Assembly (NCBI GenBank): GCA_028277765.1
Contig: JANQFQ010000051.1
Coordinates: 115,849-179,848 of the forward strand
Direction: 5' to 3'
Length of the DNA: 64,000 nt
Source: Desulfobacterales bacterium
GTDB taxonomy: Bacteria; Desulfobacterota; Desulfobacteria; Desulfobacterales; SURF-7
Part shown: positions 1 through 64,000 of the stretch, one piece after another
Layout of the letters: each line of letters begins with the position of its first letter
Position numbering within the stretch: position 1 is the first letter of the stretch
The notes under the pieces: generated by a model
What the model was told of the DNA's origin: nothing
Seen by the model: the letters and a program-made list of their open reading frames with translations, nothing else
The model's database searches: none
Program-made: the position numbers and the translations under genes

Positions 1-186
1 AATTGATCATTACATTAATATCAAACAGATCAGCCCCAATGCTGCCAGGCATTTTATGAAAAAACTCTTTATGAAAAATCATCACAAAGGCAAAAACGGG
101 CATCCTTTAAAAATGAGAGGCAAACATAACCGGATGCGCGATTGATGCAGCAGGGACTCTTTCCCCTGCTTATATTCTCCCCCGAA

Positions 187-226
187 TAAAGGGCGCGGCC
201 GTTCGGCACGCCCTTTATTATTTTTA
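187..226 (+). terminator. Rho-independent terminator-like hairpin (aaagggcgcggccg..cggcacgcccttt) followed by a T-run
   Basis: GC-rich inverted repeat followed by ttattatttttacc on the + strand. The gene it terminates would lie upstream of the window. Confidence 0.45.
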
Positions 227-359
227 CCACAAGGACACGAAGGGGTACGAAGAATAAAAACAGTTTTATTGGTTATATTGGTTTTATCCTCACTAAAAAC
301 CAGCGAGATCTCCGTTTTACTACGACCAGCCATCTAGGATCTAGCATCCAGGATCTAGT

Positions 360-1181
360 TTATACCCCAAAAAAATAAACAACCATCAACAAAACATATA
401 TCAATGCTGTAGAAATATATAAAGCTAATGTAAACGGAAAGAGGATTTTTGGCATAATGGTTTCGATTAAAAGTGTTCCTATTTTATCACGAGCTGTTTC
501 AATCATAGCAACCATCTTTGATTCCTCATCTCCTGACATCTCCTGGATCGCTTTGACATCTTCCTTAAAAGCCTGATCCAGTTTTTCAACATCCTGTTTG
601 CCAGGCGTTAGCTTATCTATTAAGCTACTGAACACCGTGATAAAAGAAAACATGCTTTTTTCCACAAGCCATGCTACGGGCTTTCCTAGCAGTTTGATTT
701 TTTCAGAGATAATCTTTTCAAGGGAAGGGATAATGACGACAAAGACAACGCCCCTAATGATGTCCGTTACAGGGGGAATCTGTTTTAAATTCATCTTCTT
801 TAAATCTTTTATAATATCAACCGCAATGTCCAGTGCAATATTTAAAGCAGACTGAATATCACCAATAAGTTTATGCCCGGTACGCCTAATTGCCAGCGAT
901 GTGCTTATAAACGGGAAACCAACATTTCCAATAATAAACATCAGCACTGCTACCATTAAACTGATATGACCGGCCTTGGCCATAATCAGGAGAATTGTGT
1001 TGATAAAGAGAAAAACATAAATAAACGCTTTCACGAAAATCGGTATGACTGAAAGAGGATTGATAATAAAGAGACTCACATCCACAATAGTGCTGATTAA
1101 TTCAGGTCTACGGTATTTGTCAAAATCTATCCCTGTTTTCTGAATAATCTCTCTCCCGATCTTTTCAGCTTTTTTACTCAT
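360..1181 (-). CDS. Polytopic membrane protein (possibly AI-2E/PerM-like transporter family)
   Basis: 273-aa ORF with several hydrophobic helices and a central soluble segment. Family assignment is by overall resemblance only. Confidence 0.45.
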   Translation of the reverse strand: MSKKAEKIGREIIQKTGIDFDKYRRPELISTIVDVSLFIINPLSVIPIFVKAFIYVFLFINTILLIMAKAGHISLMVAVLMFIIGNVGFPFISTSLAIRRTGHKLIGDIQSALNIALDIAVDIIKDLKKMNLKQIPPVTDIIRGVVFVVIIPSLEKIISEKIKLLGKPVAWLVEKSMFSFITVFSSLIDKLTPGKQDVEKLDQAFKEDVKAIQEMSGDEESKMVAMIETARDKIGTLLIETIMPKILFPFTLALYISTALIYVLLMVVYFFGV

Positions 1182-1262
1182 ATCCTCTATCTGTTTAATT
1201 GTTAGTTGTTTTTATTAATTAGTATTATTAATTTCATTCGTGTCATTCGTGGCTAATATTTT

Positions 1263-2306
1263 TTAGTCTTTAACCTCAGACCCCAGAAATTCCATAATGA
1301 GTCTGTTGAACTCTTTCGGTTTTTCCATGTTCGGTGCATGCGCTGTTTCTTCTATTATCTCAACCCGCGCGTTATTATCCAGAATTTTTTTTAGCTTAAA
1401 AGCGATATCAGGAGGGAACAGGGTATCATGGCGCCCCCAGACAATTAGAGTTTCATGGGGAACATGAATATTCGACTTAAATTCTTTAAATACATCCTCG
1501 CCCATATGCTCAAGAAGTTTTTTCTTCTCTTCAGAATGGCTGGCAAACATTTTTTTGTATACATCTTTTTTACACAGCCAGATTCCAAAGCGGTTTACAA
1601 GTGGTGTTTTATAATATGCGATATTCATAAGACGGGGAAGGTCTTTTGGCGTATCTGGTACAAATATTTCTGCTGATGATTTTGCACCGAACATATCGAG
1701 GATCTTCTGTTCATCTTCTTTTGTGGCGACAGTTCCCGGGCTATCCACGATAACCAGTTTTAAAACACGTTCAGGAAAATCGGTCGCGATTTTTAGGGAA
1801 ATCATTCCTCCGTATGAGATGCCCATTAAATGAAATTTCTTTATCCCAAGACGATCCATGAGCTGAATAATTGTCTTTGCCTGGAAGTCGATGGAGTATT
1901 CATCTTTCTTTGAAGTGCTCGCGCCAAAATATACCAGGTCTGGGGTCACCAGATAATAGTCTTTTGGAAACGAATCCATCTGTTCATACCAGTTAAACAT
2001 GGCATCACCGCCAAAACCATGCACCATAACAAAAGGGATGCCGCTACCGCCGTGCCAGCAGTTGATGTCTCCGTTCTCAAGGCTGATAATCTCTTCTTTC
2101 AGACCAGCATGCCTGAATTTCCGGCCAAGCTGTCCCTTGCGGTAGTTGTAAAAACTGCATGACGAAAGAAACGCAACGGAAGTCAATGCCAAAACCAGCC
2201 TAAACAATTGTTTTCTTATTCCTGGTATTTTATAGACACAACAGGACTGAGTGTTTTGGCTTTGCCAAGCGGTCTTCTGACAGTTCATTAATCTTTTAGT
2301 TTTCAA
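1263..2306 (-). CDS. Alpha/beta-fold hydrolase, probable lipoprotein
   Basis: HGFGG oxyanion motif and GISYGG nucleophile elbow (GxSxG). N-terminal signal with lipobox-like LSSCS. Confidence 0.7.
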   Translation of the reverse strand: MKTKRLMNCQKTAWQSQNTQSCCVYKIPGIRKQLFRLVLALTSVAFLSSCSFYNYRKGQLGRKFRHAGLKEEIISLENGDINCWHGGSGIPFVMVHGFGGDAMFNWYEQMDSFPKDYYLVTPDLVYFGASTSKKDEYSIDFQAKTIIQLMDRLGIKKFHLMGISYGGMISLKIATDFPERVLKLVIVDSPGTVATKEDEQKILDMFGAKSSAEIFVPDTPKDLPRLMNIAYYKTPLVNRFGIWLCKKDVYKKMFASHSEEKKKLLEHMGEDVFKEFKSNIHVPHETLIVWGRHDTLFPPDIAFKLKKILDNNARVEIIEETAHAPNMEKPKEFNRLIMEFLGSEVKD

Positions 2307-2360
2307 ATCTTTACACCTTATACCTTTCTCCCTATACCTCTTATATCCAGCATCTGCTCT

Positions 2361-4097
2361 TTATACCTTACTCTTTTTCTTCGGATCTGCGGAAATCTTC
2401 CCTTCCTGAGGAATATACCATGGTGAGGGGTACCACCAGTTTCCTGGCTCTACCATGCCGTCCTCTATCAAGATATGCATCAGGTTGTAAGGAATAGCCA
2501 TGAGGCACAGGCCACCGGGATGCCCGGACGTCTGGTGTGCGTGGTAAAGGTTGTCAATGGGACTCCTGTAACGTTCAAGCCCTTTACACGGCCGGTTTCC
2601 CCAAAGCTGGTCCTCGCAGTGACGGCTCCCTGCCCATGTACCGCCAATAAGCCCGGTATTACGCAGTTCGATCTCCCTTCCTGTGGCATACCAGTGGTGG
2701 ATAATATTCTCATCATTTAGCCCGTCAAACACATTTGAAAAGCACTGTTCAGCGTATTGTTTAAGTTCATCCCTATATTTGTCCGGTGCATCTTCCCCTT
2801 CCACGTGGTAATCCGGAGAGGTCAGGGCCATCTCAAAGGGAGTTGAAATATACCCTTTTGATGTTGGGTAATTGCTTTGAGAGTGTGTTGGATCAAATGT
2901 CTGGGCAGACATCTGAAACCACATTTTGTATTTTGGATCAAGGGTAGGTTTTCCTTTGAATCCATCCACATCTGCCACATCCGCGTAATACATCTCCCGG
3001 CTGTCACAGGGGTAAACCCCTCCAATCTGGTAGGTGCCAAGGTTATTCTTGTCCAGGTATTTTTTGTATAACGGCTTATAGGTAAGCGGTTTTTTGGTAT
3101 GAAAAGTCGAAACATAGAGTGTCTGGTTCTTCAGGCTGATATCTTTTACATCACGGATAAAGCCGGGATCAAGGTGCTTTGGCCCGACCATTTTCAAAAA
3201 TGCCTGGTGAACGTCGCATGCAGCAATAACCGCATTGTTCGCATGTATTGTCCTTCCTCCCATGGCAGCGGTTTCTCTTAACCGGACACCCACAGCACGT
3301 CCGTCATCAATCAGTATTTCATCAACCGGGCAGTTGGTCCGGACAACTGCACCATTATGAACAGCACACCGGTGTATGGCATGAAAATAAGCATGCAGAC
3401 CGCCCCTGGGCGCGCTTATTTTGCCTGTATTCGGAAGCGTGAGAAGCTGAACGCACGTAATCGCAGGTATCGCAACCCCTTCCCAGTGGGCAGCTGCCCC
3501 TGAAGCCCAGGCCGCGTAAGCCATGCATGTTTTAAACACCTCTGTTTCACAGTGCTCGTCCAGAACATCAAACATGGTCATTTCACGAAGTTCGTGCGTC
3601 CACAGATCTGGCTGGAACTGTTTGTACACCTGCATATAAGGGACATTATCGTCCGTAATCTCAACTTCAGGAGGATGCGGAGGGCACCAGAATGTAGCTC
3701 GCTGAAGCTCTCTTGTGAACATGGGCTGGCCAAGCATTCCCCCGAGCTTGCCCCATCCCATTGCATCCTGGTCGCTTATTCTTACGTAACCCTTTGTGGT
3801 CATCAGGCCCGTTCCAGCAGCGCCTGCAATATCAACAGGATTCCAGTTCATTCGAAAACCGTATTTCCAGAGTTCAAGCTGATCAAATCCTGGAGCAGAT
3901 GAAGCATACATGAGGATGGCATGGGGATAGATACGCACGCCCGGAATAGGCTCCTGTGTTTCACACGCGCCCCCGCATTCTGTCCTTTCTTCAAGCACGC
4001 AAACACTTACATCACTTTTGGCCAGATACGCGGCAGTTGCCATCCCGTTCGGACCGCCTCCGACAATGACAAAGTCATACCGTTCGTCCTTGCTCAT
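2361..4097 (-). CDS. FAD/NAD(P)-dependent oxidoreductase, phytoene-desaturase (CrtI)-like family
   Basis: N-terminal DFVIVGGGPNGMATAAYLAK Rossmann dinucleotide motif; 578 aa. Confidence 0.7.
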   Translation of the reverse strand: MSKDERYDFVIVGGGPNGMATAAYLAKSDVSVCVLEERTECGGACETQEPIPGVRIYPHAILMYASSAPGFDQLELWKYGFRMNWNPVDIAGAAGTGLMTTKGYVRISDQDAMGWGKLGGMLGQPMFTRELQRATFWCPPHPPEVEITDDNVPYMQVYKQFQPDLWTHELREMTMFDVLDEHCETEVFKTCMAYAAWASGAAAHWEGVAIPAITCVQLLTLPNTGKISAPRGGLHAYFHAIHRCAVHNGAVVRTNCPVDEILIDDGRAVGVRLRETAAMGGRTIHANNAVIAACDVHQAFLKMVGPKHLDPGFIRDVKDISLKNQTLYVSTFHTKKPLTYKPLYKKYLDKNNLGTYQIGGVYPCDSREMYYADVADVDGFKGKPTLDPKYKMWFQMSAQTFDPTHSQSNYPTSKGYISTPFEMALTSPDYHVEGEDAPDKYRDELKQYAEQCFSNVFDGLNDENIIHHWYATGREIELRNTGLIGGTWAGSRHCEDQLWGNRPCKGLERYRSPIDNLYHAHQTSGHPGGLCLMAIPYNLMHILIEDGMVEPGNWWYPSPWYIPQEGKISADPKKKSKV

Positions 4098-4361
4098 ATT
4101 CCCTCCTTATGAAATCTTATCTTTTGACGTGATCCTGAAGAATTTATAATACACAAAATAGTGCAGATTTACCATATTTTTTCATTATTGCTTAGAAATT
4201 AAGGTTACCCATTAATAAGCTTTATTTCAAACTGTTATTATCATTCCGATTTTCATACTGCTTTTAAAATCGAGGAATTTATGATATGTAACAACCATTA
4301 ATATGTGTGAAAGTGATAAAATATTGGTCAAAGTCCACTTTCATTCTAACTGGAGGAGCTT

Positions 4362-4748
4362 ATGAAAATATCATCAATAACTTTTTTTTGCCTTTTATTC
4401 ATTAGCATACCAATAGCTGCTCAAGAAAGCCTTGAATCAAAGTATTCAAAAGAAAAAATTCAAGAACTTTCACCAGAGGGAGTGACTATCATAGAAATTA
4501 AGATTTACGATAATGAAATTACAATCTCTTTTACAGCGAAAAACAATAAACAAGTGGCTGACTTTATGAGAAAATTATCTATGTCTTCATTAGGCGATCC
4601 AAATTTGAGATCAATTAGGAAAAAAAGGATGCCAATGGTTCTTCCTATGTTGAGGCGAAGCTCAAAATCAAAGCAAACCCTGATAAGAATTAGTGGAATC
4701 AATCAATTGATCCTGTCATTGATGCATAAAAAAAACGTTTCCAAATAA
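4362..4748 (+). CDS. Small secreted hypothetical protein
   Basis: ORF with N-terminal signal-like hydrophobic segment (FFCLLFISIPIAAQ). No recognisable domain. Confidence 0.3.
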   Translation: MKISSITFFCLLFISIPIAAQESLESKYSKEKIQELSPEGVTIIEIKIYDNEITISFTAKNNKQVADFMRKLSMSSLGDPNLRSIRKKRMPMVLPMLRRSSKSKQTLIRISGINQLILSLMHKKNVSK

Positions 4749-5240
4749 TCAATTAGGATTCTAATAAAATTATGAGCGAAGAATTAAAAACAATTGATAT
4801 AAAAAAATAGCTGCAGAGAGTTATTACTTTTGACAGCCAAAATATTAATAAAATAAAAGATGCATTAATAAAAGCAATTAACATTATCGGATTTAAAACC
4901 AAAAAAATTGATGACTTAGAAAAATCGGTTAAAATTGAAGCTGTTTATGGCTCACGAATTGTTGCATTTTTAATAGGTTTAATTCCTATTGTGGGGATTC
5001 ATTTCATCATCCCGGAGTTTTGGTTTCTCTGGCATGAAATATGGAACATCGGGATAATGGCACTATTCATTTCTTTTGCCAGTCTGGTAGTGCTTTTATA
5101 CACTGTTGAAGAATTTGGATTTACGATTAGTTTGATGATAATTTTAGTGTCTCGAATCGTATTTGGATTGATCGGCAATAAAGCCTATTACACACAACAC
5201 GGTCGTTTGTTCAAACGATAGATTGAGGACTGAATACCTT

Positions 5241-6683
5241 TTATTTTTTTCTCACAAATATAAAATCCCCGCCCCTATGACCTGCAAATCTTATGTCTGA
5301 ATATTGAGGTGTCTGAAGTGAATTGATCATGACTGGACGACGGATCTTGCTGAAAAGTATGGTTCCGTCCATGATATTTGCATTCTCCTCAAGTGCGTCA
5401 AGAAATGCCTTTGCGAAAACTGAATGTTTATCTCCCCCACTATCGAGCACAGGTTCCATGCCGCCTGAGGTTAAAACAGTACGCGCACGTTTTTGAGCTA
5501 TCCGGGATATATAGTCCGGGCTTTTAAGTCTAATATCAATACCGCGTGTCAACGTGCCTGAGTAGCAGCTATCAGCAACGATCATAACATGCTTTGCTTT
5601 CAACGCTTTTAATTTGTCGGTAATATCAGCATTAGAGATCCAGTCCGCTGTTGTTGTCTTCTGTGCTTCTATTGGCAGCCAGTAACCCCGTTCAGCATCT
5701 TCATCATAATATCCATGCCCAGCATAATATATCAGCAAATTATCATGAGGCTTTAATGTCGACCGCAAATTATCTAATGCAGAAAGTATGCTCTGCCGGG
5801 TTCCATTTAACATAAGCTTAACGTTAAAACCATACAGTTCACGCAATATGTCTGCAACCGCTTTTGCATCTTCTGCAGCGGTTTTAAGCTTAATAATATT
5901 TTTATAATCATTATTGCCGATAATTAATGCATGATAATTGCCAAAATCAATATTATCCAGGTCTGGTATTTTATAGCTGGCAGAAGGTTTTCTGTTCGGG
6001 GGCTCCTTCTTCACAGCTAAAGCTTGAATGGATTGCATTGTTTTATGCTTGTGAGCATAAAACACTTTTTTTGCATCCATACTGATATCTTGTAAAATAT
6101 CATCAAGCGAGTTGGAAATCTCTGCTTCAACAAGCTTTACTGCATGATCGCCCGAAAATTTTGTGATCAATGGAATAGTTACCGGAGATACGAGGAATAG
6201 TGTGAACCCTGTACAAAAACCGAGCATGATGCTTGATTCCGGATCACGATAATTCACAATGCGTCTACTGGAATATTGTTTGATCAATTCATTGGTATCA
6301 GCATCGTAAAACAGAAGGTCCATTTCCATCAGTATATCTATTCTACCGGATGAATGATGCTTTGGCACAACAATATAATCGAATTTGCCGGGTGTTGAGA
6401 TCTCTGAGGTTCGCTCTACTTGCTTAAAAATACTGTTGAGAGAAATATTAAGGGCCTTCAGGAGGTTTTCTTTTATATCAATTGTATTGTTGCTGCTCAA
6501 TCCCCCGGGGAATATAACTGGCTTTATTGGGACATTATCTTTTATAGCTATTGAAAGGTTGACTTGTGACAGGTGCGTAACTTGTGATTGATAGAAATCC
6601 TGATTTAGTGAACCATGATACCTGCAGGAATATAACAATAAGCAACATAATAATATAATAATGCTGAACAGATGTTTCTTCAT
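5241..6683 (-). CDS. Caspase-family (peptidase C14) protein, lipoprotein
   Basis: Catalytic His/Cys dyad context LIYYAGHGYY ... IVADSCYSG typical of the caspase/metacaspase fold. N-terminal LLYSCRY lipobox. C-terminal extension of unknown function. Confidence 0.75.
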   Translation of the reverse strand: MKKHLFSIIILLCCLLLYSCRYHGSLNQDFYQSQVTHLSQVNLSIAIKDNVPIKPVIFPGGLSSNNTIDIKENLLKALNISLNSIFKQVERTSEISTPGKFDYIVVPKHHSSGRIDILMEMDLLFYDADTNELIKQYSSRRIVNYRDPESSIMLGFCTGFTLFLVSPVTIPLITKFSGDHAVKLVEAEISNSLDDILQDISMDAKKVFYAHKHKTMQSIQALAVKKEPPNRKPSASYKIPDLDNIDFGNYHALIIGNNDYKNIIKLKTAAEDAKAVADILRELYGFNVKLMLNGTRQSILSALDNLRSTLKPHDNLLIYYAGHGYYDEDAERGYWLPIEAQKTTTADWISNADITDKLKALKAKHVMIVADSCYSGTLTRGIDIRLKSPDYISRIAQKRARTVLTSGGMEPVLDSGGDKHSVFAKAFLDALEENANIMDGTILFSKIRRPVMINSLQTPQYSDIRFAGHRGGDFIFVRKK

Positions 6684-6704
6684 TGAATGCCCTAAGATAT
6701 TTTA

Positions 6705-7019
6705 TCAGTCTGAAATCGTTTTATTCACATTTGGTATGGTTTCAGGTTTCCCCTTTTCCATGTACTTGCTATCTCCATCCCGGGCCGTAACGTTTTCATA
6801 AACACCATCATCTCTTTTAACAAGTTTTGTAAAACCGAGATCACGGAGTTCACTGTTGGTTTTCGGCGTACTGATTCCTACTAGGGAAATCAGTTTTTTG
6901 ACGGGTTCACCGCATTCAGGGCATTTTTCCAATACATCGTCGTTCATCGGCTGGGTAACTTCAAACATGCTTCCCAGGGAGCAGGCCTCACCAACATGTT
7001 CATATTCGTAAACTGGCAT
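6705..7019 (-). CDS. FmdB-family zinc-ribbon protein
   Basis: MPVYEYEH..C..C...CPECG signature of FmdB/regulatory zinc ribbon. Start chosen at the internal MPVYEY rather than the ORF-track start. Confidence 0.65.
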   Translation of the reverse strand: MPVYEYEHVGEACSLGSMFEVTQPMNDDVLEKCPECGEPVKKLISLVGISTPKTNSELRDLGFTKLVKRDDGVYENVTARDGDSKYMEKGKPETIPNVNKTISD

Positions 7020-7422
7020 ATTTTTTTTCCTTAGATTATACTTATATCTTAATGCATAGCGAAAACTTGTCAAGGGATAAGAGGGAGGGCGCATTACTCA
7101 TAAATTTATTTTTGGTGAATAAAAGAATTTTTTGTTTTAAAATAAAGCATTAAACGTGCATATTGATGTACCAGGGATTAATTCGTGCCAATTAGTGTCA
7201 TTCGTGGTAAAATGTCTGTGCCTGCCCTGTTAAATGCTGCTTCGCAACCCCTTTAGGGATTTAACCGGGTAAATCTGTGTGAGGTTGCTTGTGGGCTATA
7301 GTTTTTACGACGGCCCATGGCAAATATTTGTTTGCTGTTTCTATTGGACTTTAGATATAATTTTGAATATATTTAATATATATTGTTAAACATTATATTC
7401 TAACTGAAAAAGGATATGATCA

Positions 7423-7848
7423 ATGCTTAACACAATTGAAAGTGTCATCATCGTTGTCTTACTTTTTCTAATTTTCTTTTTCTTAAGGGAAAAAACCAGT
7501 GTAGAGGATAAACAACTCAAGGAAAGATTTGAAAAAAACCTTAATGAAAGAGATGAGTTAGAAAAACTTCTGGAAATTGAAAATGAGTTGAAAGAAAAAA
7601 AATCAAATACAGTGGAATACTTTAATGATTCCTTACACAGGGATATTGCCGTGGGAATCAGACAGGAGGTTTGGTACAAATATAAAGGAGAGTGTTCCAA
7701 ATGCAGTAATATTGAAGATATCCTATACGATCATATCATCCCTATACCTATGGGCGGAACAAATAATGCTGATAATATTGAATTGATCTGCGGAAATTGT
7801 TACAGAAAAAAGCATGATATCCCAGAAAGCGAAGAGCAAAAGGCGTAG
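7423..7848 (+). CDS. HNH endonuclease with N-terminal transmembrane helix and coiled-coil
   Basis: C-terminal CSKCS...DHIIP...N..N..LICGNCYRKKH HNH motif. N-terminal hydrophobic helix then a charged ELK-rich segment. Confidence 0.7.
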   Translation: MLNTIESVIIVVLLFLIFFFLREKTSVEDKQLKERFEKNLNERDELEKLLEIENELKEKKSNTVEYFNDSLHRDIAVGIRQEVWYKYKGECSKCSNIEDILYDHIIPIPMGGTNNADNIELICGNCYRKKHDIPESEEQKA

Positions 7849-8149
7849 GGCAGAGAGCTAAAGCAAAGGATTTAAACAGTTTTATTAGTTTTATGTTGGT
7901 TGAATTCGTTTGATTGGTTAACATCATAATTAAAATCAATCTGACAAATGAAACTTACAAAACAAATATAACTGTTTTTTTTTCTTCGTTCCCCTATGGT
8001 GAAATTATTATTTTACAACTTTTTTACAATTGTTTTACCGGCAAATGACAACTCTTTTTTTAAATGCGGTTATACTCAAGCTGAAAATCAGGTATGCCGA
8101 AAAAAATGAAGATCGGCACAAAAAACCGCAATAAAAAAGGAGGGATAGG

Positions 8150-9541
8150 ATGAAACAGATGATTAACAGAACAGCGATCGTAACAAAAAAAATGCTGGTG
8201 TTTATGGTTACCGTGTTACTACTGGTCAGCATGCCGCTTTCCGCGTGCTCCGCAGGAAAAAAGGATACAAGGGTAGGGTGCCGGGTGGAGATTGACAGGA
8301 CGGTAATTCCTGCTGACACCCCCCAGAAAGCGATCGTCAAGATTACCCTTGAAGCGCCCCAGCCCCCTGAAAAAACAGAACGGCCGGCTGTAAATCTCGC
8401 CATTGTCCTTGATAAGTCAGGATCCATGTCCGGCCAGAAGATTGAAAAAGCAAAGGAAGCGGCCATTGAAGCACTCCGCCGTCTCAGCCCCCAGGACATA
8501 TTCTCGCTAGTGGTTTATGACCAGAGCGTGCAGACGATCGTCCCCGCGCAGAACGCAATAAATATCGTGAAGATTGAAAGTCGTATCAGACAGATCGGTT
8601 CCGGCGGCAGCACTGCCCTTTTCGGCGGGGTGAGCCAGGGGGCTGCTGAGGTTCGAAAAAACACTGAGAAAAATTATGTACACCGAATCATCCTTTTGTC
8701 TGACGGCCTGGCCAATGTGGGCCCGAGTTCACCTGAAGACTTGGGACGCCTTGGCGCGGCCCTTATCAAGGAGGGAATCTCTGTCTCCACCGTTGGTGTT
8801 GGCACCGATTATAATGAAGACCTTATGGCCCGCCTGTCGCAAAACAGCGACGGCAATATCTATTTTGTTGAATCAAGCGTTGACCTTCCGCGAATCTTCA
8901 CGGCAGAGCTGGGAGATGTCCTGAATGTTGTCGCACAAAAAGTACATGTAACCATTGAATGCCCGGATGGCGTTAAACCGGTCACCATCATTGGTCGGGA
9001 TGGAAGAATAAAAGGAAACATGGTTGAGCTGTCGTTAAACCAGCTTTACGGCGGCCAGGAAAAGTATGCTCTTGTGGAAGTTGAAGTGCCGGCAGGAAAA
9101 AGCGGAAACAGTATTGAGATCGCCCGGGCCAGTGTCTCCTATGACAATCCATTCACAAAAAAGCAGGAGACATCAACCGGTCGGACAATAGCCCAATTCA
9201 GCCATGACAGGAAAAAGGTTAAAGCATCGGGAAATATCGATGTACAAAAAGAAATGGTGTTAAATAGAAAAGCACTTGCCCAGGATAAAGCGATTGAACT
9301 TACTGACCAGGGAAAACAAGATGAAGCAGCTCAGGTTCTCAGGGACAATGCTTATTCTATGGAACAGTTTGGAGCATCAAATAGCTTACCACAGTTTGTT
9401 GATGAGGCTCGTGAACTGAACAGACAGGCGGAAGTAATTGAAAAAGAAGGGATGAGCAAAAAGAACCGTAAAAAATTTAGAAATGAAGCATACGAAATGA
9501 AACAGCAGCAGCCTTCAAGCTCGGTTCATGAAAAACAATAA
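8150..9541 (+). CDS. von Willebrand factor A (vWA) domain lipoprotein
   Basis: MIDAS motif LAIVLDKSGSMSG. Signal peptide with LSAC lipobox. Long C-terminal coiled/charged tail. Confidence 0.8.
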   Translation: MKQMINRTAIVTKKMLVFMVTVLLLVSMPLSACSAGKKDTRVGCRVEIDRTVIPADTPQKAIVKITLEAPQPPEKTERPAVNLAIVLDKSGSMSGQKIEKAKEAAIEALRRLSPQDIFSLVVYDQSVQTIVPAQNAINIVKIESRIRQIGSGGSTALFGGVSQGAAEVRKNTEKNYVHRIILLSDGLANVGPSSPEDLGRLGAALIKEGISVSTVGVGTDYNEDLMARLSQNSDGNIYFVESSVDLPRIFTAELGDVLNVVAQKVHVTIECPDGVKPVTIIGRDGRIKGNMVELSLNQLYGGQEKYALVEVEVPAGKSGNSIEIARASVSYDNPFTKKQETSTGRTIAQFSHDRKKVKASGNIDVQKEMVLNRKALAQDKAIELTDQGKQDEAAQVLRDNAYSMEQFGASNSLPQFVDEARELNRQAEVIEKEGMSKKNRKKFRNEAYEMKQQQPSSSVHEKQ

Positions 9542-9678
9542 ATGCCGTACGGGCCGCTGAAAAGCGGCCCGTCTTCCGCTCAGCCGGTCATAGAAAACAG
9601 GTTGTTAACATTTTACACAACAAGGGTATAAGTTTTGTTAAACTCCGGTTATAAAGGGACAAGATTCAACTTAGCTTT

Positions 9679-11349
9679 ATGACAAAAAGATCCATCATAT
9701 TTTACTGGCTCCTTCTCCTGATACCGACAGCCGTTATCGGTATATCCGCTTTTTACATGCTTTGCCATGAGCAGGAGAGAATCAACAGCATGGAAATATC
9801 CGCGGCAGAAGACAAGGCAAATGCCATTGCTTCATCCCTGGTATTAACCGTTGAAAACGCGCAGACAGGTCTCTCAGACTCCCTTCACAACATACCTGAA
9901 AAGCAGCGCATAGACATTCTTGCTGAGTGGGAAAGAACAGATCCCCTGGTAAGGAACGTATTTGTCTGGCATGAGGAAACAGGTCTTGAATATCCTGTGG
10001 CGGGAAGTATCACTCGCGAAGAAGAGCGGTTTCTTAAACGGTTTAACGCCCTGTTCACCAGCAGGATTCCCTGGCAGATGCCGGCAATGGAAAATCCAAG
10101 GGAATATTCTGAAAAAACAAAAGACAAAACTGATATCCTGGATTACCGGAAAAGCATAAGCAACCTTCAAAACCTTACCCAGAGAAGTTCTTCACAGGAC
10201 AATTCAGACGGAAACTGGCAGGGGGACATAATAACTAAGAGCGGATGGATTCCATGGTTTGATGAGAACCGTCTTTACATGCTAGGATGGGTTCAAAAAA
10301 GCCCAGGAAGCCATGTCTATGGTATTGAGCTGGAAATCATGACCCTTCTTTCAAGGATCATATCTGTTTTTCCTCCTTCAGATCCGGACGGCATTGTTTA
10401 TGTCTTATTGGACGGAAACGGGAAAATACTTCACCAGGCAGGCAAAGCGCTGATCCCTGCCGGCAGAGAACCGGAATATTTAGTTTCACTGGCACCGGCC
10501 CTGCCCCACTGGCAGATCGGGGTGTATATGCTGCACGGCCGGGCCGGTCAGTCTGGACGGGGTTTTATTATTCTCTCCTCACTCCTTCTGGTCATATTCC
10601 TTGCAGCGATTATCCTCGGCGGCTATCTCCTCACATGGCATGCCCAGCAAAACATAAAAGACGCAAGTCAGAAGACCTCCTTTGTTTCAAGTGTTTCCCA
10701 TGAGCTTAAGACTCCGCTCACAAGCATCCGGATGTACGCGGAACTCTTAAAAGAAAAAAGGGTAAAGGATCCTGACAAGAAGAGCCATTACCTCCAGGTG
10801 ATTGTTGATGAAAGCCGACGATTAACTAGACTTGTAAACAATGTGCTCGATTTCAGCAGGCTTGAGCAAGGGAGAAAAAAATATCATTTGGAACACCTGA
10901 ACCTGGTAGCACATATCCGTGGTATTATGAAAGACCACCTGGTCCGTTTTAAAGAGGCCGGTATGGTCTATGATGACAGGATGCCGGATCAGGATATTTA
11001 CGTGGAAATCGACCGGGATGCCATTGACCAGGTTGTGCTTAACCTGGCAGACAACGCCATAAAGTATGCTTCTGAAGGAAAAGAGTTTACCCTTGATCTG
11101 AAAACCAGCAACAGCTTTTGCCAATTAATGGTCATGGACAGGGGGCCGGGAATACCAGCTGAGCATTGGAGTAAAATTTTTAACAAGTTCCATCGTGTAG
11201 ACGATTCCCTGGTTTCATCCAAGCCCGGATCAGGTCTCGGCCTTAGCATCGCCCAGAGAATTATGGCCGATCTTGGCGGGGAGATTCGGTATGAACCGAG
11301 GGACGGCGGGGGAAGCTGTTTTGTGGTTGAAATTCCATTACAGGCATAA
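9679..11349 (+). CDS. Sensor histidine kinase (periplasmic sensor + HisKA + HATPase_c)
   Basis: Two TM segments. H-box SHELKTPLTSIRMYAELL. G-boxes DRGPGIP and GSGLGLSIAQ. Confidence 0.85.
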   Translation: MTKRSIIFYWLLLLIPTAVIGISAFYMLCHEQERINSMEISAAEDKANAIASSLVLTVENAQTGLSDSLHNIPEKQRIDILAEWERTDPLVRNVFVWHEETGLEYPVAGSITREEERFLKRFNALFTSRIPWQMPAMENPREYSEKTKDKTDILDYRKSISNLQNLTQRSSSQDNSDGNWQGDIITKSGWIPWFDENRLYMLGWVQKSPGSHVYGIELEIMTLLSRIISVFPPSDPDGIVYVLLDGNGKILHQAGKALIPAGREPEYLVSLAPALPHWQIGVYMLHGRAGQSGRGFIILSSLLLVIFLAAIILGGYLLTWHAQQNIKDASQKTSFVSSVSHELKTPLTSIRMYAELLKEKRVKDPDKKSHYLQVIVDESRRLTRLVNNVLDFSRLEQGRKKYHLEHLNLVAHIRGIMKDHLVRFKEAGMVYDDRMPDQDIYVEIDRDAIDQVVLNLADNAIKYASEGKEFTLDLKTSNSFCQLMVMDRGPGIPAEHWSKIFNKFHRVDDSLVSSKPGSGLGLSIAQRIMADLGGEIRYEPRDGGGSCFVVEIPLQA

Positions 11350-11363
11350 ACAAAGGTGTAATT

Positions 11364-12080
11364 ATGGAAAACATTCACATTCTCATTGCAGAAGACGATC
11401 CAAATATCCGTACCGGTCTTGTTGACACCCTTGAAAGTGAAGGATACACGGTCACGCCGGCTGAAGACGGTAAACAGGCAATGGCGTTATTTAATAAAAA
11501 CGATTTCAGCCTGATTATCCTGGATATTATGATGCCTGAAAAGAGCGGCTATGATGTATGCAGAGAAATTCGGCAAACAAATGAAGAAGTCCCGGTTATT
11601 ATGCTGACAGCTAAAGGAGAAGAGATTGACAAGGTGGTCGGCCTTCAGCTGGGCGCTGATGATTATATTACAAAACCGTTTGGTGTGCATGAACTCCTTG
11701 CCCGGATATCAGCAGTGTTGAGACGGTCAAACCGCTCATCAGCAAAAACAGATGAGTCAGGACCAGACAAATTCTCTTTTGGCAATTCTGAGGTTGATGC
11801 CCTACAATACAGGATGAAGAAAGGGGAAGAAACCTTTGATTTGTCATCAAAGGAATTGGAACTTCTTCGTTTTTTTTATCAGCATCCCGGTGAGGTCTTA
11901 AGCCGGGACCAGCTTTTAAATGCTGTCTGGGGAATCAATTATTTCGGTACCACACGGACCCTTGACCAGCACATTGCCCAGCTTCGAAAAAAAATAGAAG
12001 CAGATCCTGCCAATCCGAACATAATCACAACTGTTCATGGAGTAGGGTACCGATACGAATCCCCCCCCCATATGTCATAA
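11364..12080 (+). CDS. OmpR-family response regulator (receiver + winged-helix)
   Basis: ILIAEDDPNIR...LDIMMP receiver. C-terminal LSSKELELLRFF...GVGYRY winged helix. Immediately downstream of the kinase. Confidence 0.85.
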   Translation: MENIHILIAEDDPNIRTGLVDTLESEGYTVTPAEDGKQAMALFNKNDFSLIILDIMMPEKSGYDVCREIRQTNEEVPVIMLTAKGEEIDKVVGLQLGADDYITKPFGVHELLARISAVLRRSNRSSAKTDESGPDKFSFGNSEVDALQYRMKKGEETFDLSSKELELLRFFYQHPGEVLSRDQLLNAVWGINYFGTTRTLDQHIAQLRKKIEADPANPNIITTVHGVGYRYESPPHMS

Positions 12081-12096
12081 AAATTTTTCTTGGGCT

Positions 12097-12815
12097 AATC
12101 TTGTGCCCATGTCGATTTAATTAATATTGTTGTTTGATTGCGAAAATGGGCGAATACAAGATTCGCCCCTGCAATTAATCTCACCATCATCGAGACAAAT
12201 CAGAATTATGAAACATCCGGATTTATGAATAAAAAAACAGAGCCTTTAAGACTCTGTATCTTTTTGCCAATTATCCAAGCGAAGCATGGAGGAAAGGATC
12301 TGTGTATAAGGAGGTATATCAAGCACGCTGGAACTGCCGTAGAACGAATTCACCCCTCCCCCATGCTTACGCCTATACGTCCGGTTGAGCCGTATGCCAT
12401 TAGGCATCCGTGTCGCGCGGACTTAGAACTCTCCCGGTACTGGCTAGCACTAGCTCATAGTACAATTCCGTTGGTTTGATATGTCCAGCTCGTAGTACAT
12501 ATCAAGGGTAGCCTGAATTAAACCCGTTTATAACTCAAAAAGGGAAAGCTCTTTTATTTAGTCTTTAGAATAACACATGTTGTATGTCAAGTAAAAAATG
12601 ACACAATATATAGTAGATGATCATTTGTTATGAATACGTACTAGATACTGCCGGGATTCATATAAAGACCCTGAGCCCAGCTTAATCCAAGGAACGCGCA
12701 GTAAGCCCAGACTGTATCGCGTTCTACCCCCTTCCGGTTGCATCCTCGTAGAGGCGAATCTTGTATTCGCCCATTTTTGCAATCAAATAACATTATCTGT
12801 TAAATCGACATGGGC
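12097..12815. mobile_element. Non-coding element of about 720 bp bounded by ~65-bp near-perfect terminal inverted repeats (MITE-like). Internal sequence shows long-range complementarity.
   Basis: 12097-12160 (cccatgtcgatttaattaatattgttgtttgattgcgaaaatgggcgaatacaagattcgcccc) is the reverse complement of 12752-12815. No credible ORF inside. Confidence 0.5.
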
Positions 12816-13214
12816 GTATAAGATTCGCCTCTACGATAAATGAATATGTTTACAGTTCACATAAACAGCCATGTTCGTGAGATCACAACAAAGCATGAAA
12901 TACTTACAATTTTATTCAAAAATCCTTCGATCCCCCTTTACAAAAGGGGGAAGTTATATTCCCCTCTTTTTCAAAGAGGGGCTGGGGGAGATTTTTCATT
13001 AAGTTAACATATTGTCTCCCTGGCAGGATAGGATATAATCCGCATATCATACAAATCCTTTGGTAGTGGCGATCCTTGTGTTCGCCCGATTTGTTCAATT
13101 GCAAATTTTCCTGGCTGGGTTATTGTTTGACACCTAACAGTTTTCCCGTTATAACTTTCTTTAGGCTATAAAACCGATAAACAATTGACATTTCAGATAA
13201 ATATAAGCGATACG

Positions 13215-13844
13215 ATGAAAAAACTACTGATAAAATACGGTCAGATACTTGAAAAAAAAGAGCTGGTATGGGGGCATAGCGGCAATATTAGCATTAAAAA
13301 CAGTTCAGATACTTTTTTTATTTCCGCTGGTGGAACAAACCTTGGGGACTTAAAGGAAGAAGATATCATCTCCTGTAAGATTGACAATGATTCTATAACC
13401 AGTAAAAGACGGCCTTCCATGGAAACAGGACTTCACCGCAGGATATATGCTACATGCCAGGATGCAAAAGGAGTGATTCATTCGCAACCCTTTTTTTCAA
13501 CCCTTATGGCCTGTTCTGACCGCGATATCCAGACAGACGTGCTTCCTGAAGCGATGGCCTATCTGGGTAAGGTTGAGAAAATACCTTATCTCCATGCTGG
13601 CAGCAAAGAACTCGCAGATGCTGTTGCGGAACGGGCAGTTGAGAGCACTGCTCTGCTCCTTGAGAATCATGGAGTTGTTTGCTGGGGAAAGTCTATGGAT
13701 GAGGCATTATTAAAAACACAAACACTGGAGTTTTTGTGCCGGCTGCTTACAGTTTCAACGGGCAGCGGCATTAAGATGAAAAACCTGGGTGATGCTGTTA
13801 TGAAGGATTTTATAGCTCATCTTAAGCAACTTGGTATTACATAA
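13215..13844 (+). CDS. Class II aldolase/adducin-family protein
   Basis: Fuculose-phosphate-aldolase-like N-terminus (WGHSGNIS...ISAGGT) and overall length. Confidence 0.65.
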   Translation: MKKLLIKYGQILEKKELVWGHSGNISIKNSSDTFFISAGGTNLGDLKEEDIISCKIDNDSITSKRRPSMETGLHRRIYATCQDAKGVIHSQPFFSTLMACSDRDIQTDVLPEAMAYLGKVEKIPYLHAGSKELADAVAERAVESTALLLENHGVVCWGKSMDEALLKTQTLEFLCRLLTVSTGSGIKMKNLGDAVMKDFIAHLKQLGIT

Positions 13845-13862
13845 CAGGTATAGCCAGATAAT

Positions 13863-15443
13863 ATGGAAAGTATCACAAAAGACGATCCTGCCTGGTTGAA
13901 AAAACATCTTATACTTATTTTAACAGTCCTTCTTTCCCTTGTTTTTATCTTGAAAATAGCTCTGGTCGGTAAAGGCGCTTTTTCTGGAATTGATGAATTC
14001 AGATACATTAACGGCTCCATTCGTGCGATTGAATACCTGTCAGCAGGTCAATTTAATGAATTTGCGACTTCATTATTTAGTACACATGGACGCCCGGGAG
14101 ATGTATTGGTCCGGCTCATACCTGCTGCTATTCAGTATGCCGCGCATTTTGTTTTTGGATGGAATTTGGAAAGCCGTGAATCATTAATCATACCGCAAAT
14201 ATTTAACACGCTTATATCGCTTCTATTGATAATCCTTTTTTATAAAGTCTGCTTGCGGATATTTAGCAATAACCGCGTTATCTCTCTTTCTGCTTCTGTT
14301 TTCTTCGCGCTGCTTATTAACAATAATATTTATATCCGGCATATTTTTCCTTATGACCTGTCAATGGTCTGTTTTCTTGCCGCCTTGTTAATAAGCTTAA
14401 GAGAAGAATCAATAAACAACCGCAAGTACAATGCTTTTATTATAGCGGGAATCTGCACGGGGCTGGGCTTCGCGATTTATCCCGGATATTATGTTTTTAC
14501 TGCGATCATTTTTGGCAGTTTCTTTTATACTCTTTTGCACTCATTTTCAAAAAGAGCATTAATGAATACCGCTATCTTTTTTGGGGCAGTACTTCTGATG
14601 CAGTTTTTTTTCGTGGCCTCGGGGTGGCTCTGCGGTGTCAGTTACATCGGAGAATTAAAGAATCTGACCGGGACTATAAACATGGGAACATATGAAGAGG
14701 GCTTTGCTTTTATCATTAAATACCTGGTCCAGGTGGAATCTATTTCCGGAATGATATTAATACTCTTTAATGTCATTTTTTTCGCTATGCTATTATACAA
14801 ACTGCTCCAGCAAAAAAACATTCGTGTTATTACTAAATTAGAATTCTTGTTTATAATCGCCCTTGCTGGCTATCTGTACCATGCGGTTAATTCTGTTTTC
14901 TTTCAAAAGACAGTTTTTTACGGGCGAATCCTTCATATGTATTTCCCTATTATGGTACTGGCCTTGTTTTCAACAATTGCAACATTCCGCCCAGCAGGGA
15001 TTAGAAACTTCTGCCTGTCTGCTTCTTTAATCGCGGTAGTGATCGCATTTATTTCTTTTTATGTTTCATACCTTGAGCTTGCCTATCCACGGGATGTCCT
15101 TTATCAGCACAATGTCGATACTGCAAAAATTCCTTCAGACAATATTGTGCATGAAAGATATACCCTGTTTTTTAAACCACTCCAGCCAAAGTGGCATATG
15201 TATTCTGGCTACACAGGAAAAGAGGACCCGACAAAATGGATATTTGTTAATTTCAGTATCTGCTACGGTCCCATAAAATTAAGAAATAATGAATATGAGC
15301 CAGCACCTGATATGAAGCGGATCTTCAGCGGCATGCACTCTCAGTCATTTCCCGCATATATGTTTGAAGGGCTTCTTGCTGAAGAGAGAAAAGAATTAAG
15401 AGAAAACCCGATTATTATTTCGATATATGAAAAACAGCAATAA
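13863..15443 (+). CDS. Polytopic membrane protein, GT-C (ArnT/PMT-like) glycosyltransferase-like
   Basis: At least 10 hydrophobic helices with an N-terminal DE/FRY-containing loop. Assignment by architecture only. Confidence 0.45.
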   Translation: MESITKDDPAWLKKHLILILTVLLSLVFILKIALVGKGAFSGIDEFRYINGSIRAIEYLSAGQFNEFATSLFSTHGRPGDVLVRLIPAAIQYAAHFVFGWNLESRESLIIPQIFNTLISLLLIILFYKVCLRIFSNNRVISLSASVFFALLINNNIYIRHIFPYDLSMVCFLAALLISLREESINNRKYNAFIIAGICTGLGFAIYPGYYVFTAIIFGSFFYTLLHSFSKRALMNTAIFFGAVLLMQFFFVASGWLCGVSYIGELKNLTGTINMGTYEEGFAFIIKYLVQVESISGMILILFNVIFFAMLLYKLLQQKNIRVITKLEFLFIIALAGYLYHAVNSVFFQKTVFYGRILHMYFPIMVLALFSTIATFRPAGIRNFCLSASLIAVVIAFISFYVSYLELAYPRDVLYQHNVDTAKIPSDNIVHERYTLFFKPLQPKWHMYSGYTGKEDPTKWIFVNFSICYGPIKLRNNEYEPAPDMKRIFSGMHSQSFPAYMFEGLLAEERKELRENPIIISIYEKQQ

Positions 15444-16594
15444 TGTTTATGAAACGGAAATCAATTAAAATAATAACGAATATTGGAATCACTGCCGCAA
15501 GCTTTGTATTAACATATGCGATTATTATTGCTGGCGTGAAACAGTATGCAAAGCATCTTAATATTAAGAGCCCGCCTTTCCGTTATGAAAACAGTTTAGA
15601 TTTGTGGGACCCAGATCCCCTGACCGGTTATATTAACAAGCCAGGTTTTTCAGGATACAGTTTTGGTAATGTCTCTGTCCGAACAAACAGTCTTGGTTTC
15701 CGGGGTATCAAGCCTGTGGCGGTTTCCAGGGCAGATAACGTTTCCCGCATAATAGGTATTGGTGATTCAGTGATGTGGGGTGTTGGGGTTAACCTTGAGG
15801 ATTCTTTTTTAGGAAGCCTCAGCAAAAAGCTGAACAAAGACGCTCCATTTGAAGTAATAAATGCCGGCGTCATCGGTTATTCTACATACCAGGAAATGAT
15901 GTTTCTTGAGAAATTCGCTTTACCCCTTAAACCTGATATCGTTCTGGTCAATTACTGTAGTAACGATTTTTTACCATCTGAAGATCCATTTAAAAACGCA
16001 AGGTCACTTTTTATTGAATACTTTAGAGACCTTTTAAGCCGCCAGGATATAACATTTACCCAGGACGAGAAATTATACATTGAAAAGCACATTGATATTT
16101 TCGGTAACGCTGAACATGTCTGGCTTTCTCTACAGAAATTATGGGACTCTCAGCCGGAACTGTTTTACCTGAAAATGAAAATATTTCTCAAAATGCCGAT
16201 TGAGCGAATGGTAAAGCGATGCCAAAACGAAAATGTAAGATTGATCTATTTATTTATACCCCCTTCAGATCTCCGTGATCAGTATAAAAAGAACACAGAT
16301 CAATTGAAGAAAGTCCTGCTTGAAAATGGAGCTGAGTTTATTGACGTGCAGTCGGTTCTTGTGCCCGATAAGGAATTGTTGGCAGAAAAAAGATTTAGAA
16401 GTAGACCTATATTAAAACACCTTCGCCCCAAGGAACTGACAGATGTTATAAAAATGATTATGATCCGCCGTGTTCACCAAAGAGACATGTTTATTGATTC
16501 CTGTCATCCAACTATAAAAGGCAACAAAATCATCGCAGAGCATATTTATCAATATCTCACCAGGACAGCACCAGAAAACGCAAAGCAAAGTTAA
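15443..16594 (+). CDS. SGNH/GDSL-family hydrolase with N-terminal membrane anchor
   Basis: Block I GIGDSVMWG and block V DSCHPT(x)G motifs. Confidence 0.65.
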   Translation: MFMKRKSIKIITNIGITAASFVLTYAIIIAGVKQYAKHLNIKSPPFRYENSLDLWDPDPLTGYINKPGFSGYSFGNVSVRTNSLGFRGIKPVAVSRADNVSRIIGIGDSVMWGVGVNLEDSFLGSLSKKLNKDAPFEVINAGVIGYSTYQEMMFLEKFALPLKPDIVLVNYCSNDFLPSEDPFKNARSLFIEYFRDLLSRQDITFTQDEKLYIEKHIDIFGNAEHVWLSLQKLWDSQPELFYLKMKIFLKMPIERMVKRCQNENVRLIYLFIPPSDLRDQYKKNTDQLKKVLLENGAEFIDVQSVLVPDKELLAEKRFRSRPILKHLRPKELTDVIKMIMIRRVHQRDMFIDSCHPTIKGNKIIAEHIYQYLTRTAPENAKQS

Positions 16595-16598
16595 CTTT

Positions 16599-17021
16599 TT
16601 ACTCCTCAGATTGAACAGGCTTCCTCATCTTTTTAATTCTGCTCCGATGACGTTTATTCTCCAGAATCCTTTTTTTTGAAGCAGCCGAGCGTTTTGTCTT
16701 TTTCCGGACTTTGGGTTCTTTTGACGCCTCTTTGATTAGTTCAACCAAGCGGTCGATGGCATCTTCACGGTTTTGGGCCTGCGACCGAAACCGTTCCGCC
16801 CTGATGATAAGAATACCTTCATCTGTTATTCTTCTCCCTGCCAAAGAGACTAGCCGTTCACGGACATCATCAGGCAATGAAGGAGAGCCCTGAACGTCAA
16901 AGCGCAACTGTACGGCTGTGGAAACCTTATTTACGTTCTGCCCCCCTGGACCGGACGCACGCATAAAGTCCATTTTGATTTCACTCTCTTCAAGAGATAT
17001 ATCTGAGCTTATCCATATCAT
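16599..17021 (-). CDS. arfB: Alternative ribosome-rescue factor ArfB (peptidyl-tRNA hydrolase, GGQ)
   Basis: GPGGQNVNKVSTAVQLRF GGQ motif plus basic C-terminal tail; 140 aa. Confidence 0.8.
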   Translation of the reverse strand: MIWISSDISLEESEIKMDFMRASGPGGQNVNKVSTAVQLRFDVQGSPSLPDDVRERLVSLAGRRITDEGILIIRAERFRSQAQNREDAIDRLVELIKEASKEPKVRKKTKRSAASKKRILENKRHRSRIKKMRKPVQSEE

Positions 17022-17407
17022 TTTGTCACTTTATTAACTTAAATCATCCAATTCAACCTGTTATTTACCATGGGTATAAAAAAAACCTCTGACTTAAAAC
17101 CCTCATTTGTTGAAAAACAAATAGTCTGTTTCATGATAACCTCCTTCCGTCTTTGCAAATAATATCTGAACAAAGCGATACATCTACTTAAAGCACTTTT
17201 CTCTAAAGTAATGTTGGGTTTCGCCTCGTCACCATTCATATCACACAAACACATAAATCGGAGATTGGGTTACGTTTTTCAATCCAACAAAAAATTTCGG
17301 CTCTACCCAACCGACTACTCCCACCACGGCCTCCCGCAAGCACAAGAGGTTCTTCGCCTTTAGGACGCTGAATCCTGTCTTCATCAACTTTAGGCACTTC
17401 TTTTTTA

Positions 17408-17490
17408 TGGTGGCCGGAGCGGGAGTTGAACCCGCACGCTTTCGCACAGAGGTCTGAGCTCTGCGTGTCTGCCTGTTCCACCATCCGGCC
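17408..17490 (-). tRNA. tRNA-Leu (anticodon CAG), class II long variable arm
   Basis: Hand fold: acceptor GGCCGGA/TCCGGCC, loop cuCAGac, long variable hairpin, T-arm GCGGG-TTCAACT-CCCGC, CCA encoded. Confidence 0.8.
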
Positions 17491-17503
17491 TTATCTTTAT
17501 CAT

Positions 17504-17592
17504 CTGGTGCGTCGGGATGGACTTGAACCATCAGAGCTACTATAGCACCGGATTTACAGTCCGACCCGCTACCAGTTACGGTTTACCGACGC
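17504..17592 (-). tRNA. tRNA-Tyr (GTA), long variable arm
   Basis: Anticodon loop cuGUAaa, variable hairpin, T-loop TTCAAGT, CCA encoded. Confidence 0.75.
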
Positions 17593-17743
17593 ACAATACT
17601 TAAAAATCCAAAGAACGAAATCCGAACAAATCAGAAATTCAAATGTTCAAATGATCAAAACCCTCATACAAATTAAAAAACTTATAATTAAAAAAATAGC
17701 TGCTCTAAAATATTAAACCATAAAGTTTTGAATTTAATATTTT

Positions 17744-17796
17744 GGTCATTCGTATTTGTTTCGGATTTCGTGCTTCGGATTTCGAATTTTTTCTAT
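17744..17796. repeat. 48-bp repeat copy C (reverse orientation) of the AAATCCGAAGCACGAAATTCGAAATCCGAAAC...ATGACC family
   Basis: Reverse complement matches 19749-19795 and 36327-36372. Forms an inverted pair with the 19749 copy around a 16-tRNA block. Confidence 0.6.
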
Positions 17797-17863
17797 CATA
17801 ATCTAGTCCCCTTTCTAAGATAACTAAAGTTGAATATCCTGAACCATTATGTAAGCTGACGAT

Positions 17864-17937
17864 GGTGGCCCCTGTGAGAATCGAACTCACTTCATGAGAA
17901 TGAAAGTCTCATATCTTAACCAGTAGACGAAGGGGCC
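17864..17937 (-). tRNA. tRNA-Glu (TTC)
   Basis: Acceptor GGCCCCT, conserved CCTTCGTCTA, loop cuUUCau, CCA encoded. Confidence 0.75.
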
Positions 17938-18046
17938 ATACCAGTATTACTTAATTTAATCTCATATGTGCCGAAGATACATAAGCTAATAAGGACTTAA
18001 AATTGTCAGCATACCACAACTTTAGGCACTTAAGGCACTGTTTTTA

Positions 18047-18124
18047 TGGTAGGGGAGCCGGGATTCGAACCCGGAAATTACACTGGGCTTAAACCAGCAG
18101 CATGTGCCGTTCTGCTACTCCCCC
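18047..18124 (-). tRNA. Atypical tRNA, Leu-type anticodon TAA but class-I-like (7-nt variable loop, G13.A22 mismatch)
   Basis: Canonical T-arm CCGGG-TTCGAAT-CCCGG and acceptor. Best anticodon fold gives loop uuUAAgc. No long variable arm. Confidence 0.5.
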
Positions 18125-18135
18125 ATGCTTTTACC

Positions 18136-18212
18136 TGGAGAGCCTGGTGGGACTCGAACCCACATAAAACGATGTTGCAAACCGTCCCCTAACCAATTCG
18201 GGTCACAGGCTC
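18136..18212 (-). tRNA. tRNA-Cys (GCA)
   Basis: Loop uuGCAac, acceptor GAGCCUG/CAGGCUC, CCA encoded. Confidence 0.7.
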
Positions 18213-18291
18213 TGGTGCGGGCACCCGGAGTCGAACCGGGAAAACACATCGGGTTTGAGCCGACGGCATATGCCTATTCTGCCATGCCCGC
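18213..18291 (-). tRNA. Atypical tRNA, anticodon CAA (Leu-type) with short variable loop and 3-bp D-stem
   Basis: Acceptor GCGGGCA/UGCCCGC, loop cuCAAac, T-arm CCCGG-TTCGACT-CCGGG. Resembles the 18047 copy. Confidence 0.5.
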
Positions 18292-18292
18292 A

Positions 18293-18371
18293 TGGTGCCG
18301 GTGGTGGGAGTCGAACCCACAGATTTCACGGGATCTTAACCCGCAGCATATTCCAGTTCTGCTACACCGGC
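18293..18371 (-). tRNA. Atypical tRNA paralogous to 18047..18124 (anticodon loop uuaagau; AAG or shifted)
   Basis: Acceptor GCCGGUG/CACCGGC, D-arm GCAG-aacuggaauau-GCUGC, T-arm GUGGG-TTCGACT-CCCAC. Anticodon assignment uncertain. Confidence 0.45.
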
Positions 18372-18380
18372 TCTTTTTTA

Positions 18381-18457
18381 TGGCGCCCTGTACGGGATTT
18401 GAACCCGTGATACCAGATCGACAATCTAGCGTGATCGCCTGACTTCACTAACAGGGC
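18381..18457 (-). tRNA. tRNA-Asp (GTC)
   Basis: Loop uuGUCga, acceptor GCCCUGU/ACAGGGC, CCA encoded. Confidence 0.75.
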
Positions 18458-18467
18458 ATATTTCTCA

Positions 18468-18543
18468 TGGCAGGGGCGGAAGGATTCGAACCTTCAATTT
18501 ACGGCGTCAAAGGCCGCTGTGTTGCCAGTTTCACCACACCCCT
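18468..18543 (-). tRNA. tRNA-Gln (TTG)
   Basis: Loop cuUUGac, T-arm GAAGG-TTCGAAT-CCTTC, CCA encoded. Confidence 0.7.
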
Positions 18544-18656
18544 TTTTAAAAGCAGTTATAAGTTACAAGTGCCTTAAGTTAATGTATCGCTTCGCTCTGT
18601 CATCTTTAAACATACAAATTGTTAGAATTCATTCACTTAAGGCACTGCCTTTTACC

Positions 18657-18731
18657 TGGAGCGAGTAACCGGAATCGAACCGGTGTTTCAAGCTTGGAAG
18701 GCTTGCACTCTACCTGTTGAGTTATACTCGC
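18657..18731 (-). tRNA. tRNA-Gly (TCC)
   Basis: Loop cuUCCaa, acceptor GCGAGUA/UACUCGC. Confidence 0.75.
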
Positions 18732-18732
18732 T

Positions 18733-18806
18733 TGGAGCGAATGGCGGGAATTGAACCCGCGTTTCAACCATGGCAAGGTTGTGTTCTCCCCCTGAACTAC
18801 ATTCGC
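18733..18806 (-). tRNA. tRNA-Gly (GCC)
   Basis: Loop uuGCCau, acceptor GCGAAUG/CAUUCGC. Confidence 0.75.
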
Positions 18807-18807
18807 A

Positions 18808-18884
18808 TGGTGGAACGGATTGGAATTGAACCAATGACGCTTAGGGCTTCAACCTAACGCTCTACCAGCTTGAGCTACCGTTCC
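18808..18884 (-). tRNA. tRNA-Phe (GAA)
   Basis: Loop uuGAAgc, canonical D-arm AGCUCAAGCUGGUAGAGC. Confidence 0.8.
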
Positions 18885-18920
18885 ACAATCTTATATTTTT
18901 ACCATTGGCATAAGTTTCGT

Positions 18921-18955
18921 TTGAATAGTAAACTACACTATTCAACTCAGCTTTA
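18921..18955. promoter_or_regulatory. Palindrome TTGAATAGT-N7-ACTATTCAA followed by CTCAGCTTTAT, copy 1 of 2 (abuts the tRNA-Val 3' end)
   Basis: 9-bp perfect inverted repeat. The same ~35-bp sequence recurs at 33384-33419 directly in front of the rtcR start codon. Confidence 0.5.
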
Positions 18956-19032
18956 TGGTAGGACGAGCGGGATTCGAACCCGCATCCTTCTGCTTGTAAG
19001 GCAGATGCTCATCGCAATTGAGCTATCGTCCT
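18956..19032 (-). tRNA. tRNA-Val (TAC)
   Basis: Loop cuUACaa, T-arm GCGGG-TTCGAAT-CCCGC, CCA encoded. Confidence 0.75.
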
Positions 19033-19075
19033 GTGTTTTACTTTTATCTCCTTCATCATTGTATTACTCTAAAAA

Positions 19076-19181
19076 ATGGCCTGCCATACGTAGCTCGTTG
19101 CTATTTTGCCCTTAGCCCTCCTTCGCTAAAGCTATGGAGGGCACCATCCTTCTTCATCGCTCTGCTCTGAGCGAAGGATGG
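19076..19181. repeat. tRNA-array structured repeat (TASR) copy a: three-hairpin ~105-bp element abutting the tRNA 3' CCA
   Basis: Consensus ATGGCCAGCCAT...GCCCTCC-gtcgctaaagctat-GGAGGGC...CCATCCTTC-n-GAAGGATGG. Six copies at 19076, 20751, 20961, 21420, 21581 and 21822. Confidence 0.65.
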
Positions 19182-19258
19182 TGGAGGCACCGGTAGGATT
19201 TGAACCCACAACCAACTGCTTACAAGGCAGCTGCTCTTGTCCGTTGAGCTATGGTGCC
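19182..19258 (-). tRNA. tRNA-Thr (TGT)
   Basis: Loop cuUGUaa; CCA encoded and followed by a second CCA belonging to the repeat. Confidence 0.7.
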
Positions 19259-19297
19259 TTTCTTCTTTTTTATCTTTTACCCATCCAATTTTTCTTT

Positions 19298-19369
19298 TGG
19301 CACACCGGTAAGGAATCGAACCCTAGCCTACTGGTTTGGAGCCAGCCTGGTCACCATGACCTCCGGTGC
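19298..19369 (-). tRNA. tRNA-Trp-like (CCA) with aberrant D-arm (3-nt D-loop)
   Basis: Loop cuCCAaa, acceptor GCACCGG/CCGGUGU with G.U pairs, T-arm UAGGG-TTCGATT-CCUUA. D-arm collapses to GGUCA-ugg-UGACC. Confidence 0.5.
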
Positions 19370-19475
19370 GCATTTCATTACTTCTTTCCTGATGTTGTGC
19401 CTATAAAATGGCAGCGCTGAAAGCGCACCACAACTTAAGGCACTTGTAACTTATAACTTAAGCCACTTTATTATC

Positions 19476-19550
19476 TGGTCGGAGAGGAGGGACTTGAACC
19501 CCCAACTACGTGGCCCCAAACCACGCCGTCTCCCAATTGACTCACTCTCC
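19476..19550 (-). tRNA. tRNA-Pro (TGG)
   Basis: Starts CGGAGAG, loop uuUGGgg, CCA encoded. Confidence 0.7.
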
Positions 19551-19589
19551 GATTTTTCTATGAACATAAAATATGCTCCTGTTTATACA

Positions 19590-19667
19590 TGGGGTGTCGG
19601 AGGGGATTCGAACCCCCAACTACCTGAGCCACAATCAGGCGCTCTCCCCGTTGAGTCTACCGACACC
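19590..19667 (-). tRNA. tRNA-His (GTG) with genomically encoded G-1
   Basis: Loop uuGUGgc; extra 5' G opposite discriminator C; CCA encoded. Confidence 0.8.
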
Positions 19668-19748
19668 ATAAAAATGACAATACGCTTTCTTTTTTAGTTT
19701 CTAAGAAGTCACTCCTTTGCGTTAAAATATCTTGCTACCATTCTTGTT

Positions 19749-19795
19749 TAAAATCCGAAGCACGAAATTCGAAATCCGAAACAATATCAAATGAC
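19749..19795. repeat. 48-bp repeat copy A (forward) AAATCCGAAGCACGAAATTCGAAATCCGAAACAATATCAAATGACC
   Basis: Near-identical to 36327-36372 and reverse-complementary to 17744-17796. Confidence 0.6.
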
Positions 19796-19962
19796 CGAAA
19801 TACAAATTTCCGAAACACAAAAACATTTTGTTTTATAAAATCCAATGTTTTGAAAGTTTTAAAATTCGATATTCGGATTTAAAATTATCGTCATTAACTG
19901 TTCCCATAAATTACCTGCTAAATACCTTTCCTTATAAACGAGACTTTTTACAGTTTTGGTTT

Positions 19963-20038
19963 TGGCTGTGAGGGTCGGATTCGAACCGACGATTTCCTGA
20001 TTAACAGTCAGGCTCCTTGCCAGCTAGGATACCTCACA
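19963..20038 (-). tRNA. tRNA-Asn (GTT)
   Basis: Loop cuGUUaa, D-arm UCCU-agcuggca-AGGA, CCA encoded. Confidence 0.7.
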
Positions 20039-20122
20039 GCATGTTATCCTTTACAGCATTGCCCCAGCCCGCTGCCGCGATGTGTTCATCGCGGCAGCTT
20101 GATACTTTGAGCAATATACGGC

Positions 20123-20629
20123 TTAATAGATGCCTGCTTTTACAAGCAGATCATAAACGCCGATACTGTCGAGATGCTTCTTAATGAACTCCATAACTGT
20201 CGGCTGATAAGGCACAAAGTTTCTCTTATTAAAAAACATCTTTGCTTCCCTTAGGGTCCTGTCACCTTTTTTGTTATTGCAATCCACGCAGGAAGTTACA
20301 GTGTTTTCAAAAGTATTCTTACCTCCTCGTGACTGCGGAAAAACATGATCAATGTTCAGATTTTTTTTGGTTCCGCAGTAAACACATTTGAATACATCCC
20401 GAACCATCACGTTTTTTTTGGACCATGCCACAGCCTTTCGATAAATCTGTCTGACCAGATAAATCAGACGGAGAATCAACGGCACAACAATCTCTTCTGT
20501 TGCGGTTCTTACAATCATTTCAGAATACTTCTCCACGGTCACCTTTCCCTTGGCAACCAGCTTTAAAGCCCGTCGCACGGAAATGCTGTTAATGTAAGAA
20601 TAGTCCTGGTTTAAAAGTATTACTCTCAT
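20123..20629 (-). CDS. HNH endonuclease embedded in the tRNA array
   Basis: CVYCGTKKNLNIDHVFPQSRGG...N..VTSCVDCNNKKG HNH/zinc-finger motif; 168 aa. Confidence 0.75.
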   Translation of the reverse strand: MRVILLNQDYSYINSISVRRALKLVAKGKVTVEKYSEMIVRTATEEIVVPLILRLIYLVRQIYRKAVAWSKKNVMVRDVFKCVYCGTKKNLNIDHVFPQSRGGKNTFENTVTSCVDCNNKKGDRTLREAKMFFNKRNFVPYQPTVMEFIKKHLDSIGVYDLLVKAGIY

Positions 20630-20642
20630 GATCCACCGCCTT

Positions 20643-20717
20643 TGGCGCGCCTGGCAGGAATCGAACCCGCATATCAGAGCTTAGAAGGCTCCTGCTATTC
20701 CGTTTAGCTACAGGCGC
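20643..20717 (-). tRNA. tRNA-Arg (TCT)
   Basis: Loop cuUCUaa, acceptor GCGCCUG/CAGGCGC, CCA encoded. Confidence 0.75.
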
Positions 20718-20750
20718 TTGCCCATTATAACCTGCTTCTCCTTTCATTCT

Positions 20751-20855
20751 TAATGGTTTGCCCTCCGTAGCTCGATGTCTTTGATCCTTTTGCCCTCCGC
20801 CGCTAAAGCTATGGAGGGCACCATCCTTCTTCATCGCTCTGCTCTGAGCGAAGGA
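20751..20855. repeat. TASR repeat copy b
   Basis: Near-identical to copy a (..gccctccgccgctaaagctatggagggcaccatccttcttcatcgctctgctctgagcgaaggatgg). Confidence 0.65.
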
Positions 20856-20931
20856 TGGTGGAGGCGACAGGAATCGAACCCGCACGATACTGGATGCAAA
20901 CCAGCTGCTCTCCCTATTGAGCTACGCCCCC
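20856..20931 (-). tRNA. tRNA-Ala (TGC)
   Basis: Loop uuUGCau, and G3.U70 Ala identity pair present in acceptor GGGGGCG/CGCCUCC. Confidence 0.75.
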
Positions 20932-20960
20932 ATTTTCATTTCACTTAATCCTATCAATTT

Positions 20961-21037
20961 TAATGGCCTGCCATCCGTAGCTCGTTGCTATTGAGCCCTT
21001 AGCCCTCCTTCTTCGTCGCTTTACTCCGAGCGAAGGA
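20961..21037. repeat. TASR repeat copy c (middle hairpin deleted)
   Basis: atggcctgccatccgtagctcgttgc...ccctccttcttcgtcgctttactccgagcgaaggatgg. Confidence 0.6.
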
Positions 21038-21115
21038 TGGTGAGTGTGGAGGGACTCGAACCCTCAACTTACAGATTAAAAGCCTGTTACGCTGATCCAG
21101 TTGCGTCACACACTC
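21038..21115 (-). tRNA. tRNA-Lys (TTT)
   Basis: Loop cuUUUaa, acceptor GAGUGUG/CACACUC, CCA encoded. Confidence 0.7.
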
Positions 21116-21148
21116 ACATGTTAAACATCCTTTCCTCTATTTGTTTTC

Positions 21149-21224
21149 TGGTAGCGGCGGCCGGATTTGAACCGGCGCTGCACTGGATATGAACCAGTTG
21201 CTCTGCCTATTGAGCTACGCCGCA
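21149..21224 (-). tRNA. tRNA-Met/Ile2 type (CAT) with U1.U72 terminal mismatch
   Basis: Loop uuCAUau, T-arm GCCGG-TTCAAAT-CCGGC. The 1-72 mismatch is initiator-like but the anticodon stem lacks the three G-C pairs. Confidence 0.6.
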
Positions 21225-21231
21225 ACAAAAT

Positions 21232-21306
21232 TGGTAGCGATACCTGGAATCGAACCAGGGTTGCTCGATTATCGGTCGAGTGTTCTGCCTGCTGAACTAT
21301 ATCGCC
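21232..21306 (-). tRNA. tRNA-Ile (GAT), unusual C33
   Basis: Loop ccGAUaa, acceptor GGCGAUA/UAUCGCU, CCA encoded. Confidence 0.65.
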
Positions 21307-21319
21307 CCGATTTATATTC

Positions 21320-21398
21320 TGGCACCCCCGGGAAGATTCGAACTCCCGCAAACCCGGCTTCGAAGGCCGGCGCTCTGGATCCGCTGAGCTACGGGGGC
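21320..21398 (-). tRNA. tRNA-Arg (TCG)
   Basis: Loop cuUCGaa, acceptor GCCCCCG/CGGGGGU, CCA encoded. Confidence 0.6.
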
Positions 21399-21419
21399 AT
21401 ATGTCATCAAAACTTTCTT

Positions 21420-21493
21420 TAATTTCTTTGCCCTCCGTTGCTAAAGCTATGGAGGGCACCATCCTTCTCTGTCGCGCTGCTCCGAGCGAAGGA
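21420..21493. repeat. TASR repeat copy d (5' part missing)
   Basis: ..gccctccgttgctaaagctatggagggcaccatccttctctgtcgcgctgctccgagcgaaggatgg. Confidence 0.6.
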
Positions 21494-21569
21494 TGGTGGA
21501 CCCGGAAGGCATCGAACCTCCATAATACCGGTTATGAGCCGGCTGCTCTGCCGATTAAGCTACGGGTCC
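21494..21569 (-). tRNA. tRNA-Met (CAT), elongator-type
   Basis: Loop cuCAUaa, acceptor GGACCCG/CGGGUCC fully paired, CCA encoded. Confidence 0.7.
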
Positions 21570-21580
21570 AATTGCTTCTC

Positions 21581-21690
21581 ACGCCATATGGCCAGCCATC
21601 CGTAGCTCGTTGCCATTGAGCCCTTAGCCCTCCGCCGTTAAAGCTATGGAGGGCACCATCCTTCTCCGTCGTATTGCTCCGAGCGAAGGA
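21581..21690. repeat. TASR repeat copy e
   Basis: atggccagccatccgtagctcgttgccattgagcccttagccctccgccgttaaagctatggagggcaccatccttctccgtcgtattgctccgagcgaaggatgg. Confidence 0.65.
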
Positions 21691-21773
21691 TGGTGAGAGG
21701 GGGATTCGAACCCCCAAGGCTGTTACGCCCCACAGTTTAGCAGTCTGCTGCCATACCGTTCGGCCATCTCACC
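21691..21773 (-). tRNA. tRNA-Ser (GCT), class II, CCA not encoded
   Basis: Acceptor GGUGAGA/UCUCACC, loop cuGCUaa, long variable arm, T-arm GGGGG-TTCGAAT-CCCCC. Confidence 0.65.
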
Positions 21774-21821
21774 ATGTTTTCAATTTCGGTCTATGTATTA
21801 CCGTTTGCATTACCTCCTTTT

Positions 21822-21926
21822 TTATGGCCAGCCATCCGTAGCTCGGTGCATTTGATCCTTTTGCCCTCCGTCGCTAAAGCTATGGACGGCGCCATCCTTC
21901 TTCGTCGACTTACTCCGAGCGAAGGA
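21822..21926. repeat. TASR repeat copy f
   Basis: ttatggccagccatccgtagctcggtgc...gccctccgtcgctaaagctatggacggcgccatccttcttcgtcgacttactccgagcgaaggatgg. Confidence 0.65.
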
Positions 21927-22019
21927 TGGCGGAGGGACAGAGACTCGAACTCTGACGCGCCTTTTCAGGCGTTACTGGTTTTCAAGACCAGGCCCCGCCC
22001 CGCTGGGGTCAACCCCTCC
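21927..22019 (-). tRNA. tRNA-Ser (TGA), class II, 93 nt with irregular D-arm
   Basis: Anticodon arm CUGGU-cuUGAaa-ACCAG and T-arm CAGAG-TTCGAGT-CUCUG closely match enterobacterial tRNA-Ser(UGA). Long variable hairpin. TGA anticodon, not TCA, so not tRNA-Sec. Confidence 0.65.
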
Positions 22020-22230
22020 GAATGTCTATCCCGAATTTCGGGCGCAATTCACCTGTGAAAGTTTTTAAACATTTTTGTAAAAACTTTCTGTTTCGAACAG
22101 TACTATTGGCGTCTGACCCTGAATAAAAGCCCGGATTTTTCTGTAGCATTCAAGCTGTTTAAAAATCCGGTGATCGGTCAATTAACGGGATTTTCCGTTA
22201 TTTAGCGCATTCTATTTTCCTGTTCATATA

Positions 22231-22310
22231 ATCTTCTTCAAAAAAAAACCCTTTCAGTATGCCTTGGGCAACCGAAAGGGTTTATAAAAAGCATACTGAT
22301 CGTAGTAATC
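22231..22310. ncRNA. Candidate structured RNA motif, copy 1 (pseudoknot-capable: CCCTTTC..AGTATGC..GAAAGGG..GCATACT plus CTGA..TCAG hairpin)
   Basis: Interleaved complementarity, conserved in a second copy at 22551-22640 with a compensatory T>C / A>G change in the second helix. No ORF. Confidence 0.4.
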
Positions 22311-22550
22311 AGGTCATATGTTCCTCCGTATCTATAATTGCACTGGAAAAATTTAAATTGGCACAGAGCAATGAGGACATACTCCTGCGTTTAGTATTAC
22401 TGCCCGGGTAATACCATAGGTCGCTCTTGGGTATATATTGTTTTAATTGCTGCATTTTTTCCTTTACCTTGTTTGTAATCGAAACTGTTTTTTCAATTAA
22501 ATCCCCATTGGGCAGGTTTGGAACCCGCCCCTACATTAATCTAAATATTT

Positions 22551-22640
22551 GTTCAACCAATTAAAAAGCCCCTTTCAGCATGCTGCCGAAAGGGGCTGTA
22601 AAATTCATGCTGAAATTTAGTATCAGTTCATGGGCCCCTC
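22551..22640. ncRNA. Candidate structured RNA motif, copy 2
   Basis: GCCCCTTTCAGCATGCTG..CCGAAAGGGGCTGTAAAATTCATGCTGAAATTTAGTATCAG aligns with copy 1 and keeps all three pairings. Confidence 0.4.
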
Positions 22641-22894
22641 CCGGCGTGATATTCTGACATATGCCAGATGAATACCGTTATAAAACGGATTCAAGAGGGT
22701 GGCTTCGGATAGGCTAAAATCCAAAAGCCTTTTAATTTGTTTTAAACATAGTAACCAAATCATTTTTAAATTCCTTAGTAATTTTTAACCTAATTATACA
22801 CTCTCTTTCGCGCGAAGTCAACAGCCGATTTTTATCATTCTTGATTTAAAATCTCCTGAGAAGCCTATAAAACCTGTATTTCTTTTACAAATAA

Positions 22895-23413
22895 TCATAA
22901 TGAAATTTTTAGGCCAAACTTTTCTTTTATTGTCAGCAACGCTTCTGCATTCCCTTTTGCATCATCTACAGGATAATGCGTATGTTTGGTTTTCCTTAGA
23001 TGTTTAAAATTCTTAAACATATCTTTTACAATACCTTTATATAAAGATCCTAAGTTCGTTGAACTAAATCCAAAGGGATTCTTTCCTGTAAAATGATGAA
23101 AATACCAGTTAATAAATTGCCAATCAAAACCATTGTTATCAGAGATAAACATTGGCTGGCTTTTAGAGTGCGTTTTAATCCAGCTAGCAAAATTCATCAT
23201 GACCTCTTTTGGTTCATCAAACGCCAGTACTTCCTCCCGGCTAAAGCCACTCACTGCCAGTGCTTCAGGAATCCAGTTTTCTGAAATCGGCCGCATTTGC
23301 CCGTAAAAAGTTTTTTCAAGGCCCGGTTTTACGATAACCGCCCCAAAGCTGATCATCGAATAATCGTCAGGTATGGGACCATCAGATTCTATATCTACCA
23401 TTATATAACTCAT
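22895..23413 (-). CDS. DEDDh-family 3'-5' exonuclease (DnaQ/RNase T-like), single domain
   Basis: Exo I MVDIESDG, Exo II FISDNNGFDW, Exo III HxxxxD as HTHYPVDDA; 172 aa. Confidence 0.75.
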   Translation of the reverse strand: MSYIMVDIESDGPIPDDYSMISFGAVIVKPGLEKTFYGQMRPISENWIPEALAVSGFSREEVLAFDEPKEVMMNFASWIKTHSKSQPMFISDNNGFDWQFINWYFHHFTGKNPFGFSSTNLGSLYKGIVKDMFKNFKHLRKTKHTHYPVDDAKGNAEALLTIKEKFGLKISL

Positions 23414-23427
23414 TTATAACCTCCAGA

Positions 23428-23511
23428 GGAGATGGTGGGCACAGCCCACCCTACAAATCAACCGATCTATAGCTTTAACAAAACGTAGGGCGGGCTGTGC
23501 CCACCATCTCC
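23428..23511. repeat. Long perfect palindrome R1, copy 1 (27-bp arms GGAGATGGTGGGCACAGCCCACCCTAC, ~30-nt loop)
   Basis: Intercistronic between the exonuclease and HEAT genes. Second copy at 28213-28293. Confidence 0.7.
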
Positions 23512-23512
23512 T

Positions 23513-25165
23513 TTAAACCTTTTCCAGGTTAAATCTTATGCTTTTCACAATCCAGTCATCAATATATTTCCCAAATTTCAACAATGCATTTTCTATTCGC
23601 TTTTTCTGGTCCTGAGTCGGTTTTGTAAAGCTTCTATTAAACCCTGGCGGCCATTTTTCCAAATACATTACGGCTCTTTCTTTTACTATTGCATCAGCTG
23701 ATACAGCACCTTCAATCAAATAAGAAACACTGTCCCATTTTGAAAGATGCCTGATCACAAAAAGAATATTAAGCTTACTGTACTGTTTGTCAGTATTCTT
23801 AAATGCTCTCCAAAGCTCATCTGCATCATATATGTATTTTAACGTACTTAAAATCATTGCTGCTTCCCGTGAAATACCCGGGGTGTCTTCAACGATTTTT
23901 CGGGAAAAAAGCTCCGCATATTCTTTGGGGCTTAATTTGCCCACAGCACGAATCGCGGCTTTTCTAATTTTCGCAAGTCGATGTGTAACAGCACCAACAA
24001 TTAAATCCGCATCATCACTTTTGCCTGTTTCACCTAAACCGCAAATAGCCCCCTGCAGTTTTTCTTTTTTTTCCTGTTTAATGAATTTGCGATAAATTTC
24101 AGCAAAATCTATTTCTTTCTTTTTGGCCAGATAAAATCTGGCAAACTCCCTGATCGATTTATGAGAATCGAGCAGGGAGTCATACAGTTTATCTTCTGCC
24201 TGATCAGGAAACCTTTCAATTATGACCGATAATGCCTCTCTGCGCACAGGCATAAAGCTGTTTGAGAGCATTTTTTTAAGGCACTTTGAAATATAAATTT
24301 CATCATAAAGCGCTCTAATTTTTCGAGCACATTTTATCCTGATAACACAATCATGATCTGCCAGCCCAATGTCCAGGGCTTCATTTTCTATACCTGTATT
24401 AACATTAAGAACCAATTGAAAACAGCTCCTCCTTGCTTTCAGGTCGATTAAAAACAAGCCGTTTTTCAAAGCATCATATGAATGCTCACTGGTTAATAAA
24501 GCGGTTATTTTTTCAACCGTCTCTTTATGATCATGTCGCCTGCAGTCTAAAAGACTGTTGATAATAGCCATGTTTGACACAAAATGTTCTATATAATCCT
24601 CGTCAATTCGGCTCTTAATGCTCCTTAAAGCTATTTTATGAATTTCCCTCACCCAGTCATTTAACCTGATGAGAATAAACGGCAATTCCTTTCCAGATTT
24701 TATTTTTCTAAGTTTCTTTAGTGCTGATTCACGTATATATCCATTACTGTGAAATGTTGTTAATGCAAGAACGGCAAAAGATTCATCGTTTTTCCCTTTA
24801 AAATGCCCCACATCTGCAGGGACCAAATTCCATTGCCCATAACTGCTCATCGTGTAATACGGTGATCTTTCACGCACTTGCAAATCAAGCCAACCCAGCT
24901 CAGACACTGGAATCATTTTTAAAAGTGTTTCAAGGACACTTGATGCAGCTGTCGCAACATCCAGATGTTTTGAATATGCAAAAGGCAAAATATCCGGGAT
25001 TACCGCCGGTTCCATGCGAGAGCCGATTTGGATGATATGGTCGGCAATCCTGCTTGAATCTTCAAAAAGTTTATTAAGCTGTCCCCCAGAATCATATAAT
25101 TCATTTATCAAGCTCCTGGTCACTTCAGAAACTTTGCGTGAAAATGTATGGGTACTCTGTTTCAT
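23513..25165 (-). CDS. HEAT/armadillo-repeat protein
   Basis: Repeated amphipathic helix pairs (..VRREALSVIIE.., ..AKIRKAAIRAVGKL..) over 550 aa. All-alpha by composition. Confidence 0.55.
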   Translation of the reverse strand: MKQSTHTFSRKVSEVTRSLINELYDSGGQLNKLFEDSSRIADHIIQIGSRMEPAVIPDILPFAYSKHLDVATAASSVLETLLKMIPVSELGWLDLQVRERSPYYTMSSYGQWNLVPADVGHFKGKNDESFAVLALTTFHSNGYIRESALKKLRKIKSGKELPFILIRLNDWVREIHKIALRSIKSRIDEDYIEHFVSNMAIINSLLDCRRHDHKETVEKITALLTSEHSYDALKNGLFLIDLKARRSCFQLVLNVNTGIENEALDIGLADHDCVIRIKCARKIRALYDEIYISKCLKKMLSNSFMPVRREALSVIIERFPDQAEDKLYDSLLDSHKSIREFARFYLAKKKEIDFAEIYRKFIKQEKKEKLQGAICGLGETGKSDDADLIVGAVTHRLAKIRKAAIRAVGKLSPKEYAELFSRKIVEDTPGISREAAMILSTLKYIYDADELWRAFKNTDKQYSKLNILFVIRHLSKWDSVSYLIEGAVSADAIVKERAVMYLEKWPPGFNRSFTKPTQDQKKRIENALLKFGKYIDDWIVKSIRFNLEKV

Positions 25166-25179
25166 TTTTTTAATTTCGC

Positions 25180-25250
25180 ATAAGTAGGTTAGGTTGAGCC
25201 GGTTTGCCCATGTTGGGTTAAAAACCGAAACCCAACCTACAAAAATTTAG
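25180..25250. repeat. R2 hairpin element, copy 1 (GTAGGTTG..GTTGGGTT-loop-AACCCAACCTAC)
   Basis: Second copy at 28362-28428; both intercistronic in the minus-strand operon. Confidence 0.55.
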
Positions 25251-25282
25251 CGTTCAATCCTTTGCAATCCCATAGACCACAG

Positions 25283-27145
25283 TTAACAATGCTTAATCAA
25301 ATCAATAATCGTGGTTTTATCAAGCATCTCTGGTGACAAGTCAATGTGATCACCGTCAGGTTTTTCAGCAACCACGGTTGCCCCTGCTATACTCAACATT
25401 TCTCTAAAATCTAGAGAATTCACCATACTGCCAACCAAATATTTTCTTGCATACTTTGATTGCTCGTTCTTTGCAGATGTAATGGAATTACCAATGCTGA
25501 CGTTTGCAAAGTACACCCGGTTCTCTCCATCAATATTTACGATCAATCCTAAGATGTTCTGCTTTTTAGTAATATTTATATTAGCACTCGCAATAAGATT
25601 GTTCACATCGATCATATAATTTTTTTTAAACTTATTTGGTTTTTCATGTGCAGCCATAATCTTGCACTCGACTTCATCACCTTTTTGGAAATTATAGTAA
25701 TTCACCATTAATATCCTTGCTTCCTGGTATCCCTTTTTGATGTAAAAAAGCTCAGATGCTCCTCGCGGTGCAGGCGCGTCCGTAATATCCCCGGAGAACA
25801 GAACACTTCGGTCATCTGACCGATAAGCCTCATCCCATCCTATCTTGCCGGATTCACCAATAACAGATAAGTCCAAATCTACCTGCTTATTGGTATTTGT
25901 CCAATGAATACCCACAATCAAATCTTCCGGCACTGAGATATAACTGCCTGTTGGGAGATTTCCGGTAAACTGCTTTTCCGTTGCTGGTAAAGCATAATAA
26001 ACGTTTGATGGAATATAAAACGTCTTTTGATTAACATTCTTCTGGATATCACCGACTATTGAAGTAACAACTATATCCAGCGCTTCCCGGGTCGTTTCAT
26101 TAAGGCATTCATGCCACTCAAATTCTGTTGCCCAGCCGCGGCCGTTTCGAATTTTGTAAACAATTGATCCTTCAGGTTGAAGACGATGCTTGAGGGCATA
26201 TGCCAGGCGAATTTTCCGAAAGATACTTGCTTTTTCAATCCTTTCTCCTAATTCATCCAAATTTAATGTTCCGTATTTTATTTGAGACGTTATGCTGTTC
26301 AAATAATCTTCCGGTAATGGAACGTGTAATTTGTCTGCTTTTTTCCGTAATTGATTAAAAAATGTCTTATTTTGCGAAATAGACTTCATGGCTAAAAATA
26401 ATGGTTTAAACCGAAAGAAAATAGAAGCCAGATCGTCTGGCGCATCTTTAATCAACATATCCAGGAATTTTCCATTTGCTTCCTTTATCTTCTCGATCAA
26501 ATAATCACTTTTTATAATTAATGATTCGTCTGTCAGCTTGCTAATCAAATGACGCAAAAACTCAACCGGATCAGAAGGCACAAGGCCATAAAGGTCATAA
26601 AGCAATGCCTTCAGCTCTCGATTGCCTATCTCATGGGCAAAATCACTGTCATAGTTATTGGCTTTTACAATGGTCATAATATCGTCCAATGTTTCTTGCG
26701 CAAGAGCGATTCCTGACCCTAAGTTTATAATTCTGTCAAGGATCTCCTGTGCATCCATCGCCTTAATAATAATTAACGGGACGCTGTCTTTAATAACAGG
26801 CAGTTCCAAAACCTCACTTGGAATATAAACCGCATCTTCCCGATAAATACCAAGCTCCTTGTATCCATACGTGGTTATGTAATGAATGATTTGCTGAATC
26901 ACTAAAGATTCCATTGAAGCATTCTGGACGACTTCCCAGGACTTATGAAAGGCAGCATTTGCTTTTTCACCGGAAATACCTACAACACTTTCAATAACAT
27001 CCAGCAAATCATTATTCGGCCATATGGCTTCATCAAGCAGATAACCGTTTTTAATTGTCCGCTCAAGAACAGACTGAGGTATATTTTTTTTGTTTTTGTT
27101 CTTAACTTGAATAGCATTAAACAATCTCAATGTTGCAGTTTTCAT
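25283..27145 (-). CDS. Large hypothetical protein (620 aa; N-terminal alpha-helical ~350 aa, C-terminal beta-rich domain)
   Basis: Long ORF with AAGGAGA 9 nt upstream of the ATG. No motif I can name; no MIDAS/vWA motif and no TROVE hallmark seen by eye. Confidence 0.6.
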   Translation of the reverse strand: MKTATLRLFNAIQVKNKNKKNIPQSVLERTIKNGYLLDEAIWPNNDLLDVIESVVGISGEKANAAFHKSWEVVQNASMESLVIQQIIHYITTYGYKELGIYREDAVYIPSEVLELPVIKDSVPLIIIKAMDAQEILDRIINLGSGIALAQETLDDIMTIVKANNYDSDFAHEIGNRELKALLYDLYGLVPSDPVEFLRHLISKLTDESLIIKSDYLIEKIKEANGKFLDMLIKDAPDDLASIFFRFKPLFLAMKSISQNKTFFNQLRKKADKLHVPLPEDYLNSITSQIKYGTLNLDELGERIEKASIFRKIRLAYALKHRLQPEGSIVYKIRNGRGWATEFEWHECLNETTREALDIVVTSIVGDIQKNVNQKTFYIPSNVYYALPATEKQFTGNLPTGSYISVPEDLIVGIHWTNTNKQVDLDLSVIGESGKIGWDEAYRSDDRSVLFSGDITDAPAPRGASELFYIKKGYQEARILMVNYYNFQKGDEVECKIMAAHEKPNKFKKNYMIDVNNLIASANINITKKQNILGLIVNIDGENRVYFANVSIGNSITSAKNEQSKYARKYLVGSMVNSLDFREMLSIAGATVVAEKPDGDHIDLSPEMLDKTTIIDLIKHC

Positions 27146-27163
27146 CGTAATCTCCTTTTAAAT

Positions 27164-27217
27164 GGGGCGAGAGGTAATTTAACTTATCGAGTTTTTTTTA
27201 AGGAACCTCTTGTGCCC
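27164..27217 (-). ncRNA. Hairpin module C (GGGC-ACA-AGAGG-U .. A-CCUCU-C-GCCC with A-rich loop)
   Basis: Same architecture as modules at 27345 and 28306, with compensatory base changes (GGGAG/CUCCU versus AGAGG/CCUCU). Confidence 0.55.
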
Positions 27218-27227
27218 TTCAATATGT

Positions 27228-27340
27228 CGGGGAAGGCAGGAATCGAACCTGCGACCGCCGGGTCCAAGATTTCAGGAACCCCCTGTGCCATAAAGCGGAG
27301 AGTAAAAAATCCCGGTGCTCTACCGCTGAGCTACTTCCCC
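27228..27340 (-). ncRNA. tRNA-like RNA (Y-RNA / YrlA-like tRNA mimic): intact acceptor, D-arm and T-arm, anticodon loop replaced by a 48-nt insertion
   Basis: GGGGAAG-UA-GCUC-AGCGGUAGA-GCAC-C-CCGGG-[48 nt incl. GGCACAGGGGGUUCC]-CCCGG-CGGUC-GCAGG-UUCGAUU-CCUGC-CUUCCCC. No CCA encoded. Sits in the rtcB operon flanked by hairpin modules. Confidence 0.6.
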
Positions 27341-27344
27341 ATAT

Positions 27345-27390
27345 GGGCGAGGAGTATTTTTCAAGGGTTTTTTAAGGAACTCCCTGTGCC
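27345..27390 (-). ncRNA. Hairpin module A (GGGC-ACA-GGGAG-U .. A-CUCCU-C-GCCC)
   Basis: Immediately 5' of the tRNA-like element in RNA sense; near-identical copy at 28306-28352. Confidence 0.55.
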
Positions 27391-27424
27391 CAAATGTTTC
27401 ATCTTTTTACAAATTAATATATTA

Positions 27425-27802
27425 TTAATATTTATTTGTTTTTAAAAATTTTTCTGCCTTTTTGACAAACAAATTACATCTTTTGGTTTTTTTCGCCACA
27501 TTAATAAATTTAGTGTATTTCTCTTCTGCTTTATTAAACCGCCCTGCTGTTTCATGGGATAAAGCTTCCCAAAAAATAGCCTCGTAAAGCATGGGAGATA
27601 ATTTCCATGCTTTTCGACTTGCGAAAATTGCCCTATCAATATCCCCTTCATTAAACCGGTTAAAATATTGAATCGTAGCATCAGCCACAGCAAGCAAAAC
27701 AAGCGGATCATCCTGATCCTTTTTATACTTTTCTAAAATTTCATCCATTTGCGCTTTTATCACTTCTCTGTTTTCGTCTACAGGATACACACCGAATTGC
27801 AC
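27425..27802 (-). CDS. Hypothetical protein (125 aa)
   Basis: ORF only; weak. Confidence 0.3.
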
Positions 27803-28184
27803 TGGAATGAAAATTAAATTTCAAGGTTTCATACCAGTATTTCTGCTCTTTGGCAGAAAAAACAAATAATTGGTTGCACTGAACACATTCCCTTTCAATA
27901 TCAACATAAAAATATTTTGGTGTATGGCACATATGGCAGAACATCTGCTCTCGAATATTGCCAGCCACCGCATTTTTAGGAAGTTTCGGTTTATAATCCG
28001 GATCATAACCCCATGTTTTATTTTTTTTGCCATTGAAACCAATGGTTGTTTTTTCAATCATTGGAATCTCACCAAATAATGGATGAGAAACAAATCGTCT
28101 ATTGTCAGCCAAAGATTTCTTATACTTTCTTTTCTTTAACTTCTTCTTTTCTTTCTTTGAATATGCTGATCGTCGAACACGCAT
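27741..28184 (-). CDS. Basic zinc-ribbon protein (CHMCH..CVQC..CVSC), 147 aa
   Basis: Lys/Arg-rich N-terminus, three Cys pairs; ORF only. Confidence 0.4.
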
Positions 28185-28212
28185 TTTATTCTAATCCTTA
28201 ACCGTTCAAAGG

Positions 28213-28293
28213 ATATGGTGGGCACAGCCCACCCTACAAATCAATCGATCTGTAGCTTTGATAAACCGTAGGGTGGGCTGTGCCCACCATCTC
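28213..28293. repeat. Long perfect palindrome R1, copy 2
   Basis: ATGGTGGGCACAGCCCACCCTAC ... GTAGGGTGGGCTGTGCCCACCAT. Confidence 0.7.
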
Positions 28294-28305
28294 ACTTCCC
28301 AATAT

Positions 28306-28352
28306 GGGCGAGGAGTAATTTTCAAGGTTTTTTAAAGGAACTCCCTGTGCCC
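28306..28352 (-). ncRNA. Hairpin module A' (third copy)
   Basis: gggcgaggagtaattttcaaggttttttaaaggaactccctgtgccc on the + strand, about 125 bp upstream (RNA sense) of the rtcB start region. Confidence 0.55.
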
Positions 28353-28361
28353 AATTATTCA

Positions 28362-28428
28362 GCTTTAAGTAGGTTGCCTGCTTGCCCATGTTGGGTTGAA
28401 AACCGTAACCCAACCTACAAATTAGCGT
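28362..28428. repeat. R2 hairpin element, copy 2
   Basis: taggttgcctgcttgcccatgttgggttgaaaaccgtaacccaacctacaa. Confidence 0.55.
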
Positions 28429-28477
28429 TTGTAAAACAAGATGGGATAAAGGCGAAACCCAACACTTTTGGATTATA

Positions 28478-29683
28478 TCAACCTTTTACCACCCCTAACG
28501 GTCTCAGTTTAACAAGCGGCTTAATCAGATCCAGTTCTGCTTCAATGACCGCGTCAATATCTTTATACGCCTGTGGTGCTTCGCTGAGATCGACCATCCC
28601 TTTTGTTTTACCTCTTTTTACTTTGCTCCACCGGTCATACACGATCCCTTCCATGGCCTTGTCGCATTCTTCAGGCGTTAATGCCCGTGTTGCCTGCATC
28701 CTTCCCATGACACGGCCTGCGCCGTGAGAACAGGACATAAAGGATTCAATGTTTCCGAGCCCTTTCACAATATATGACGATGTCCCCATGGAACCTGGAA
28801 TAATCCCGGTTTCATCCTGTTTGGCTGATGTAGCGCCTTTTCTGTGGACCCAGACATTTTTGCCAAAATGATTTTCCAGAGCAGCATAATTATGGTGTAT
28901 ATTCACCTGGTTTCCAAATTCAGCATCCTTATAAACTGATGTAAAAGCGTCTATAAATCTGTCCATAATTCGCTGCCTGTTCTCTCTTGCATATGCAAGG
29001 GCGAAATTCATATCTTTGATATAATCCTGGCCCTCCTGTGTGTTTACCGGTAAAAACGCTAGGTCCTTGTTCGGGATATTCGAATGGAACTTCCGGTTTA
29101 ACTCAAGGGCACGGTCATTATAAAACCTTGCAATCATATTGCCCAGGTGTCTTGACCCGGAATGGATCATCAGCCACACATGGTTATCATCACCTGCCTG
29201 GATTTCAATAAAATGATTGCCGCCACCCAGGGTTCCCAGATTTCTGCAGGCAAGATCCCTTACATGGGCAGAAAACCATTTTCTGTCACTATATGAATCA
29301 ATATCGTCTTCAAACCCTTCCCATGTCTGTTCTTTTTTATGTGCCTTGCCTTCGCCGCATGGAACCGTTTTCTTAATCATGTTGACAACTTCCCTGAGCT
29401 GTTCTCTGGTGGTATTTTCAACTTCGATACTTGTCCTCACAGCCCCCATCCCACAGCCGATATCCACACCAACAGCATTTGGAATCACCGTATTTGTGCA
29501 GGCAATCACACCGCCAATCGGCATCCCATACCCCTGATGACAGTCCGGCATCAGCGCCACATGGCGAAACACAGCCGGGTGCTGTGCTAAATCCGCAGCC
29601 TGATCCATTGCCCCATCTTCAATATCTTTACACCATGATTTGACCGGTACTCTAAAATTATCTTCCTGTTTTATCCATTCCAT
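28478..29683 (-). CDS. rtcB: RNA-splicing ligase RtcB (3'-phosphate/5'-OH RNA ligase)
   Basis: GTLGGGNHFIEIQ, HSGSRHLG and other RtcB blocks; 401 aa. Confidence 0.9.
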   Translation of the reverse strand: MEWIKQEDNFRVPVKSWCKDIEDGAMDQAADLAQHPAVFRHVALMPDCHQGYGMPIGGVIACTNTVIPNAVGVDIGCGMGAVRTSIEVENTTREQLREVVNMIKKTVPCGEGKAHKKEQTWEGFEDDIDSYSDRKWFSAHVRDLACRNLGTLGGGNHFIEIQAGDDNHVWLMIHSGSRHLGNMIARFYNDRALELNRKFHSNIPNKDLAFLPVNTQEGQDYIKDMNFALAYARENRQRIMDRFIDAFTSVYKDAEFGNQVNIHHNYAALENHFGKNVWVHRKGATSAKQDETGIIPGSMGTSSYIVKGLGNIESFMSCSHGAGRVMGRMQATRALTPEECDKAMEGIVYDRWSKVKRGKTKGMVDLSEAPQAYKDIDAVIEAELDLIKPLVKLRPLGVVKG

Positions 29684-29698
29684 AATAACACCTCTTTT

Positions 29699-30127
29699 TC
29701 ACTGCCATTGTTTTAACGCGAAATATGGTCCTAATCCAATGCTCTGCTCATGGGTAAAGGCCATAGTCCATTCCATATCTTCAGGAAAAACATAATAATC
29801 ACCAAAAGCTGATAGATCATGAAGCGTTTTAGAACAGCATTTGTATCCCAGGTTATCGTCTTTCTCAGAGAGTACATAATATTCTTTTGATGATACATTC
29901 TTATATAATTCAATAGCTCTTGCCCCAAGCTTGTGAATGGCGAAGTCGAAACTGAATGTATGCCAGTTATAATCGCCATAAATCCACTTTCCTTTTTTTT
30001 CCTTGATGATCTTTGAAAATGTTTCTCGCCATTTTTGCTGTAATTTCCAAGTTTCTTTTTTTGTAAGCTGGAAATATTGTATTGAATGTTCTTCAAAAAA
30101 TGTTTCTAGCATTTTCTTTAATTTCAA
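29699..30127 (-). CDS. Hypothetical protein (142 aa) inserted between rtcA and rtcB
   Basis: ORF with upstream spacing consistent with the operon. No recognisable domain. Confidence 0.45.
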   Translation of the reverse strand: MKLKKMLETFFEEHSIQYFQLTKKETWKLQQKWRETFSKIIKEKKGKWIYGDYNWHTFSFDFAIHKLGARAIELYKNVSSKEYYVLSEKDDNLGYKCCSKTLHDLSAFGDYYVFPEDMEWTMAFTHEQSIGLGPYFALKQWQ

Positions 30128-30338
30128 ATAATTGAATTTTTCACCTCTTAATATCTACAACCTGTTTTATCCTGTCAATTTTGTCTTTTTGCCATATTAA
30201 AAAAGACAGAATTTCATAAAGCACTTTCTTTAAAACCCGATCACGACCACGACCACCGCTCCGCTGATCACGACCACGAATTATAATGGCAGAGCGAAGC
30301 GATACATCAACTTTAGGCACTTATAACTTTAGTGCACT

Positions 30339-31358
30339 TTAGGCACTTTTTATGTCAATCTCCCACTCATTCTGCCCATATTCTTGCATATCAATGTCAA
30401 CATCCAGAAACTCTTTAATAATATCAATATTCGTCCTTGTATGTTTTGTCGGTGAAAGCGTTCTGAATTTACCTCCACCGGCCATGGCCATTGGAATCAG
30501 TAACTGATCCGCAAGATATCTGCCCACTGGCACATCATATGCCAGATATTCCCGTACAGATTTTGCTGTCCGGTTTGCCACCTTTTCCGCTGAAACGCCT
30601 CTTTCACCAAATCCCGTGAAAACCTCTGTAATATATTCACTTTCAATCTCTATTGTCAGAATATTCCCCGGGCCCTGAGAGTTTTCAACTTCAACCGTTC
30701 TTAATTCTTCCCTGTTCCATTCCAGCTTTTCCTTGATCACTTTAATCTCCCTGTGCGCGATCTTCACCGGCAGGTTTGCCACAACCGCGCTGGCGATTTT
30801 CCTGACAGTTTTTCCGCGATCCAGAAGATCAATACTATTAAGCTTTGTAGGATTAATCGTCACCTTAAATCTGCCTCCGCCTGCTGGATAAAAGCCCGGC
30901 TTTTCAAGCACAGCATCAACCCTTGGCCCCATCCGCTTAATCACCGGCAGAAAAGCTTTTTCAAGAAAGTCAAAAGGCGGAGCATATGGATTATGCGTTC
31001 CCCCTTCCAGAACAATCTCTGAAGGACCATCTGCAACTATTAGCGCCGGTAAAATAGTTTGAAAAACCAGGGTGCAGCTTCCGGCAGAGCCGATGGCAAA
31101 ATGATAATTGCCCGGTTTGATGGTTTCAGGCTCAAATGTAAACGCCTGTGAACCGATCCGGTTTCCCTGGATAGCAGCCTTGCCGATCTCTGCCGCGGCA
31201 TTTACCGCAGTAAGATGCTGACGCATCAGTCCCGGCTTTTTTCGCCCAGCCCGGATATTGCTTATTGTAAACGGCTTTCCTGTTACCAACGAAAGCGCAA
31301 GGGACGTTCTTAGAATCTGACCGCCGCCTTCACCATATGAACCGTCAATTAAAATCAT
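30339..31358 (-). CDS. rtcA: RNA 3'-terminal phosphate cyclase RtcA
   Basis: MILIDGSYGEGGGQILRTSLALSLVTGKPF..RQHLTAV N-terminal signature; 339 aa. Confidence 0.9.
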   Translation of the reverse strand: MILIDGSYGEGGGQILRTSLALSLVTGKPFTISNIRAGRKKPGLMRQHLTAVNAAAEIGKAAIQGNRIGSQAFTFEPETIKPGNYHFAIGSAGSCTLVFQTILPALIVADGPSEIVLEGGTHNPYAPPFDFLEKAFLPVIKRMGPRVDAVLEKPGFYPAGGGRFKVTINPTKLNSIDLLDRGKTVRKIASAVVANLPVKIAHREIKVIKEKLEWNREELRTVEVENSQGPGNILTIEIESEYITEVFTGFGERGVSAEKVANRTAKSVREYLAYDVPVGRYLADQLLIPMAMAGGGKFRTLSPTKHTRTNIDIIKEFLDVDIDMQEYGQNEWEIDIKSA

Positions 31359-31447
31359 TAGTATTTCCTTTTTAAAATTTGTTCAGATACAGAAACGATT
31401 ATGATGGGATGCTCCACCTTTTAGCAGAACATCCCATCAGTTAAAGG

Positions 31448-32554
31448 TTATAATAAATTAACAACCCTGTCAGCAAGTCCCTTTTCACCCAGCACAACAT
31501 TGAGCTTTGAATTTCCTGCAACTTTCTCAAGAACATCCAGCTCTCGCAGGCGCATAAGTGTTGGGTTGTTGTCCAGGAGTTTAGCTGTATTGGCCTGGCT
31601 ACGCATAGCAGCTGTCTCTTCTCTACGCGTAATCAGGTTGGCATCTGCTGCTTTCTGGGCCTCGATGACTTTATTCATGAGGTCCTTCATATCTCCTGGC
31701 AGAATCACGTCCCTGATACCAAGTGCCAGCACATCAATACCGAATTCAGCTACTCGCTCCTTTATCGTATCTTCCAGATCTTTTGCCACTCTCTCTTTGT
31801 CGCTCAGGAGTGTATCCAGATCAAATGTTCCAATAACAGCCCGTAACGCCAGCTGTGCTTCACGGTATACAGCGTTTTTGCTGTCATCCACAACAGACAC
31901 GGACTTAAGCGCGTCCACAACCTTGTAAGTAATCACGGCATTCATTCGCAGTGTCACCTTGTCAGAGGTCATGATCTCCTGGCCGGATACATCCATTACC
32001 GTCTCACGCATATCAACATGATAAAATTTTACTTTTCCCATATTTCTCCAGAACATGTACTGGCCTGGTCCGAAAGTATCTACATGTACACCGTCTTTAA
32101 AGTAAACACCTGCAAAACCCTGCTCAACATTAGAAATGTTCAGTGCATGTTCTACGCCACTGGATTTCGCGATGATGTTAAGGTCCTTGTGATTAAATCG
32201 CACATCTCTCGCATCCACAACTTCAACTTTTACATTGCGAAATTTTGTCCAAAGTGCGTATAAACCTGGATCCAGAACCATTTCAAACCGTCCGTCAATC
32301 CAGACCAGTCCCCGCTGGTGATCCTTAAGGTCAAGGACTTCCGCGTGACCTTTCAAAGCGCCTGACTTTACAATCATGTCAAGGTCTTCATGCATAAACC
32401 AGGCATCCCGCTGGGAAACAACGGCTACCTTGACATTGCATAAAGGATCGACGAACCAGTGACGCCCTTTTCCTAAAAGGCCTTTGAATTCACGATCCCG
32501 AAAGTATAATCCTTTTTCATAAGAACGAATTTTTTTAGTTTTGATTAAGAACAT
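31448..32554 (-). CDS. SPFH/band-7 (stomatin/flotillin-like) domain protein
   Basis: PHB-domain region plus C-terminal coiled-coil (..EAQKAADANLITRREETAAMRSQANTAKLL..); 368 aa. Confidence 0.75.
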   Translation of the reverse strand: MFLIKTKKIRSYEKGLYFRDREFKGLLGKGRHWFVDPLCNVKVAVVSQRDAWFMHEDLDMIVKSGALKGHAEVLDLKDHQRGLVWIDGRFEMVLDPGLYALWTKFRNVKVEVVDARDVRFNHKDLNIIAKSSGVEHALNISNVEQGFAGVYFKDGVHVDTFGPGQYMFWRNMGKVKFYHVDMRETVMDVSGQEIMTSDKVTLRMNAVITYKVVDALKSVSVVDDSKNAVYREAQLALRAVIGTFDLDTLLSDKERVAKDLEDTIKERVAEFGIDVLALGIRDVILPGDMKDLMNKVIEAQKAADANLITRREETAAMRSQANTAKLLDNNPTLMRLRELDVLEKVAGNSKLNVVLGEKGLADRVVNLL

Positions 32555-32837
32555 TTTCCTCTCCTTTCCCCTGAATTACTTTTCGGGACACTGTTATTAA
32601 TACGCCGGGTGAAATAAACCGTTGGGAAGTAAGCTGAAACCCTTCCACACTTAACATGCGGAGCACTATTTGAGCTTCCTGGTCCTTCAGGCTGTCTGGC
32701 ATTTTATCTAAACAATTGCAAAACCCTTCTAGCCTGGGTTTAGTAAACAGAATTGATATCATGCCTCTAACCTGAAATCCCATGTGAAGCGGTATCCACG
32801 CGCTGCATGGCATGTTGCCAAGTGCTGTCTTTTCCAA
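32535..32837 (-). CDS. Doubtful small ORF upstream of the SPFH gene (TTG start; could be NfeD-like or non-coding)
   Basis: ORF-track start is TTG; first ATG is at codon 9. No SD. Position is analogous to NfeD partners of SPFH genes. Confidence 0.2.
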   Translation of the reverse strand: MEKTALGNMPCSAWIPLHMGFQVRGMISILFTKPRLEGFCNCLDKMPDSLKDQEAQIVLRMLSVEGFQLTSQRFISPGVLITVSRKVIQGKGEENVLNQN

Positions 32838-33011
32838 ACATCAGCTTTTGCCGCCGCCTGATGACGTCCATCATACTGACTGGATATGTTTTCAGGCCAT
32901 CCGGTCCCGGCTGCGTGTCCGGATAAAACCGGCTGGATAACCGCTCACTCCCCTCGGGCCTTTTTAGGAGATCGTTTTCAGCGATCTAAGAGGGTTTTCA
33001 TCCCTTTGGCT

Positions 33012-33085
33012 TGGAGCAGGAATCGAACCTGCAACGCCCGTGTTATAAGCACGGTGCTCTACCAATTGAGCTATCCTCTTCTGAT
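33012..33085 (-). ncRNA. tRNA-like leader RNA: canonical D-arm, anticodon arm (loop cuUAUaa) and T-arm, but the 3' acceptor strand is interrupted by a ~22-nt insertion
   Basis: AAGAGGA-UA-GCUC-AAUUGGUAGA-GCAC-CGUGC-uuauaac-ACGGG-CGUU-GCAGG-UUCGAUU-CCUGC-UCC[aagccaaagggaugaaaaccc]UCUU. Lies between the sigma54 promoter and the first operon ORF. Confidence 0.55.
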
Positions 33086-33201
33086 ATCTGACCATCATTG
33101 ATCCCATGTTCGGTACACACAGCATTGACCGCATTGCTGAATGAAGTGCGCCGCTGGCCCGGCGGATATCAGTTTGTTAAAGAACAATTGCCGTGTAATA
33201 G

Positions 33202-33216
33202 AGCAATGGATGTGCC
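33202..33216 (-). promoter_or_regulatory. Sigma54 (RpoN) -24/-12 promoter, TGGCAC-N5-TTGC, reading into the rtc operon
   Basis: + strand gcaatggatgtgcca; reverse complement is TGGCACATCCATTGC, a perfect GG-N10-GC consensus. Divergent from rtcR, as in E. coli rtcBA. Confidence 0.75.
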
Positions 33217-33383
33217 ATCCATGACAAAAAGTGTGCGATTGCTATTTAATGGTTTGATTTTATATAAAATATTTTTTTTGACATGCGGATTTGTCTCTTG
33301 ACCTGGAAAAAGATTTTGGCTATAATTTTATAAAATATTATAAATTTATAGAAAATATTATATCAAAATGGTATAGGTTTCAT

Positions 33384-33419
33384 TTGAATAACAAACGACA
33401 CTATTCAACTCAGCTTTAT
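33384..33419 (+). promoter_or_regulatory. Palindrome TTGAATAAC-N7-ACTATTCAA plus CTCAGCTTTAT abutting the rtcR ATG (copy 2)
   Basis: Same 35-bp sequence as 18921-18955 (one arm mismatch). Confidence 0.5.
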
Positions 33420-35021
33420 ATGAAAAAAAAAGTTGTCATAGGGCTTCTTGGCCCGACTTTAGACATAGGAAAACGCTCAAAACGATGGGAACGATGGCGT
33501 CCCACGGTTGCCTTGTGCCAGCATGAGGATTTACTGGTAAGCCGTTTTGATTTGTTGTATCAAAAAAAGTTCAAGTCTCTCCAGGACCGTGTGGTCAAGG
33601 ATATTAAGCACATTTCACCAGAAACAGAAGTTATCTCACATGAAATTGACCTCCATGATCCTTGGGATTTTGAGGAGGTTTACGCAGCCCTACATGACTT
33701 CACAAAAGCCTATACATTTAATCAGGACAATGAAGACTACCTGGTACACATAACTACCGGGACACACGTTGCTCAGATATGCCTCTACTTGCTTACTGAA
33801 TCAAACTATCTTCCTGCCAGACTGGTCCAGACAAGTCCTTCCTCAGGAAAAAACAAGGACAATGATGTTAGCGGCGAATACCGGATCATCGATCTTGACC
33901 TGTCCAAGTACGACAGGATCGCCATGCGGTTCAGGCAGGAAATGGATGATGATATTACCTTTTTAAAATCCGGCATCGAGACACGCAACAAAGCGTTTAA
34001 TGTGTTGATTGAACGGATTGAACAAGTTGCCATGAACTCGGTTGATCCGGTTTTGCTCACAGGGCCCACCGGTGCCGGGAAATCAAATCTTGCGAGACGT
34101 ATTTATGAGCTTAAAAAAACACGGCGCCAGCTTAAAGGTGCTTTCATAGAGGTGAATTGCGCCACTCTCCGTGGCGATGCTGCCATGTCAGCCTTGTTTG
34201 GACATAAAAAAGGCGCGTTTACCGGGGCAACCCAGGACAGAAATGGACTTTTGCGGGCAGCAGACAAGGGTATGCTTTTCCTGGATGAAGTTGGCGAACT
34301 CGGTCTTGATGAGCAATCCATGCTTCTTCGCGCTATTGAAGAAAAGCGGTTTCTTCCAGTAGGTTCGGACAATGAGACGGAATCAGACTTTCAGCTCATT
34401 TGCGGTACAAACCGCGATCTTCATATTGACGTGACGAACGGCCGTTTCAGGGAAGACCTTCTTTCTCGCATAAATCTATGGACTTTTCATATGCCGGGCC
34501 TTACGCAAAGACCGGAAGATATTGAACCGAACCTGAGATACGAACTCGATCGGTTTGCGGAGAGGAACAATACACATGTTACCTTTAATAAAGAGGCTAG
34601 AAAAAAATTCCTTACTTTTGCGACATCGCCTGTTGCATTATGGTCAGCCAATTTCAGGGATCTGAACGGTGCCATAACCCGCATGGCAACCCTAGCGCCG
34701 GGAGGCCGGATCACTAAAGAGGTTGTGCAGGAAGAGATATCTAGGTTGAAAGTCTTGTGGCATACAGCTGAAACAGATAGCCGTCATACACTTTTAAATG
34801 AGGTGATCGGTTCTGAAAAAGTAAAGGAGCTTGATCTCTTTGAGAAAAATCAGCTACTTGAGGTTTTGCTAGTATGTAGGGAATCAAAAAACATATCAGA
34901 TGCCGGCCGCAAACTATTTGCCGTGTCACGAGAGAACAAAAAGAAGACCAATGATTCAGACCGCCTTCGGAAATACCTGTCGCGTTATAATATAAGTTGG
35001 GAAGATCTTACGAAACCGTAA
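33420..35021 (+). CDS. rtcR: Sigma54-dependent transcriptional regulator RtcR (CARF-like N-domain + AAA+ + HTH)
   Basis: 533 aa, colinear with E. coli RtcR along the whole length: WRPT..CQ, HITTGTHVAQIC, LLTGPTGAGKS, GAFTGA, FREDL..RINLWTF, DADRLRKYL. Start set at MKKKVVIGLLG rather than the longer ORF. Confidence 0.92.
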   Translation: MKKKVVIGLLGPTLDIGKRSKRWERWRPTVALCQHEDLLVSRFDLLYQKKFKSLQDRVVKDIKHISPETEVISHEIDLHDPWDFEEVYAALHDFTKAYTFNQDNEDYLVHITTGTHVAQICLYLLTESNYLPARLVQTSPSSGKNKDNDVSGEYRIIDLDLSKYDRIAMRFRQEMDDDITFLKSGIETRNKAFNVLIERIEQVAMNSVDPVLLTGPTGAGKSNLARRIYELKKTRRQLKGAFIEVNCATLRGDAAMSALFGHKKGAFTGATQDRNGLLRAADKGMLFLDEVGELGLDEQSMLLRAIEEKRFLPVGSDNETESDFQLICGTNRDLHIDVTNGRFREDLLSRINLWTFHMPGLTQRPEDIEPNLRYELDRFAERNNTHVTFNKEARKKFLTFATSPVALWSANFRDLNGAITRMATLAPGGRITKEVVQEEISRLKVLWHTAETDSRHTLLNEVIGSEKVKELDLFEKNQLLEVLLVCRESKNISDAGRKLFAVSRENKKKTNDSDRLRKYLSRYNISWEDLTKP

Positions 35022-35447
35022 CTATTTTACCTTAGAAAAAATTCCAATATAAGGCCCTTTTTTTATGCGGAAAACAATCAGGGCGAGCTTGAGCGTTTCA
35101 CACACAGGCAGCATGACCTTCCAGTAAATATCAGGCCTATTGAAAAGGGAGATGGTAATGATGACAAAGGGAACATACCAGAAAATCTCCAGCCGATTAC
35201 CAATCCTGAATATATTGCAGAACATGAAAAAAGATACCCCAAGATATAATGGTATCAGATAGATGCTGGTCCCTGGAAAAAAATAACGGAAACCCAAACT
35301 GACAAAGATCAGCAAAACGATTAACAAAAGATCGATCAAGTTAAACCGGAAACCAGGTGATCGTTGTATCTTAAATGTAAGCCACTTCATCCAGGAGGTT
35401 CCCTTCTTTGTTAAAGGTGAGGGTTGTTCTACAGAACTTGCCGCCAA
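35022..35447 (-). CDS. Small membrane protein (hypothetical)
   Basis: Two or three hydrophobic helices; overlaps the next gene, so the start is uncertain. Confidence 0.35.
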   Translation of the reverse strand: MAASSVEQPSPLTKKGTSWMKWLTFKIQRSPGFRFNLIDLLLIVLLIFVSLGFRYFFPGTSIYLIPLYLGVSFFMFCNIFRIGNRLEIFWYVPFVIITISLFNRPDIYWKVMLPVCETLKLALIVFRIKKGPYIGIFSKVK

Positions 35448-36252
35448 AATTTCTTACCGCAAGGTCCTGCGCGATAATCGTTGTCTCGTCCGATACCTCA
35501 ACAACATTTGTAATCATTAGGAATTTTGCAATGGAATGCATTTCATTAAAAACAACACTTTTTTCAGCCATTTTTAGGTGCCTTTCCAACGGCAGATCGA
35601 ACGTTTGCCTATCGCTTATCTTTTTATTCAACGCATTATACAGATATGTTTTTGCTGAATTATTGTTAACCTCAAGGATGTAAAACACAAAAGGATTAAG
35701 GCTGCTGGGGATAGCTTCCCGGCATTTCAGTTTATTGATTACATGAATATGGAGGATCTTTTTTATAAAAAAATAAAAAAAAAGCAGAATAAAATACACA
35801 AAACCCACGATTTTATATTGCCAAAAAAACAGAGCAGCACAGGCTGATCCGGTCATCAGCCATGCTGTAACATCTATAAAAAAGACCGCGTTAAGACTGT
35901 ATCGCTTTGATACCACCGGCCAGAACACGGCAATGCCGAATGTATTAAAAAGATCAAGAACCGAATGGAGCCAAAGCCCTCCCAGGGCAGCAAAGAAAAT
36001 AACCGGGCTGAAGTCAAAAAGGTAAAACAGAGGAAGGGAGACCAGAAAAGCTAACAAAGGAGAAAACAAAAAAGCATGCGTTGGACCCTGATGGTTTTTC
36101 AAATAAAACCGCTTGCCAAAAACCATCAGGAAAACATCAAGGTCTGGAAGAACGCTTGCGGCAAGAAAAGACGCGCCCGCGAGTTCATGACCGGAATAGG
36201 CGAGCACGCTGAACCCGATACCTCCTATAGCTGTATGGTGAACAATGTCCAT
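35371..36252 (-). CDS. Membrane-bound metal-dependent hydrolase (YdjM-like) with C-terminal extra domain
   Basis: HHTAIGG...PDLD...HQGPTHAF motif set typical of YdjM/DUF457 family. Confidence 0.55.
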   Translation of the reverse strand: MDIVHHTAIGGIGFSVLAYSGHELAGASFLAASVLPDLDVFLMVFGKRFYLKNHQGPTHAFLFSPLLAFLVSLPLFYLFDFSPVIFFAALGGLWLHSVLDLFNTFGIAVFWPVVSKRYSLNAVFFIDVTAWLMTGSACAALFFWQYKIVGFVYFILLFFYFFIKKILHIHVINKLKCREAIPSSLNPFVFYILEVNNNSAKTYLYNALNKKISDRQTFDLPLERHLKMAEKSVVFNEMHSIAKFLMITNVVEVSDETTIIAQDLAVRNFGGKFCRTTLTFNKEGNLLDEVAYI

Positions 36253-36326
36253 AATTTGTCCAGACCAGCACTTGATTTTACATACAATGTAAATTCTAAT
36301 CGTGTTTTATTTGTTTCGACAATTAT

Positions 36327-36372
36327 AAATCCGAAGCACGAAATTCGAAATCCGAAACAATATCAAATGACC
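36327..36372. repeat. 48-bp repeat copy B (forward) of the AAATCCGAAGCACGAAATTCGAAATCCGAAAC family
   Basis: Identical over ~46 bp to 19749-19795. Confidence 0.6.
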
Positions 36373-36665
36373 AAAATTCAAAAATTCAAACTCCATTTTA
36401 ATTGGTTTTAGTTGTTATAGCCAGCGTGATGGCTTAACATCTTTATTTAAGGCAATTGCATCAATAGAGCAAATATAATTTGACCTTACAATGTATGTTA
36501 AATAAAGTATTTACAAGAACAGATGTATCGGTCCGCTCTGGCACTTTTTTATATAACTTGGAAGAACACCTTAACTTAAGGCACTTGTAACTTATAACTT
36601 AAGGCGCTTATTTTATTTGACAAATTAAATCTGATGATATCTGACACCGTATCTAAAAACCTAGC

Positions 36666-38636
36666 GTGGGTCAGGACACATATAATATGTTCTATTTTGT
36701 CATCGTTTTCAGTCTGATTTTTTTTGAAAAAAGGTCATATCCTTTTTTTCATTCTCTACTCCTCAGTCTGCTGGCTTTTCCCGCGGTCTATTATCTATTT
36801 TCGTTAGCCGGTGTTCCTGTTGTCAGCCACATTGTTTTAGATGTCATTGCGGCATTACTTCTGGCAGGTTATATTATCTGTCGCACATATCAGTTCGCTG
36901 TAAAAATGAAATCAGAATGGAAAGAACATCTCCCTGATCTTCTGATACCTGCGTTGTCTGTAGGTCTTATTGCTTTCCTACTGAAAAACACTTTTATCCT
37001 TCCTGTGTATGATCCTGTTACAGTTCCCTCGTTAGCAAAAATTATTTTTAACGCCGGTACCATCCCGGAGACACTCTCCCCATACAGTGACGATCCGTTT
37101 ACCTATCCTCCCGGGTATCCGGTTTTTATATCAATTTTTTATACTTTCAACAGTCCTCTTTTTGTTCTTATGGTGTTTAAGTGGATTAACATTCTTGTGC
37201 TCTCTCTAACACCCGCGGTCTGGGCGTATTATTTTCGTAAAGTATATAAATTTGATTTTATTAAAAGCTATCTTGTTTTAATTGCTTTTTATTATGGATT
37301 TTATTTTTTTGACAGAACACTGATTCTATCAGTGATATACGCAGGCAGGAATGCTATGCTTTTCTGCGCTTTTTTGTTCCCCGCTGTTTTTTTTGCCATG
37401 CTCCATGATCGAGAAACATGGGTTGATGATATCATACTAACGTTCGCGGTTCTCGGGGGCATACTAATTCATTTTTCATTTATTTTCATGTTTTCAGGTT
37501 TGCTATTTACGCACCTTACCTTGCATTATAGGAATTATACAAAAAACGATATTTTACAATGCGTATATCCTTATAAGAATTATACAAAAACTGATCTTTT
37601 GAAATGTGTATATCCGTTTATTATTGCCTGTATCCTTTTTGTCCCGCTATTTCTTTCGTTCCATAACAGCCAGAATCCGCATCAACATGTAACCCAGGAT
37701 CCCAACATGCAGGCGCATTCATACTCTTTTCTCAAGTCATGTTCAAATTTATGCCGCCACCTGTTTACGACAGATAATGAAATATTTTGGAACTTTAAAG
37801 GCGTAGGTGTTGAATGGAAGCATAAAAAGATATTGGTGCTCGTCTTTTTTCTTGTCCCCTTCTTTTTTGCGCTCATAAGCCGTCGTAAAACGAAAGACCC
37901 TCCAGAAGTGAGCACTGAGAGGCAATATATACATAATAACATATTTATTGCTGTTTTGATCTTTGCCATGATGATACTGATTTGTGTTTTTTGGGCAAGC
38001 GGTATTATCCCGAAAACCGGGCTTAATCCAGACATTGTGAGATGGTTTGCATACAATTTTTATACGCTTTTGTTTGCGGTTTTTTTTATTTTTCTATGCA
38101 GCCTGATTTCAATGCTGAAAAACAGGATGCTGAAAAAGTTTTTCACCGGCAGCATTATTATCGTAATACCCTTTTTATTTTTTTTATGCTGTAACGATTT
38201 TAATAAGCTGTATAAAAGTGTTACTCGATCAAGAATCACTTATAACGAAATGAAAGACTTGCGAAATATGCTTACCAGCCTTATAAGCGATCGTGACTGT
38301 AGTCTTATTACTGAAAGCTCGTTGATCTGGTGGAACGAAAAAAAAGCGATTCATAAATATAGACCACTTGAATATTATGCAGTCCTTTCCGATTTAAAAA
38401 TATTAAATGGCTCTTGGATATCAACACCCATTCAAGGAAGCAGAGAGGTTGAGGGATTGCCGTCTGAACAGTTTTATAAAGATTCTTCTGTTGAAAATTT
38501 CTATTATGTCGGCAGCAAAGAAACCATGCAAAAATATCTGGCACAAGTTAAGAGCATCAGGGTAATGCACATAGGGGATATGGGTTGGAAAAAAATTGAT
38601 GGACAATATATTTTTAAGCTGATGTATACTCTTTAA
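36666..38636 (+). CDS. Large polytopic membrane protein (656 aa) with internal tandem repeat YRNYTKNDILQCVYP / YKNYTKTDLLKCVYP
   Basis: More than 12 hydrophobic helices plus a C-terminal soluble domain; GT-C/YfhO-like architecture only. Confidence 0.55.
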   Translation: MGQDTYNMFYFVIVFSLIFFEKRSYPFFHSLLLSLLAFPAVYYLFSLAGVPVVSHIVLDVIAALLLAGYIICRTYQFAVKMKSEWKEHLPDLLIPALSVGLIAFLLKNTFILPVYDPVTVPSLAKIIFNAGTIPETLSPYSDDPFTYPPGYPVFISIFYTFNSPLFVLMVFKWINILVLSLTPAVWAYYFRKVYKFDFIKSYLVLIAFYYGFYFFDRTLILSVIYAGRNAMLFCAFLFPAVFFAMLHDRETWVDDIILTFAVLGGILIHFSFIFMFSGLLFTHLTLHYRNYTKNDILQCVYPYKNYTKTDLLKCVYPFIIACILFVPLFLSFHNSQNPHQHVTQDPNMQAHSYSFLKSCSNLCRHLFTTDNEIFWNFKGVGVEWKHKKILVLVFFLVPFFFALISRRKTKDPPEVSTERQYIHNNIFIAVLIFAMMILICVFWASGIIPKTGLNPDIVRWFAYNFYTLLFAVFFIFLCSLISMLKNRMLKKFFTGSIIIVIPFLFFLCCNDFNKLYKSVTRSRITYNEMKDLRNMLTSLISDRDCSLITESSLIWWNEKKAIHKYRPLEYYAVLSDLKILNGSWISTPIQGSREVEGLPSEQFYKDSSVENFYYVGSKETMQKYLAQVKSIRVMHIGDMGWKKIDGQYIFKLMYTL

Positions 38637-38654
38637 CGCAAGTTCTTCTGATTT

Positions 38655-39650
38655 TTAATGTTTAAAATGTTCATCCCCAACGTAGATTAGTTTGGCGCCT
38701 TCATTTTCAAATTTAAAGTCCATTTCCTTTAAGGGAATCATTGCTTTTCGCAATTTTTCCTGTTTTTCTTCTTCACAGTAAAAAAGTAAAAAACCGCTTC
38801 CACCAGCACCGAGGAGTTTTCCACCGGTCGCGCCATTTTTCAGTGCGGTATTATACACATCATTGATTTTTTTATCCCCGATTTTTGAACTAAGACGCTG
38901 TTTCAGCTGCCAGTTTTGATGAAGTATTTTTCCAAACTCATCAAGTCTGCCGCTATATAGAACATCACGTAGTTCAAACACTAGTCCAGTCATTTCTTTT
39001 ACTATATCAATATTCAGACCGGCCTTCATGTTTTTTTTCTGCTCAATGAGTATCTCTGATGCGTTTTCACGTTTGCCAAGATAAAACATCATCAAATTAT
39101 TCTGCAGTTTTTTGTAAATATTCTTTTTCAGGTGTATCGGCTCCACCTGCACCGATCCATCCACATCAAAAGAGAATTTGTTCATCCCTCCAAATGCTGC
39201 TGCATACTGGTCCTGTTTTCCCACTGGTTCTTTTAGTTGGTTTATCTCAAGATCACAAGCTTCTTCAGCCAGCTGTTTTTTGCTTACAAACTCTCCCTTT
39301 ATGGTATGGAGATTGAGTAAAAGCCCCACAGTAAACGAAGAAGAAGAACCAAGACCTGTTCCAGCCGCCACGTCAGCATTCGAGCTGATTTCAAGTGCCC
39401 CGGAAATATTGAAGTTCTGTAGTGCCCGCTTAAGAATCGGATGCTTCATCTCTTCCAGGTCTTTAACAATTTCAGTTCTTGAATATTTTGCGACAATCTT
39501 ATCTTCATCGTAAAATCGATGGGATGAAATATACATAAACTTGTTGATAGTTGTATTTAATACAGCGCCGGGTGCCACAGTATAATAAGAATCGATGTCT
39601 GATCCGCCTCCGACAAAACTAATTCTAAATGGTGTTCTTGTAATAATCAT
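38655..39650 (-). CDS. GHMP-family sugar kinase (D-glycero-D-manno-heptose 7-phosphate kinase HddA-like)
   Basis: N-terminal TRTPFRISFVGGGSD and GHMP ATP-loop GLGSSSS; 331 aa. Confidence 0.7.
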   Translation of the reverse strand: MIITRTPFRISFVGGGSDIDSYYTVAPGAVLNTTINKFMYISSHRFYDEDKIVAKYSRTEIVKDLEEMKHPILKRALQNFNISGALEISSNADVAAGTGLGSSSSFTVGLLLNLHTIKGEFVSKKQLAEEACDLEINQLKEPVGKQDQYAAAFGGMNKFSFDVDGSVQVEPIHLKKNIYKKLQNNLMMFYLGKRENASEILIEQKKNMKAGLNIDIVKEMTGLVFELRDVLYSGRLDEFGKILHQNWQLKQRLSSKIGDKKINDVYNTALKNGATGGKLLGAGGSGFLLFYCEEEKQEKLRKAMIPLKEMDFKFENEGAKLIYVGDEHFKH

Positions 39651-39718
39651 ATTTGTCCTGAGATCGCGCTTTTCTCTGAGTTCTCTGCGAACTCTGTGAG
39701 AGATAATCTTTTAACTCT

Positions 39719-41017
39719 TTAATCCTTCAAATCGTATTTAAGAACAACATCCACTGCCTCGGCCAATGAATCACAAAAAAAGTCCGGCTCTATCCTGATG
39801 TCTTTACAGCCATAGCCGGTTTTTACACCAATGGTAATTAAACCGGCTTTCTTACCGCATTCAATATCCCGTTCTGTATCACCGACCATAAAAGAGCCGT
39901 TGAGTTCAATGTTTAACTCCTTTTCGGCTTTTTTTATCATGCCGGCTTTTGGCTTTCTGCAGTCGCAGTCAACTTTATACTCAGGCCTTTCTCCTGCGTG
40001 TCCTTTATCCGGGTGATGAGGACAGAAATAGATCGCGTCCAGTTTTGCACGTTCTCTTCCCAGCAGTGTCTCCATTTTTTTATGTATCTCGGCAAGATCA
40101 TCCAGAGAGCACATATTCCTGGCTATGACGGACTGGTTTGTAATCACCACCGCAAGATAACCGGCTTTGTTTATTCTTTTTATCGCATTTCCCGTATTGG
40201 TAAGCAACTCAAACTCTTCCGGCCTGACTAAAAAATGCACCTCCTTGTTGATAACACCGTCCCTATCAAGAAAGACAGCCTTACTTTTATTTTCAATATT
40301 ACATTCTTTTATCCTGCCACTATTGTAATCATCAATAACCTCTTTGAGCCGTTCTGGAGAGCCGACATCCTTTAAATACTCATGGGTTACATAGCCGAAC
40401 ATTTTAATTTTGCTGTACAGGCCCGGGAAAATATCTTTGCCAAAATCCGCTTTTTTACCCTTTTCAATATAGTTACAAACTTTCGGCGTCATCACATACA
40501 GCGCAGCGTTCACAAGATTTTTATAATAAAGATTATCATTATGGGGTTTTGAATGAAACTGGACAATCCTATTTTCAGAACTGATTTCAACAAGGTCACT
40601 GTCAAAGGGGTGATCATTGGGATGAAGAACCAGCGTGCAATCACTTTGGTTTTTTTTATGAAAATCGACCAGCCGGTTAAGGTCCATGTTTACCATCACA
40701 TCACCATAAAGGACCAGAAAATCTTCGGTTAACCGGTTTTCTATCTCCTTTATGCCGCCTGTGGTTCCGAGCGGTTTTTTTTCTTTAAAAAAAGTAATAT
40801 TTACACCAAACCGACTGCCGTCATCAAAGTGATCTTCGATCTTTTCAGAAAGATGGCCAATAATCAGAATAATATCCGTAATGCCGTATTTCTTTAAAAG
40901 ATTAATCTGGTGTTCCAAAAGAGGGATACTCCCCACGTTGACCATTGGCTTGGGAATATCTATCGCCGCCTTTCCCAGCCTTGTCCCTTTCCCCCCTGCC
41001 AGTATAACAGCTTTCAT
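39719..41017 (-). CDS. Bifunctional sugar-1-phosphate nucleotidyltransferase (HddC-like) fused to HAD heptose-bisphosphate phosphatase (GmhB-like)
   Basis: MKAVILAGGKGTRLG nucleotidyltransferase N-terminus; C-terminal FLDRDGVIN and GDTERD HAD motifs. Confidence 0.7.
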   Translation of the reverse strand: MKAVILAGGKGTRLGKAAIDIPKPMVNVGSIPLLEHQINLLKKYGITDIILIIGHLSEKIEDHFDDGSRFGVNITFFKEKKPLGTTGGIKEIENRLTEDFLVLYGDVMVNMDLNRLVDFHKKNQSDCTLVLHPNDHPFDSDLVEISSENRIVQFHSKPHNDNLYYKNLVNAALYVMTPKVCNYIEKGKKADFGKDIFPGLYSKIKMFGYVTHEYLKDVGSPERLKEVIDDYNSGRIKECNIENKSKAVFLDRDGVINKEVHFLVRPEEFELLTNTGNAIKRINKAGYLAVVITNQSVIARNMCSLDDLAEIHKKMETLLGRERAKLDAIYFCPHHPDKGHAGERPEYKVDCDCRKPKAGMIKKAEKELNIELNGSFMVGDTERDIECGKKAGLITIGVKTGYGCKDIRIEPDFFCDSLAEAVDVVLKYDLKD

Positions 41018-41970
41018 TTTGCTTTTTTCCTGTTTTCAAGTTCCGCGCGTACAGCCAGCCGAATTGCTTCATCAGAACTTCTCTTGGCTGTCCATCCCAG
41101 TCTGTTTATCTTTGAAAGGTTGTATTCAAACCTGGGGACATCGCCGGGCCATCCCCTGGAGCTGCCGGTAAAAACATACTCAACATCCTTGAGGCCCAGT
41201 TCATTCACGACAATGTCAGCTATTGTCTTTACTTTTGTTCGATTATCAACGCCAAGGTTAAAATAGTTAATCTGTTCCTGTGCATTTTTCCATGTAAACA
41301 TCATGGCGTCCACCACGTCCTTGACATACAGATACGGTTTTTCCTGCTGGCCATCTCCTAAAATGGTCAGCTTTGATGGAGTCTTTTTCAGTTTTTTTAA
41401 AAAATCGAAAATTACCCCATGAGTCATTCGTTCACCAACAACATTCGGGAATCTGAATATCCAGGCTTTTGCGTTATCTAAGGTGTGGCTAAAAGCTGCA
41501 ATATACGCTTCAGAGCTGAGTTTGGCAGCGCCGTAAAAAGATATTGGTTCAAGCGGTCCTGTCTCTTCGCCCAATTTTCCAGGAAGATCGCCGTATACGG
41601 CAGAACTTGACGCAAAAAGAATATTATTTACATTGTTGGATGTCATGCATTTCAGGAGACTGAACGTGGTCATAAAGGTTTTATTAAAATCAACCATAAC
41701 ATCAGCGGTTCCTTCAGGTATGTCTGAATTCGCGGCCAGGTGGAATACATGCTCAAAAAAATATTTCTTAAATATCTGATCAAGGGATGACGTGTCACAG
41801 ATATCTGTTTTTATGAATTGAAATCCAGGATTGTCTTTGTGATGCAGTATGTTTTCCTCTTTGCCAAGGCTGAGATCGTCTGCGCAGACAACATGATGAC
41901 CTTCATTTATTAAGGCGTCTATTAAGTGGCTGCCAATGAAACCTGCACCGCCTGTTACCAGGATGTTCAT
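41014..41970 (-). CDS. NAD-dependent epimerase/dehydratase (SDR extended family)
   Basis: MNILVTGGAGFIGSHL Rossmann motif, YxxxK context. Confidence 0.8.
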   Translation of the reverse strand: MNILVTGGAGFIGSHLIDALINEGHHVVCADDLSLGKEENILHHKDNPGFQFIKTDICDTSSLDQIFKKYFFEHVFHLAANSDIPEGTADVMVDFNKTFMTTFSLLKCMTSNNVNNILFASSSAVYGDLPGKLGEETGPLEPISFYGAAKLSSEAYIAAFSHTLDNAKAWIFRFPNVVGERMTHGVIFDFLKKLKKTPSKLTILGDGQQEKPYLYVKDVVDAMMFTWKNAQEQINYFNLGVDNRTKVKTIADIVVNELGLKDVEYVFTGSSRGWPGDVPRFEYNLSKINRLGWTAKRSSDEAIRLAVRAELENRKKAK

Positions 41971-41979
41971 CTCACTATC

Positions 41980-42678
41980 CTATAATTGGTTTTTCTTGAA
42001 ATTCAGGCTGAACTTATATTTAAAAATGCACCTTAAATACGCTTTCCCGCTCCGCCACTTGTTCAGGGTGATATCACCTATCCTATTATTATAAGGGATA
42101 TCTATCTCCATACACCTGAAGCCTTGCATGTGTGACCGGATAATAATTTCACACGGGAAGGAATAATTCGTTTCCCATTGTATTGTATCATTAACTGTCC
42201 GTTTCATACAGAACATACCGGTGGAAACATCATGTACACTTATTTTATAAAAAAGTCTCACTAAAAAAGCAAATGAGCGGTTTGCTATTTGGTTTGAAAT
42301 CGGCATGTTCTTTTTTAACATACTGTTCATCCGGCAGCATGAAACAAGATCGTAACCTTCGTCGGCGCAAAGGGATACCAGTCGTGGTATATAACTCATA
42401 GGATATGTGTTATCGCAATCGGCTGTAATAATGATATCACCGAGCGCTTCACTTATCGCTGTTCTTAAAGCCAGGCCATGCCCCCTTGGCTCCTGTCTAA
42501 TCACGCGGGCCCCCATGGATTCGGCGATCTCAGAAGTCCTGTCTTTGCTACTATCTACTATAACGATTTCTGCATCGAGCTCTTTTGTGAAACGCCTGAT
42601 GTCATCTATCATGATGCTGATCGCTTCTTCTTCATTATAGCTGGGCATAACTATCGATATTTTTTTCGTGTCTGGCAT
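41980..42678 (-). CDS. Family 2 glycosyltransferase (DPM-synthase-like)
   Basis: KISIVMPSYNEE, DSSKD and DCDN GT2 blocks. Start trimmed to the internal Met to avoid overlap with the methyltransferase. Confidence 0.7.
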   Translation of the reverse strand: MPDTKKISIVMPSYNEEEAISIMIDDIRRFTKELDAEIVIVDSSKDRTSEIAESMGARVIRQEPRGHGLALRTAISEALGDIIITADCDNTYPMSYIPRLVSLCADEGYDLVSCCRMNSMLKKNMPISNQIANRSFAFLVRLFYKISVHDVSTGMFCMKRTVNDTIQWETNYSFPCEIIIRSHMQGFRCMEIDIPYNNRIGDITLNKWRSGKAYLRCIFKYKFSLNFKKNQL

Positions 42679-42679
42679 A

Positions 42680-43639
42680 TTATGCTTTTTCACCCTTTTT
42701 TCGACATACAATGCAGTTAATGCCGGCCCAATAGGGGATGTTGATATTGTCAATAAGCAATAGACGCGATACTTTCCCCATTATTACAGATATCAGCCTG
42801 TTAAGGACCTGGAGTCGATAAGTTAAGTAACCAAGCCGGAGACTCTGAAAATGGGAGACTGTTTTTTCCACTGAAAATCCTTCGGAAACAATCATTCTTT
42901 TAAGTGTTCCCTGATTAAAATAGTAAAGATGTACAGACATGAGATAGACCCATTTTCTGCCCATTAAACGAGCGACCCAAGAATCAATATCCGGATATGT
43001 GATTATCATATAGCCTCCGGGTCTTAACAGGGAGAAGCAGCTTTGAATATTTTTTTTTGGATCAACTGCATGCTCAATAACATCCCACAACGTTATGACA
43101 TCAAAAGATTGTTCAGGATAATCCTGATCAAGCAATGTGCCGCAATCAATTTTTATATTATAATTTTTTTCTCCCTGTTCGCAAAACCAAGTGTTTGGTT
43201 CACACCCAAACACCTCCCATCCCTGGTGTTGGGCCACGCGTAGAAAAGTACCGTCCGCTGTACCCACATCCAGGAGTTTTCCTTTCCCTGGGATTAGCTG
43301 GGTTACCATTTTTAAAGCCCGAATGAATCCTGCCTCCCGTTCTGGGTTCTGTTTAACAAATTGTTCCTTATAACCGCGTATGCCCGCAGTTTTATATTCG
43401 TTCAAATAAAAATCATCAAAAAATCTCGGGGAAAGGTAAATCAGTCCGCATTCCTCACATTTTACAACACGATCAAACAGTTCATCTCCGCCTTTCTCCC
43501 TAAAGTTTCGTTTAACACCTTCAAAAGATTCATCGGCTGTATATCTGCTCGCATATATAACAATCTGTTTATGGGATCCGCACAGATTACACGGAACATC
43601 CTGTTGATAATCTCTAGTTTTAGCGTAATGATCAATCAA
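42680..43639 (-). CDS. Class I SAM-dependent methyltransferase with N-terminal Cys4 zinc ribbon
   Basis: CNLCGS..CEECG then LLDVGTADGTF SAM motif I. Confidence 0.7.
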   Translation of the reverse strand: MIDHYAKTRDYQQDVPCNLCGSHKQIVIYASRYTADESFEGVKRNFREKGGDELFDRVVKCEECGLIYLSPRFFDDFYLNEYKTAGIRGYKEQFVKQNPEREAGFIRALKMVTQLIPGKGKLLDVGTADGTFLRVAQHQGWEVFGCEPNTWFCEQGEKNYNIKIDCGTLLDQDYPEQSFDVITLWDVIEHAVDPKKNIQSCFSLLRPGGYMIITYPDIDSWVARLMGRKWVYLMSVHLYYFNQGTLKRMIVSEGFSVEKTVSHFQSLRLGYLTYRLQVLNRLISVIMGKVSRLLLIDNINIPYWAGINCIVCRKKGEKA

Positions 43640-43648
43640 TCATCACCC

Positions 43649-44347
43649 CTACATCTCATCAGGATTAAAGCCCAGCTTAAACCTGTAATTAAAGATACAC
43701 TTTAAAACCGCTTTTCCGCTTTTCCACTTCTGCAGCGTTACATTGCCGGTTCTGTGATAATACGGTATATCAATCTCCCGGCAGTGAAAACCAGCCTGGT
43801 TTGCCTGTATAATTAATTCAATCGGAACCGAAAGCCGGGTTTCAAGATGTATCGTTTGATTCACTTTTCGTGAAAAACAGAACATGCCTGTGGTCACATC
43901 ATGTGTTTTAATGCCGTAAAGAAGTCGTATGAGCATGGCAAACAATCGGTTCGCCAGCCTGTTTGAAAATGGCATTTGATCTTTCAGCTCCGGTGTCATC
44001 CTGTTACAGGAGATAAAATCACATTCTCCATTACCAACCATGTCAGCCAGGGCTGGTATGTATTCCATTGGATAGGTGTTGTCGCAATCTGTTGTAACAA
44101 TAATATCATGGTCCGTCGCATCAAGCCCCGCCCTCAGGGCGGCACCATGTCCCTGTTTTTCCACCGGCATGACAATAGCACCCATATCCTTTGCGATATC
44201 CGGTGTTTTATCCGTGCTGCTGTCAACAACAATAATATCGGTCTGAAGTGAATCTGTGAGGGTATTAATTTTAGAAATCATGCCAGCGATCGATTCCTCT
44301 TCATCGAGGCTAGGCATAACGACTGCCAGTTTTAACAGGCTGCTCAT
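43649..44347 (-). CDS. Family 2 glycosyltransferase (paralog of 41980..42678)
   Basis: LAVVMPSLDEEE, DSSTD, DCDN. Confidence 0.75.
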   Translation of the reverse strand: MSSLLKLAVVMPSLDEEESIAGMISKINTLTDSLQTDIIVVDSSTDKTPDIAKDMGAIVMPVEKQGHGAALRAGLDATDHDIIVTTDCDNTYPMEYIPALADMVGNGECDFISCNRMTPELKDQMPFSNRLANRLFAMLIRLLYGIKTHDVTTGMFCFSRKVNQTIHLETRLSVPIELIIQANQAGFHCREIDIPYYHRTGNVTLQKWKSGKAVLKCIFNYRFKLGFNPDEM

Positions 44348-44348
44348 T

Positions 44349-45665
44349 TTATTCCCTGTTCAACTTTTCCGCAAGAACACGGCTGTGTTCAAACACCGCG
44401 TCCATGTTCAGATACTCAAATTCAGCAAACCTTCCGCAGGAGTGTATTCCGATTCTAGACAAATATGCCAGTATGGTATCGGTGTTTTTCCTGTGATCAA
44501 GATCATAGATCACATAGGCGTATTTAACAAATTTTATTTGTGTATCCAGAATATTCCTTTTCTTTAGTAGGTCAAGTCTATCAAGGTCCTCAAGCACCCT
44601 CTGAAGTATGTCATCGTCATTTTCACAGGCAAGTCGGCTATCAGATCTGCATGTAACTTCAGCAAGTATGATCGAACTTCCATCTTTTGGCGAATAGTTG
44701 TCTCCCAGAAAATTTACTTTTGAAAGACGATGAAAAATCACATCCTTGTTAGCGGAATATACGGCAAAGTTATTGCCGATGCTGTCTTCTTTTGCGTGTA
44801 CGGCTACAATATAGATCGAGTTATACTGGAGGCGGTTTAACGTTTCTAGGATGTTATCAGGAGCATCAATATAGTTAAAGAGTTCATGCAGGGGCATGCA
44901 GTTTACCAGGGAGGTCCCTTTAAAACGGCCTTTGTCTGTTTCAACAACCCATCTTCTTTTTTTAGAAGCTATCTTCTCAATGTTAACATAGCTGATAACT
45001 TTCGCCTTGTTAGAACATTTCTCCATAAGCTCTGTTATCAGTCGCTCTATTCCTCCCTCTTGAGGATAGTGAAAATGAAGCTGGTGCTGATACCCTTCGG
45101 TCTCAATACCTTTCGCGGAATTAATAACATCTTCAGCCGGTGGCCGGGGTATTCTTTCAACCATCTGAAGGTCCATTAACGAAGGATCATATTTCCATAT
45201 TTTTTTATTGTAGGGCGCCAGGTATAGATCGGTTATGCCACTTCCAAAAGTTTTTAAAAAAAACTGGTACATATTTTCTGCTTTAGATTCAGCGTTTTCA
45301 TTTTCTAAAAAACTATTCAGACAATGGTCTCTTTCATGTTCATCAAGTGATGACAAGTCATTTTCAAAAGGATATTTCATCATCCGTCCCTGGTGAAGTA
45401 TTTTATTCGATCTTCTAATAAGGCTGGTTTTGATTAAGGCTGTAATTTCAGAAAGGGTATTCCTGTTTTTTGAAAACAGAACATGAGGCCCCATATCGCA
45501 CATGATGCCGTTGAATTTAAAACTTCTGCATAAACCACCGGGGGCCTCTTCTTTTTCAAGTATAGTTGATGGGCCATTTAAATAATTCGCAAGAGTAAGT
45601 CCCGCAAGGCCACCGCCTAGTATAATTGTACCCATATCATCTTTTTTATGTGCCGAGTCCCACAA
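44349..45665 (-). CDS. FAD-dependent oxidoreductase (amine-oxidase / UDP-galactopyranose-mutase-like fold)
   Basis: IILGGGLAGLTLA dinucleotide motif; 438 aa. Confidence 0.6.
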   Translation of the reverse strand: MWDSAHKKDDMGTIILGGGLAGLTLANYLNGPSTILEKEEAPGGLCRSFKFNGIMCDMGPHVLFSKNRNTLSEITALIKTSLIRRSNKILHQGRMMKYPFENDLSSLDEHERDHCLNSFLENENAESKAENMYQFFLKTFGSGITDLYLAPYNKKIWKYDPSLMDLQMVERIPRPPAEDVINSAKGIETEGYQHQLHFHYPQEGGIERLITELMEKCSNKAKVISYVNIEKIASKKRRWVVETDKGRFKGTSLVNCMPLHELFNYIDAPDNILETLNRLQYNSIYIVAVHAKEDSIGNNFAVYSANKDVIFHRLSKVNFLGDNYSPKDGSSIILAEVTCRSDSRLACENDDDILQRVLEDLDRLDLLKKRNILDTQIKFVKYAYVIYDLDHRKNTDTILAYLSRIGIHSCGRFAEFEYLNMDAVFEHSRVLAEKLNRE

Positions 45666-46275
45666 ACGGATTAAACTGTTTCTCCTTTTTTATGGAGGTC
45701 TCTCCCATGTGGCCGGGAAAAACCCTTATATCATCACCTAGAATGAAAAGCTTGTTCTGGATGCTGTCTTTAAGTGTGTTAAAGCTGCCGCCCGGCAGAT
45801 CGGTCCGGCCCACAGAGCCTGAAAAAAGAGTGTCTCCAGCAAACACAACGCCATCAGCATAAAGAGAAATGCCTCCTGGGGAATGACCGGGTGTATGTAT
45901 TACCTTCAGGGTAATATTTCCTACCTTGATTTCATCATTGTCTTCTACAGTCCTGTCTGCAGGAGGTGAATCTTCCACATTAAGACCGAACATCATAGCA
46001 CCTGTTGAAAGCTCGGGCAGCATAAAAGCATCAAGCGTATGTATGATGATATCCGCGCCTGTTGCATCTTTCATCTTTTTATTGTCAGCAGTATGATCAA
46101 AATGGCCATGCGTGTTTATAATGTATTTCAATTCTAACCCCATTTCTTCAATAGTAGCCAGAATTCTGTCTGCTTCACCGCCTGGATCTATCACCGCGGC
46201 CTCTTTTGTGTCTTCACAGCCAATAATATAACAATTTGCTTGAAACGGTCCAACTGGGAGCATCTGAATAACCAA
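45646..46275 (-). CDS. MBL-fold metallo-hydrolase (glyoxalase II-like)
   Basis: THGHFDH zinc motif; 209 aa. Confidence 0.75.
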   Translation of the reverse strand: MVIQMLPVGPFQANCYIIGCEDTKEAAVIDPGGEADRILATIEEMGLELKYIINTHGHFDHTADNKKMKDATGADIIIHTLDAFMLPELSTGAMMFGLNVEDSPPADRTVEDNDEIKVGNITLKVIHTPGHSPGGISLYADGVVFAGDTLFSGSVGRTDLPGGSFNTLKDSIQNKLFILGDDIRVFPGHMGETSIKKEKQFNPFVGLGT

Positions 46276-46324
46276 GGTAAACCTCCTTATTGTGCTTTAC
46301 ATCCGTCAAAAATTAACATCGGTT

Positions 46325-46747
46325 TTAGCTTTCTTCTGAATCTGTTTCCATTTCTTTCCTTATAGAATCGAGAATGCCGTTTATGAATGACCCGGATTCC
46401 TCTGTACCGAACTTCTTACCTATCTCAATTGCCTCATTGATAGATACCTTTGAGGGAATATCATCGCAGTATATCATTTCATATACCGCTATCCGCATGG
46501 CATTCCTGTCCACCCCTGACATCCGGCTTATCTTCCAGTTGCTTGAGAATTTCTCAATAAGTGAATCGATTTCAGACAGTTTGTTTTTGACGCCCTCGAA
46601 AATCGTTTCAAAAAACGGACGGCTCTCTTCTGAAGGATTAAAGTTGGCGCAAAACCGTTTAAACCGTTCATCAGAACTGTTATCGCTCATGTCCATGTCA
46701 AACAGCGCCTGCATGGCAAGCACCCTTGACCGGTGACGACTCCCCAT
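46325..46747 (-). CDS. nusB: Transcription antitermination factor NusB
   Basis: RSRVLAMQALFDMD N-terminus, position after ribH. Confidence 0.85.
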   Translation of the reverse strand: MGSRHRSRVLAMQALFDMDMSDNSSDERFKRFCANFNPSEESRPFFETIFEGVKNKLSEIDSLIEKFSSNWKISRMSGVDRNAMRIAVYEMIYCDDIPSKVSINEAIEIGKKFGTEESGSFINGILDSIRKEMETDSEES

Positions 46748-46752
46748 AATCC

Positions 46753-47226
46753 TTACTTTTTACTTACTACATCAACAAGGTTCGCCATCTCAACTGCAGA
46801 TATGGCCGCGCTCCACCCCTTGTTTCCAGATTTTGTACCTGCGCGCTCGATCGCCTGTTCGATTGTGTCGGTTGTAATAACACCGAAAATCACGGGAACT
46901 GAGGCTTCAAGGCCGACCATGGCGACCCCTTTTGACACTTCAGCGCTGACATAATCAAAATGCGGTGTAGATCCCCGAATCACTGCCCCGAGACAGATGA
47001 TCGCGTCATATTTTCCTTTCTGCGCCATTTTTTGAGCGATAAGAGGAATTTCAAACGCGCCCGGGACCTTGGCAATATCAATGTCCCCGTCTTTTGCACC
47101 GCTTCGGACCAGGGCGTCAACAGCCCCGTCTTTCAGTTTTTCAGTAATAAAATCATTAAACCGGCTAACGATAATGGCAAACTTCTTCCCTTTTGCTGAC
47201 AGACTTGCTTCAAGAATTTTTGGCAT
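46753..47226 (-). CDS. ribH: 6,7-dimethyl-8-ribityllumazine synthase
   Basis: [22 protein letters not shown]. Confidence 0.9.
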
Positions 47227-47247
47227 ATAAATACCTCCCTTATCCCC

Positions 47248-48474
47248 CTAACTTTTATCGACTGATTCCTCTTCAATGTTCAGCAGATGTCCCATCTTCA
47301 GCTGTTTGCACTGCAAGTAGCACTTGTTGAATTCATTCGGTTCGATTTCTATGGGCACCTGCGCTACTATACTGAGGCCATAACCTTCCAGGCCGATCAT
47401 TTTTTTCGGATTGTTAGTTAAAAGCTTCATCTTCCTGACGCCAAGTTCCACTAAAATCTGGGCACCTATTCCGTAATCCCGCATGTCAGCTTTGAAGCCG
47501 AGTTCCTTGTTGGCCTCAACCGTATCAAATCCCTTGTCCTGAAGATCATACGCCTTAAGTTTGTTGACAAGGCCGATGCCCCTTCCTTCTTGCCTCAGGT
47601 ATAGGAGTACGCCGGCCCCCTCCTTGTCCATCATCTCCATGGCTTTGAACAGCTGATCTCCGCAGTCGCACCGCATGGAACCAAAAATATCGCCGGTCAT
47701 GCATTCTGAATGAACGCGCACAAGTACCGGTTTTTCAGGGTCGATCTCTCCCTTGACCAGAGCAATATGAAGAAGATCATCCAGTTCGTTTTCATAAGGG
47801 ATGATCTTGAAATCGCCTGCATGTGGCGTTGGGATAACCGTTTCAGCTGCCTTATGCACAAAGGATTCTGTTTGTGTACGGTATTGAACAAGGTCTGCTA
47901 TGGTGCAGATGCCGATGCCGTGTTCTTTACTGAATTTTTCAAGTGAAGGCATCCGGGCCATTGTGCCGTCATCATCCATTATTTCGCATATAACCCCGGA
48001 AGGTTTGAGGCCGGCAAGACGGGCAAGATCCACAGATCCTTCTGTCTGGCCGATGCGTACCATGACCCCGCCTTTTCGTGCCCTGAGTGGAAAAATATGG
48101 CCGGGCCGGCTAAGGTCTTCGGGCTTTGCGTCATCCTTCACAGCTGTAAGGATCGTTGTTGCCCTATCGGCGGCTGAAATGCCGGTGGTTACACCGTGCC
48201 TTGCTTCAATCGATACGGTAAATCCTGTTTCAAACGGCGATGTGTTTTTGTTAACCATCATCGGCAGGTTAAGGGAATCAAGCTTTTCCCCTGTCATGGA
48301 AAGGCAGATTAAACCTCGCCCGTATTTTGCCATGAAATTTATGGCTTCTGATGTTACCTTTTCCGCGGCCATGGTCAGGTCTCCCTCGTTTTCACGGTCT
48401 TCATCATCAACAAGGATGACCATCCTGCCGTTTTTAATCTCTTTAATCGCTTCTTCAATAGTAATGTGAGGCAT
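47248..48474 (-). CDS. ribBA: Bifunctional DHBP synthase / GTP cyclohydrolase II
   Basis: RENEGDL in DHBPS half; CDCG..Q cysteine cluster in GCHII half. Confidence 0.9.
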
Positions 48475-48578
48475 TTTGTTTCTTAACTCCTGTACTCCCT
48501 TTACATTCTGGTAAAGCTTTAATCTTAAAAATTGTCTTTATATGTTAAAATCAAAAAAATCTGTTTTATTATTATCAT

Positions 48579-49238
48579 TTATAGAAATCCTTTTTCAGCA
48601 AGAAACTTTTTATCGATGATGGATTCGCCAGCCCCTTCCTTGTCTGGATCTTCCATGCTTAAAAATTTCTCAACATATTTCCCGATCAGATCTGTTTCAA
48701 TATTAACGTGGTCTCCAATATTCTTAAATCCTATGGTTGTCAGTTTTGCGGTATGCGGTATTATACTTACCTCAAAGCTCTCTTTTCCACAGCTGTTTAT
48801 TGTCAGGCTTATGCCGTCAACCGCCACCGAGCCTTTCTGTATCATATAGCGCGAAAGCGATTCCGGAACGCTTATGGAAACAATGACCGCATTCCCTTTA
48901 TTCTCTTTGCTTTTTATAGTACCACGGCCATCTATATGCCCGGAAACAAGATGCCCGTCTAGCCTTCCGGAAAGCCTGAGCGCACGTTCCAGGTTAACGC
49001 GGTCTCCGGTTTTTGCTTGCCCGAGGGTTGTCTTTTCAAGTGTTTCAGGGGCCACATCCACGCTGAAATTTTTTCCGTCCAGTTTAACAGCCGTTAGGCA
49101 CGCACCGCTCACCGCAATACTGTCGCCGATTTTCGTGTCTTCAAGAAAAAAATCAGATCGCACGGCAATATGCTTTCCCTGTCCTGACGGCTGTATCCCG
49201 GTTATTGTACCGAGCCCTTCTATGATTCCTGTAAACAT
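48579..49238 (-). CDS. ribE: Riboflavin synthase alpha subunit
   Basis: MFTGIIEGLG, duplicated lumazine-binding repeats. Confidence 0.85.
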   Translation of the reverse strand: MFTGIIEGLGTITGIQPSGQGKHIAVRSDFFLEDTKIGDSIAVSGACLTAVKLDGKNFSVDVAPETLEKTTLGQAKTGDRVNLERALRLSGRLDGHLVSGHIDGRGTIKSKENKGNAVIVSISVPESLSRYMIQKGSVAVDGISLTINSCGKESFEVSIIPHTAKLTTIGFKNIGDHVNIETDLIGKYVEKFLSMEDPDKEGAGESIIDKKFLAEKGFL

Positions 49239-49261
49239 TTTCTCCTGATCTCAAGTTTCAA

Positions 49262-50356
49262 TCAGTTTAAATACCCCTCGATCATAATATCATCATCAAA
49301 CCTGCGGATACTGATCTCTTTTACTGGCATGCTCTGACTCATCAATTCCGGACCCCTGCCCCTGCAGATCGGCACCCCGTCGTCTCCGCCCAATATTTTC
49401 GGGCCGTAAAAAAAGAATACCTTGTCAATAATCTCCTGGGTAAGGGATGAAGCGATAACCCTGCTGCCCCCTTCAATAAGGAGGCTTGTAATGCCGGATT
49501 CTCCAAGAAAATCGATTAAGGCGTTTAAATCAATCCGACCGTCTTGACAAGAGATCTCAATAACTTTCGAGCCCTTTTTTTCTATAAGCTTCTTTTTTTT
49601 CTTCTGCGCCAGACCGCCCGTCACAACAATGGTCTCAGCCTCTGATTCAAGTGACAGCACCTTAGCGTCCGGATCAATAGAAAGCTCTGTGTCCAGAATA
49701 ATCCGGACAGGATCTCTTCCCTCAACATGCTCCAGACGGGTTGTCAAACTGGGATCATCTGTTTTAACCGTTCCGATCCCCACCATAATGGCGTCAGCCG
49801 CATGCCGCAATTCATGGACAAATAGTCTCGACTTCTCACCAGAAATCCACTTTGAATCACCTGTCCTTGTCGCTATGCGGCCGTCCAGGGTTGAAGCGCA
49901 TTTTAAAATAACAAACGGTTTTTTTGTTTTTATATACTTTACAAAACTTTCATTAAGTTTTGCGGCTTCTTCTCCGCAGATACCCAAGTCAACCTCAACC
50001 CCTTGGTTCTTCAGAAAGTTTATTCCACCGCCCTTAACATCAGGATTGGGATCTTCCATAGCGACCACAATCCTGCTGATACCCGCCTCAAGTATCTTTT
50101 TTGTGCATGGTCCTGTTCTGCCTGTGTGATTGCAGGGTTCCAAGGTAACATACATATCAGCACCTCGTGCTGTAATACCCGCGTCATTTATGGCATTGAC
50201 CTCGGCATGCGCTTCTCCAACGGCCTGGTGCCACCCCCTGCCGATTATTTTTTTGTTTTTTACAACAACAGCGCCGACCATCGGATTGGGCGATGTAAAT
50301 CCTTTTCCCCTTTCCGCGAGGGCCAGGGCGGTTTTCATGAAATAACCGTCGTTCAT
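49262..50356 (-). CDS. ribD: Bifunctional diaminohydroxyphosphoribosylaminopyrimidine deaminase / 5-amino-6-(5-phosphoribosylamino)uracil reductase
   Basis: HAEVNAI..PCxxC deaminase motif plus reductase half. Confidence 0.9.
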   Translation of the reverse strand: MNDGYFMKTALALAERGKGFTSPNPMVGAVVVKNKKIIGRGWHQAVGEAHAEVNAINDAGITARGADMYVTLEPCNHTGRTGPCTKKILEAGISRIVVAMEDPNPDVKGGGINFLKNQGVEVDLGICGEEAAKLNESFVKYIKTKKPFVILKCASTLDGRIATRTGDSKWISGEKSRLFVHELRHAADAIMVGIGTVKTDDPSLTTRLEHVEGRDPVRIILDTELSIDPDAKVLSLESEAETIVVTGGLAQKKKKKLIEKKGSKVIEISCQDGRIDLNALIDFLGESGITSLLIEGGSRVIASSLTQEIIDKVFFFYGPKILGGDDGVPICRGRGPELMSQSMPVKEISIRRFDDDIMIEGYLN

Positions 50357-50396
50357 ATAATACTACCGCTTAGCCATATGTTTAAACAACGAATGA

Positions 50397-50852
50397 TCAA
50401 TGTTTGGCCAAAAGGCTCTTAAGCTCTGAAACAAAATCATTGACATCCTTGAATTCTCTGTAAACTGAAGCAAACCTGACATATGCCACATCATCGAGAC
50501 CATGCAACTTGACCATAATTTTTTCTCCGATAACGCTTGCTGGAATCTCTTTTTCTCCTGTCTCCCTGAGATCACGTTCAATATCATCGATAAAATCTTC
50601 AATGATGTTCATACTTATTTTTCGCTTCTGACACGCCAGTTGCATGCCTGTTCTTACCTTGTCCCTGTTAAATTGCTCCCGGCGGCCATCTTTTTTTACA
50701 ATCATTACCGGAATTTCTTCAACATGTTCATACGTAGTAAAACGCCTGGTACAGTCAATACACTCCCTACGCCTCCTGATAACATTCCCATCCTTACCCA
50801 GCCTTGAATCAATAACCTTGTTGTTGGCTTCTCCGCAAAATGGACACTTCAT
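50397..50852 (-). CDS. nrdR: Transcriptional repressor NrdR
   Basis: MKCPFCG..VIDSR zinc ribbon plus ATP-cone. Confidence 0.9.
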
Positions 50853-51352
50853 GAATTTTCCCCCTGTGCGCTGTTATCAAGTTTAATTAGTTGAATATCC
50901 GTCTCGCTCAGCATCTTCTCGGAAAGGGAATCCGCATATCCCTCTTTATAAAAAATTTTACTGATACCCGCGTTGATGATCATTTTCGTGCATATGGAGC
51001 ATGGAAGGTTCGTGCAGTAAAGGGAGGCCCCATCTATGGAAATCCCGTAATGGGCTGCCTGAATAATCGCGTTCTGTTCGGCATGGATGCCCCTGCAGAG
51101 TTCATGCTTTTCACCAGAAGCCACGTTAAGCGTCTCTCTCAAGCAGCCAGCTTCTGCACAGTGACTTACACCAGAAGGGGCGCCGTTGTATCCAGTGGAA
51201 AGCACCCTTTTATCCTTAACAAGCACGGCCCCTACAACACGCCTGAGACAAGTGGACCGCATTGCAACAAGCTGGGTAATATCCATAAAATAAGTCTCCC
51301 ATGCAGGGCGTTCTCCTTGTTTAGACATTTTTATTACTCCCTCTGGTTTCAA
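50849..51352 (-). CDS. dCMP/cytidine deaminase (zinc-binding)
   Basis: [19 protein letters not shown] motif. Confidence 0.8.
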
Positions 51353-52587
51353 TATATTGGAAAAGCATCACAGATCTCTGATATTTCCGACCTGACACCG
51401 CTGATAACCCCTTCATCATCATGATTCTGCAGGACATTTATGATATGCCCTGCCACGATGTCCATTTCCGTCGTTCCCATCCCCCTGGATGTTACAGCAG
51501 GAGTGCCGATCCTTATACCGCTTGTAATAAACGGACTCCGGGTTTCAAAGGGTATGCTGTTTTTATTAACGGTAATCCCCGCTCTACCCAAGGCGGCTTC
51601 TGCGTCTTTACCAGTTATGCCGAGGTTCGTTAAATTCGCGAGCATCAGGTGATTATCTGTTCCACCGGAAACAAGGTCTATGCCTTCTGAAACAAGTTTT
51701 TCAGCAAGAGTCCGCGCGTTTTCAACAACCTGTCCTTGATATTTTCGGAAATCCTCTGTCTTTGCCTCCTTAAATGCCACCGCTTTTGCGGCAATAACAT
51801 GCATAAGCGGTCCGCCTTGTATTCCCGGAAAAATTTCACTGTTGAGTTTAGAGCTGAAGTCTGTTTTTGCCAGAATTAATCCACCCCGCGGTCCGCGAAG
51901 AGTTTTATGCGTGGTTGATGTCACAACATCCGCCAGTGGTACAGGAGACGGATGAACGCCAGCCGCAACCAGGCCGGCAATATGCGCCATGTCAACCATT
52001 AAATATGCTTCCACGGATTTGGCGATCTTTGAAAAAGCATCAAAATCGATTGTCCGTGGATATGCACTTGCCCCGGCAACAATCATTTTAGGCCGGTGTT
52101 TTTCTGCAATCGCTGCCATTTCATCATAGTCAATATATCCGGTCTCTTTTTTGATACCATAATGAACAAAATTAAATAATTTTCCAGAAAAACTGACCGG
52201 ACTTCCGTGAGAAAGATGCCCGCCGTGGGATAGATTCATTCCAAGAATTGTATCTCCTGGCTTAAGCAGCGCAAAATACACAGCCATATTTGCCTGGGAT
52301 CCTGAATGGGGCTGGACATTCGCGTAAGCCGCCCCGAACAGCTCTTTCGCCCTGTTTATCGCCAGTATTTCAGCCTCGTCCACATGTTCGCACCCGCCGT
52401 AATACCGCTTTTGAGGATATCCTTCAGCATACTTGTTCGTTAAAACGCTTCCCTGAACCGCCATGACAGCAGGCGTGGTAATGTTTTCTGATGCGATCAT
52501 CTCTAGATTGTTTTTCTGCCTTTCGGTCTCCCTGGAGATCGCTCCGGCTATTTCAGGATCAACATCTTTAAGAGTTCTTAAGTCCAA
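51349..52587 (-). CDS. glyA: Serine hydroxymethyltransferase
   Basis: Conserved SHMT blocks including [12 protein letters not shown] (PLP lysine). Confidence 0.92.
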
Positions 52588-52617
52588 AACACATCCGTTC
52601 CTTGTTTAAAAATTATT

Positions 52618-53073
52618 CTATACGGTTTCACCTAATCCGTTAAACTTGTCCAGTCTTGACTGGTGCCGGCCGCCCTCAAACTCAGTTTCAAGCCATACTT
52701 TAACCAGTTCCATGGCAAGGGTTTCCCCTATAACTCGCCCGCCAAGAACAAGGAGGTTTGAATCATTGTGCTGACGGCTCATGGCAACTGAAAATATATC
52801 GCTGCACAGGGCCGCCCTAACATTTGAAAACCTGTTCGCAACCATGGACATACCGAGTCCAGTGCCACAGAGGAGGATTCCTCTTTTGAATGTCCCATTT
52901 GAGACAGCTGAAGCGACCTTAATACCAAAGTCCGGATAATCAACCGATTCTTCTCCGGACGTTCCAGCGTCTTCAACCGTTATGCCCTGTTCTTCAAGAT
53001 ATTCTTTTACTTTTTCTTTCATGTCACAGGCCGCATGGTCGCAACCGATGATAACAGGTGTTTTTTCGGGCAT
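52618..53073 (-). CDS. rpiB: Ribose-5-phosphate isomerase B
   Basis: IIGCDHAA..LLCGTGLGMS motifs. Confidence 0.85.
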   Translation of the reverse strand: MPEKTPVIIGCDHAACDMKEKVKEYLEEQGITVEDAGTSGEESVDYPDFGIKVASAVSNGTFKRGILLCGTGLGMSMVANRFSNVRAALCSDIFSVAMSRQHNDSNLLVLGGRVIGETLAMELVKVWLETEFEGGRHQSRLDKFNGLGETV

Positions 53074-53291
53074 AATTTTTAGCTCCTTATATTCTCTTAT
53101 ATTTATACACTCTCTTGTTTAACACCATGATAATAATTATAACTTTTTAATATAAATATGAAATTCAATTACCGCAATAAAAAAAACCGCTTTTTTGCTT
53201 TTTTTAAAGGAAAAAGGCGGTTTTTTCGCTTTTTCAGCAGGAAACAGGTTAATACGGCATTATTATGGAAACATATTCAAATAGAAGATAA

Positions 53292-53341
53292 TAAAAAATC
53301 CCGTATTGCTTCGGCAGCACAGATGTCCGAAACGATACGGG
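53292..53341 (-). terminator. Rho-independent terminator downstream of fabF
   Basis: Minus-strand hairpin CCCGUAUCGUUUCGGACAUCUGUGCUGCCGAAGCAAUACGGG followed by a UUUUUU run. A second hairpin with T-tract lies at ~53185-53240. Confidence 0.75.
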
Positions 53342-53360
53342 AAGAAAAGAAACAAACAGA

Positions 53361-54611
53361 TTAAACAACAGAAGAATCAAATTTTTTAAATACCAAGCAC
53401 GCGTTTGTGCCGCCAAAGCCAAAGGAATTGCTCATAGCAACGTTGATATCCTTCTTCCTGGCAGTATGAGGAATATAATCAAGATCGCATTCTTCCCCGG
53501 GATTATCAAGGTTTATCGTCGGGGGCAGTATTCCATAATTAAGAGTCAGGGCTGTAAACACCGCCTCTATGCCGCCGGCCCCTCCAAGAAGGTGGCCTGT
53601 CATTGATTTTGTCGAACTGATTGCCAGTGAATACGCATGGTCTTTAAATACTGTTTTTATGGCTTGTGTCTCCAGGAGGTCATTAAGCGGTGTGGATGTT
53701 CCATGGGCATTTATATAATCGACCTTGTCACCAGTTATACCTGCATCATCAAGAGCGGCCCGCATACATCTTGAAGCCCCTTCACCTTCCGGGGACGGGG
53801 CTGCCATATGATACGCGTCTCCGCTCATTCCGTATCCGCAGACTTCCGCGTAGATATCCGCTCCTCTTTCAAGTGCCTGCTCAAGCTCTTCAAGAATAAG
53901 GATACCGCTGCCTTCTCCTACAACAAAACCATCCCTGTCCCTGTCAAAAGGCCTTGATGCTTTTTCAGGTTCATCATTCCTTGTGGATAGAGCCTTCATA
54001 GCGTTAAAGCCCGCAATACATGTAGGGCTTATAACAGATTCAACACCACCAGCTATCATGGCGTCAGCTCCGCCTCTTTGAATTATATTATAGGATTCCC
54101 CAACACCATGCGTACCCGCAGCACATGCTGTAGCCACTGAAGAATTCGGTCCTTTAGCGCCTAGAAAGATAGAAATCATACCTGCCGCCATGTTCCCGAT
54201 CATCATCGGTACAAGAAACGGGCTTACTTTCTTAGGTCCCCTTCTTTCAACAATTAAAGTAGAATCTTCAATCATTGAAAGACCACCCAGTCCGCATCCT
54301 GTGAAGACACCTGTACGTTCAGCGTTAGAGCTGTCAACGTTCAGTCTGGAATCTTCTAAAGCCATGCGTGCGGCAGCAACAGCGTAAGCAATAAACCGCT
54401 GCAGCCGCTTTGCCTCTTTTTTTGGAAGAAAATCACCGGCATGAAAACCTTTGACTTCTGCTGCTATCTTCGTGTCAAAGGCTGATGCGTCGAATCTGGT
54501 TATTTCCCCGATTCCTGATTTTCCATCACATAGAGCGGCCCATGACTCTTCAACACCGATCCCAAGCGGTGTAACCAGGCCGACACCGGTTATAACAACC
54601 CGTCTGTTCAA
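53361..54611 (-). CDS. fabF: Beta-ketoacyl-ACP synthase II
   Basis: Active-site context ATACAAGTH and KAS C-terminal GHLLGGAG. Confidence 0.9.
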   Translation of the reverse strand: MNRRVVITGVGLVTPLGIGVEESWAALCDGKSGIGEITRFDASAFDTKIAAEVKGFHAGDFLPKKEAKRLQRFIAYAVAAARMALEDSRLNVDSSNAERTGVFTGCGLGGLSMIEDSTLIVERRGPKKVSPFLVPMMIGNMAAGMISIFLGAKGPNSSVATACAAGTHGVGESYNIIQRGGADAMIAGGVESVISPTCIAGFNAMKALSTRNDEPEKASRPFDRDRDGFVVGEGSGILILEELEQALERGADIYAEVCGYGMSGDAYHMAAPSPEGEGASRCMRAALDDAGITGDKVDYINAHGTSTPLNDLLETQAIKTVFKDHAYSLAISSTKSMTGHLLGGAGGIEAVFTALTLNYGILPPTINLDNPGEECDLDYIPHTARKKDINVAMSNSFGFGGTNACLVFKKFDSSVV

Positions 54612-54658
54612 AGCCCCCCCTTTTTTTCTTTAAGCGATACATGTCAGCTTAAAAAGCG

Positions 54659-54895
54659 TTATGAATGTGAATCTACAAAATTTATCGCATCCTGAACGGT
54701 TACTATCTGTTCAGCTTCTTCATCAGGAATTTCTATATCAAACTCCTCTTCCATGGACATTATTAACTCAACCAGATCGAGGGAATCTGCTCCAAGATCA
54801 TCAACAAAAGATGCTTTAGGTACAACTTCTTCAATGTCAACACTCAGTTTTTCCGCAATAACCTTTGTAATTTTGTCTTGTACTGACATAAACAT
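54659..54895 (-). CDS. acpP: Acyl carrier protein
   Basis: [12 protein letters not shown] phosphopantetheine site; 78 aa. Confidence 0.9.
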
Positions 54896-54912
54896 TTTCT
54901 CCTTTTTTCCTG

Positions 54913-55659
54913 TTAAATAAACATCCCGCCGCTTACATGAATAACCTGACCCGTAAGATATGAAGCGCTGTCAGAGGCAAGAAAGGCCACAATTTCAGCC
55001 ACGTCCTCCGGCTGCCCTGCCTTGCCCAAAGGTATCTGGCTCAGCATGGCCTCCTTTGCTTTTTCCGGCAGGTCTGCCGTCATGTCTGATTCAATATATC
55101 CGGGAGCCACGGCATTAACGGTGATACCTCTTGCTGCAAGCTCGCGGGCAGCTGTTTTTGTTAACCCTATCAGCCCGGCTTTTGAAGCCACATAGTTTGC
55201 CTGGCCGGGATTTCCCATTACACCGACAACAGATGAAATATTAATAATGCAACCATTCCGCTGCTTCATCATCTGTTTGGCAGCTATTTTTGTACAGAGA
55301 AATGCTCCTTTTAAATTAATATCTAGGACCATGTCCCAGTCCTGTTCTTTCATGCGAACCAAAAGACCATCTTTAGTAATACCTGCGTTATTTACTAATA
55401 CATCTATACTTCCTGCTTCTTCGATAACTTTTTTAAAAAAGTCCGACATCTCCTCTTCAGAGGTGACACTGGCGCATGTACCTTTTGCTGCTCCACCGGC
55501 TTCAGCCACAAGACGTTCTGTTTCTGGAGCTTCTGGGTCCTCAGGATAAAAGTTGAAATATATGCGAGTGTCCGGCCCGGCCAGGGAAAGACAGATCGCC
55601 CGTCCAATACCCCTTGATCCTCCTGTGACCACAACATTTCGTTTGTTCTTATCCTCCAT
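54913..55659 (-). CDS. fabG: 3-oxoacyl-ACP reductase
   Basis: [15 protein letters not shown] and YxxxK SDR motifs. Confidence 0.9.
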
Positions 55660-55746
55660 TCCTGGTCTCCCTGGGTTTTAATTTTATTCGGTTTTAGTTT
55701 GAGCTGCTAACCGGCATGAATCCCGCCTATGAAGAGCTGACGGGAC

Positions 55747-55929
55747 TTATTCTTCTTCAGGTTCAATCACATCTCGCCCCTTGTAAGAACCGCAGCTTGG
55801 GCAGGCGCGGTGGGGTAGTTTTTCCTCTCCGCATTCCGGACATGTTGAAAGATTTGGCGCGGCTGTTTTTTTATGAGTCCGTCTTTTGTCCCGTTTTGAC
55901 TTTGATGTTTTTCTTTTTGGTACCGGCAT
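55747..55929 (-). CDS. rpmF: 50S ribosomal protein L32
   Basis: [21 protein letters not shown]; 60 aa. Confidence 0.85.
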
Positions 55930-56354
55930 TAGTAATCCTTAAACCATTTTATTTATTGTAAATTCTATCGTTTATATTACTTATAATTTTTGATATTTTT
56001 AGTAATTGATATTGATCCCAATGTCAAGTGTTTTTTAAAAATTCTCTTGTTTTTTATTCTTACTTGGGCGTATATATTTTTTTAAACATAAGCGCTGGTC
56101 CTAGAAAATGGCCTCAACTTTTTGTTTTAACAGCATTATTAGTTTTTATGCCTAGACAGCTTGCTTTGGGAGGAACGGAACGGGGAAAGGGATGTTGAGG
56201 CAGCCAGCTCCTGCGCCCTGAACCCGCGGAACCTGAAAAGTTTTTTTCAATTACTATTACTAACACAAACCGTTAGTAATTAAAGTTTTACACATTTACT
56301 ATTACTAATATAAATTATTAGTAATAACTAGTTTCAGTTAAAGGTTAAGTCATT

Positions 56355-57776
56355 ATGGATAAAATTATTACACGTTTTCCGCCCAGCCCGACAGGATATT
56401 TGCACATTGGAGGAGCGAGGACCGCTCTGTTTAACTGGCTTTACACCCGCAACATGAAAGGGAAATTTGTCTTAAGGATTGAAGATACAGATGCCGAGCG
56501 CTCAACTCAAGAATCAGTGGATGCAATTTTTGAAGCCTTAGAATGGCTCGGTATTGACTGGGATGAAGGTCCTTATTTTCAGTCCAAGCGCTACAATATC
56601 TATTCGGAATATGTCAGCAGGCTCATTGACTCAGGAAAGGCGTACTATTGCAAATGCAAACCAGATCGTCTTGAGGCCATGAGAAAGGAAGCCATGGCAT
56701 CTGGTGGCAAACCAAAATATGACGGTACATGCCGGGACAAAGGTTTTCTTAAAGAAGATGGCGCTGTTGTCCGTTTCAGGGCTCCGGAAAAGGGTACAAC
56801 CCTACTCGAAGATGTAATAAAAGGGAATATTGAGTTTAATAATTCAGAGCTTGATGATTTTATTGTTCAGAGGAGCAACGGCTCACCCACCTATAATCTG
56901 GCTGTGGTTGTTGACGATATTACCATGAATATTAATACAGTTCTGCGTGGCGATGATCATGTAAACAACACACCAAAACAGATTCAGCTTTACAATGCAC
57001 TGAAAAGTCCGGTTCCAGTTTTCGGGCACCTGCCGATGGTCTTGGGAAGTGACAAGTCACGCCTCAGTAAACGCCACGGGGCGATGTCTGTTACCGCATA
57101 CAGAGACATGGGATATCTTCCTGATGCCCTGTTGAATTACCTTGTCCGCCTTGGATGGTCTTTCGGCGACCAGGAGTTTTTTACAATAGATGAACTTATT
57201 GAAAAATTCACGCTGAAAAACGTGGGCCGTTCAGCGGGAATCTTTAACCCTGAAAAACTCCTGGCCCTTAACGCCGAACATATTAAGGTCGCTAACCCGG
57301 GCAAATTGGCAAAACACCTCATCCCTCATCTACACAAAAGGGAGATTAACGCAACAGAAGGACAACAGATTGAAAATATTATAAATACACTTAACGTTAG
57401 GAGCAAAACCCTGCTCGAAATGGCTGAGGGCTCTCTGTTTTACTATAATGAAACCGTGTTGTTTGAAGAAAAAGCAGCAAAAAAATTCCTAAAGGCCTCG
57501 GCGCTTGACCTCCTCATAGCACTGGCTGCGCATCTTGAACAGATAGACGATTTTACCGAGGAAAATCTGGAAACAGCATTTAAAAACCTGATGGCGGAAA
57601 CAGGCCTTAAGCTCGGTAAAATAGCACAGCCTGTCAGGGTGGCTCTTACTGGAAAAACCGTTAGCCCTGGTATATTTGAAATTATTGAGGTTCTGGGTAA
57701 AGAAGTTACCATTTCAAGAATTAATAAAGCCATAAACTTTATACAGGATAAAATCGCCAAAGAACAACCCTCTTAA
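56355..57776 (+). CDS. gltX: Glutamate--tRNA ligase
   Basis: HIGGARTALFNWL HIGH motif and KLSKRHG KMSKS motif. Confidence 0.9.
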   Translation: MDKIITRFPPSPTGYLHIGGARTALFNWLYTRNMKGKFVLRIEDTDAERSTQESVDAIFEALEWLGIDWDEGPYFQSKRYNIYSEYVSRLIDSGKAYYCKCKPDRLEAMRKEAMASGGKPKYDGTCRDKGFLKEDGAVVRFRAPEKGTTLLEDVIKGNIEFNNSELDDFIVQRSNGSPTYNLAVVVDDITMNINTVLRGDDHVNNTPKQIQLYNALKSPVPVFGHLPMVLGSDKSRLSKRHGAMSVTAYRDMGYLPDALLNYLVRLGWSFGDQEFFTIDELIEKFTLKNVGRSAGIFNPEKLLALNAEHIKVANPGKLAKHLIPHLHKREINATEGQQIENIINTLNVRSKTLLEMAEGSLFYYNETVLFEEKAAKKFLKASALDLLIALAAHLEQIDDFTEENLETAFKNLMAETGLKLGKIAQPVRVALTGKTVSPGIFEIIEVLGKEVTISRINKAINFIQDKIAKEQPS

Positions 57777-58087
57777 AATTTTATTTAGAAACTTAGTTTG
57801 TAATAACTAATCTGACACTGTTTGTACGGTCAAGTCTAGACTTTTACAGTTTAAATTAAGGATGCTGGATTCAAGCATGATGCATCCCATTGAGATGTTA
57901 TTTGCCATTCCTTGATTAAAAAAATCCTGCAAGTAGCGGAAAATAGTTGCTTGCGAAATATTTTTGGCTTAATATAACGTATCTATAATATAACCCATAA
58001 GGAACTGCAGAAAACCACAGGCACAGAAAAAAACAGATCGGGGACAGGCGTCTGTTGAAAAAAGTTGAATAAAAAAGGAACTTTTTT

Positions 58088-58417
58088 ATGGATTTTGATG
58101 AAGCGGGTAAAAGCCTGAGCCTGGAAAAAGATGAATACATAGAGCTGGTTGAATTTTTTTTCCCTGCAGCAGAAATAGACATCAATAAGCTGATGACCGC
58201 CAATGAAAAAGGGGATACTGAACTGGCTTCTGACGCAGCGCATTCTCTTAAAGGTGCTGCGGGCAATCTTGGCTTCATGGAGCTTTCTGACTTAGCTCGA
58301 AGCATAGAAGAAAGGGCCAGGAACGCCCAGGTAACAGGGCTTAGCTTAAAAATTAAGGAGCTTAAAGATAAAATCGCGATAATTGAAGAAGCGTTTGAAA
58401 AGCACAAAAACAGCTGA
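58088..58417 (+). CDS. Hpt (histidine phosphotransfer) domain protein
   Basis: HSLKGAAGNLG phospho-His motif; 109 aa. Preferred over the antisense ORF 57916..58407. Confidence 0.65.
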   Translation: MDFDEAGKSLSLEKDEYIELVEFFFPAAEIDINKLMTANEKGDTELASDAAHSLKGAAGNLGFMELSDLARSIEERARNAQVTGLSLKIKELKDKIAIIEEAFEKHKNS

Positions 58418-58624
58418 CACGTTTTTCTTCGGCTGTAATAAGCGGTTTATTTTAAGGCCACCTCAAAAATTGCCTTTTGGCCCGATTACGGCGTTATGCG
58501 AAAATTTTAATCCCCAAAATACTAAATGTATTCCTCCGGTTAAAATTGTTGCATGCCTTTTATTCGAATTAAAATCTAATTTTTAGAGGTACCCTTAAGT
58601 TTTCCGCATAAACAAAAAAAAGAT

Positions 58625-59758
58625 ATGGACTCAAACATGACTGTTGAAGAACGTTTTTGCATCTTGGCCGTTGATGATAACCCTTTAAACTTGAAGCTTA
58701 TCCAGACTGCCCTGTCAAAAGAAGGCTACAGGATAATAACCGCAAGTAATGGGCCTGATGCTAGAGAAATTGCTGCTGATGAAATTCCGGATCTAATACT
58801 GCTTGACATAAGAATGCCCGGGGAAGACGGTTTTGATGTTATTAAACAGTTGAAAAATGATTCCATAACCAATTCAATCCCGGTGATTTTTTTGTCTGGT
58901 GTCAGTGAAATTGACGCTAAGCTTACGGGGTTCGAACTGGGCGCTGTTGATTATATCATCAAACCTTTTCACCCACTGGAAGTTCTGGCAAGAGTTCAGC
59001 TGCATTTAAAACTTTCAATAGCGACAAATTCACTGATTTCAACCCAGGCAAATAAACTAAAGCAGATTACCAAAGTGCACACTTCAATGCTCACAACGCC
59101 TGAAATGCAGCCGGACGCCCATTTTGGTGTTTATTACTTGAGCCTGCAGGAGGCTGGGGGGGATTTTTATGATGTACTCCCTATTTCAAAAGATATCTAC
59201 GGTTACTTTGTGGCAGACCTCTCCGGTCACGACATCAGCACAGGCTTCCTGACCTCTTCACTTAAAGCGCTGCTCAGACAGAACTGTTCCCCGATATATC
59301 AACCACTGGAAAGCATAAAAATGATTAATGATGTGCTGGTGGAAATATTGCCCGAGGATAAATATCTTACAGTATGCTATTCCAGGCTTAACCGGAAAAC
59401 AAACCAGATGACAATTATTAACGCCGGACATCCTCCGGTCGCTTATGTCCCAGTAAAAGGAGATCCCAGGCTTATAGAAATGGATGGAGATATCATCGGC
59501 ATTTTCAAAGAGGTTCTTTTTGGTCAATATACACTTAAAGTTTCTCCGGGCGACCGCTTTTATATTTACTCAGATGGGCTTATTGAATCCCCAAAAGAAC
59601 GGCTGCTGTGGACTGCAGGAAAAGACAAAATACTCCCGGCCTGTGAGGAATTCAGGGATGTGCCCGTAACTGATGCACCTGAGAAAATTAAAACTTGTAT
59701 CTGTAATGGTAATGAAGAGCTCCAAGACGACATTGTTGTGCTGGGAATCCAAGTATAA
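58625..59758 (+). CDS. Response regulator receiver fused to PP2C/SpoIIE-type phosphatase (RsbU-like)
   Basis: ILAVDDNPLN..LLDIRMP receiver; C-terminal GDFYDV..SGHD..DGL PP2C motifs. Confidence 0.8.
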   Translation: MDSNMTVEERFCILAVDDNPLNLKLIQTALSKEGYRIITASNGPDAREIAADEIPDLILLDIRMPGEDGFDVIKQLKNDSITNSIPVIFLSGVSEIDAKLTGFELGAVDYIIKPFHPLEVLARVQLHLKLSIATNSLISTQANKLKQITKVHTSMLTTPEMQPDAHFGVYYLSLQEAGGDFYDVLPISKDIYGYFVADLSGHDISTGFLTSSLKALLRQNCSPIYQPLESIKMINDVLVEILPEDKYLTVCYSRLNRKTNQMTIINAGHPPVAYVPVKGDPRLIEMDGDIIGIFKEVLFGQYTLKVSPGDRFYIYSDGLIESPKERLLWTAGKDKILPACEEFRDVPVTDAPEKIKTCICNGNEELQDDIVVLGIQV

Positions 59759-59796
59759 GTATTAATTTCAGACGGGCAAAAGGTAAAGGTTTTTAA

Positions 59797-60309
59797 ATGT
59801 CTGAAGACGGCAGATTTGACATCACAAGAGAAAACAGCCAAATGATCATATTTTTCAGTTCCACAATGAAAAATGTTGACAGGGCTATCGATGCCACAAG
59901 AATTTTCCTCAAGGATGTGGGGTTGGAATCCGAGACCTTTGATGTCTCCCTTGTTCTCAGGGAAGGGCTTACAAATGCCGTACGGCATGGAAACCAGCTG
60001 GTCCAGGACAAAATTGTCCAGTATTCCATACAGATGCACGACAACCGGCTAATCGCTGAGATTGAAGATGAAGGGGATGGATTTAGCTGGAAAACCGTCA
60101 AAGACGAACTGATGGATATTTTTCTGTCTGAAAGCGACATCTGGGAAATTGACGAGCACGAAGCAGGAACAGAATGGAGGCCTGAAAACAAGCTGAATTT
60201 CGGGCCAAAAAGTGAACACGGAAGAGGATTGATTATCATGGACCAGTATTTTAACGAATGTTTATATAATGACAAGGGGAACAGGCTTATTCTTATAAAG
60301 GAATTATAA
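59797..60309 (+). CDS. RsbW-like anti-sigma factor / serine kinase (HATPase_c)
   Basis: EGLTNAVRHG N-box and GRGL G-box; 170 aa directly downstream of the PP2C gene. Confidence 0.7.
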   Translation: MSEDGRFDITRENSQMIIFFSSTMKNVDRAIDATRIFLKDVGLESETFDVSLVLREGLTNAVRHGNQLVQDKIVQYSIQMHDNRLIAEIEDEGDGFSWKTVKDELMDIFLSESDIWEIDEHEAGTEWRPENKLNFGPKSEHGRGLIIMDQYFNECLYNDKGNRLILIKEL

Positions 60310-60390
60310 ACAATCTTTACTAAATTAAATAGACTCATCTTAACTACAATTCTTCAAAACACTTTCAGTATTTTTTTGTAGCAGCACCTT

Positions 60391-61161
60391 ATGGGATATG
60401 TTTTTACTTTTCAGGATGCCAAGGCATACGACACCTGGTTTAAAAAAAGCCGCAACAGGTTTGCTGCAAACCTTGAAACCAGTCTTATGCTTAACCTGAT
60501 CAATCCAAACCGCGGGGAAACTATTCTTGATATTGGTTGTGGTACAGGATTTTCTCTTATCCCTTTTCTTGACAAGGGACTACAGGTCACGGGCCTCGAT
60601 CCTTCACCCTACATGATAGATCTGGCTGAAAAAAAAGTAAAAAACAGGGTGGACTTTTACCGGGGTTTTGCAGAAGATCTCCCTTTTGACGACAATTCTT
60701 TTAATTATGCTTCATTTTTTACAACACTCGAATTTGTCGAAAACCCCAGAAAGGCGATTGAAGAGGCCTGTAGGGTGGCAAAAGACTTGGTGTTCATCGG
60801 TGTACTGAACAGGTTTGCGATAAAAGCAATTCAACGAAGAATTAAGGGGATGTCTGGAAAGACAATCTATAACAAGGCTCGATTTTTCAGTGTCTGGGAG
60901 ATAAAAAGTCTCCTTTGTTCCATACTGGGTGATGTACCCATATCGTGGAGAACCGTTATACAGATCCCTTCCTCTCCTAACAAATTTCTTAATACCCTGG
61001 AATATTCTCCCTTTGTACAAAGAAGTCCTTTTGGGGCTTTTGCAGGGATAACCGCGGCACCTGTTCCCCGGTTTACAACGGATCCGCTTTCCCTTAAATA
61101 TCAGACAAAACCAGCTACAAGTGCCTCTTCTGGTTTTTCCGGAGCAATAAGGAGACAGTAA
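60391..61161 (+). CDS. Class I SAM-dependent methyltransferase
   Basis: ILDIGCGTGF motif I. Confidence 0.7.
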   Translation: MGYVFTFQDAKAYDTWFKKSRNRFAANLETSLMLNLINPNRGETILDIGCGTGFSLIPFLDKGLQVTGLDPSPYMIDLAEKKVKNRVDFYRGFAEDLPFDDNSFNYASFFTTLEFVENPRKAIEEACRVAKDLVFIGVLNRFAIKAIQRRIKGMSGKTIYNKARFFSVWEIKSLLCSILGDVPISWRTVIQIPSSPNKFLNTLEYSPFVQRSPFGAFAGITAAPVPRFTTDPLSLKYQTKPATSASSGFSGAIRRQ

Positions 61162-61163
61162 TA

Positions 61164-62192
61164 ATGGAAGCCTTTCTTTACAAAAAGCTTGATGGGCTTC
61201 AAGTGCAGTGCCATCTATGCTGTCACAGGTGTGTGATTAATGATGGCAGACGTGGAAAATGCGGAGTTCGTGAAAACAGGTCAGGCGTTCTGGAAACTCT
61301 TGTTTATAACAGACTTATCGCAAGGCATGTTGATCCGATCGAAAAAAAACCGCTGTTCCATGTCTCTCCGGGGAGTCTTTCTTATTCTATTGCCGCGCTT
61401 GGGTGCAATTTCAAGTGTCTTTTCTGCCAGAACGCGGATATTGCCCAGGAACTGGTAAAAAGTATGCCAGTAGATATAAAAGGCTTGACCGCGGGGAATC
61501 TCTGCTCACCAAGAGAGGTCGTGGAAGCCGCGGTCAAGAACAACTGCCGCAGTATAGCATATACATATACTGAACCAACTGTTTACTTTGAGTTCGCGTT
61601 TGAAACAGCAACGCTGGCAAAAGAAAAAAGGCTTAAAAATGTTTTTGTAACAAACGGCTTTATGACCCCCGAAGCCCTTGAGATGGTGGCACCGGTTCTT
61701 GATGCAGCCAATGTGGACTTAAAAGCGTTTAATGAGCATTTTTACAAAGATATTTGCGGTGCTGACCTTGAACATGTAAAAAAAACATTGAAAAAGATGA
61801 AATCCCTTGGTGTTTTTATTGAAGTCACGACCCTGCTTATCCCCGGACTAAATGATGAAAAAAAAGAGCTTGAGAATCTCGCACTTTTTTTAGCGGAAGA
61901 CATCGGCACAGAGACACCATGGCATATTAGTCGATTCCACCCGACATATAAACTGACTGACCGACCTTCGACTCCGGTTGAGAGTCTTGAGACAGCCCGT
62001 GACATAGGCATTGATGCAGGGCTTAAATATGTTTACATAGGAAATGTTCCTGGTGACAGCGGCGAAAACACGATCTGTTACAGTTGTGGCAGAACCCTTA
62101 TTGAGCGATGGGGGTTTACGGTAAGGGAAAATCTTGTTAAAAAGGGGGCGTGTTCTTTCTGTGGAGCAGTTATTCACGGGATAGACATGTAA
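61164..62192 (+). CDS. AmmeMemoRadiSam-system radical SAM enzyme
   Basis: N-terminal C..C..C cluster plus CNFKCLFCQN radical-SAM CxxxCxxC, matching the AMMECR1/MEMO1-associated radical SAM family. Confidence 0.75.
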   Translation: MEAFLYKKLDGLQVQCHLCCHRCVINDGRRGKCGVRENRSGVLETLVYNRLIARHVDPIEKKPLFHVSPGSLSYSIAALGCNFKCLFCQNADIAQELVKSMPVDIKGLTAGNLCSPREVVEAAVKNNCRSIAYTYTEPTVYFEFAFETATLAKEKRLKNVFVTNGFMTPEALEMVAPVLDAANVDLKAFNEHFYKDICGADLEHVKKTLKKMKSLGVFIEVTTLLIPGLNDEKKELENLALFLAEDIGTETPWHISRFHPTYKLTDRPSTPVESLETARDIGIDAGLKYVYIGNVPGDSGENTICYSCGRTLIERWGFTVRENLVKKGACSFCGAVIHGIDM

Positions 62193-62355
62193 AAACAATC
62201 TATTACAAACAGTATTTGATATTTTTAAGAAAGTTACTATTTTTATAAAAATCTTGTTTAAAATTGTTTTCAGGTATTGACACCTTGCGGTAATCAGTAT
62301 TAATATAAATACTTACATAAACACAATGGATATTATGCCTTAAAAGGTGATTTAA

Positions 62356-62835
62356 ATGGCATTAAAAAAAGTATTTATAACCTCTAACAACTTAGCAACA
62401 TTTGTATGTCCTGAATGTCAGAATTCTAGAACCAGAAATGTCGCCCAGTATAAAGATATTGAAACAGCGGTAAAAGTAAAATGCAAGTGTCCTTGCGGGC
62501 ACACCTATAATGTCCTGCTTGAAAGACGAAAAGATTTAAGAAAATCGATGGATCTTCCTGGAACATATTCTAGCCAAACCCAAGAGGGTGTGCGCGGAAC
62601 CATGGTCGTGAAAAATCTGTCCCGGTCTGGGATGAATTTGGAGATGAATATGAAGATGGCCTTTCAGATTGGTGAAAGGCTCAATATAGAATTTAACCTG
62701 GATGACAGCCAAAGGTCGCTTATTAGAAAAGAAGTTATCATAAGAAGTATAAGGGGTACAAACATTGGGGTTGAATTCACCACAAAAGACCATTACGACC
62801 AGTTGGGACCCTACCTGCTATATTCCTTCAACTAA
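62356..62835 (+). CDS. PilZ-domain protein with N-terminal zinc ribbon
   Basis: CPECQ..CKCPCGH ribbon; RRKDLRK (RxxxR) and N.SRSG (D/NxSxxG) c-di-GMP motifs. Confidence 0.55.
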   Translation: MALKKVFITSNNLATFVCPECQNSRTRNVAQYKDIETAVKVKCKCPCGHTYNVLLERRKDLRKSMDLPGTYSSQTQEGVRGTMVVKNLSRSGMNLEMNMKMAFQIGERLNIEFNLDDSQRSLIRKEVIIRSIRGTNIGVEFTTKDHYDQLGPYLLYSFN

Positions 62836-62940
62836 AAAATGTTAAATTTGTTTGGTTAGTCTTATTCGTTTCATTGGTTTTTAAAATGATTTTAACCAAT
62901 CCAACAAATTAAACCAACTAAAACCAATTAAACAAATTAT

Positions 62941-64000
62941 CTATTTTTTATCCAACCTTATCTTCACCGAATTCGCATGCGCATCAAGCCCTTCGATTCT
63001 GGCAAGATTGATGACATCTGTTGCTTCTTTTTGCATGGCATCTTTAGAATAATGGATCAGGCTTGTCTTTTTAACAAAATGATCAACTGATAGGGCTGAG
63101 GCGAAACGTGCTGTGCCTGCAGTTGGTAGGACATGATTTGGCCCGGCAATATAATCACCCACCGGTTCAGGCGTATAGTTCCCCATAAACACAGCACCTG
63201 CATTTTTTATCTGTCCCACAAGCTCAAACGGATCTCTTACCTGAAGTTCAAGGTGTTCCGGGGCCAGCCTGTTGGCAAGGGATACAGCCGAGTTGATATC
63301 CGGCACAACAAGAATGCCGCCAAACGCCGCAAGGGATTTTCTTGCTATATCCTGCCGGTCCAGATCCTCAAGCTGTTTTGTCACTGCTTCAGCTACACCT
63401 GAAGCCAGTTTTTTTGAATCGGTAATAAGTATGGATGACGCCATAATATCGTGTTCAGCTTGGGAAAGCAGGTCAGCAGCGGCAAAATCCGGATCAGCGG
63501 AATCGTCAGCAATAATAAGTATTTCGCTCGGGCCAGCGATCATATCGATCCCAACTGTTCCAGTGACAATTTTTTTAGCAATGGTTACATATATATTTCC
63601 AGGGCCGGCGATTACATTTACTTTCGGTATTGTCTGAGTACCGTATGCCATCGCTGCAATAGCCCAGGCGCTTCCGGCTTTATAAACAGCGTCCACTCCT
63701 GCCTTTTTTGCGGCAGCAAGAAGGTGCGGGTTGATACTCCCATTTTTTCGCGGAGGGGTTGTCATTATAACCTGTTTTACGCCTGCTATCTTCGCAGGAA
63801 TGCCGCCCATGAGCACAGAAGATACCAGCGGTGTTTCCCCGCCTTTGGCGCCTGGAACATATATACCCGCGGAATCAACAGGATTGACCATCTGTCCTAA
63901 AAAAACACCGGGTCTCTCGGTATTGATCCAGGACCTGGTCATTTGCTGACGGTGAAACGCTTCGATCTGGGAGGCTGCCCTGTTCAAAGCCCGCTTAAAA
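62941..64000 (-). CDS. hisD: Histidinol dehydrogenase (N-terminus beyond window end)
   Basis: HisD blocks GPGNIYV, SQAEHD, HLEL; ORF runs to the window edge. Confidence 0.85.
   Translation of the reverse strand, partial: FKRALNRAASQIEAFHRQQMTRSWINTERPGVFLGQMVNPVDSAGIYVPGAKGGETPLVSSVLMGGIPAKIAGVKQVIMTTPPRKNGSINPHLLAAAKKAGVDAVYKAGSAWAIAAMAYGTQTIPKVNVIAGPGNIYVTIAKKIVTGTVGIDMIAGPSEILIIADDSADPDFAAADLLSQAEHDIMASSILITDSKKLASGVAEAVTKQLEDLDRQDIARKSLAAFGGILVVPDINSAVSLANRLAPEHLELQVRDPFELVGQIKNAGAVFMGNYTPEPVGDYIAGPNHVLPTAGTARFASALSVDHFVKKTSLIHYSKDAMQKEATDVINLARIEGLDAHANSVKIRLDKK

Follow-up and report, generated by a model that had tools for sequence, protein, structure and literature searches.

Operons that join a Band-7 protein, a tRNA-like RNA ('b7a-tRNA') and the RNA ligase RtcB were predicted by Burroughs & Aravind (NAR 2016), as relayed in bioRxiv 10.1101/312249. 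Anabaena regulates rtcB, an HNH gene, a slipin gene and a tRNA array together when translation is under stress (PMC8421152, PMC10272220). A third arrangement, rsr-yrlBA-rtcBA, encodes Ro60 together with the RNAs YrlA and YrlB.

Here we compare with these systems positions 22895-35021 of a 64,000-nt stretch of DNA from a Desulfobacterales bacterium (GCA_028277765.1 JANQFQ010000051.1:115849-179848; hereafter the window). An initial annotation had read the interval as one integrated RNA-repair system of undescribed composition. We consider it probable that the interval is instead a composite of a conserved Rtc operon, two insertions, and an autonomous mobile module made of a 620-aa protein (p620) and its RNAs.

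A conserved Rtc operon and tRNA island

The core of the interval comprises the following features.

33420..35021, plus strand: rtcR, σ54-dependent activator with an RtcR/CARF-type N-terminal domain (Pfam RtcR 1.6e-84, Sigma54_activat 1.2e-49)
33203..33217, minus strand: σ54 promoter TGGCAC-N5-TTGC, by direct sequence reading
32555..33190, minus strand: long structured leader of ~650 nt, including the b7a-tRNA-like fold
33013..33076, minus strand: acceptor-truncated tRNA-like fold within the leader (Rfam tRNA 52.3 bits, model positions 5-66)
31448..32554, minus strand: SPFH/Band-7 protein (Pfam Band_7 2.9e-32)
30339..31358, minus strand: rtcA, RNA 3'-phosphate cyclase (Pfam RTC 5.2e-81, RTC_insert 8.5e-16)
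28478..29683, minus strand: rtcB, RNA ligase (Pfam RtcB 4.6e-113)

These assignments agree with the initial annotation, including the divergent placement of rtcR and the tRNA-like leader; the promoter was also correctly recognised, one base off at 33202-33216. Sequence comparison identifies rtcR, the promoter, the tRNA-like leader and the genes for SPFH/Band-7, RtcA and RtcB as a conserved operon. The order rtcR / band7-rtcA-rtcB is kept in ~20 relatives, in which RtcR is divergently placed and 79-87% identical, and the closest of 304 metagenome relatives of the Band-7 protein are always found in this order. The motif TGGCAY-N5-TTGCT lies ~680 nt 5' of band-7 and is conserved in 14/14 RtcR-linked relatives. 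Moreover, over its first ~370 nt the leader is 70-77% identical among relatives, and the anticodon stem of the tRNA-like fold carries compensatory changes; this fold matches the tRNA model at positions 5-66 only and its acceptor stem is therefore truncated. A small ORF had been proposed at 32535-32837, but the open frame is not kept in close relatives and is therefore probably no gene, being part of the long leader.

The core operon is of a known kind, the Band-7/tRNA-like variant of Burroughs & Aravind as their prediction is relayed in the preprint, and is not new; the claim of an undescribed composition stands for the second tRNA-like RNA and the hairpins described below. As far as the preprint relays those operons, they share with the window a tRNA-like RNA directly 5' of Band-7 and, across 28478-35021, adjoining RtcB and RtcA under RtcR/σ54 control. 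They differ in that the fold in the window sits inside a conserved leader of ~650 nt and has only a small part of its acceptor stem.

Just outside the interval lies a tRNA array, which is absent from the initial annotation.

17408..22019, minus strand: array of 27 tRNA genes that together serve all 20 amino acids (ARAGORN, Rfam)
20123..20629: HNH endonuclease gene embedded in the array (HNH_5 2.1e-15)
22060..22859, minus strand: spacer kept in relatives, with a σ70-like promoter at 22821-22793

The spacer holds two short units, each with a strong terminator at its end. In the closest relatives rtcB leads straight into the tRNA array, and this synteny places the 27 tRNA genes in a conserved island with the Rtc operon. 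The array resembles that of Anabaena, which has >20 tRNA genes, an HNH endonuclease gene and rtcB nearby, and with which a slipin/SPFH gene and rtcB are co-regulated. However, the host here lies outside the cyanobacteria, with Desulfobacterales giving the nearest matches to p620 and the RNAs, and its array directly adjoins an RtcR/σ54 Band-7-RtcA-RtcB operon on the DNA, whereas the Anabaena-type array is under TrcR control. By analogy with the literature on E. coli/Salmonella Rtc and on the Anabaena tRNA array, we infer that the operon, the tRNAs and the HNH gene may serve as an island against damage to the translation apparatus.

The p620 gene and its RNAs

Five further features make up the candidate module.

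25283..27145, minus strand: p620, with an α-helical N-terminal part of ~390 aa and a predicted C-terminal TerD-like β-sandwich
28302..28356, minus strand: p620-associated hairpin copy 1 (covariance model R1 59.2 bits, E 4e-14), directly 3' of rtcB
27341..27395, minus strand: hairpin copy 2 (R1 56.9 bits)
27161..27221, minus strand: hairpin copy 3 (R1 58.2 bits), with 15 nt between its end and the p620 start codon (27145)
27228..27340, minus strand: tRNA-like RNA with an open 7-bp acceptor stem (Rfam tRNA 60.3 bits)

What had been noted as hairpin modules thus proved to be three canonical copies of one motif, at 57-59 bits each, and one circularly permuted copy, which forms a 44-nt insert in the anticodon loop of the tRNA-like RNA; the latter had likewise been correctly recognised. 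The hairpin consensus, GGC-ANA-N5-UUCCU…UA-N5'-C-GCC, comprises P1, an ANA/C internal loop and P2. A covarying hairpin of this kind almost always lies upstream of p620 genes, and the RNA is conserved across phyla. In an alignment of 44 sequences 94% of cells pair and double changes occur in 10/11 pairs, a result matched by 0/500 shuffles. The flanking pair at columns 5/61, which played no part in selecting the sequences, is 100% paired with five pair types. The covariance model gave 276 matches (67+206+3) in ~2.6 Mb, all on the p620 strand and beside a p620 gene, and none in 597 kb of control loci without p620.

Loci carry 1-8 hairpin copies immediately 5' of p620 on the same strand. The commonest form has no tRNA-like part and occurs in arrays of up to 8. 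Often, the hairpin is fused to a tRNA-like fold, which either has an open acceptor stem or is circularly permuted with a capped acceptor stem, the permuted form being found in Ktedonobacter and Fibrobacter. Several of these chimeras encode CCA, and in an alignment of 20 their acceptor, anticodon and motif helices covary. We found no description of the pair in the literature, and p620 with its RNAs is apparently a genuine, new protein-RNA pair, Ro60-YrlA-like in organisation.

The protein itself has no family match in Pfam, NCBIfam or PHROG. No domain for RNA binding or catalysis could be recognised in it, and its fold is not that of a nuclease or toxin. In the structural model the C-terminal part resembles the TerD family (PDB 2qz7, 2kxt), but p620 has no Pfam TerD match and no ter operon context, and its N-terminal ~390 residues are without counterpart in that family. 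Residues 57-113, which contain the best conserved motifs, are poorly modelled.

The hairpins might act only in cis: p620 or another factor would bind the 5' UTR of the p620 mRNA and so govern termination or translation, without any ribonucleoprotein that acts in trans. Between the end of the last hairpin and the start codon the median distance is 28 nt (IQR 20-54), a position that suits a purely cis-regulatory leader equally well; no room is left for a promoter between hairpin and gene, and T-runs ≥4 follow 40% of last hairpins vs 25% of the others. However, arrays of up to 8 copies are divergent, copies also lie 3' of the gene in six loci, and in the window one copy lies ~1.1 kb 5' of p620 with two other genes between. 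Moreover, fusions to complete tRNA-like folds in two permutations, some with CCA, are hard to explain as a simple operator. We regard a purely cis-regulatory role as unlikely.

Two insertions in the operon

The mobile module of our preferred composite reading sits among the following inserted features.

about 22860-28479, minus strand: 5.6-kb insertion relative to close relatives, carrying all the distal genes and RNAs
29699..30127, minus strand: DUF4275 protein of 142 aa between rtcA and rtcB (Pfam DUF4275 4.1e-08)
27741..28184, minus strand: 147-aa treble-clef zinc-ribbon protein, zf147 (Pfam zf_Tbcl 3.2e-13)
27425..27802, minus strand: 125-aa protein, TPR125, with a weak TPR-like signal (ANAPC3 4.5e-4, TPR_2 3.6e-3, both below cut-off)
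23513..25165, minus strand: 550-aa HEAT-repeat protein, HEAT550 (Pfam HEAT_2 3e-10)
22895..23413, minus strand: 172-aa DEDDh 3'-5' exo(ribo)nuclease, exo172 (Pfam RNase_T/Rv2179c-like)
about 28205..28300, no strand assigned: long palindromic element, copy A, a nearly fully paired stem (folding z-score -9)
23425..23515, no strand assigned: long palindromic element, copy B

The zinc-ribbon, HEAT and exonuclease assignments had been made correctly from the outset. The start codon of TPR125 is uncertain because its ORF overlaps zf147. The two palindromes, missed in the initial annotation, share a near-perfect core of ~85 nt that is ~92% identical (counted on the alignment).

The blastn match of relatives stops at window position 28480 and resumes at 22859 within ~25 nt; in no fewer than seven close relatives, sequence matching 22859 is reached within ~25 nt of the rtcB stop. 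As relatives skip from the rtcB stop to this point, everything from the first hairpin through the exonuclease is an insertion. Its GC content is 0.38, against 0.43-0.44 in the core. DUF4275 is, on the same kind of evidence, a second, local insertion: relatives have rtcA and rtcB directly adjacent, stop to start. Both are missing from every relative examined and, as judged from synteny, are lineage-specific.

These data bear on the reading that everything from the σ54 promoter to the exonuclease is one RtcR-controlled end-healing and surveillance system, in which tRNA mimics guide trimming coupled to RtcB ligation. All genes lie on the same strand with spacers ≤293 nt, one hairpin directly follows rtcB, and p620 adjoins RtcB or Band-7 in six loci from several unrelated lineages. 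No strong terminator was found between rtcB and the inserted genes in a simple scan of the window; read-through from the σ54 promoter, and hence functional coupling in this organism, may therefore occur. Nevertheless, the distal block is missing from the close relatives, and the hairpin motif tracks p620 only. HEAT550 and exo172 are elsewhere stand-alone, with no linkage to Rtc or p620 found; for exo172, which matches PADLOC PDLC00753 (6.7e-40), there are >7,990 homologues, the named best matches being 77-80% identical across phyla. Nor was zf147 found adjoining p620 or Rtc in other loci, and among HEAT550, exo172, zf147 and TPR125 the one such case is a HEAT homologue in a single locus. The initial annotation had itself named absence of linkage in related genomes as evidence against a single system, and for HEAT550 and exo172 such absence is what the neighbourhood comparison gave. 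The four genes are best read, from their neighbourhoods, as co-inserted cargo, their partnership being without support, and Y-RNA-guided exonucleolytic trimming found no comparative support. We consider a single system quite unlikely.

Distribution and possible role of the module

The p620-RNA pair is widespread in bacteria, archaea and phages. Its distribution is patchy and looks horizontal, with 60-77% identity across phyla. In lineages independent of one another the module again lies close to RtcB, Band-7 and tRNA arrays; in an independent gammaproteobacterial genome RtcA, Band-7, 18 tRNAs and p620 occur together. Phages account for 144 IMG/VR loci. At least 10 tRNAs lie within 10 kb of p620 in 13/80 viral loci, RlaP is present in 7, and the p620 gene of phage S-CRM01 (g174) lies inside its tRNA array. 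About 90% of p620 loci have no RNA-repair gene within 10 kb, and the link to RNA repair is, by locus counts alone, an apparent enrichment.

Tandem RNA units 5' of a protein gene, patchy spread across phyla and abundance in phages, including in tRNA arrays, would also suit a mobile-element conflict system, either a type III toxin-antitoxin-like pair or RNAs serving as decoys or sponges for tRNA-targeting nucleases. This appears very unlikely, given that the repeat units have diverged and are not near-identical, the module has no PADLOC match, p620 lacks a nuclease or toxin fold, and the phage gene sits among replication and nucleotide-metabolism genes.

The initial annotation recognised no TROVE protein, and profile searches likewise gave no match for any protein of this locus; p620, without a TROVE match or vWA domain, and HEAT550, without a TROVE match, were each rejected as Ro60. 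That p620 is an extremely divergent Ro60 relative, its vWA domain replaced by the TerD-like domain and its module a far-flung Ro-Y RNA member, is highly improbable. In its favour are an α-helical N-terminal part, RNA partners with the topologies of YrlA and a Foldseek rank of 4 for D. radiodurans Rsr (2nvo). However, at E 0.04, probability 0.30 and TM 0.10 this structural match falls short of significance, TROVE Pfam at E ≤ 1 is found in 0/19 family members, a profile search of PDB sequences returned nothing and, to our knowledge, the conserved hairpin bears no resemblance to the Ro-binding helix.

Under the composite reading, an autonomous, horizontally mobile protein-RNA module would sit inside the 5.6-kb block. 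We hypothesise that p620 binds the hairpin to form a Ro/Y-RNA-like ribonucleoprotein, and that the tRNA-like domain, as in Ro60-YrlA, could be a handle for tRNA-recognising factors. The targets of such a particle might be tRNA or other RNAs of translation, during stress or phage-host conflict.

Comparison with known systems

Type III toxin-antitoxin loci (ToxIN and its relatives) share with the p620 module tandem RNA units immediately 5' of the protein gene and, sometimes, a terminator-like element between RNAs and gene. However, the p620 units are structured hairpins that differ from one another, not short repeats of nearly the same sequence, and the protein, at 620 aa, is without the small endoribonuclease fold.

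Ro60-YrlA differs in its protein, p620 being no TROVE protein and lacking a vWA domain, and in its RNAs, since the p620 hairpin motif is unlike that of Y RNAs and tRNA-less hairpins are commonest. In both systems, cognate structured RNAs lie beside the protein gene on the same strand, as in rsr-yrlBA-rtcBA, and the RNAs combine a conserved protein-associated helix with a tRNA-like domain. The capped-acceptor permuted and open-acceptor forms seen in S. Typhimurium and M. smegmatis YrlA both occur among p620 RNAs, and the permuted chimeras have the same element order as YrlA. Occasional RtcB adjacency and occurrence in phages are, moreover, common to both.

Core operon, leader and tRNA array

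The initial annotation read window positions 22895-35021 as a single RNA end-healing and surveillance system under the control of sigma54 and RtcR. We find the locus to be composite, with a core operon of a known type joined to a tRNA array. The features concerned are as follows.

28478-35021: core operon, rtcR divergent from the leader, band-7, rtcA and rtcB
33203-33217, minus strand: σ54 promoter, TGGCAC-N5-TTGC, read from the sequence
33013-33076: tRNA-like leader element
22860-28479: insertion
27228-27340: second tRNA-like element
25283-27145, minus strand: p620, gene for a 620-aa protein with a helical N-terminal part
22895-23413, minus strand: exo172, gene for a 172-aa DEDDh exonuclease
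22060-22859, minus strand: conserved spacer
17408-22019, minus strand: array of 27 tRNAs, all co-oriented, covering all 20 amino acids
20123-20629, minus strand: HNH endonuclease gene inside the array (HNH_5, 2.1e-15)
Minus-strand genes opposite rtcR: Band-7, RtcA, DUF4275, RtcB, treble-clef zinc ribbon, TPR-like 125-aa protein, p620, HEAT-repeat protein (HEAT550, 550 aa), DEDDh exonuclease

RtcB (Pfam, 4.6e-113) and RtcA (Pfam RTC, 5.2e-81) are encoded together and adjoined by an SPFH/Band-7 gene (Pfam Band_7, 2.9e-32), whilst the divergent rtcR encodes both the RtcR N-terminal (CARF-type) domain (Pfam, 1.6e-84) and a Sigma54_activat AAA+ domain (1.2e-49). Every gene named by the initial annotation is present in the window except for a 'small ORF', a 100-aa frame 5′ of Band-7 that relatives do not maintain as an open frame and that was rejected as a gene; in all likelihood it belongs to the leader. 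The core operon was compared with 80 fetched metagenomic loci coding for close relatives of Band-7. The closest of these (69-88% identical) invariably show the arrangement rtcR (divergent), leader, band-7, rtcA and rtcB, with the rtcA stop abutting the rtcB start, and the gene order around Band-7 is kept in about 20 relatives. The σ54 promoter opposite rtcR is present as claimed and lies ~680 nt 5′ of band-7 in all 14 of the 14 loci having enough upstream sequence.

The presence of tRNA-mimic RNAs was also borne out, both elements being non-canonical, matched by the Rfam tRNA model and not called by ARAGORN. The leader element scores 52.3 bits over model positions 5-66 only, and its acceptor stem is therefore almost absent. 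In relatives its D, anticodon and T arms are kept, the anticodon stem having changed in a compensatory manner, and the leader's first ~370 nt show 70-77% identity. tRNA genes are also found directly 5′ of Band-7 in L012 and L018 (L numbers denote genomic, viral or metagenomic loci fetched for comparison). Burroughs and Aravind (2016), as quoted by Wang et al. (bioRxiv 10.1101/312249), predicted that RtcB is grouped with a 'band-7-associated tRNA' and the Band-7 protein itself. The window's core operon represents this known kind, the Band-7/b7a-tRNA RNA-repair arrangement.

In close relatives the tRNA array comes straight after rtcB, showing that the Rtc genes and the array form a conserved island. 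Moreover, an unrelated gammaproteobacterial contig (L012) holds RtcA, Band-7, 18 tRNAs and p620 together. Long tRNA arrays in Anabaena have HNH and rtcB genes nearby, and their expression rises under translational stress (PMC8421152, the source of our array criterion 'HNH + RNA-repair genes in neighbourhood'). The same paper reports that Anabaena all4315, a possible p620 homologue, is stress-induced and linked to tRNA arrays. The Anabaena TrcR regulon covers the array, an HNH gene, rtcB and a slipin/SPFH gene (PMC10272220). With more than 20 tightly packed tRNA genes in one orientation, an HNH gene and, in relatives, an adjoining rtcB, the array of the window is of the long (L-array) type, and the window shows this functional set brought together in a single island headed by RtcR and σ54.

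The conserved spacer carries a near-consensus σ70-type promoter (22821-22793) and two short units, each with a strong terminal terminator (22597-22567 and about 22240-22290), which may represent small RNAs or else ORFs of 46-48 aa. Directly after the array lies a gene for a 140-aa RF-1-domain protein (16599-17021, minus strand) of the ArfB-like peptidyl-tRNA hydrolase or ribosome-rescue type, with no match in relatives' loci reaching past the array, e.g. L156. Upstream of the island, positions 8150-12080 encode a histidine kinase, an OmpR-type response regulator and a vWA-domain protein, the last of which is not a TROVE protein.

Insertions into the operon

Nucleotide homology to relatives stops at the rtcB stop (window 28480) and picks up ~25 nt later at window position 22859, from where it extends across the conserved spacer and on into the array of 27 tRNA genes, the HNH gene within it included. 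This break shows that the window holds a 5.6-kb insertion, with a G+C of 0.38 versus 0.43-0.44 in the core. The initial annotation had linked the distal genes to rtcBA; in the gene-neighbourhood check that link was lost, with DUF4275, the zinc ribbon, the TPR-like ORF, p620, HEAT550 and the exonuclease absent from all Band-7-relative loci examined. The DUF4275 gene is a second, smaller insertion between rtcA and rtcB. A terminator scan found no strong terminator between rtcB and the inserted genes, and the latter may be read through from the σ54 promoter in this organism. The proposed novel Rtc composition thus resolves into a known Band-7-type operon plus an insertion, and what stands of it is the second tRNA-like RNA and the hairpins, which lead to an apparently undescribed pairing of p620 with an RNA.

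HEAT550 and exo172 were rejected as partners of p620 because the neighbourhoods of their homologues are unrelated: both the ~100 HEAT550 homologues and the >7,990 exo172 homologues are stand-alone genes in unrelated contexts. The structure model of HEAT550, a confident all-α solenoid without a vWA domain, resembles only generic HEAT/ARM proteins. Named top matches of exo172 reach 77-80% identity in Planctomycetes, Verrucomicrobia and Bacteroidetes alike, a conservation unusually high for a stand-alone accessory gene, and exo172 matches the PADLOC 'Effector Exonuclease' model (6.7e-40). In L014 (Marinicella meishanensis, 9561-13520), the sole other locus with an adjacent p620 and HEAT protein, three tandem tRNA-like/hairpin chimeras are followed by p620 and then by a HEAT550 homologue (29% identity). 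Two copies of a ~85-nt near-perfect palindrome also lie within the insertion, one after the first hairpin (about 28205-28300) and the other between HEAT550 and the exonuclease (about 23425-23515); they are ~92% identical over their shared core, fold with a z-score of -9 and were found in no other fetched locus.

The p620 family and its hairpin RNA

A word-indexed search returned >1,700 relatives of p620, and an exhaustive profile search gave 1,572 clusters at 50% identity, mostly of about 600-660 aa. Identity is 60-77% across cyanobacteria, Desulfobacterales, Beggiatoa-like bacteria and Chloroflexi, and ~31-43% for archaeal relatives in genome loci. The protein matches no Pfam family, PHROG family or PADLOC model, and its sole NCBIfam match is local, to an SCO0854-family model at 29.5 bits against a cut-off of 600. 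The predicted fold of its C-terminus is a TerD-like β-sandwich, a fold common to the TerD family, whereas a Pfam sequence match to TerD is absent. The suggestion that TROVE is missing from this locus held for every protein of the locus (Pfam), and neither candidate has a vWA domain, HEAT550 being all α and the p620 C-terminus being predicted as TerD-like rather than vWA. That p620 is a remote homologue of Ro60 is one of the less likely readings.

The DNA directly 5′ of p620 is conserved and holds a hairpin, 5′-GGC-ANA-N5-UUCCU…UA-N5′-C-GCC-3′. In an alignment of 44 sequences 94% of cells pair, with changes on both sides in 10 of the 11 pairs, a covariation reached by none of 500 shuffles; slid controls drop to 44-57% pairing. 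Columns 5/61, which were not used for sequence selection, are paired throughout by five pair types. Searches with R1, a covariance model of this hairpin, are given below; all matches are on the p620 strand and beside the p620 gene.

Matches to R1 in each set searched
Window, 64 kb: 3 matches
65 genomic p620 loci, 1.03 Mb: 67 matches
81 viral p620 loci, 1.53 Mb: 206 matches
Loci without p620, 597 kb: 0 matches

Hairpins form arrays of up to 8 copies, the final copy ending a median of 28 nt 5′ of the p620 start codon. In contrast to this association, the 65 genomic loci hold no conserved protein neighbour of p620, and clustering of neighbours in these and the 81 viral loci gave no recurrent partner beyond phage replication genes. 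p620 is specifically, and almost universally, tied to a covarying hairpin RNA, which is often fused to a tRNA mimic. A serious alternative is that the hairpins are a purely cis-acting leader, to be weighed with their placement just 5′ of the start codon on one side and the tRNA-like chimeras described below on the other.

Two other identities for the hairpin were rejected. As a σ54 promoter (GGCA…TTCC versus GGCAC-N5-TTGC) it has a spacer wrong by one position and CC in place of the −12 GC; moreover, its two halves, 5′ and 3′, covary, and the motif also occurs in archaea, phages and cyanobacteria, the last of which are without σ54 (PMC10272220). A known RNA family was ruled out by Rfam 15, which at E <= 1 gave no match but tRNA in window 22000-36000, although Rfam may lack a bacterial YrlA model. 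The hairpin also appears to differ from the Ro-binding helix of Y RNAs.

tRNA-like chimeras

At 27228-27340 the cloverleaf is complete, its anticodon loop being enlarged by a 44-nt insert. This element belongs to an open-acceptor form, in which a cloverleaf with a 7-bp acceptor stem has its anticodon loop replaced by a circularly permuted hairpin motif, shared by the window with at least 19 elements elsewhere, which come from 15 further loci. All helices of this form covary and several elements encode CCA. The insert is probably neither a classical tRNA intron nor a bulge-helix-bulge site, the loop remnants showing no conserved 7-nt anticodon loop and the internal loop being of 3 nt / 1 nt. 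The converse form occurs in Ktedonobacter and Fibrobacter, where the hairpin loop holds the T arm, a capped acceptor stem and the D arm; this capped permuted form was found in L037, L041, L058, L060, L064 and L065.

Genomic context of the p620-RNA pair

p620 is common in large phages (144 IMG/VR loci) and present in the cultured cyanophages S-CRM01 and S-CBWM1, whilst PLSDB contained no plasmid match. In S-CRM01 the p620 gene is g174, which sits mid phage tRNA array with hairpins on either side. At least 10 tRNAs lie within 10 kb in 13 of 80 viral p620 loci, RtcB or Band-7 adjoins p620 in L011, L012, L018, L032, L093 and L098, and the RNA-repair nucleotidyltransferase RlaP occurs in 7 viral loci, the other phage neighbours being replication genes.

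Three loci deserve separate mention. In S-CRM01 (L152, NC_015569 132391-132537) the minus-strand 'hypothetical protein' g173c overlaps both hairpin RNAs 5′ of g174 and is probably a mis-annotation. On a Methanobacterium sp. contig (L043), an archaeal homologue of p620 is preceded by two hairpins and has 18 tRNA genes flanking it on both sides; this could represent a methanogen provirus or mobile element that bears a tRNA array. Lastly, in a Lachnospiraceae MAG (L046, 9427-11860) the hairpin and p620 gene begin right after the tmRNA gene (ssrA), which means either that an island has integrated at ssrA or that the module has a further connection with translation-rescue RNAs.

Interpretation and comparison with known systems

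The locus bears on how bacterial RNA-repair operons find their substrates and on what role their tRNA-like cofactor RNAs play, for which Ro60-Y RNA is the only experimentally studied case we know of. The p620-RNA pair is apparently widespread and undescribed, a literature search of incomplete coverage having found no earlier description. With about 1,500 clusters at 50% identity and a strongly covarying RNA, the p620 family offers a second tractable case and deserves follow-up. S-CRM01 and S-CBWM1 provide experimental entry points, and both the hairpin motif and the p620 family could be proposed to Rfam and Pfam as new entries.

We would expect p620 to bind the hairpin, and the complex to work like Ro60-YrlA, by coupling the helix that the protein binds to a tRNA handle, and to act on tRNA or on translation RNAs. 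A tentative and still rather doubtful extension is that p620 and its hairpin/tRNA-like RNAs form a third, unrecognised class of tRNA-mimic RNP beside Ro60-Y RNA and Band-7-b7a-tRNA, spread by phages and mobile elements in bacteria and archaea, which, in concert with RtcB-type repair and arrays of spare tRNAs, would sustain the tRNA pool under translational stress or attack by tRNA-cleaving nucleases. That the module is a toxin-antitoxin or decoy is less likely: type III toxin-antitoxin systems pair near-identical repeats with a small endoribonuclease toxin, whereas here the hairpins are divergent and p620 shows no PADLOC match and no nuclease fold.

In Anabaena the link between array, RtcB and SPFH protein is regulatory, whereas in the window the genes sit together in one genomic island, and this outside the cyanobacteria. 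An RtcR/σ54 Band-7-RtcAB operon whose physical joining to a complete set of spare tRNAs is conserved extends the Anabaena connection. The Ro60/Rsr-Y RNA system differs in its TROVE-domain protein and C-terminal vWA domain, neither of which p620 or HEAT550 has, yet shares with the p620 RNAs a D/T/acceptor module joined via the anticodon stem to a helix. We compared the chimeras with YrlA against the text of 10.1101/312249, which describes YrlA with the element order T arm, capped acceptor stem, D arm, and M. smegmatis YrlA as cleaved by RNase P and given CCA. The capped permuted p620 RNA has the same element order, and the open-acceptor form parallels M. smegmatis YrlA. That the p620 RNA independently took both YrlA-type topologies suggests a general design, the pairing of a protein-binding helix with a tRNA handle.

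Follow-up and report, generated by a model that had tools for sequence, protein, structure and literature searches.

Three bulged hairpins and a tRNA-like RNA, encoded at one locus on the minus strand of the window (the whole stretch of DNA that was analyzed, 64,000 nucleotides or 64 kb), are best read as copies of a single structured noncoding RNA module, the core of which would be specifically bound by the 620-amino acid protein (P620) encoded next to it to form a ribonucleoprotein. We assign this reading as a whole, in which the binding, the processing and the physiological role are predicted, a probability of about 60%. The tRNA-like RNA and the hairpins apparently belong to a widespread family of structured RNAs that has not been described before; no prior description of the core was found in the literature searched. 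The features of the window are as follows.

17408-22019, minus strand: tRNA array (27 genes, all 20 amino acids represented), on the strand of the operon and downstream of it (ARAGORN and Rfam); an HNH-type ORF lies inside it
22567-22597: strong terminator between the tRNA array and the operon (terminator scan)
23424-23510 and 28207-28293: MITE-like palindromes
25283-27145, minus strand: P620, 620 aa, with a helical N-terminal part and a TerD-like beta-sandwich (approximately residues 375-550)
27164-27217, minus strand: hairpin module C, P2 AGAGGU/ACCUCU (R1 covariance model, 55.2 bits at 27159-27223; MFE fold)
27228-27340, minus strand: tRNA-like RNA (topology b) with an open acceptor stem, D-arm, 5-bp anticodon stem, T-arm and discriminator G
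27263-27310, minus strand: 48-nt insert of the tRNA-like RNA, the module core in circularly permuted form (direct reading)
27345-27391, minus strand: hairpin module B, 4 nt upstream of the 5' end of the tRNA-like RNA (R1, 57.8 bits at 27339-27397; MFE fold)
28294-28305, minus strand: remnant after module A, consisting of the linker AUAU and the first bases of the tRNA-like 5' end (UGGGAAGU)
28306-28352, minus strand: hairpin module A (R1, 59.7 bits at 28300-28358; MFE fold)
28478-33217, minus strand: RtcR/sigma-54 operon, upstream of the RNA locus on the same strand (Pfam)
28478-29683, minus strand: RtcB, 1.1 kb upstream of the tRNA-like RNA (Pfam)
29699-30127, minus strand: DUF4275 protein (Pfam)
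30339-31358, minus strand: RtcA (Pfam)
31448-32554, minus strand: Band7/SPFH protein (Pfam)
33013-33076, minus strand: second tRNA-like element (Rfam tRNA, 52.3 bits)
33203-33217, minus strand: promoter TGGCAC-N5-TTGC, the lone perfect match in the 64 kb
33291-35021, plus strand: rtcR, divergent from the operon

In module A, helix P1 (GGGC/GCCC) is separated by a 3x1 internal loop (ACA/C) from helix P2 (GGGAGU/ACUCCU), which is accompanied by the invariant UCCU and a variable loop. The R1 model, built from relatives and run with filters off, finds exactly three such modules in the window at 55-60 bits, the next match having 13 bits, and MFE folds give all of them the bulged two-helix shape (z -2.5 to -3.4). 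The sequence GGGCACAGGGAGTTCC, allowing three or fewer mismatches, occurs four times in the 64 kb, always on the minus strand and always at this locus, compared with an expectation of 0.22 occurrences and with 0 of 100 shuffles. A direct repeat (D3) relates 28294-28359 to 27333-27398 with 91% identity, and the remnant at its end was cut off by the inserted MITE-like palindrome at 28207-28293. A first-pass annotation of this DNA had proposed that bulged, covarying hairpins flank the tRNA-like RNA, which the three R1 matches and the covariation among relatives bear out; the compensatory difference that it pointed to (GGGAG/CUCCU versus AGAGG/CCUCU) is real and is a small sample of the massive covariation among the relatives. 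Its coordinates needed minor changes, as the hairpin placed at 27345-27390 exists but module B starts at 27391, and the third copy at 28306-28352 is indeed module A, with the remnant coming after it.

The Rfam tRNA model aligns end to end with 27228-27340 of the minus strand (60.3 bits), and the insertion falls in the anticodon loop. By direct reading, the acceptor stem is GGGGAAG/CUUCCCC, the D-arm GCUC-AGCGGUA-GAGC and the T-arm GCAGG-UUCGAUU-CCUGC, the strands of the anticodon stem CCGGG/CCCGG are exactly 48 nt apart, and no CCA is encoded after the RNA. This confirms the near-canonical tRNA frame that had been noticed earlier, in which 48 nt replace the anticodon loop and CCA is not encoded. 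The insert had, however, been taken for a half-copy of the hairpin, and this was wrong: it contains the complete core, permuted (UAC-UCUC-C-GC, loop UUUAUG, GC-ACA-GGGG-GUUCCU). A U-rich linker leads into UAC and UCUC (27303-27298 with the A-U pair), the bulged C (27297) and GC (27296-27295); after the loop come GC (27288-27287), ACA (27286-27284), GGGGGU (27283-27278), UCCU (27277-27274) and an 11-nt linker. The P2' helix of the insert is 94.8% paired with double changes at four of six pairs, in an alignment that was not selected for P2' pairing.

The R2 model gives the tRNA-like RNA of the window 114 bits and the 27 ordinary tRNAs of the window 56 bits at most. Among 32 orthologues, in an alignment that was partly fitted or selected, the acceptor, D, anticodon and T helices all covary, and U8, A14, the GG of the D-loop and the T-loop GUUC.A..C are invariant. 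A CCA follows the discriminator in the gammaproteobacterial copies and is absent from the others, which parallels the habits of the host tRNA genes.

The core is found far beyond the window. The 133 loci that were fetched (1.75 Mb from diverse bacterial phyla, archaea and phage contigs) contain 251 copies; by the R1 model, the cellular loci (871 kb) account for 68 of these and the viral loci (877 kb) for 183. Covariance-model matches were used for the enrichment of the core near the gene because a loose regular expression was too permissive. The consensus is ...GGC-[AnA]-NNNNGU-UCCU...U-ACN'N'N'N'-[C]-GCC..., and the conserved 5' strand in 218 aligned copies reads (G)GC-A-n-A followed by NNNNGUUCCU. 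In these copies, UUCCU is invariant (218/218), and conservation is 97-100% at C-A-n-A, UUCCU, U-A-C and the bulged C; that these positions are nearly invariant although unpaired is typical of a surface that contacts a protein or a ligand. The P2 helix displays a purine/pyrimidine strand bias. We dropped the idea of a guide RNA, as the variable loops either are A/U-rich or form simple hairpins and a target search with the loop of the window found nothing; readings of the core as a K-turn, T-loop, bulge-helix-bulge or anti-Shine-Dalgarno element are not supported by its sequence.

The helices of the core are maintained by compensatory changes. In 34 cellular modules, 92% of the positions are paired and 11 of 13 pairs have double changes; the covariation score is 0.58, compared with 0.18 in shuffles (0/500) and 0.12-0.24 in slid controls. 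The 134 distinct viral modules, which were absent from model building and whose alignment was partly fitted or selected, are also 92% paired, with double changes at 12 of 13 pairs and a score of 0.66 versus 0.23. The regular expression behind alignment A2 demanded four P2 pairs and two P1 pairs, and among the P1 extension pairs, which selection never required, two positions are 100% paired.

Every one of the 251 core copies in the fetched loci is on the strand of the P620 gene and within approximately 1.7 kb of it. P620 is the sole gene that co-occurs with the core in all of the loci, and an all-against-all BLAST of the flanking ORFs from the cellular and viral loci gave no conserved protein neighbours of P620. 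The suggestion made earlier, that the 620-aa protein is the partner of the RNA, is the best-supported reading, with the binding itself predicted. The element, which the earlier annotation had seen inside an rtcB operon, travels with P620 and not with rtcB, as most P620 loci have no rtc genes.

Most modules are directly upstream of P620, with at least one module there in 107 of 118 loci, and the median gap between the last module and the ORF is 20 nt. In the window, this gap (from module C to the start codon) is 19 nt, and the module abuts the AAGGAG ribosome-binding site. This position would equally fit a purely cis-acting 5' leader, in which the modules serve as operators or as riboswitch-like control of P620 translation or termination and there is no trans-acting RNA or particle. 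Likewise, sigma-70-like promoters are directly before the first module in Firmicute loci, and several loci have an attenuator-like U-run after P1. However, the modules are downstream of the gene in 12 loci, exclusively so in four, and tandem arrays reach seven modules (L073), with diverged units and covarying P2 helices, although many loci have a single module. In addition, the permuted forms described below are self-contained RNAs after the gene with the core at their termini, and in one-third of the loci, the core is housed in a tRNA that obeys the rules of tRNA genes at its acceptor end, linker and CCA, which implies excision from the transcript. We prefer a ribonucleoprotein and consider a leader alone to be unlikely.

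P620 itself is widespread but patchily distributed across phyla; its homologues fall into about 1,500 clusters at 50% identity and occur on hundreds of phage contigs, with 178 matches in IMG/VR. The structural model is confident and is of a two-part protein (pLDDT 90.6, pTM 0.88), and its predicted structure has the beta-sandwich fold of TerD. This TerD-like fold is the only identifiable one, as we found no family match in Pfam, NCBIfam, PDB, PHROGs or PADLOC and no recognizable RNA-binding or catalytic domain or nuclease fold. Its homologues have many invariant arginine, lysine and aromatic residues, e.g., in HKSW (67-70), HYxTTYG (88-94) and RFKPLF (245-250). The protein and the RNA probably form an RNA-protein particle that resembles, yet is distinct from, the Ro/Y-RNA particle, with binding predicted from the evidence given above.

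One could instead imagine a conflict system similar to type III toxin-antitoxins, in which the RNA repeats neutralize a harmful P620 or serve phage-host conflict as a sponge or decoy, and depletion or damage of the RNA frees the activity. Tandem RNA units immediately before a single co-oriented gene are the layout of ToxIN-type systems, the pair is abundant on phage contigs and patchy across phyla as indicated above, and other conflict-type genes are nearby, e.g., one for a DEDDh 'effector' exonuclease. However, the known toxins are small endoribonucleases with near-identical repeats, whereas P620 has 620 residues with no nuclease fold or PADLOC match, the modules are diverged and covarying and many loci have only one of them. 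Furthermore, the identity of P620 across phyla (60-77%) is unusually high, unlike that of fast-evolving conflict genes. Such a system seems to us an improbable explanation of the pair.

The core occurs in three settings. The stand-alone form, with no tRNA part, is the commonest and is the one found in tandem arrays. The second, a core inside the anticodon arm of a tRNA as in the window, is represented by 38 copies (23 cellular and 15 viral) with 64-119 bits, compared with 56 bits or less for real tRNAs. In the third, the core is at the 5' and 3' termini of a permuted YrlA-like tRNA mimic consisting of a T-arm, a closed acceptor stem and a D-arm; this form is present in Fibrobacter, a Woesearchaeote and phages, including Synechococcus phage S-CRM01 (loci L047, L049-51, L030, L064, L080/81, L128-131 and L133). 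In both fusions, the tRNA is attached on the P2/UCCU side of the core. However, in L059 and L043 the tRNA is joined via its acceptor stem, and some loops hold merely a T-arm-like hairpin, so that no one fixed three-dimensional arrangement of core and tRNA applies universally.

The permuted forms bear on the possibility that the window encodes a genuine Y RNA of the YrlA family, serving a Ro60/Rsr protein encoded elsewhere in the genome. A tRNA mimic and a bulged stem within an RtcR-controlled rtcBA operon would fit this idea, as would the sub-threshold YrlA matches of the permuted relatives and the loose resemblance of GGCAnA to GNCGAA (PMC4201824). However, YrlA (RF02553) and Y_RNA (RF00019) have no match in the window at 26900-28600 at E<=10, and the permuted relatives score 46.3 and 35.9 bits, below the gathering score of 69 and mostly via the generic tRNA-like part. 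The operon encodes no TROVE protein, the Pfam TROVE model has no match at E<=0.1 among 60 diverse P620 homologues, and the core co-occurs with P620 in 133 loci, most of them with no rtc genes. We therefore regard membership in YrlA as very improbable. The first-pass annotation had called the locus Y-RNA/YrlA-like, which is right for the architecture, given the permuted relatives, and wrong for the family; its appeal to the known Y-RNA/Rsr arrangement fails on the missing TROVE/Ro60 gene and YrlA or Y_RNA match and on the different stem sequence. Its remark that the RNA of the window is not permuted as in YrlA was correct, since the acceptor stem is open.

Another explanation starts from the tRNA: ARAGORN in intron mode calls the RNA of the window a tRNA-Lys(ttt) with a 41-nt intron, which would be cut by an endonuclease and sealed by the RtcB of the operon, encoded 1.1 kb upstream and known as a tRNA-splicing ligase in archaea and animals. 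Yet for the 32 orthologues, whose tRNA bodies are nearly identical, the same program gives approximately 20 anticodons and intron positions from 30 to 39; there is no conserved anticodon, and so the lysine call is an artefact, and the case for something other than an ordinary intron-containing tRNA survives. The linker from the anticodon stem to UAC is 1-9 nt, in several orthologues too short for half an anticodon loop, and the conserved part is the 'intron' and not the anticodon loop. The insert folds as the module core with opposed 3-nt and 1-nt bulges and not as a 3-4-3 bulge-helix-bulge (direct reading and MFE fold), and no intron family in Rfam, including group I, matches the RNA of the window at E<=10. 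Moreover, the closed acceptor stem of the permuted relatives makes charging impossible, the tRNA array of the window already has a tRNA-Lys(UUU) and most loci have no RtcB. It is hard to believe that the RNA is an ordinary spliced tRNA.

A dispersed REP- or MITE-like repeat sitting here by chance, which several copies within 1.2 kb and the true MITE-like palindromes of the region might suggest and which had been raised earlier as a possible objection, can be dismissed, as the 64 kb contain just three modules, which share a locus and a strand, each of the 251 copies in the 1.75 Mb of fetched loci adjoins P620 on its strand and compensatory changes keep the RNA structure.

Returning to the ribonucleoprotein, we predict that P620 binds a core consisting of the inner part of P1, the 3x1 loop A-n-A/C, the 6-bp purine/pyrimidine-biased P2 and the junction GU-UCCU...U-AC. 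The locus would be transcribed as a single precursor, in the window together with the RtcR/sigma-54 RNA-repair operon, of which it would be the distal part. The tRNA body, which is fused to the core through the anticodon stem, may have two roles. Firstly, it would make the RNA a substrate of the host tRNA-maturation enzymes; after cleavage by RNase P 4 nt downstream of module B, 3' trimming and CCA addition would release stable, discrete RNAs. Secondly, it could be a tRNA-shaped handle, with an intact D/T-loop elbow and no anticodon, via which P620 would be recruited to, or compete for, factors that recognize tRNA. The last module, approximately 20 nt before the start codon, is probably also an operator for feedback control of P620 translation.

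The neighbourhoods of P620 would suggest tRNA and RNA damage and translational stress as the setting, because of the linkage to Rtc repair genes in some bacteria and the embedding in the tRNA arrays of many phages. An rtc-type gene is within 10 kb in about 10 of 53 cellular P620 loci, and rtc genes are near P620 in the window, L011, L012, L018, L027, L036 and L047-51. As for the phages, tRNA genes are within 5 kb of P620 in 32 of 80 viral loci, with five or more of them in 16 loci, and all 258 tRNAs near viral P620 genes are on the strand of the gene; in S-CRM01, g174 is within the phage tRNA array and is accompanied by five or six modules. Since most P620 loci have neither rtc nor tRNA genes nearby, this setting is extrapolated from a minority. 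We also offer, tentatively and as a proposal that may well turn out to be wrong, the idea that P620 and its RNAs are a self-contained ribonucleoprotein of phages, bacteria and archaea that arose independently of Ro60/Y RNA, captured tRNA bodies repeatedly in at least three connectivities and acts on the tRNA economy, e.g., as an uncleavable decoy or tether that protects or manages tRNA pools during attack by anticodon nucleases or other attacks directed at translation. Such a role would explain both its placement inside phage tRNA arrays and, in some bacteria, its inclusion in RtcR-controlled RNA-repair operons that adjoin spare tRNAs.

If P620 binds the core, the two would be a new and widespread RNA-protein particle, built on a protein that has remained unannotated in every library tested despite its approximately 1,500 clusters. 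That phages embed the pair in their tRNA arrays, and that an RtcR operon next to a complete spare set of tRNAs contains it, would connect it with the question of how phage and host fight over tRNA integrity, which can be addressed in cultured systems, such as Synechococcus phage S-CRM01, Marinicella meishanensis and Geminocystis. The natural circular permutations of the same RNA are a ready structure-function series.

Several known systems resemble this one in part. The 27-tRNA array of the window, with an HNH-type ORF inside and rtcB nearby, matches the described neighbourhood of L-arrays, and P620 and its RNAs are embedded in the tRNA arrays of many phages; the L-array work does not describe the core RNA or P620. 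In Anabaena, all4315 is co-regulated with the tRNA array described in PMC8421152. The window uses RtcR/sigma-54, unlike cyanobacteria, from which that system is reportedly absent (PMC10272220). Type III toxin-antitoxin systems (ToxIN, CptIN and TenpIN) also have tandem short structured RNAs upstream of one co-oriented gene, whose product is expected to bind them, and are frequent on mobile elements and phages. However, P620 is three times larger than their toxins and is not a ToxN/AbiQ-type endoribonuclease, and the repeats here are diverged, are single in many loci and are in some cases fused to tRNA mimics.

In YrlA, Rsr binds the motif GNCGAAN0-1G, which is located close to the 5' end in the stem where the two ends of the RNA pair (PMC4201824), whereas the conserved stem here is GGC-AnA-...GUUCCU / UAC...-C-GCC. 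In the unpermuted RNA of the window, the termini form an open acceptor stem and not the bulged core stem. As with YrlA, a bulged two-helix stem is combined with a tRNA mimic (D- and T-arms and an acceptor-like stem) that has no anticodon loop, and some of the relatives share the whole topology of termini in the stem, T-arm, closed acceptor and D-arm; however, tandem stand-alone cores with no tRNA part are the commonest form here. The RNA is encoded beside the gene of a large helical-repeat protein, as in Ro60/Y-RNA systems, sometimes in RtcR-controlled rtcBA operons and in phages too, but P620 has a helical domain and a TerD-like sandwich and no detectable TROVE or vWA domain. To our knowledge, the design of a protein-binding stem plus a tRNA mimic was known until now from YrlA/Ro60 only, and the pair would be a second, independent case of it.

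The fusion of core and tRNA also has a counterpart in the laboratory. In the engineered 'tRNA scaffold' of Ponchon and Dardel (2007), a foreign RNA replaces the anticodon loop, and the cell is said to process and stabilize the product like a tRNA. Here as well, the cargo RNA is at the end of the anticodon stem of a tRNA body whose D/T elbow and acceptor end are intact; however, this fusion is natural, is conserved among different phyla and in phages and has permuted versions. It would appear that nature already employs this trick of RNA engineers.

The tRNA-like frame described by the first-pass annotation, which carries 48 nt in place of the anticodon loop, is matched over its full length by the Rfam tRNA model (27228-27340, 60.3 bits), with a long insertion at the position of that loop. 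ARAGORN in its default mode does not call it. The RNA stands between two copies of a bulged two-helix hairpin (the module, or core), ahead of the gene for a 620-residue protein, P620.

28306-28352, minus strand: module A, the third module, found by motif and by covariance model R1
27391-27345, minus strand: module B, followed by the linker AUAU
27340-27228, minus strand: tRNA-like RNA, 113 nt, followed by a 10-nt spacer
27217-27164, minus strand: module C, followed by a ribosome-binding site and the P620 start codon
27145-25283, minus strand: P620 ORF, 620 aa, 3' of module C

The flanking modules read GGGC-ACA-GGGA-GUUCCU...UAC-UCCU-C-GCCC, and the 48 nt between CCGGG and CCCGG in the tRNA-like RNA read AUUUUU-UAC-UCUC-C-GC-UUUAUG-GC-ACA-GGGG-GUUCCU-GAAAUCUUGGA. 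In the insert a hexaloop closes the GC/GC end, and the GUUCCU/UAC end opens into the anticodon stem. This insert had been taken for a half-copy of the hairpin; however, both module halves are present in the opposite order, and so it is a circular permutation of the hairpin. The third copy reported at 28306-28352 was recovered by an unfiltered covariance-model scan of the window, which gave exactly three stand-alone modules (55-60 bits; next best 13 bits). The motif occurs four times in the 64 kb, always at the P620 locus and on the same strand, and thermodynamic folding of the window modules gives the same bulged two-helix shape. Module A plus the next 12 nt is 91% identical to module B plus the 5' start of the tRNA-like RNA, and this duplicated copy is then broken off by an 87-nt palindromic MITE-like element (28207-28293), a second copy of which is at 23424-23510. 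Another MITE-like repeat family is present at 25198-25243 and 28376-28421; the pairs in both families are 91% identical.

Close homologues of P620 (60-77% identity) number more than 1,700 and come from widely separated phyla; at 50% identity a library of 1.8 billion representatives has 1,567 clusters of it, each about 600-660 residues long and free of fusions. We fetched 52 cellular loci (Cyanobacteria, Chloroflexota, Desulfobacterota, Gammaproteobacteria, Planctomycetota, Bacteroidota, Fibrobacterota, Firmicutes, Woese- and Promethearchaeota) and 80 viral contigs from 178 IMG/VR matches; these loci carry L-numbers below. By direct reading, the same hairpin is near-universal in the 400 nt upstream of the fetched P620 genes. 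R1, the model of the stand-alone module, was built from 34 cellular modules and had 68 matches in the cellular loci (871 kb) and 183 in the viral loci (877 kb). Every one of these 251 copies shares the strand of its P620 gene and lies no more than about 1.7 kb away. A locus has 1-7 modules, most of them directly upstream of P620, with a median gap of 20 nt between the end of the last module and the ORF; 12 loci have modules just 3' of the gene, four of them exclusively so. The first-pass annotation had allowed that the hairpins might be a genome-wide REP family, but such a dispersed repeat was rejected, as the copies are not scattered and those in the window are confined to the locus. No other conserved neighbour of P620, cellular or viral, emerged from an all-against-all comparison of flanking ORFs. 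Genes of the rtc type occur within 10 kb in about 10 of 53 cellular loci, the window counted (the window, L011, L012, L018, L027, L036 and Fibrobacter loci), which is far above chance and yet a minority. The travelling companion of the element is P620, not the rtc genes.

The proposal that the hairpins are a conserved, covarying RNA structure holds in both samples. The cellular seed alignment has 92% of its cells paired, 11 of 13 pairs changed on both sides, and a covariation of 0.58 versus 0.18 for shuffles (0 of 500 reach the observed value) and 0.12-0.24 for slid partners. The regular expression behind it demanded four pairs of helix P2 and the two innermost pairs of helix P1, so the outer P1 pairs were unselected; at two of these positions 34 of 34 sequences are paired, with up to 17 double changes. 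The 134 distinct viral modules, an independent check although they were found by the model and hence are fitted to it, are 92% paired, with double changes in 12 of 13 pairs and a covariation of 0.66 versus 0.23. The most conserved positions are unpaired ones, i.e., C-A-n-A, the bulged C and following G, U-A-C and above all UUCCU (97-100% invariant in 218 copies), and the apical region, A/U-rich or with an additional hairpin, is constrained neither in length nor in sequence. Judged from sequence, invariant bulge and junction nucleotides on freely covarying helices look like a sequence-specific protein-binding site or a ligand pocket. P2, although its sequence covaries, retains a strand bias, with purines on the 5' side and pyrimidines on the 3' side (module alignments A3 and A4, all loci). 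Several P2 copies are AGGAGGU, a perfect Shine-Dalgarno-like sequence.

The core displays several connectivities, and the stand-alone hairpin, form (a), is the commonest. Form (b), with the core inside a tRNA as in the window, has 32 non-redundant examples that align well, and all of its helices covary (95.4% paired, 20 of 29 pairs with double changes), including P2, which was not selected for pairing here. U8, A14, the D-loop GG and the T-loop are invariant in the 32 examples, and therefore the tRNA elbow should form. R2, the covariance model of this form, separates such copies (64-119 bits; 23 in cellular and 15 in viral loci) from ordinary tRNAs, which score at most 56 bits. The acceptor stem GGGGAAG is conserved across phyla, which implies that the RNA travels together with P620 instead of being drawn from host tRNAs. 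CCA is encoded after the discriminator in gammaproteobacterial form (b) (L009-L011, L014, L018, L019) and is not encoded in that of the other hosts (the window, L001, L002, L007 and L013). This pattern mirrors the convention of the hosts' tRNA genes, though the tRNA body is common across phyla, and so it argues that the 3' end is matured like that of a tRNA. The order of the window (module, 3-5 nt, tRNA-like RNA, module, P620) is found again in Anaerolineae, Desulfobacterales and Kapaibacteria.

In form (c) the core is made of the 5' and 3' termini, and the 'loop' consists of a T-arm, a loop-closed acceptor helix (no two copies have the same sequence, yet the strands are complementary) and a D-arm. 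It is present in Fibrobacter, a Woesearchaeote and several phages, including the cultured Synechococcus phage S-CRM01 (L133). In both (b) and (c) the GUUCCU-linker leads to the 3' strand of the anticodon stem, and the 5' strand of that stem leads through a U-rich linker to UAC. Because the strands exit the core on the same side, the two forms are circular permutations of one design. Examples of form (c) and of other arrangements are:

L133 4624-4741: YrlA-like permuted tRNA mimic, one of the S-CRM01 modules
L059 4617-4746 and L043 9791-9911: form (d), an entire tRNA-like unit joined via its acceptor stem
L005 9783-9867, L075 886-974, L088 4886-4971 and L132 1916-2006: loop with only a T-arm-like hairpin (GGUUCGAnUCC)

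S-CRM01 (NC_015569 132,000-134,500) encodes its P620 homologue, the 'hypothetical protein' g174, in the middle of the phage tRNA array, with five or six modules before the gene, among them the YrlA-like mimic, and a further one behind it. The module array is overlapped on the opposite strand by an annotated ORF, g173c (L133 4797-4943), that is probably spurious. In the viral sample, 32 of the 80 loci have tRNA genes within 5 kb of P620, 16 have at least five, and all 258 tRNAs near the gene are on its strand. The combination in the window is also seen in a gammaproteobacterial MAG, L012, which has RtcA and Band7, an 18-tRNA array, the tRNA-fused RNA with a module, and P620 (326-2624, 3185-7549 and 9801-11866).

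In the window, the minus-strand genes are an RtcR/sigma-54 RNA-repair operon. From the promoter, the order is a second tRNA-like sequence, Band7/SPFH, RtcA, DUF4275, RtcB, module A, two small proteins (treble-clef zinc finger and TPR), module B, the tRNA-like RNA, module C and P620, with a HEAT-repeat protein and then an exonuclease 3' of P620.

33203-33217, minus strand: sigma-54 promoter TGGCAC-N5-TTGC, sole perfect match in the window, facing the divergent rtcR
33013-33076, minus strand: second tRNA-like sequence (Rfam tRNA 52.3 bits), in the operon leader ~125 nt 3' of the promoter
23513-25165, minus strand: 550-aa HEAT-repeat protein, weak PADLOC HEAT-ARM_XIII match
22895-23413, minus strand: DEDDh exonuclease, PADLOC 'Effector: Exonuclease' model, 6.7e-40
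22793-22821, minus strand: sigma-70-like promoter (11/12), between exonuclease gene and tRNA array
22567-22597, minus strand: strong terminator-like hairpin (14-bp stem and T-run), between exonuclease gene and tRNA array
17408-22019, minus strand: 27 tRNA genes for all 20 amino acids, on the operon strand past the terminator
about 20123-20629, minus strand: ORF with HNH-type motif inside the array, between tRNA-Asn and tRNA-Arg

RtcR is reported to sense damaged tRNA fragments, which makes it intriguing that its own operon has a tRNA-like leader. In its D- and T-arms the leader sequence is near-identical to the 27228-27340 RNA; its anticodon loop (CUUAUAA) has the normal 7 nt, its acceptor stem is only 3 bp long, and it lacks the GUUCCU core. 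A homologue of the HEAT-repeat protein is also 3' of P620 in Marinicella (L014 11973-13055), and homologues of the HNH-type ORF are in four viral P620 loci. With this terminator and promoter ahead of it, the tRNA array may be transcribed on its own, barring read-through of the terminator. The array resembles the cyanobacterial 'L-arrays', long tRNA arrays with rtcB and an HNH gene nearby that are induced by translational stress; that report mentions neither the element's RNA nor P620 (PMC8421152). Unlike them, it adjoins an RtcR/sigma-54 operon, and cyanobacteria are reported to be without RtcR/sigma-54 (PMC10272220), which argues against a cyanobacterial host for the window.

P620 is not covered by any Pfam, NCBIfam, PADLOC or PHROGs family; the one exception is a segment of an SCO0854-type protein in NCBIfam, matched weakly and locally. 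There is no consistent Pfam family among 60 homologues (down to 22% identity), and a profile search found no relatives among PDB sequences. The structure model was mediocre with a 16-sequence alignment (pLDDT 75.5) and reached pLDDT 90.6 and pTM 0.88 with 120 sequences. Its gross layout, a helical domain and a second globular domain, recalls that of Ro60, a resemblance at the level of layout. Alignments of homologues have many invariant Arg, Lys, His and aromatic residues, which would be compatible with RNA binding.

We predict, with a probability of roughly 60%, that the RNA is the partner of P620 and that together they form a particle, with the core as the P620 binding site. The loci themselves establish the structure, its conservation, the linkage and the topologies, from which binding, processing and function are inferred. 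Fusion to a tRNA would bring tRNA-type processing (an RNase P cut 4 nt after module B, 3' trimming and CCA addition), as well as stability and a tRNA-shaped handle without an anticodon. Presumably the physiological field is tRNA or RNA damage and translational stress. The anticodon-less tRNA-like domain of Salmonella YrlA has been suggested to be a competitive inhibitor of an anticodon nuclease (PMC7790460), and by analogy this idea would fit the window-type RNA. The promoter-distal module is beside the ribosome-binding site and may allow P620 to repress its own translation; that the element is purely a cis-acting leader seems rather unlikely to us. A toxin-antitoxin-like or decoy conflict system is less probable still: tandem RNA units ahead of a single gene are the layout of type III toxin-antitoxin loci, but P620 is large and very conserved and is not a ToxN-type nuclease. 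We give very little credence to an ordinary intron-containing tRNA with a clear anticodon, an outcome that the first-pass annotation had listed as counting against its own reading. ARAGORN with introns allowed does call tRNA-Lys(ttt) with a 41-nt intron, but over 32 orthologues it assigns about twenty anticodons (including stop, SeC, Phe(aaa) and His(atg)) at intron positions 30 to 39; the linker before the invariant UAC is down to 1-2 nt in some of them, and the conserved part is the insert, not the anticodon loop. A repeat element is equally improbable.

The remaining comparison is with YrlA, and here the earlier designation of the element as Y-RNA/YrlA-like stands for its architecture and falls for membership. 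Form (c) has the YrlA topology, but its scores with the Rfam YrlA model, 46.3 bits for a match limited to the tRNA-like part and 35.9 bits for a full-length match in S-CRM01, stay below the gathering score of 69, and even at E<=10 neither YrlA nor Y_RNA matches the window's RNAs. In place of the published Rsr-binding motif GNCGAAN0-1G (PMC4201824), the conserved strand has GGC-A-n-A...GUUCCU, and no TROVE/Ro60 protein is encoded in the window's operon. The element is thus YrlA-like in design without being a member, and a true YrlA is highly improbable. All 4,227 models of Rfam 15 returned nothing for the module beyond the generic tRNA part and the sub-threshold YrlA, and full-text literature searching, with the Burroughs and Aravind 2016 review outside its coverage, found no published description of the element or P620. 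We place it with the 'Y-RNA-like particle' kind; there is a fair chance that it arose independently and merits a category of its own.
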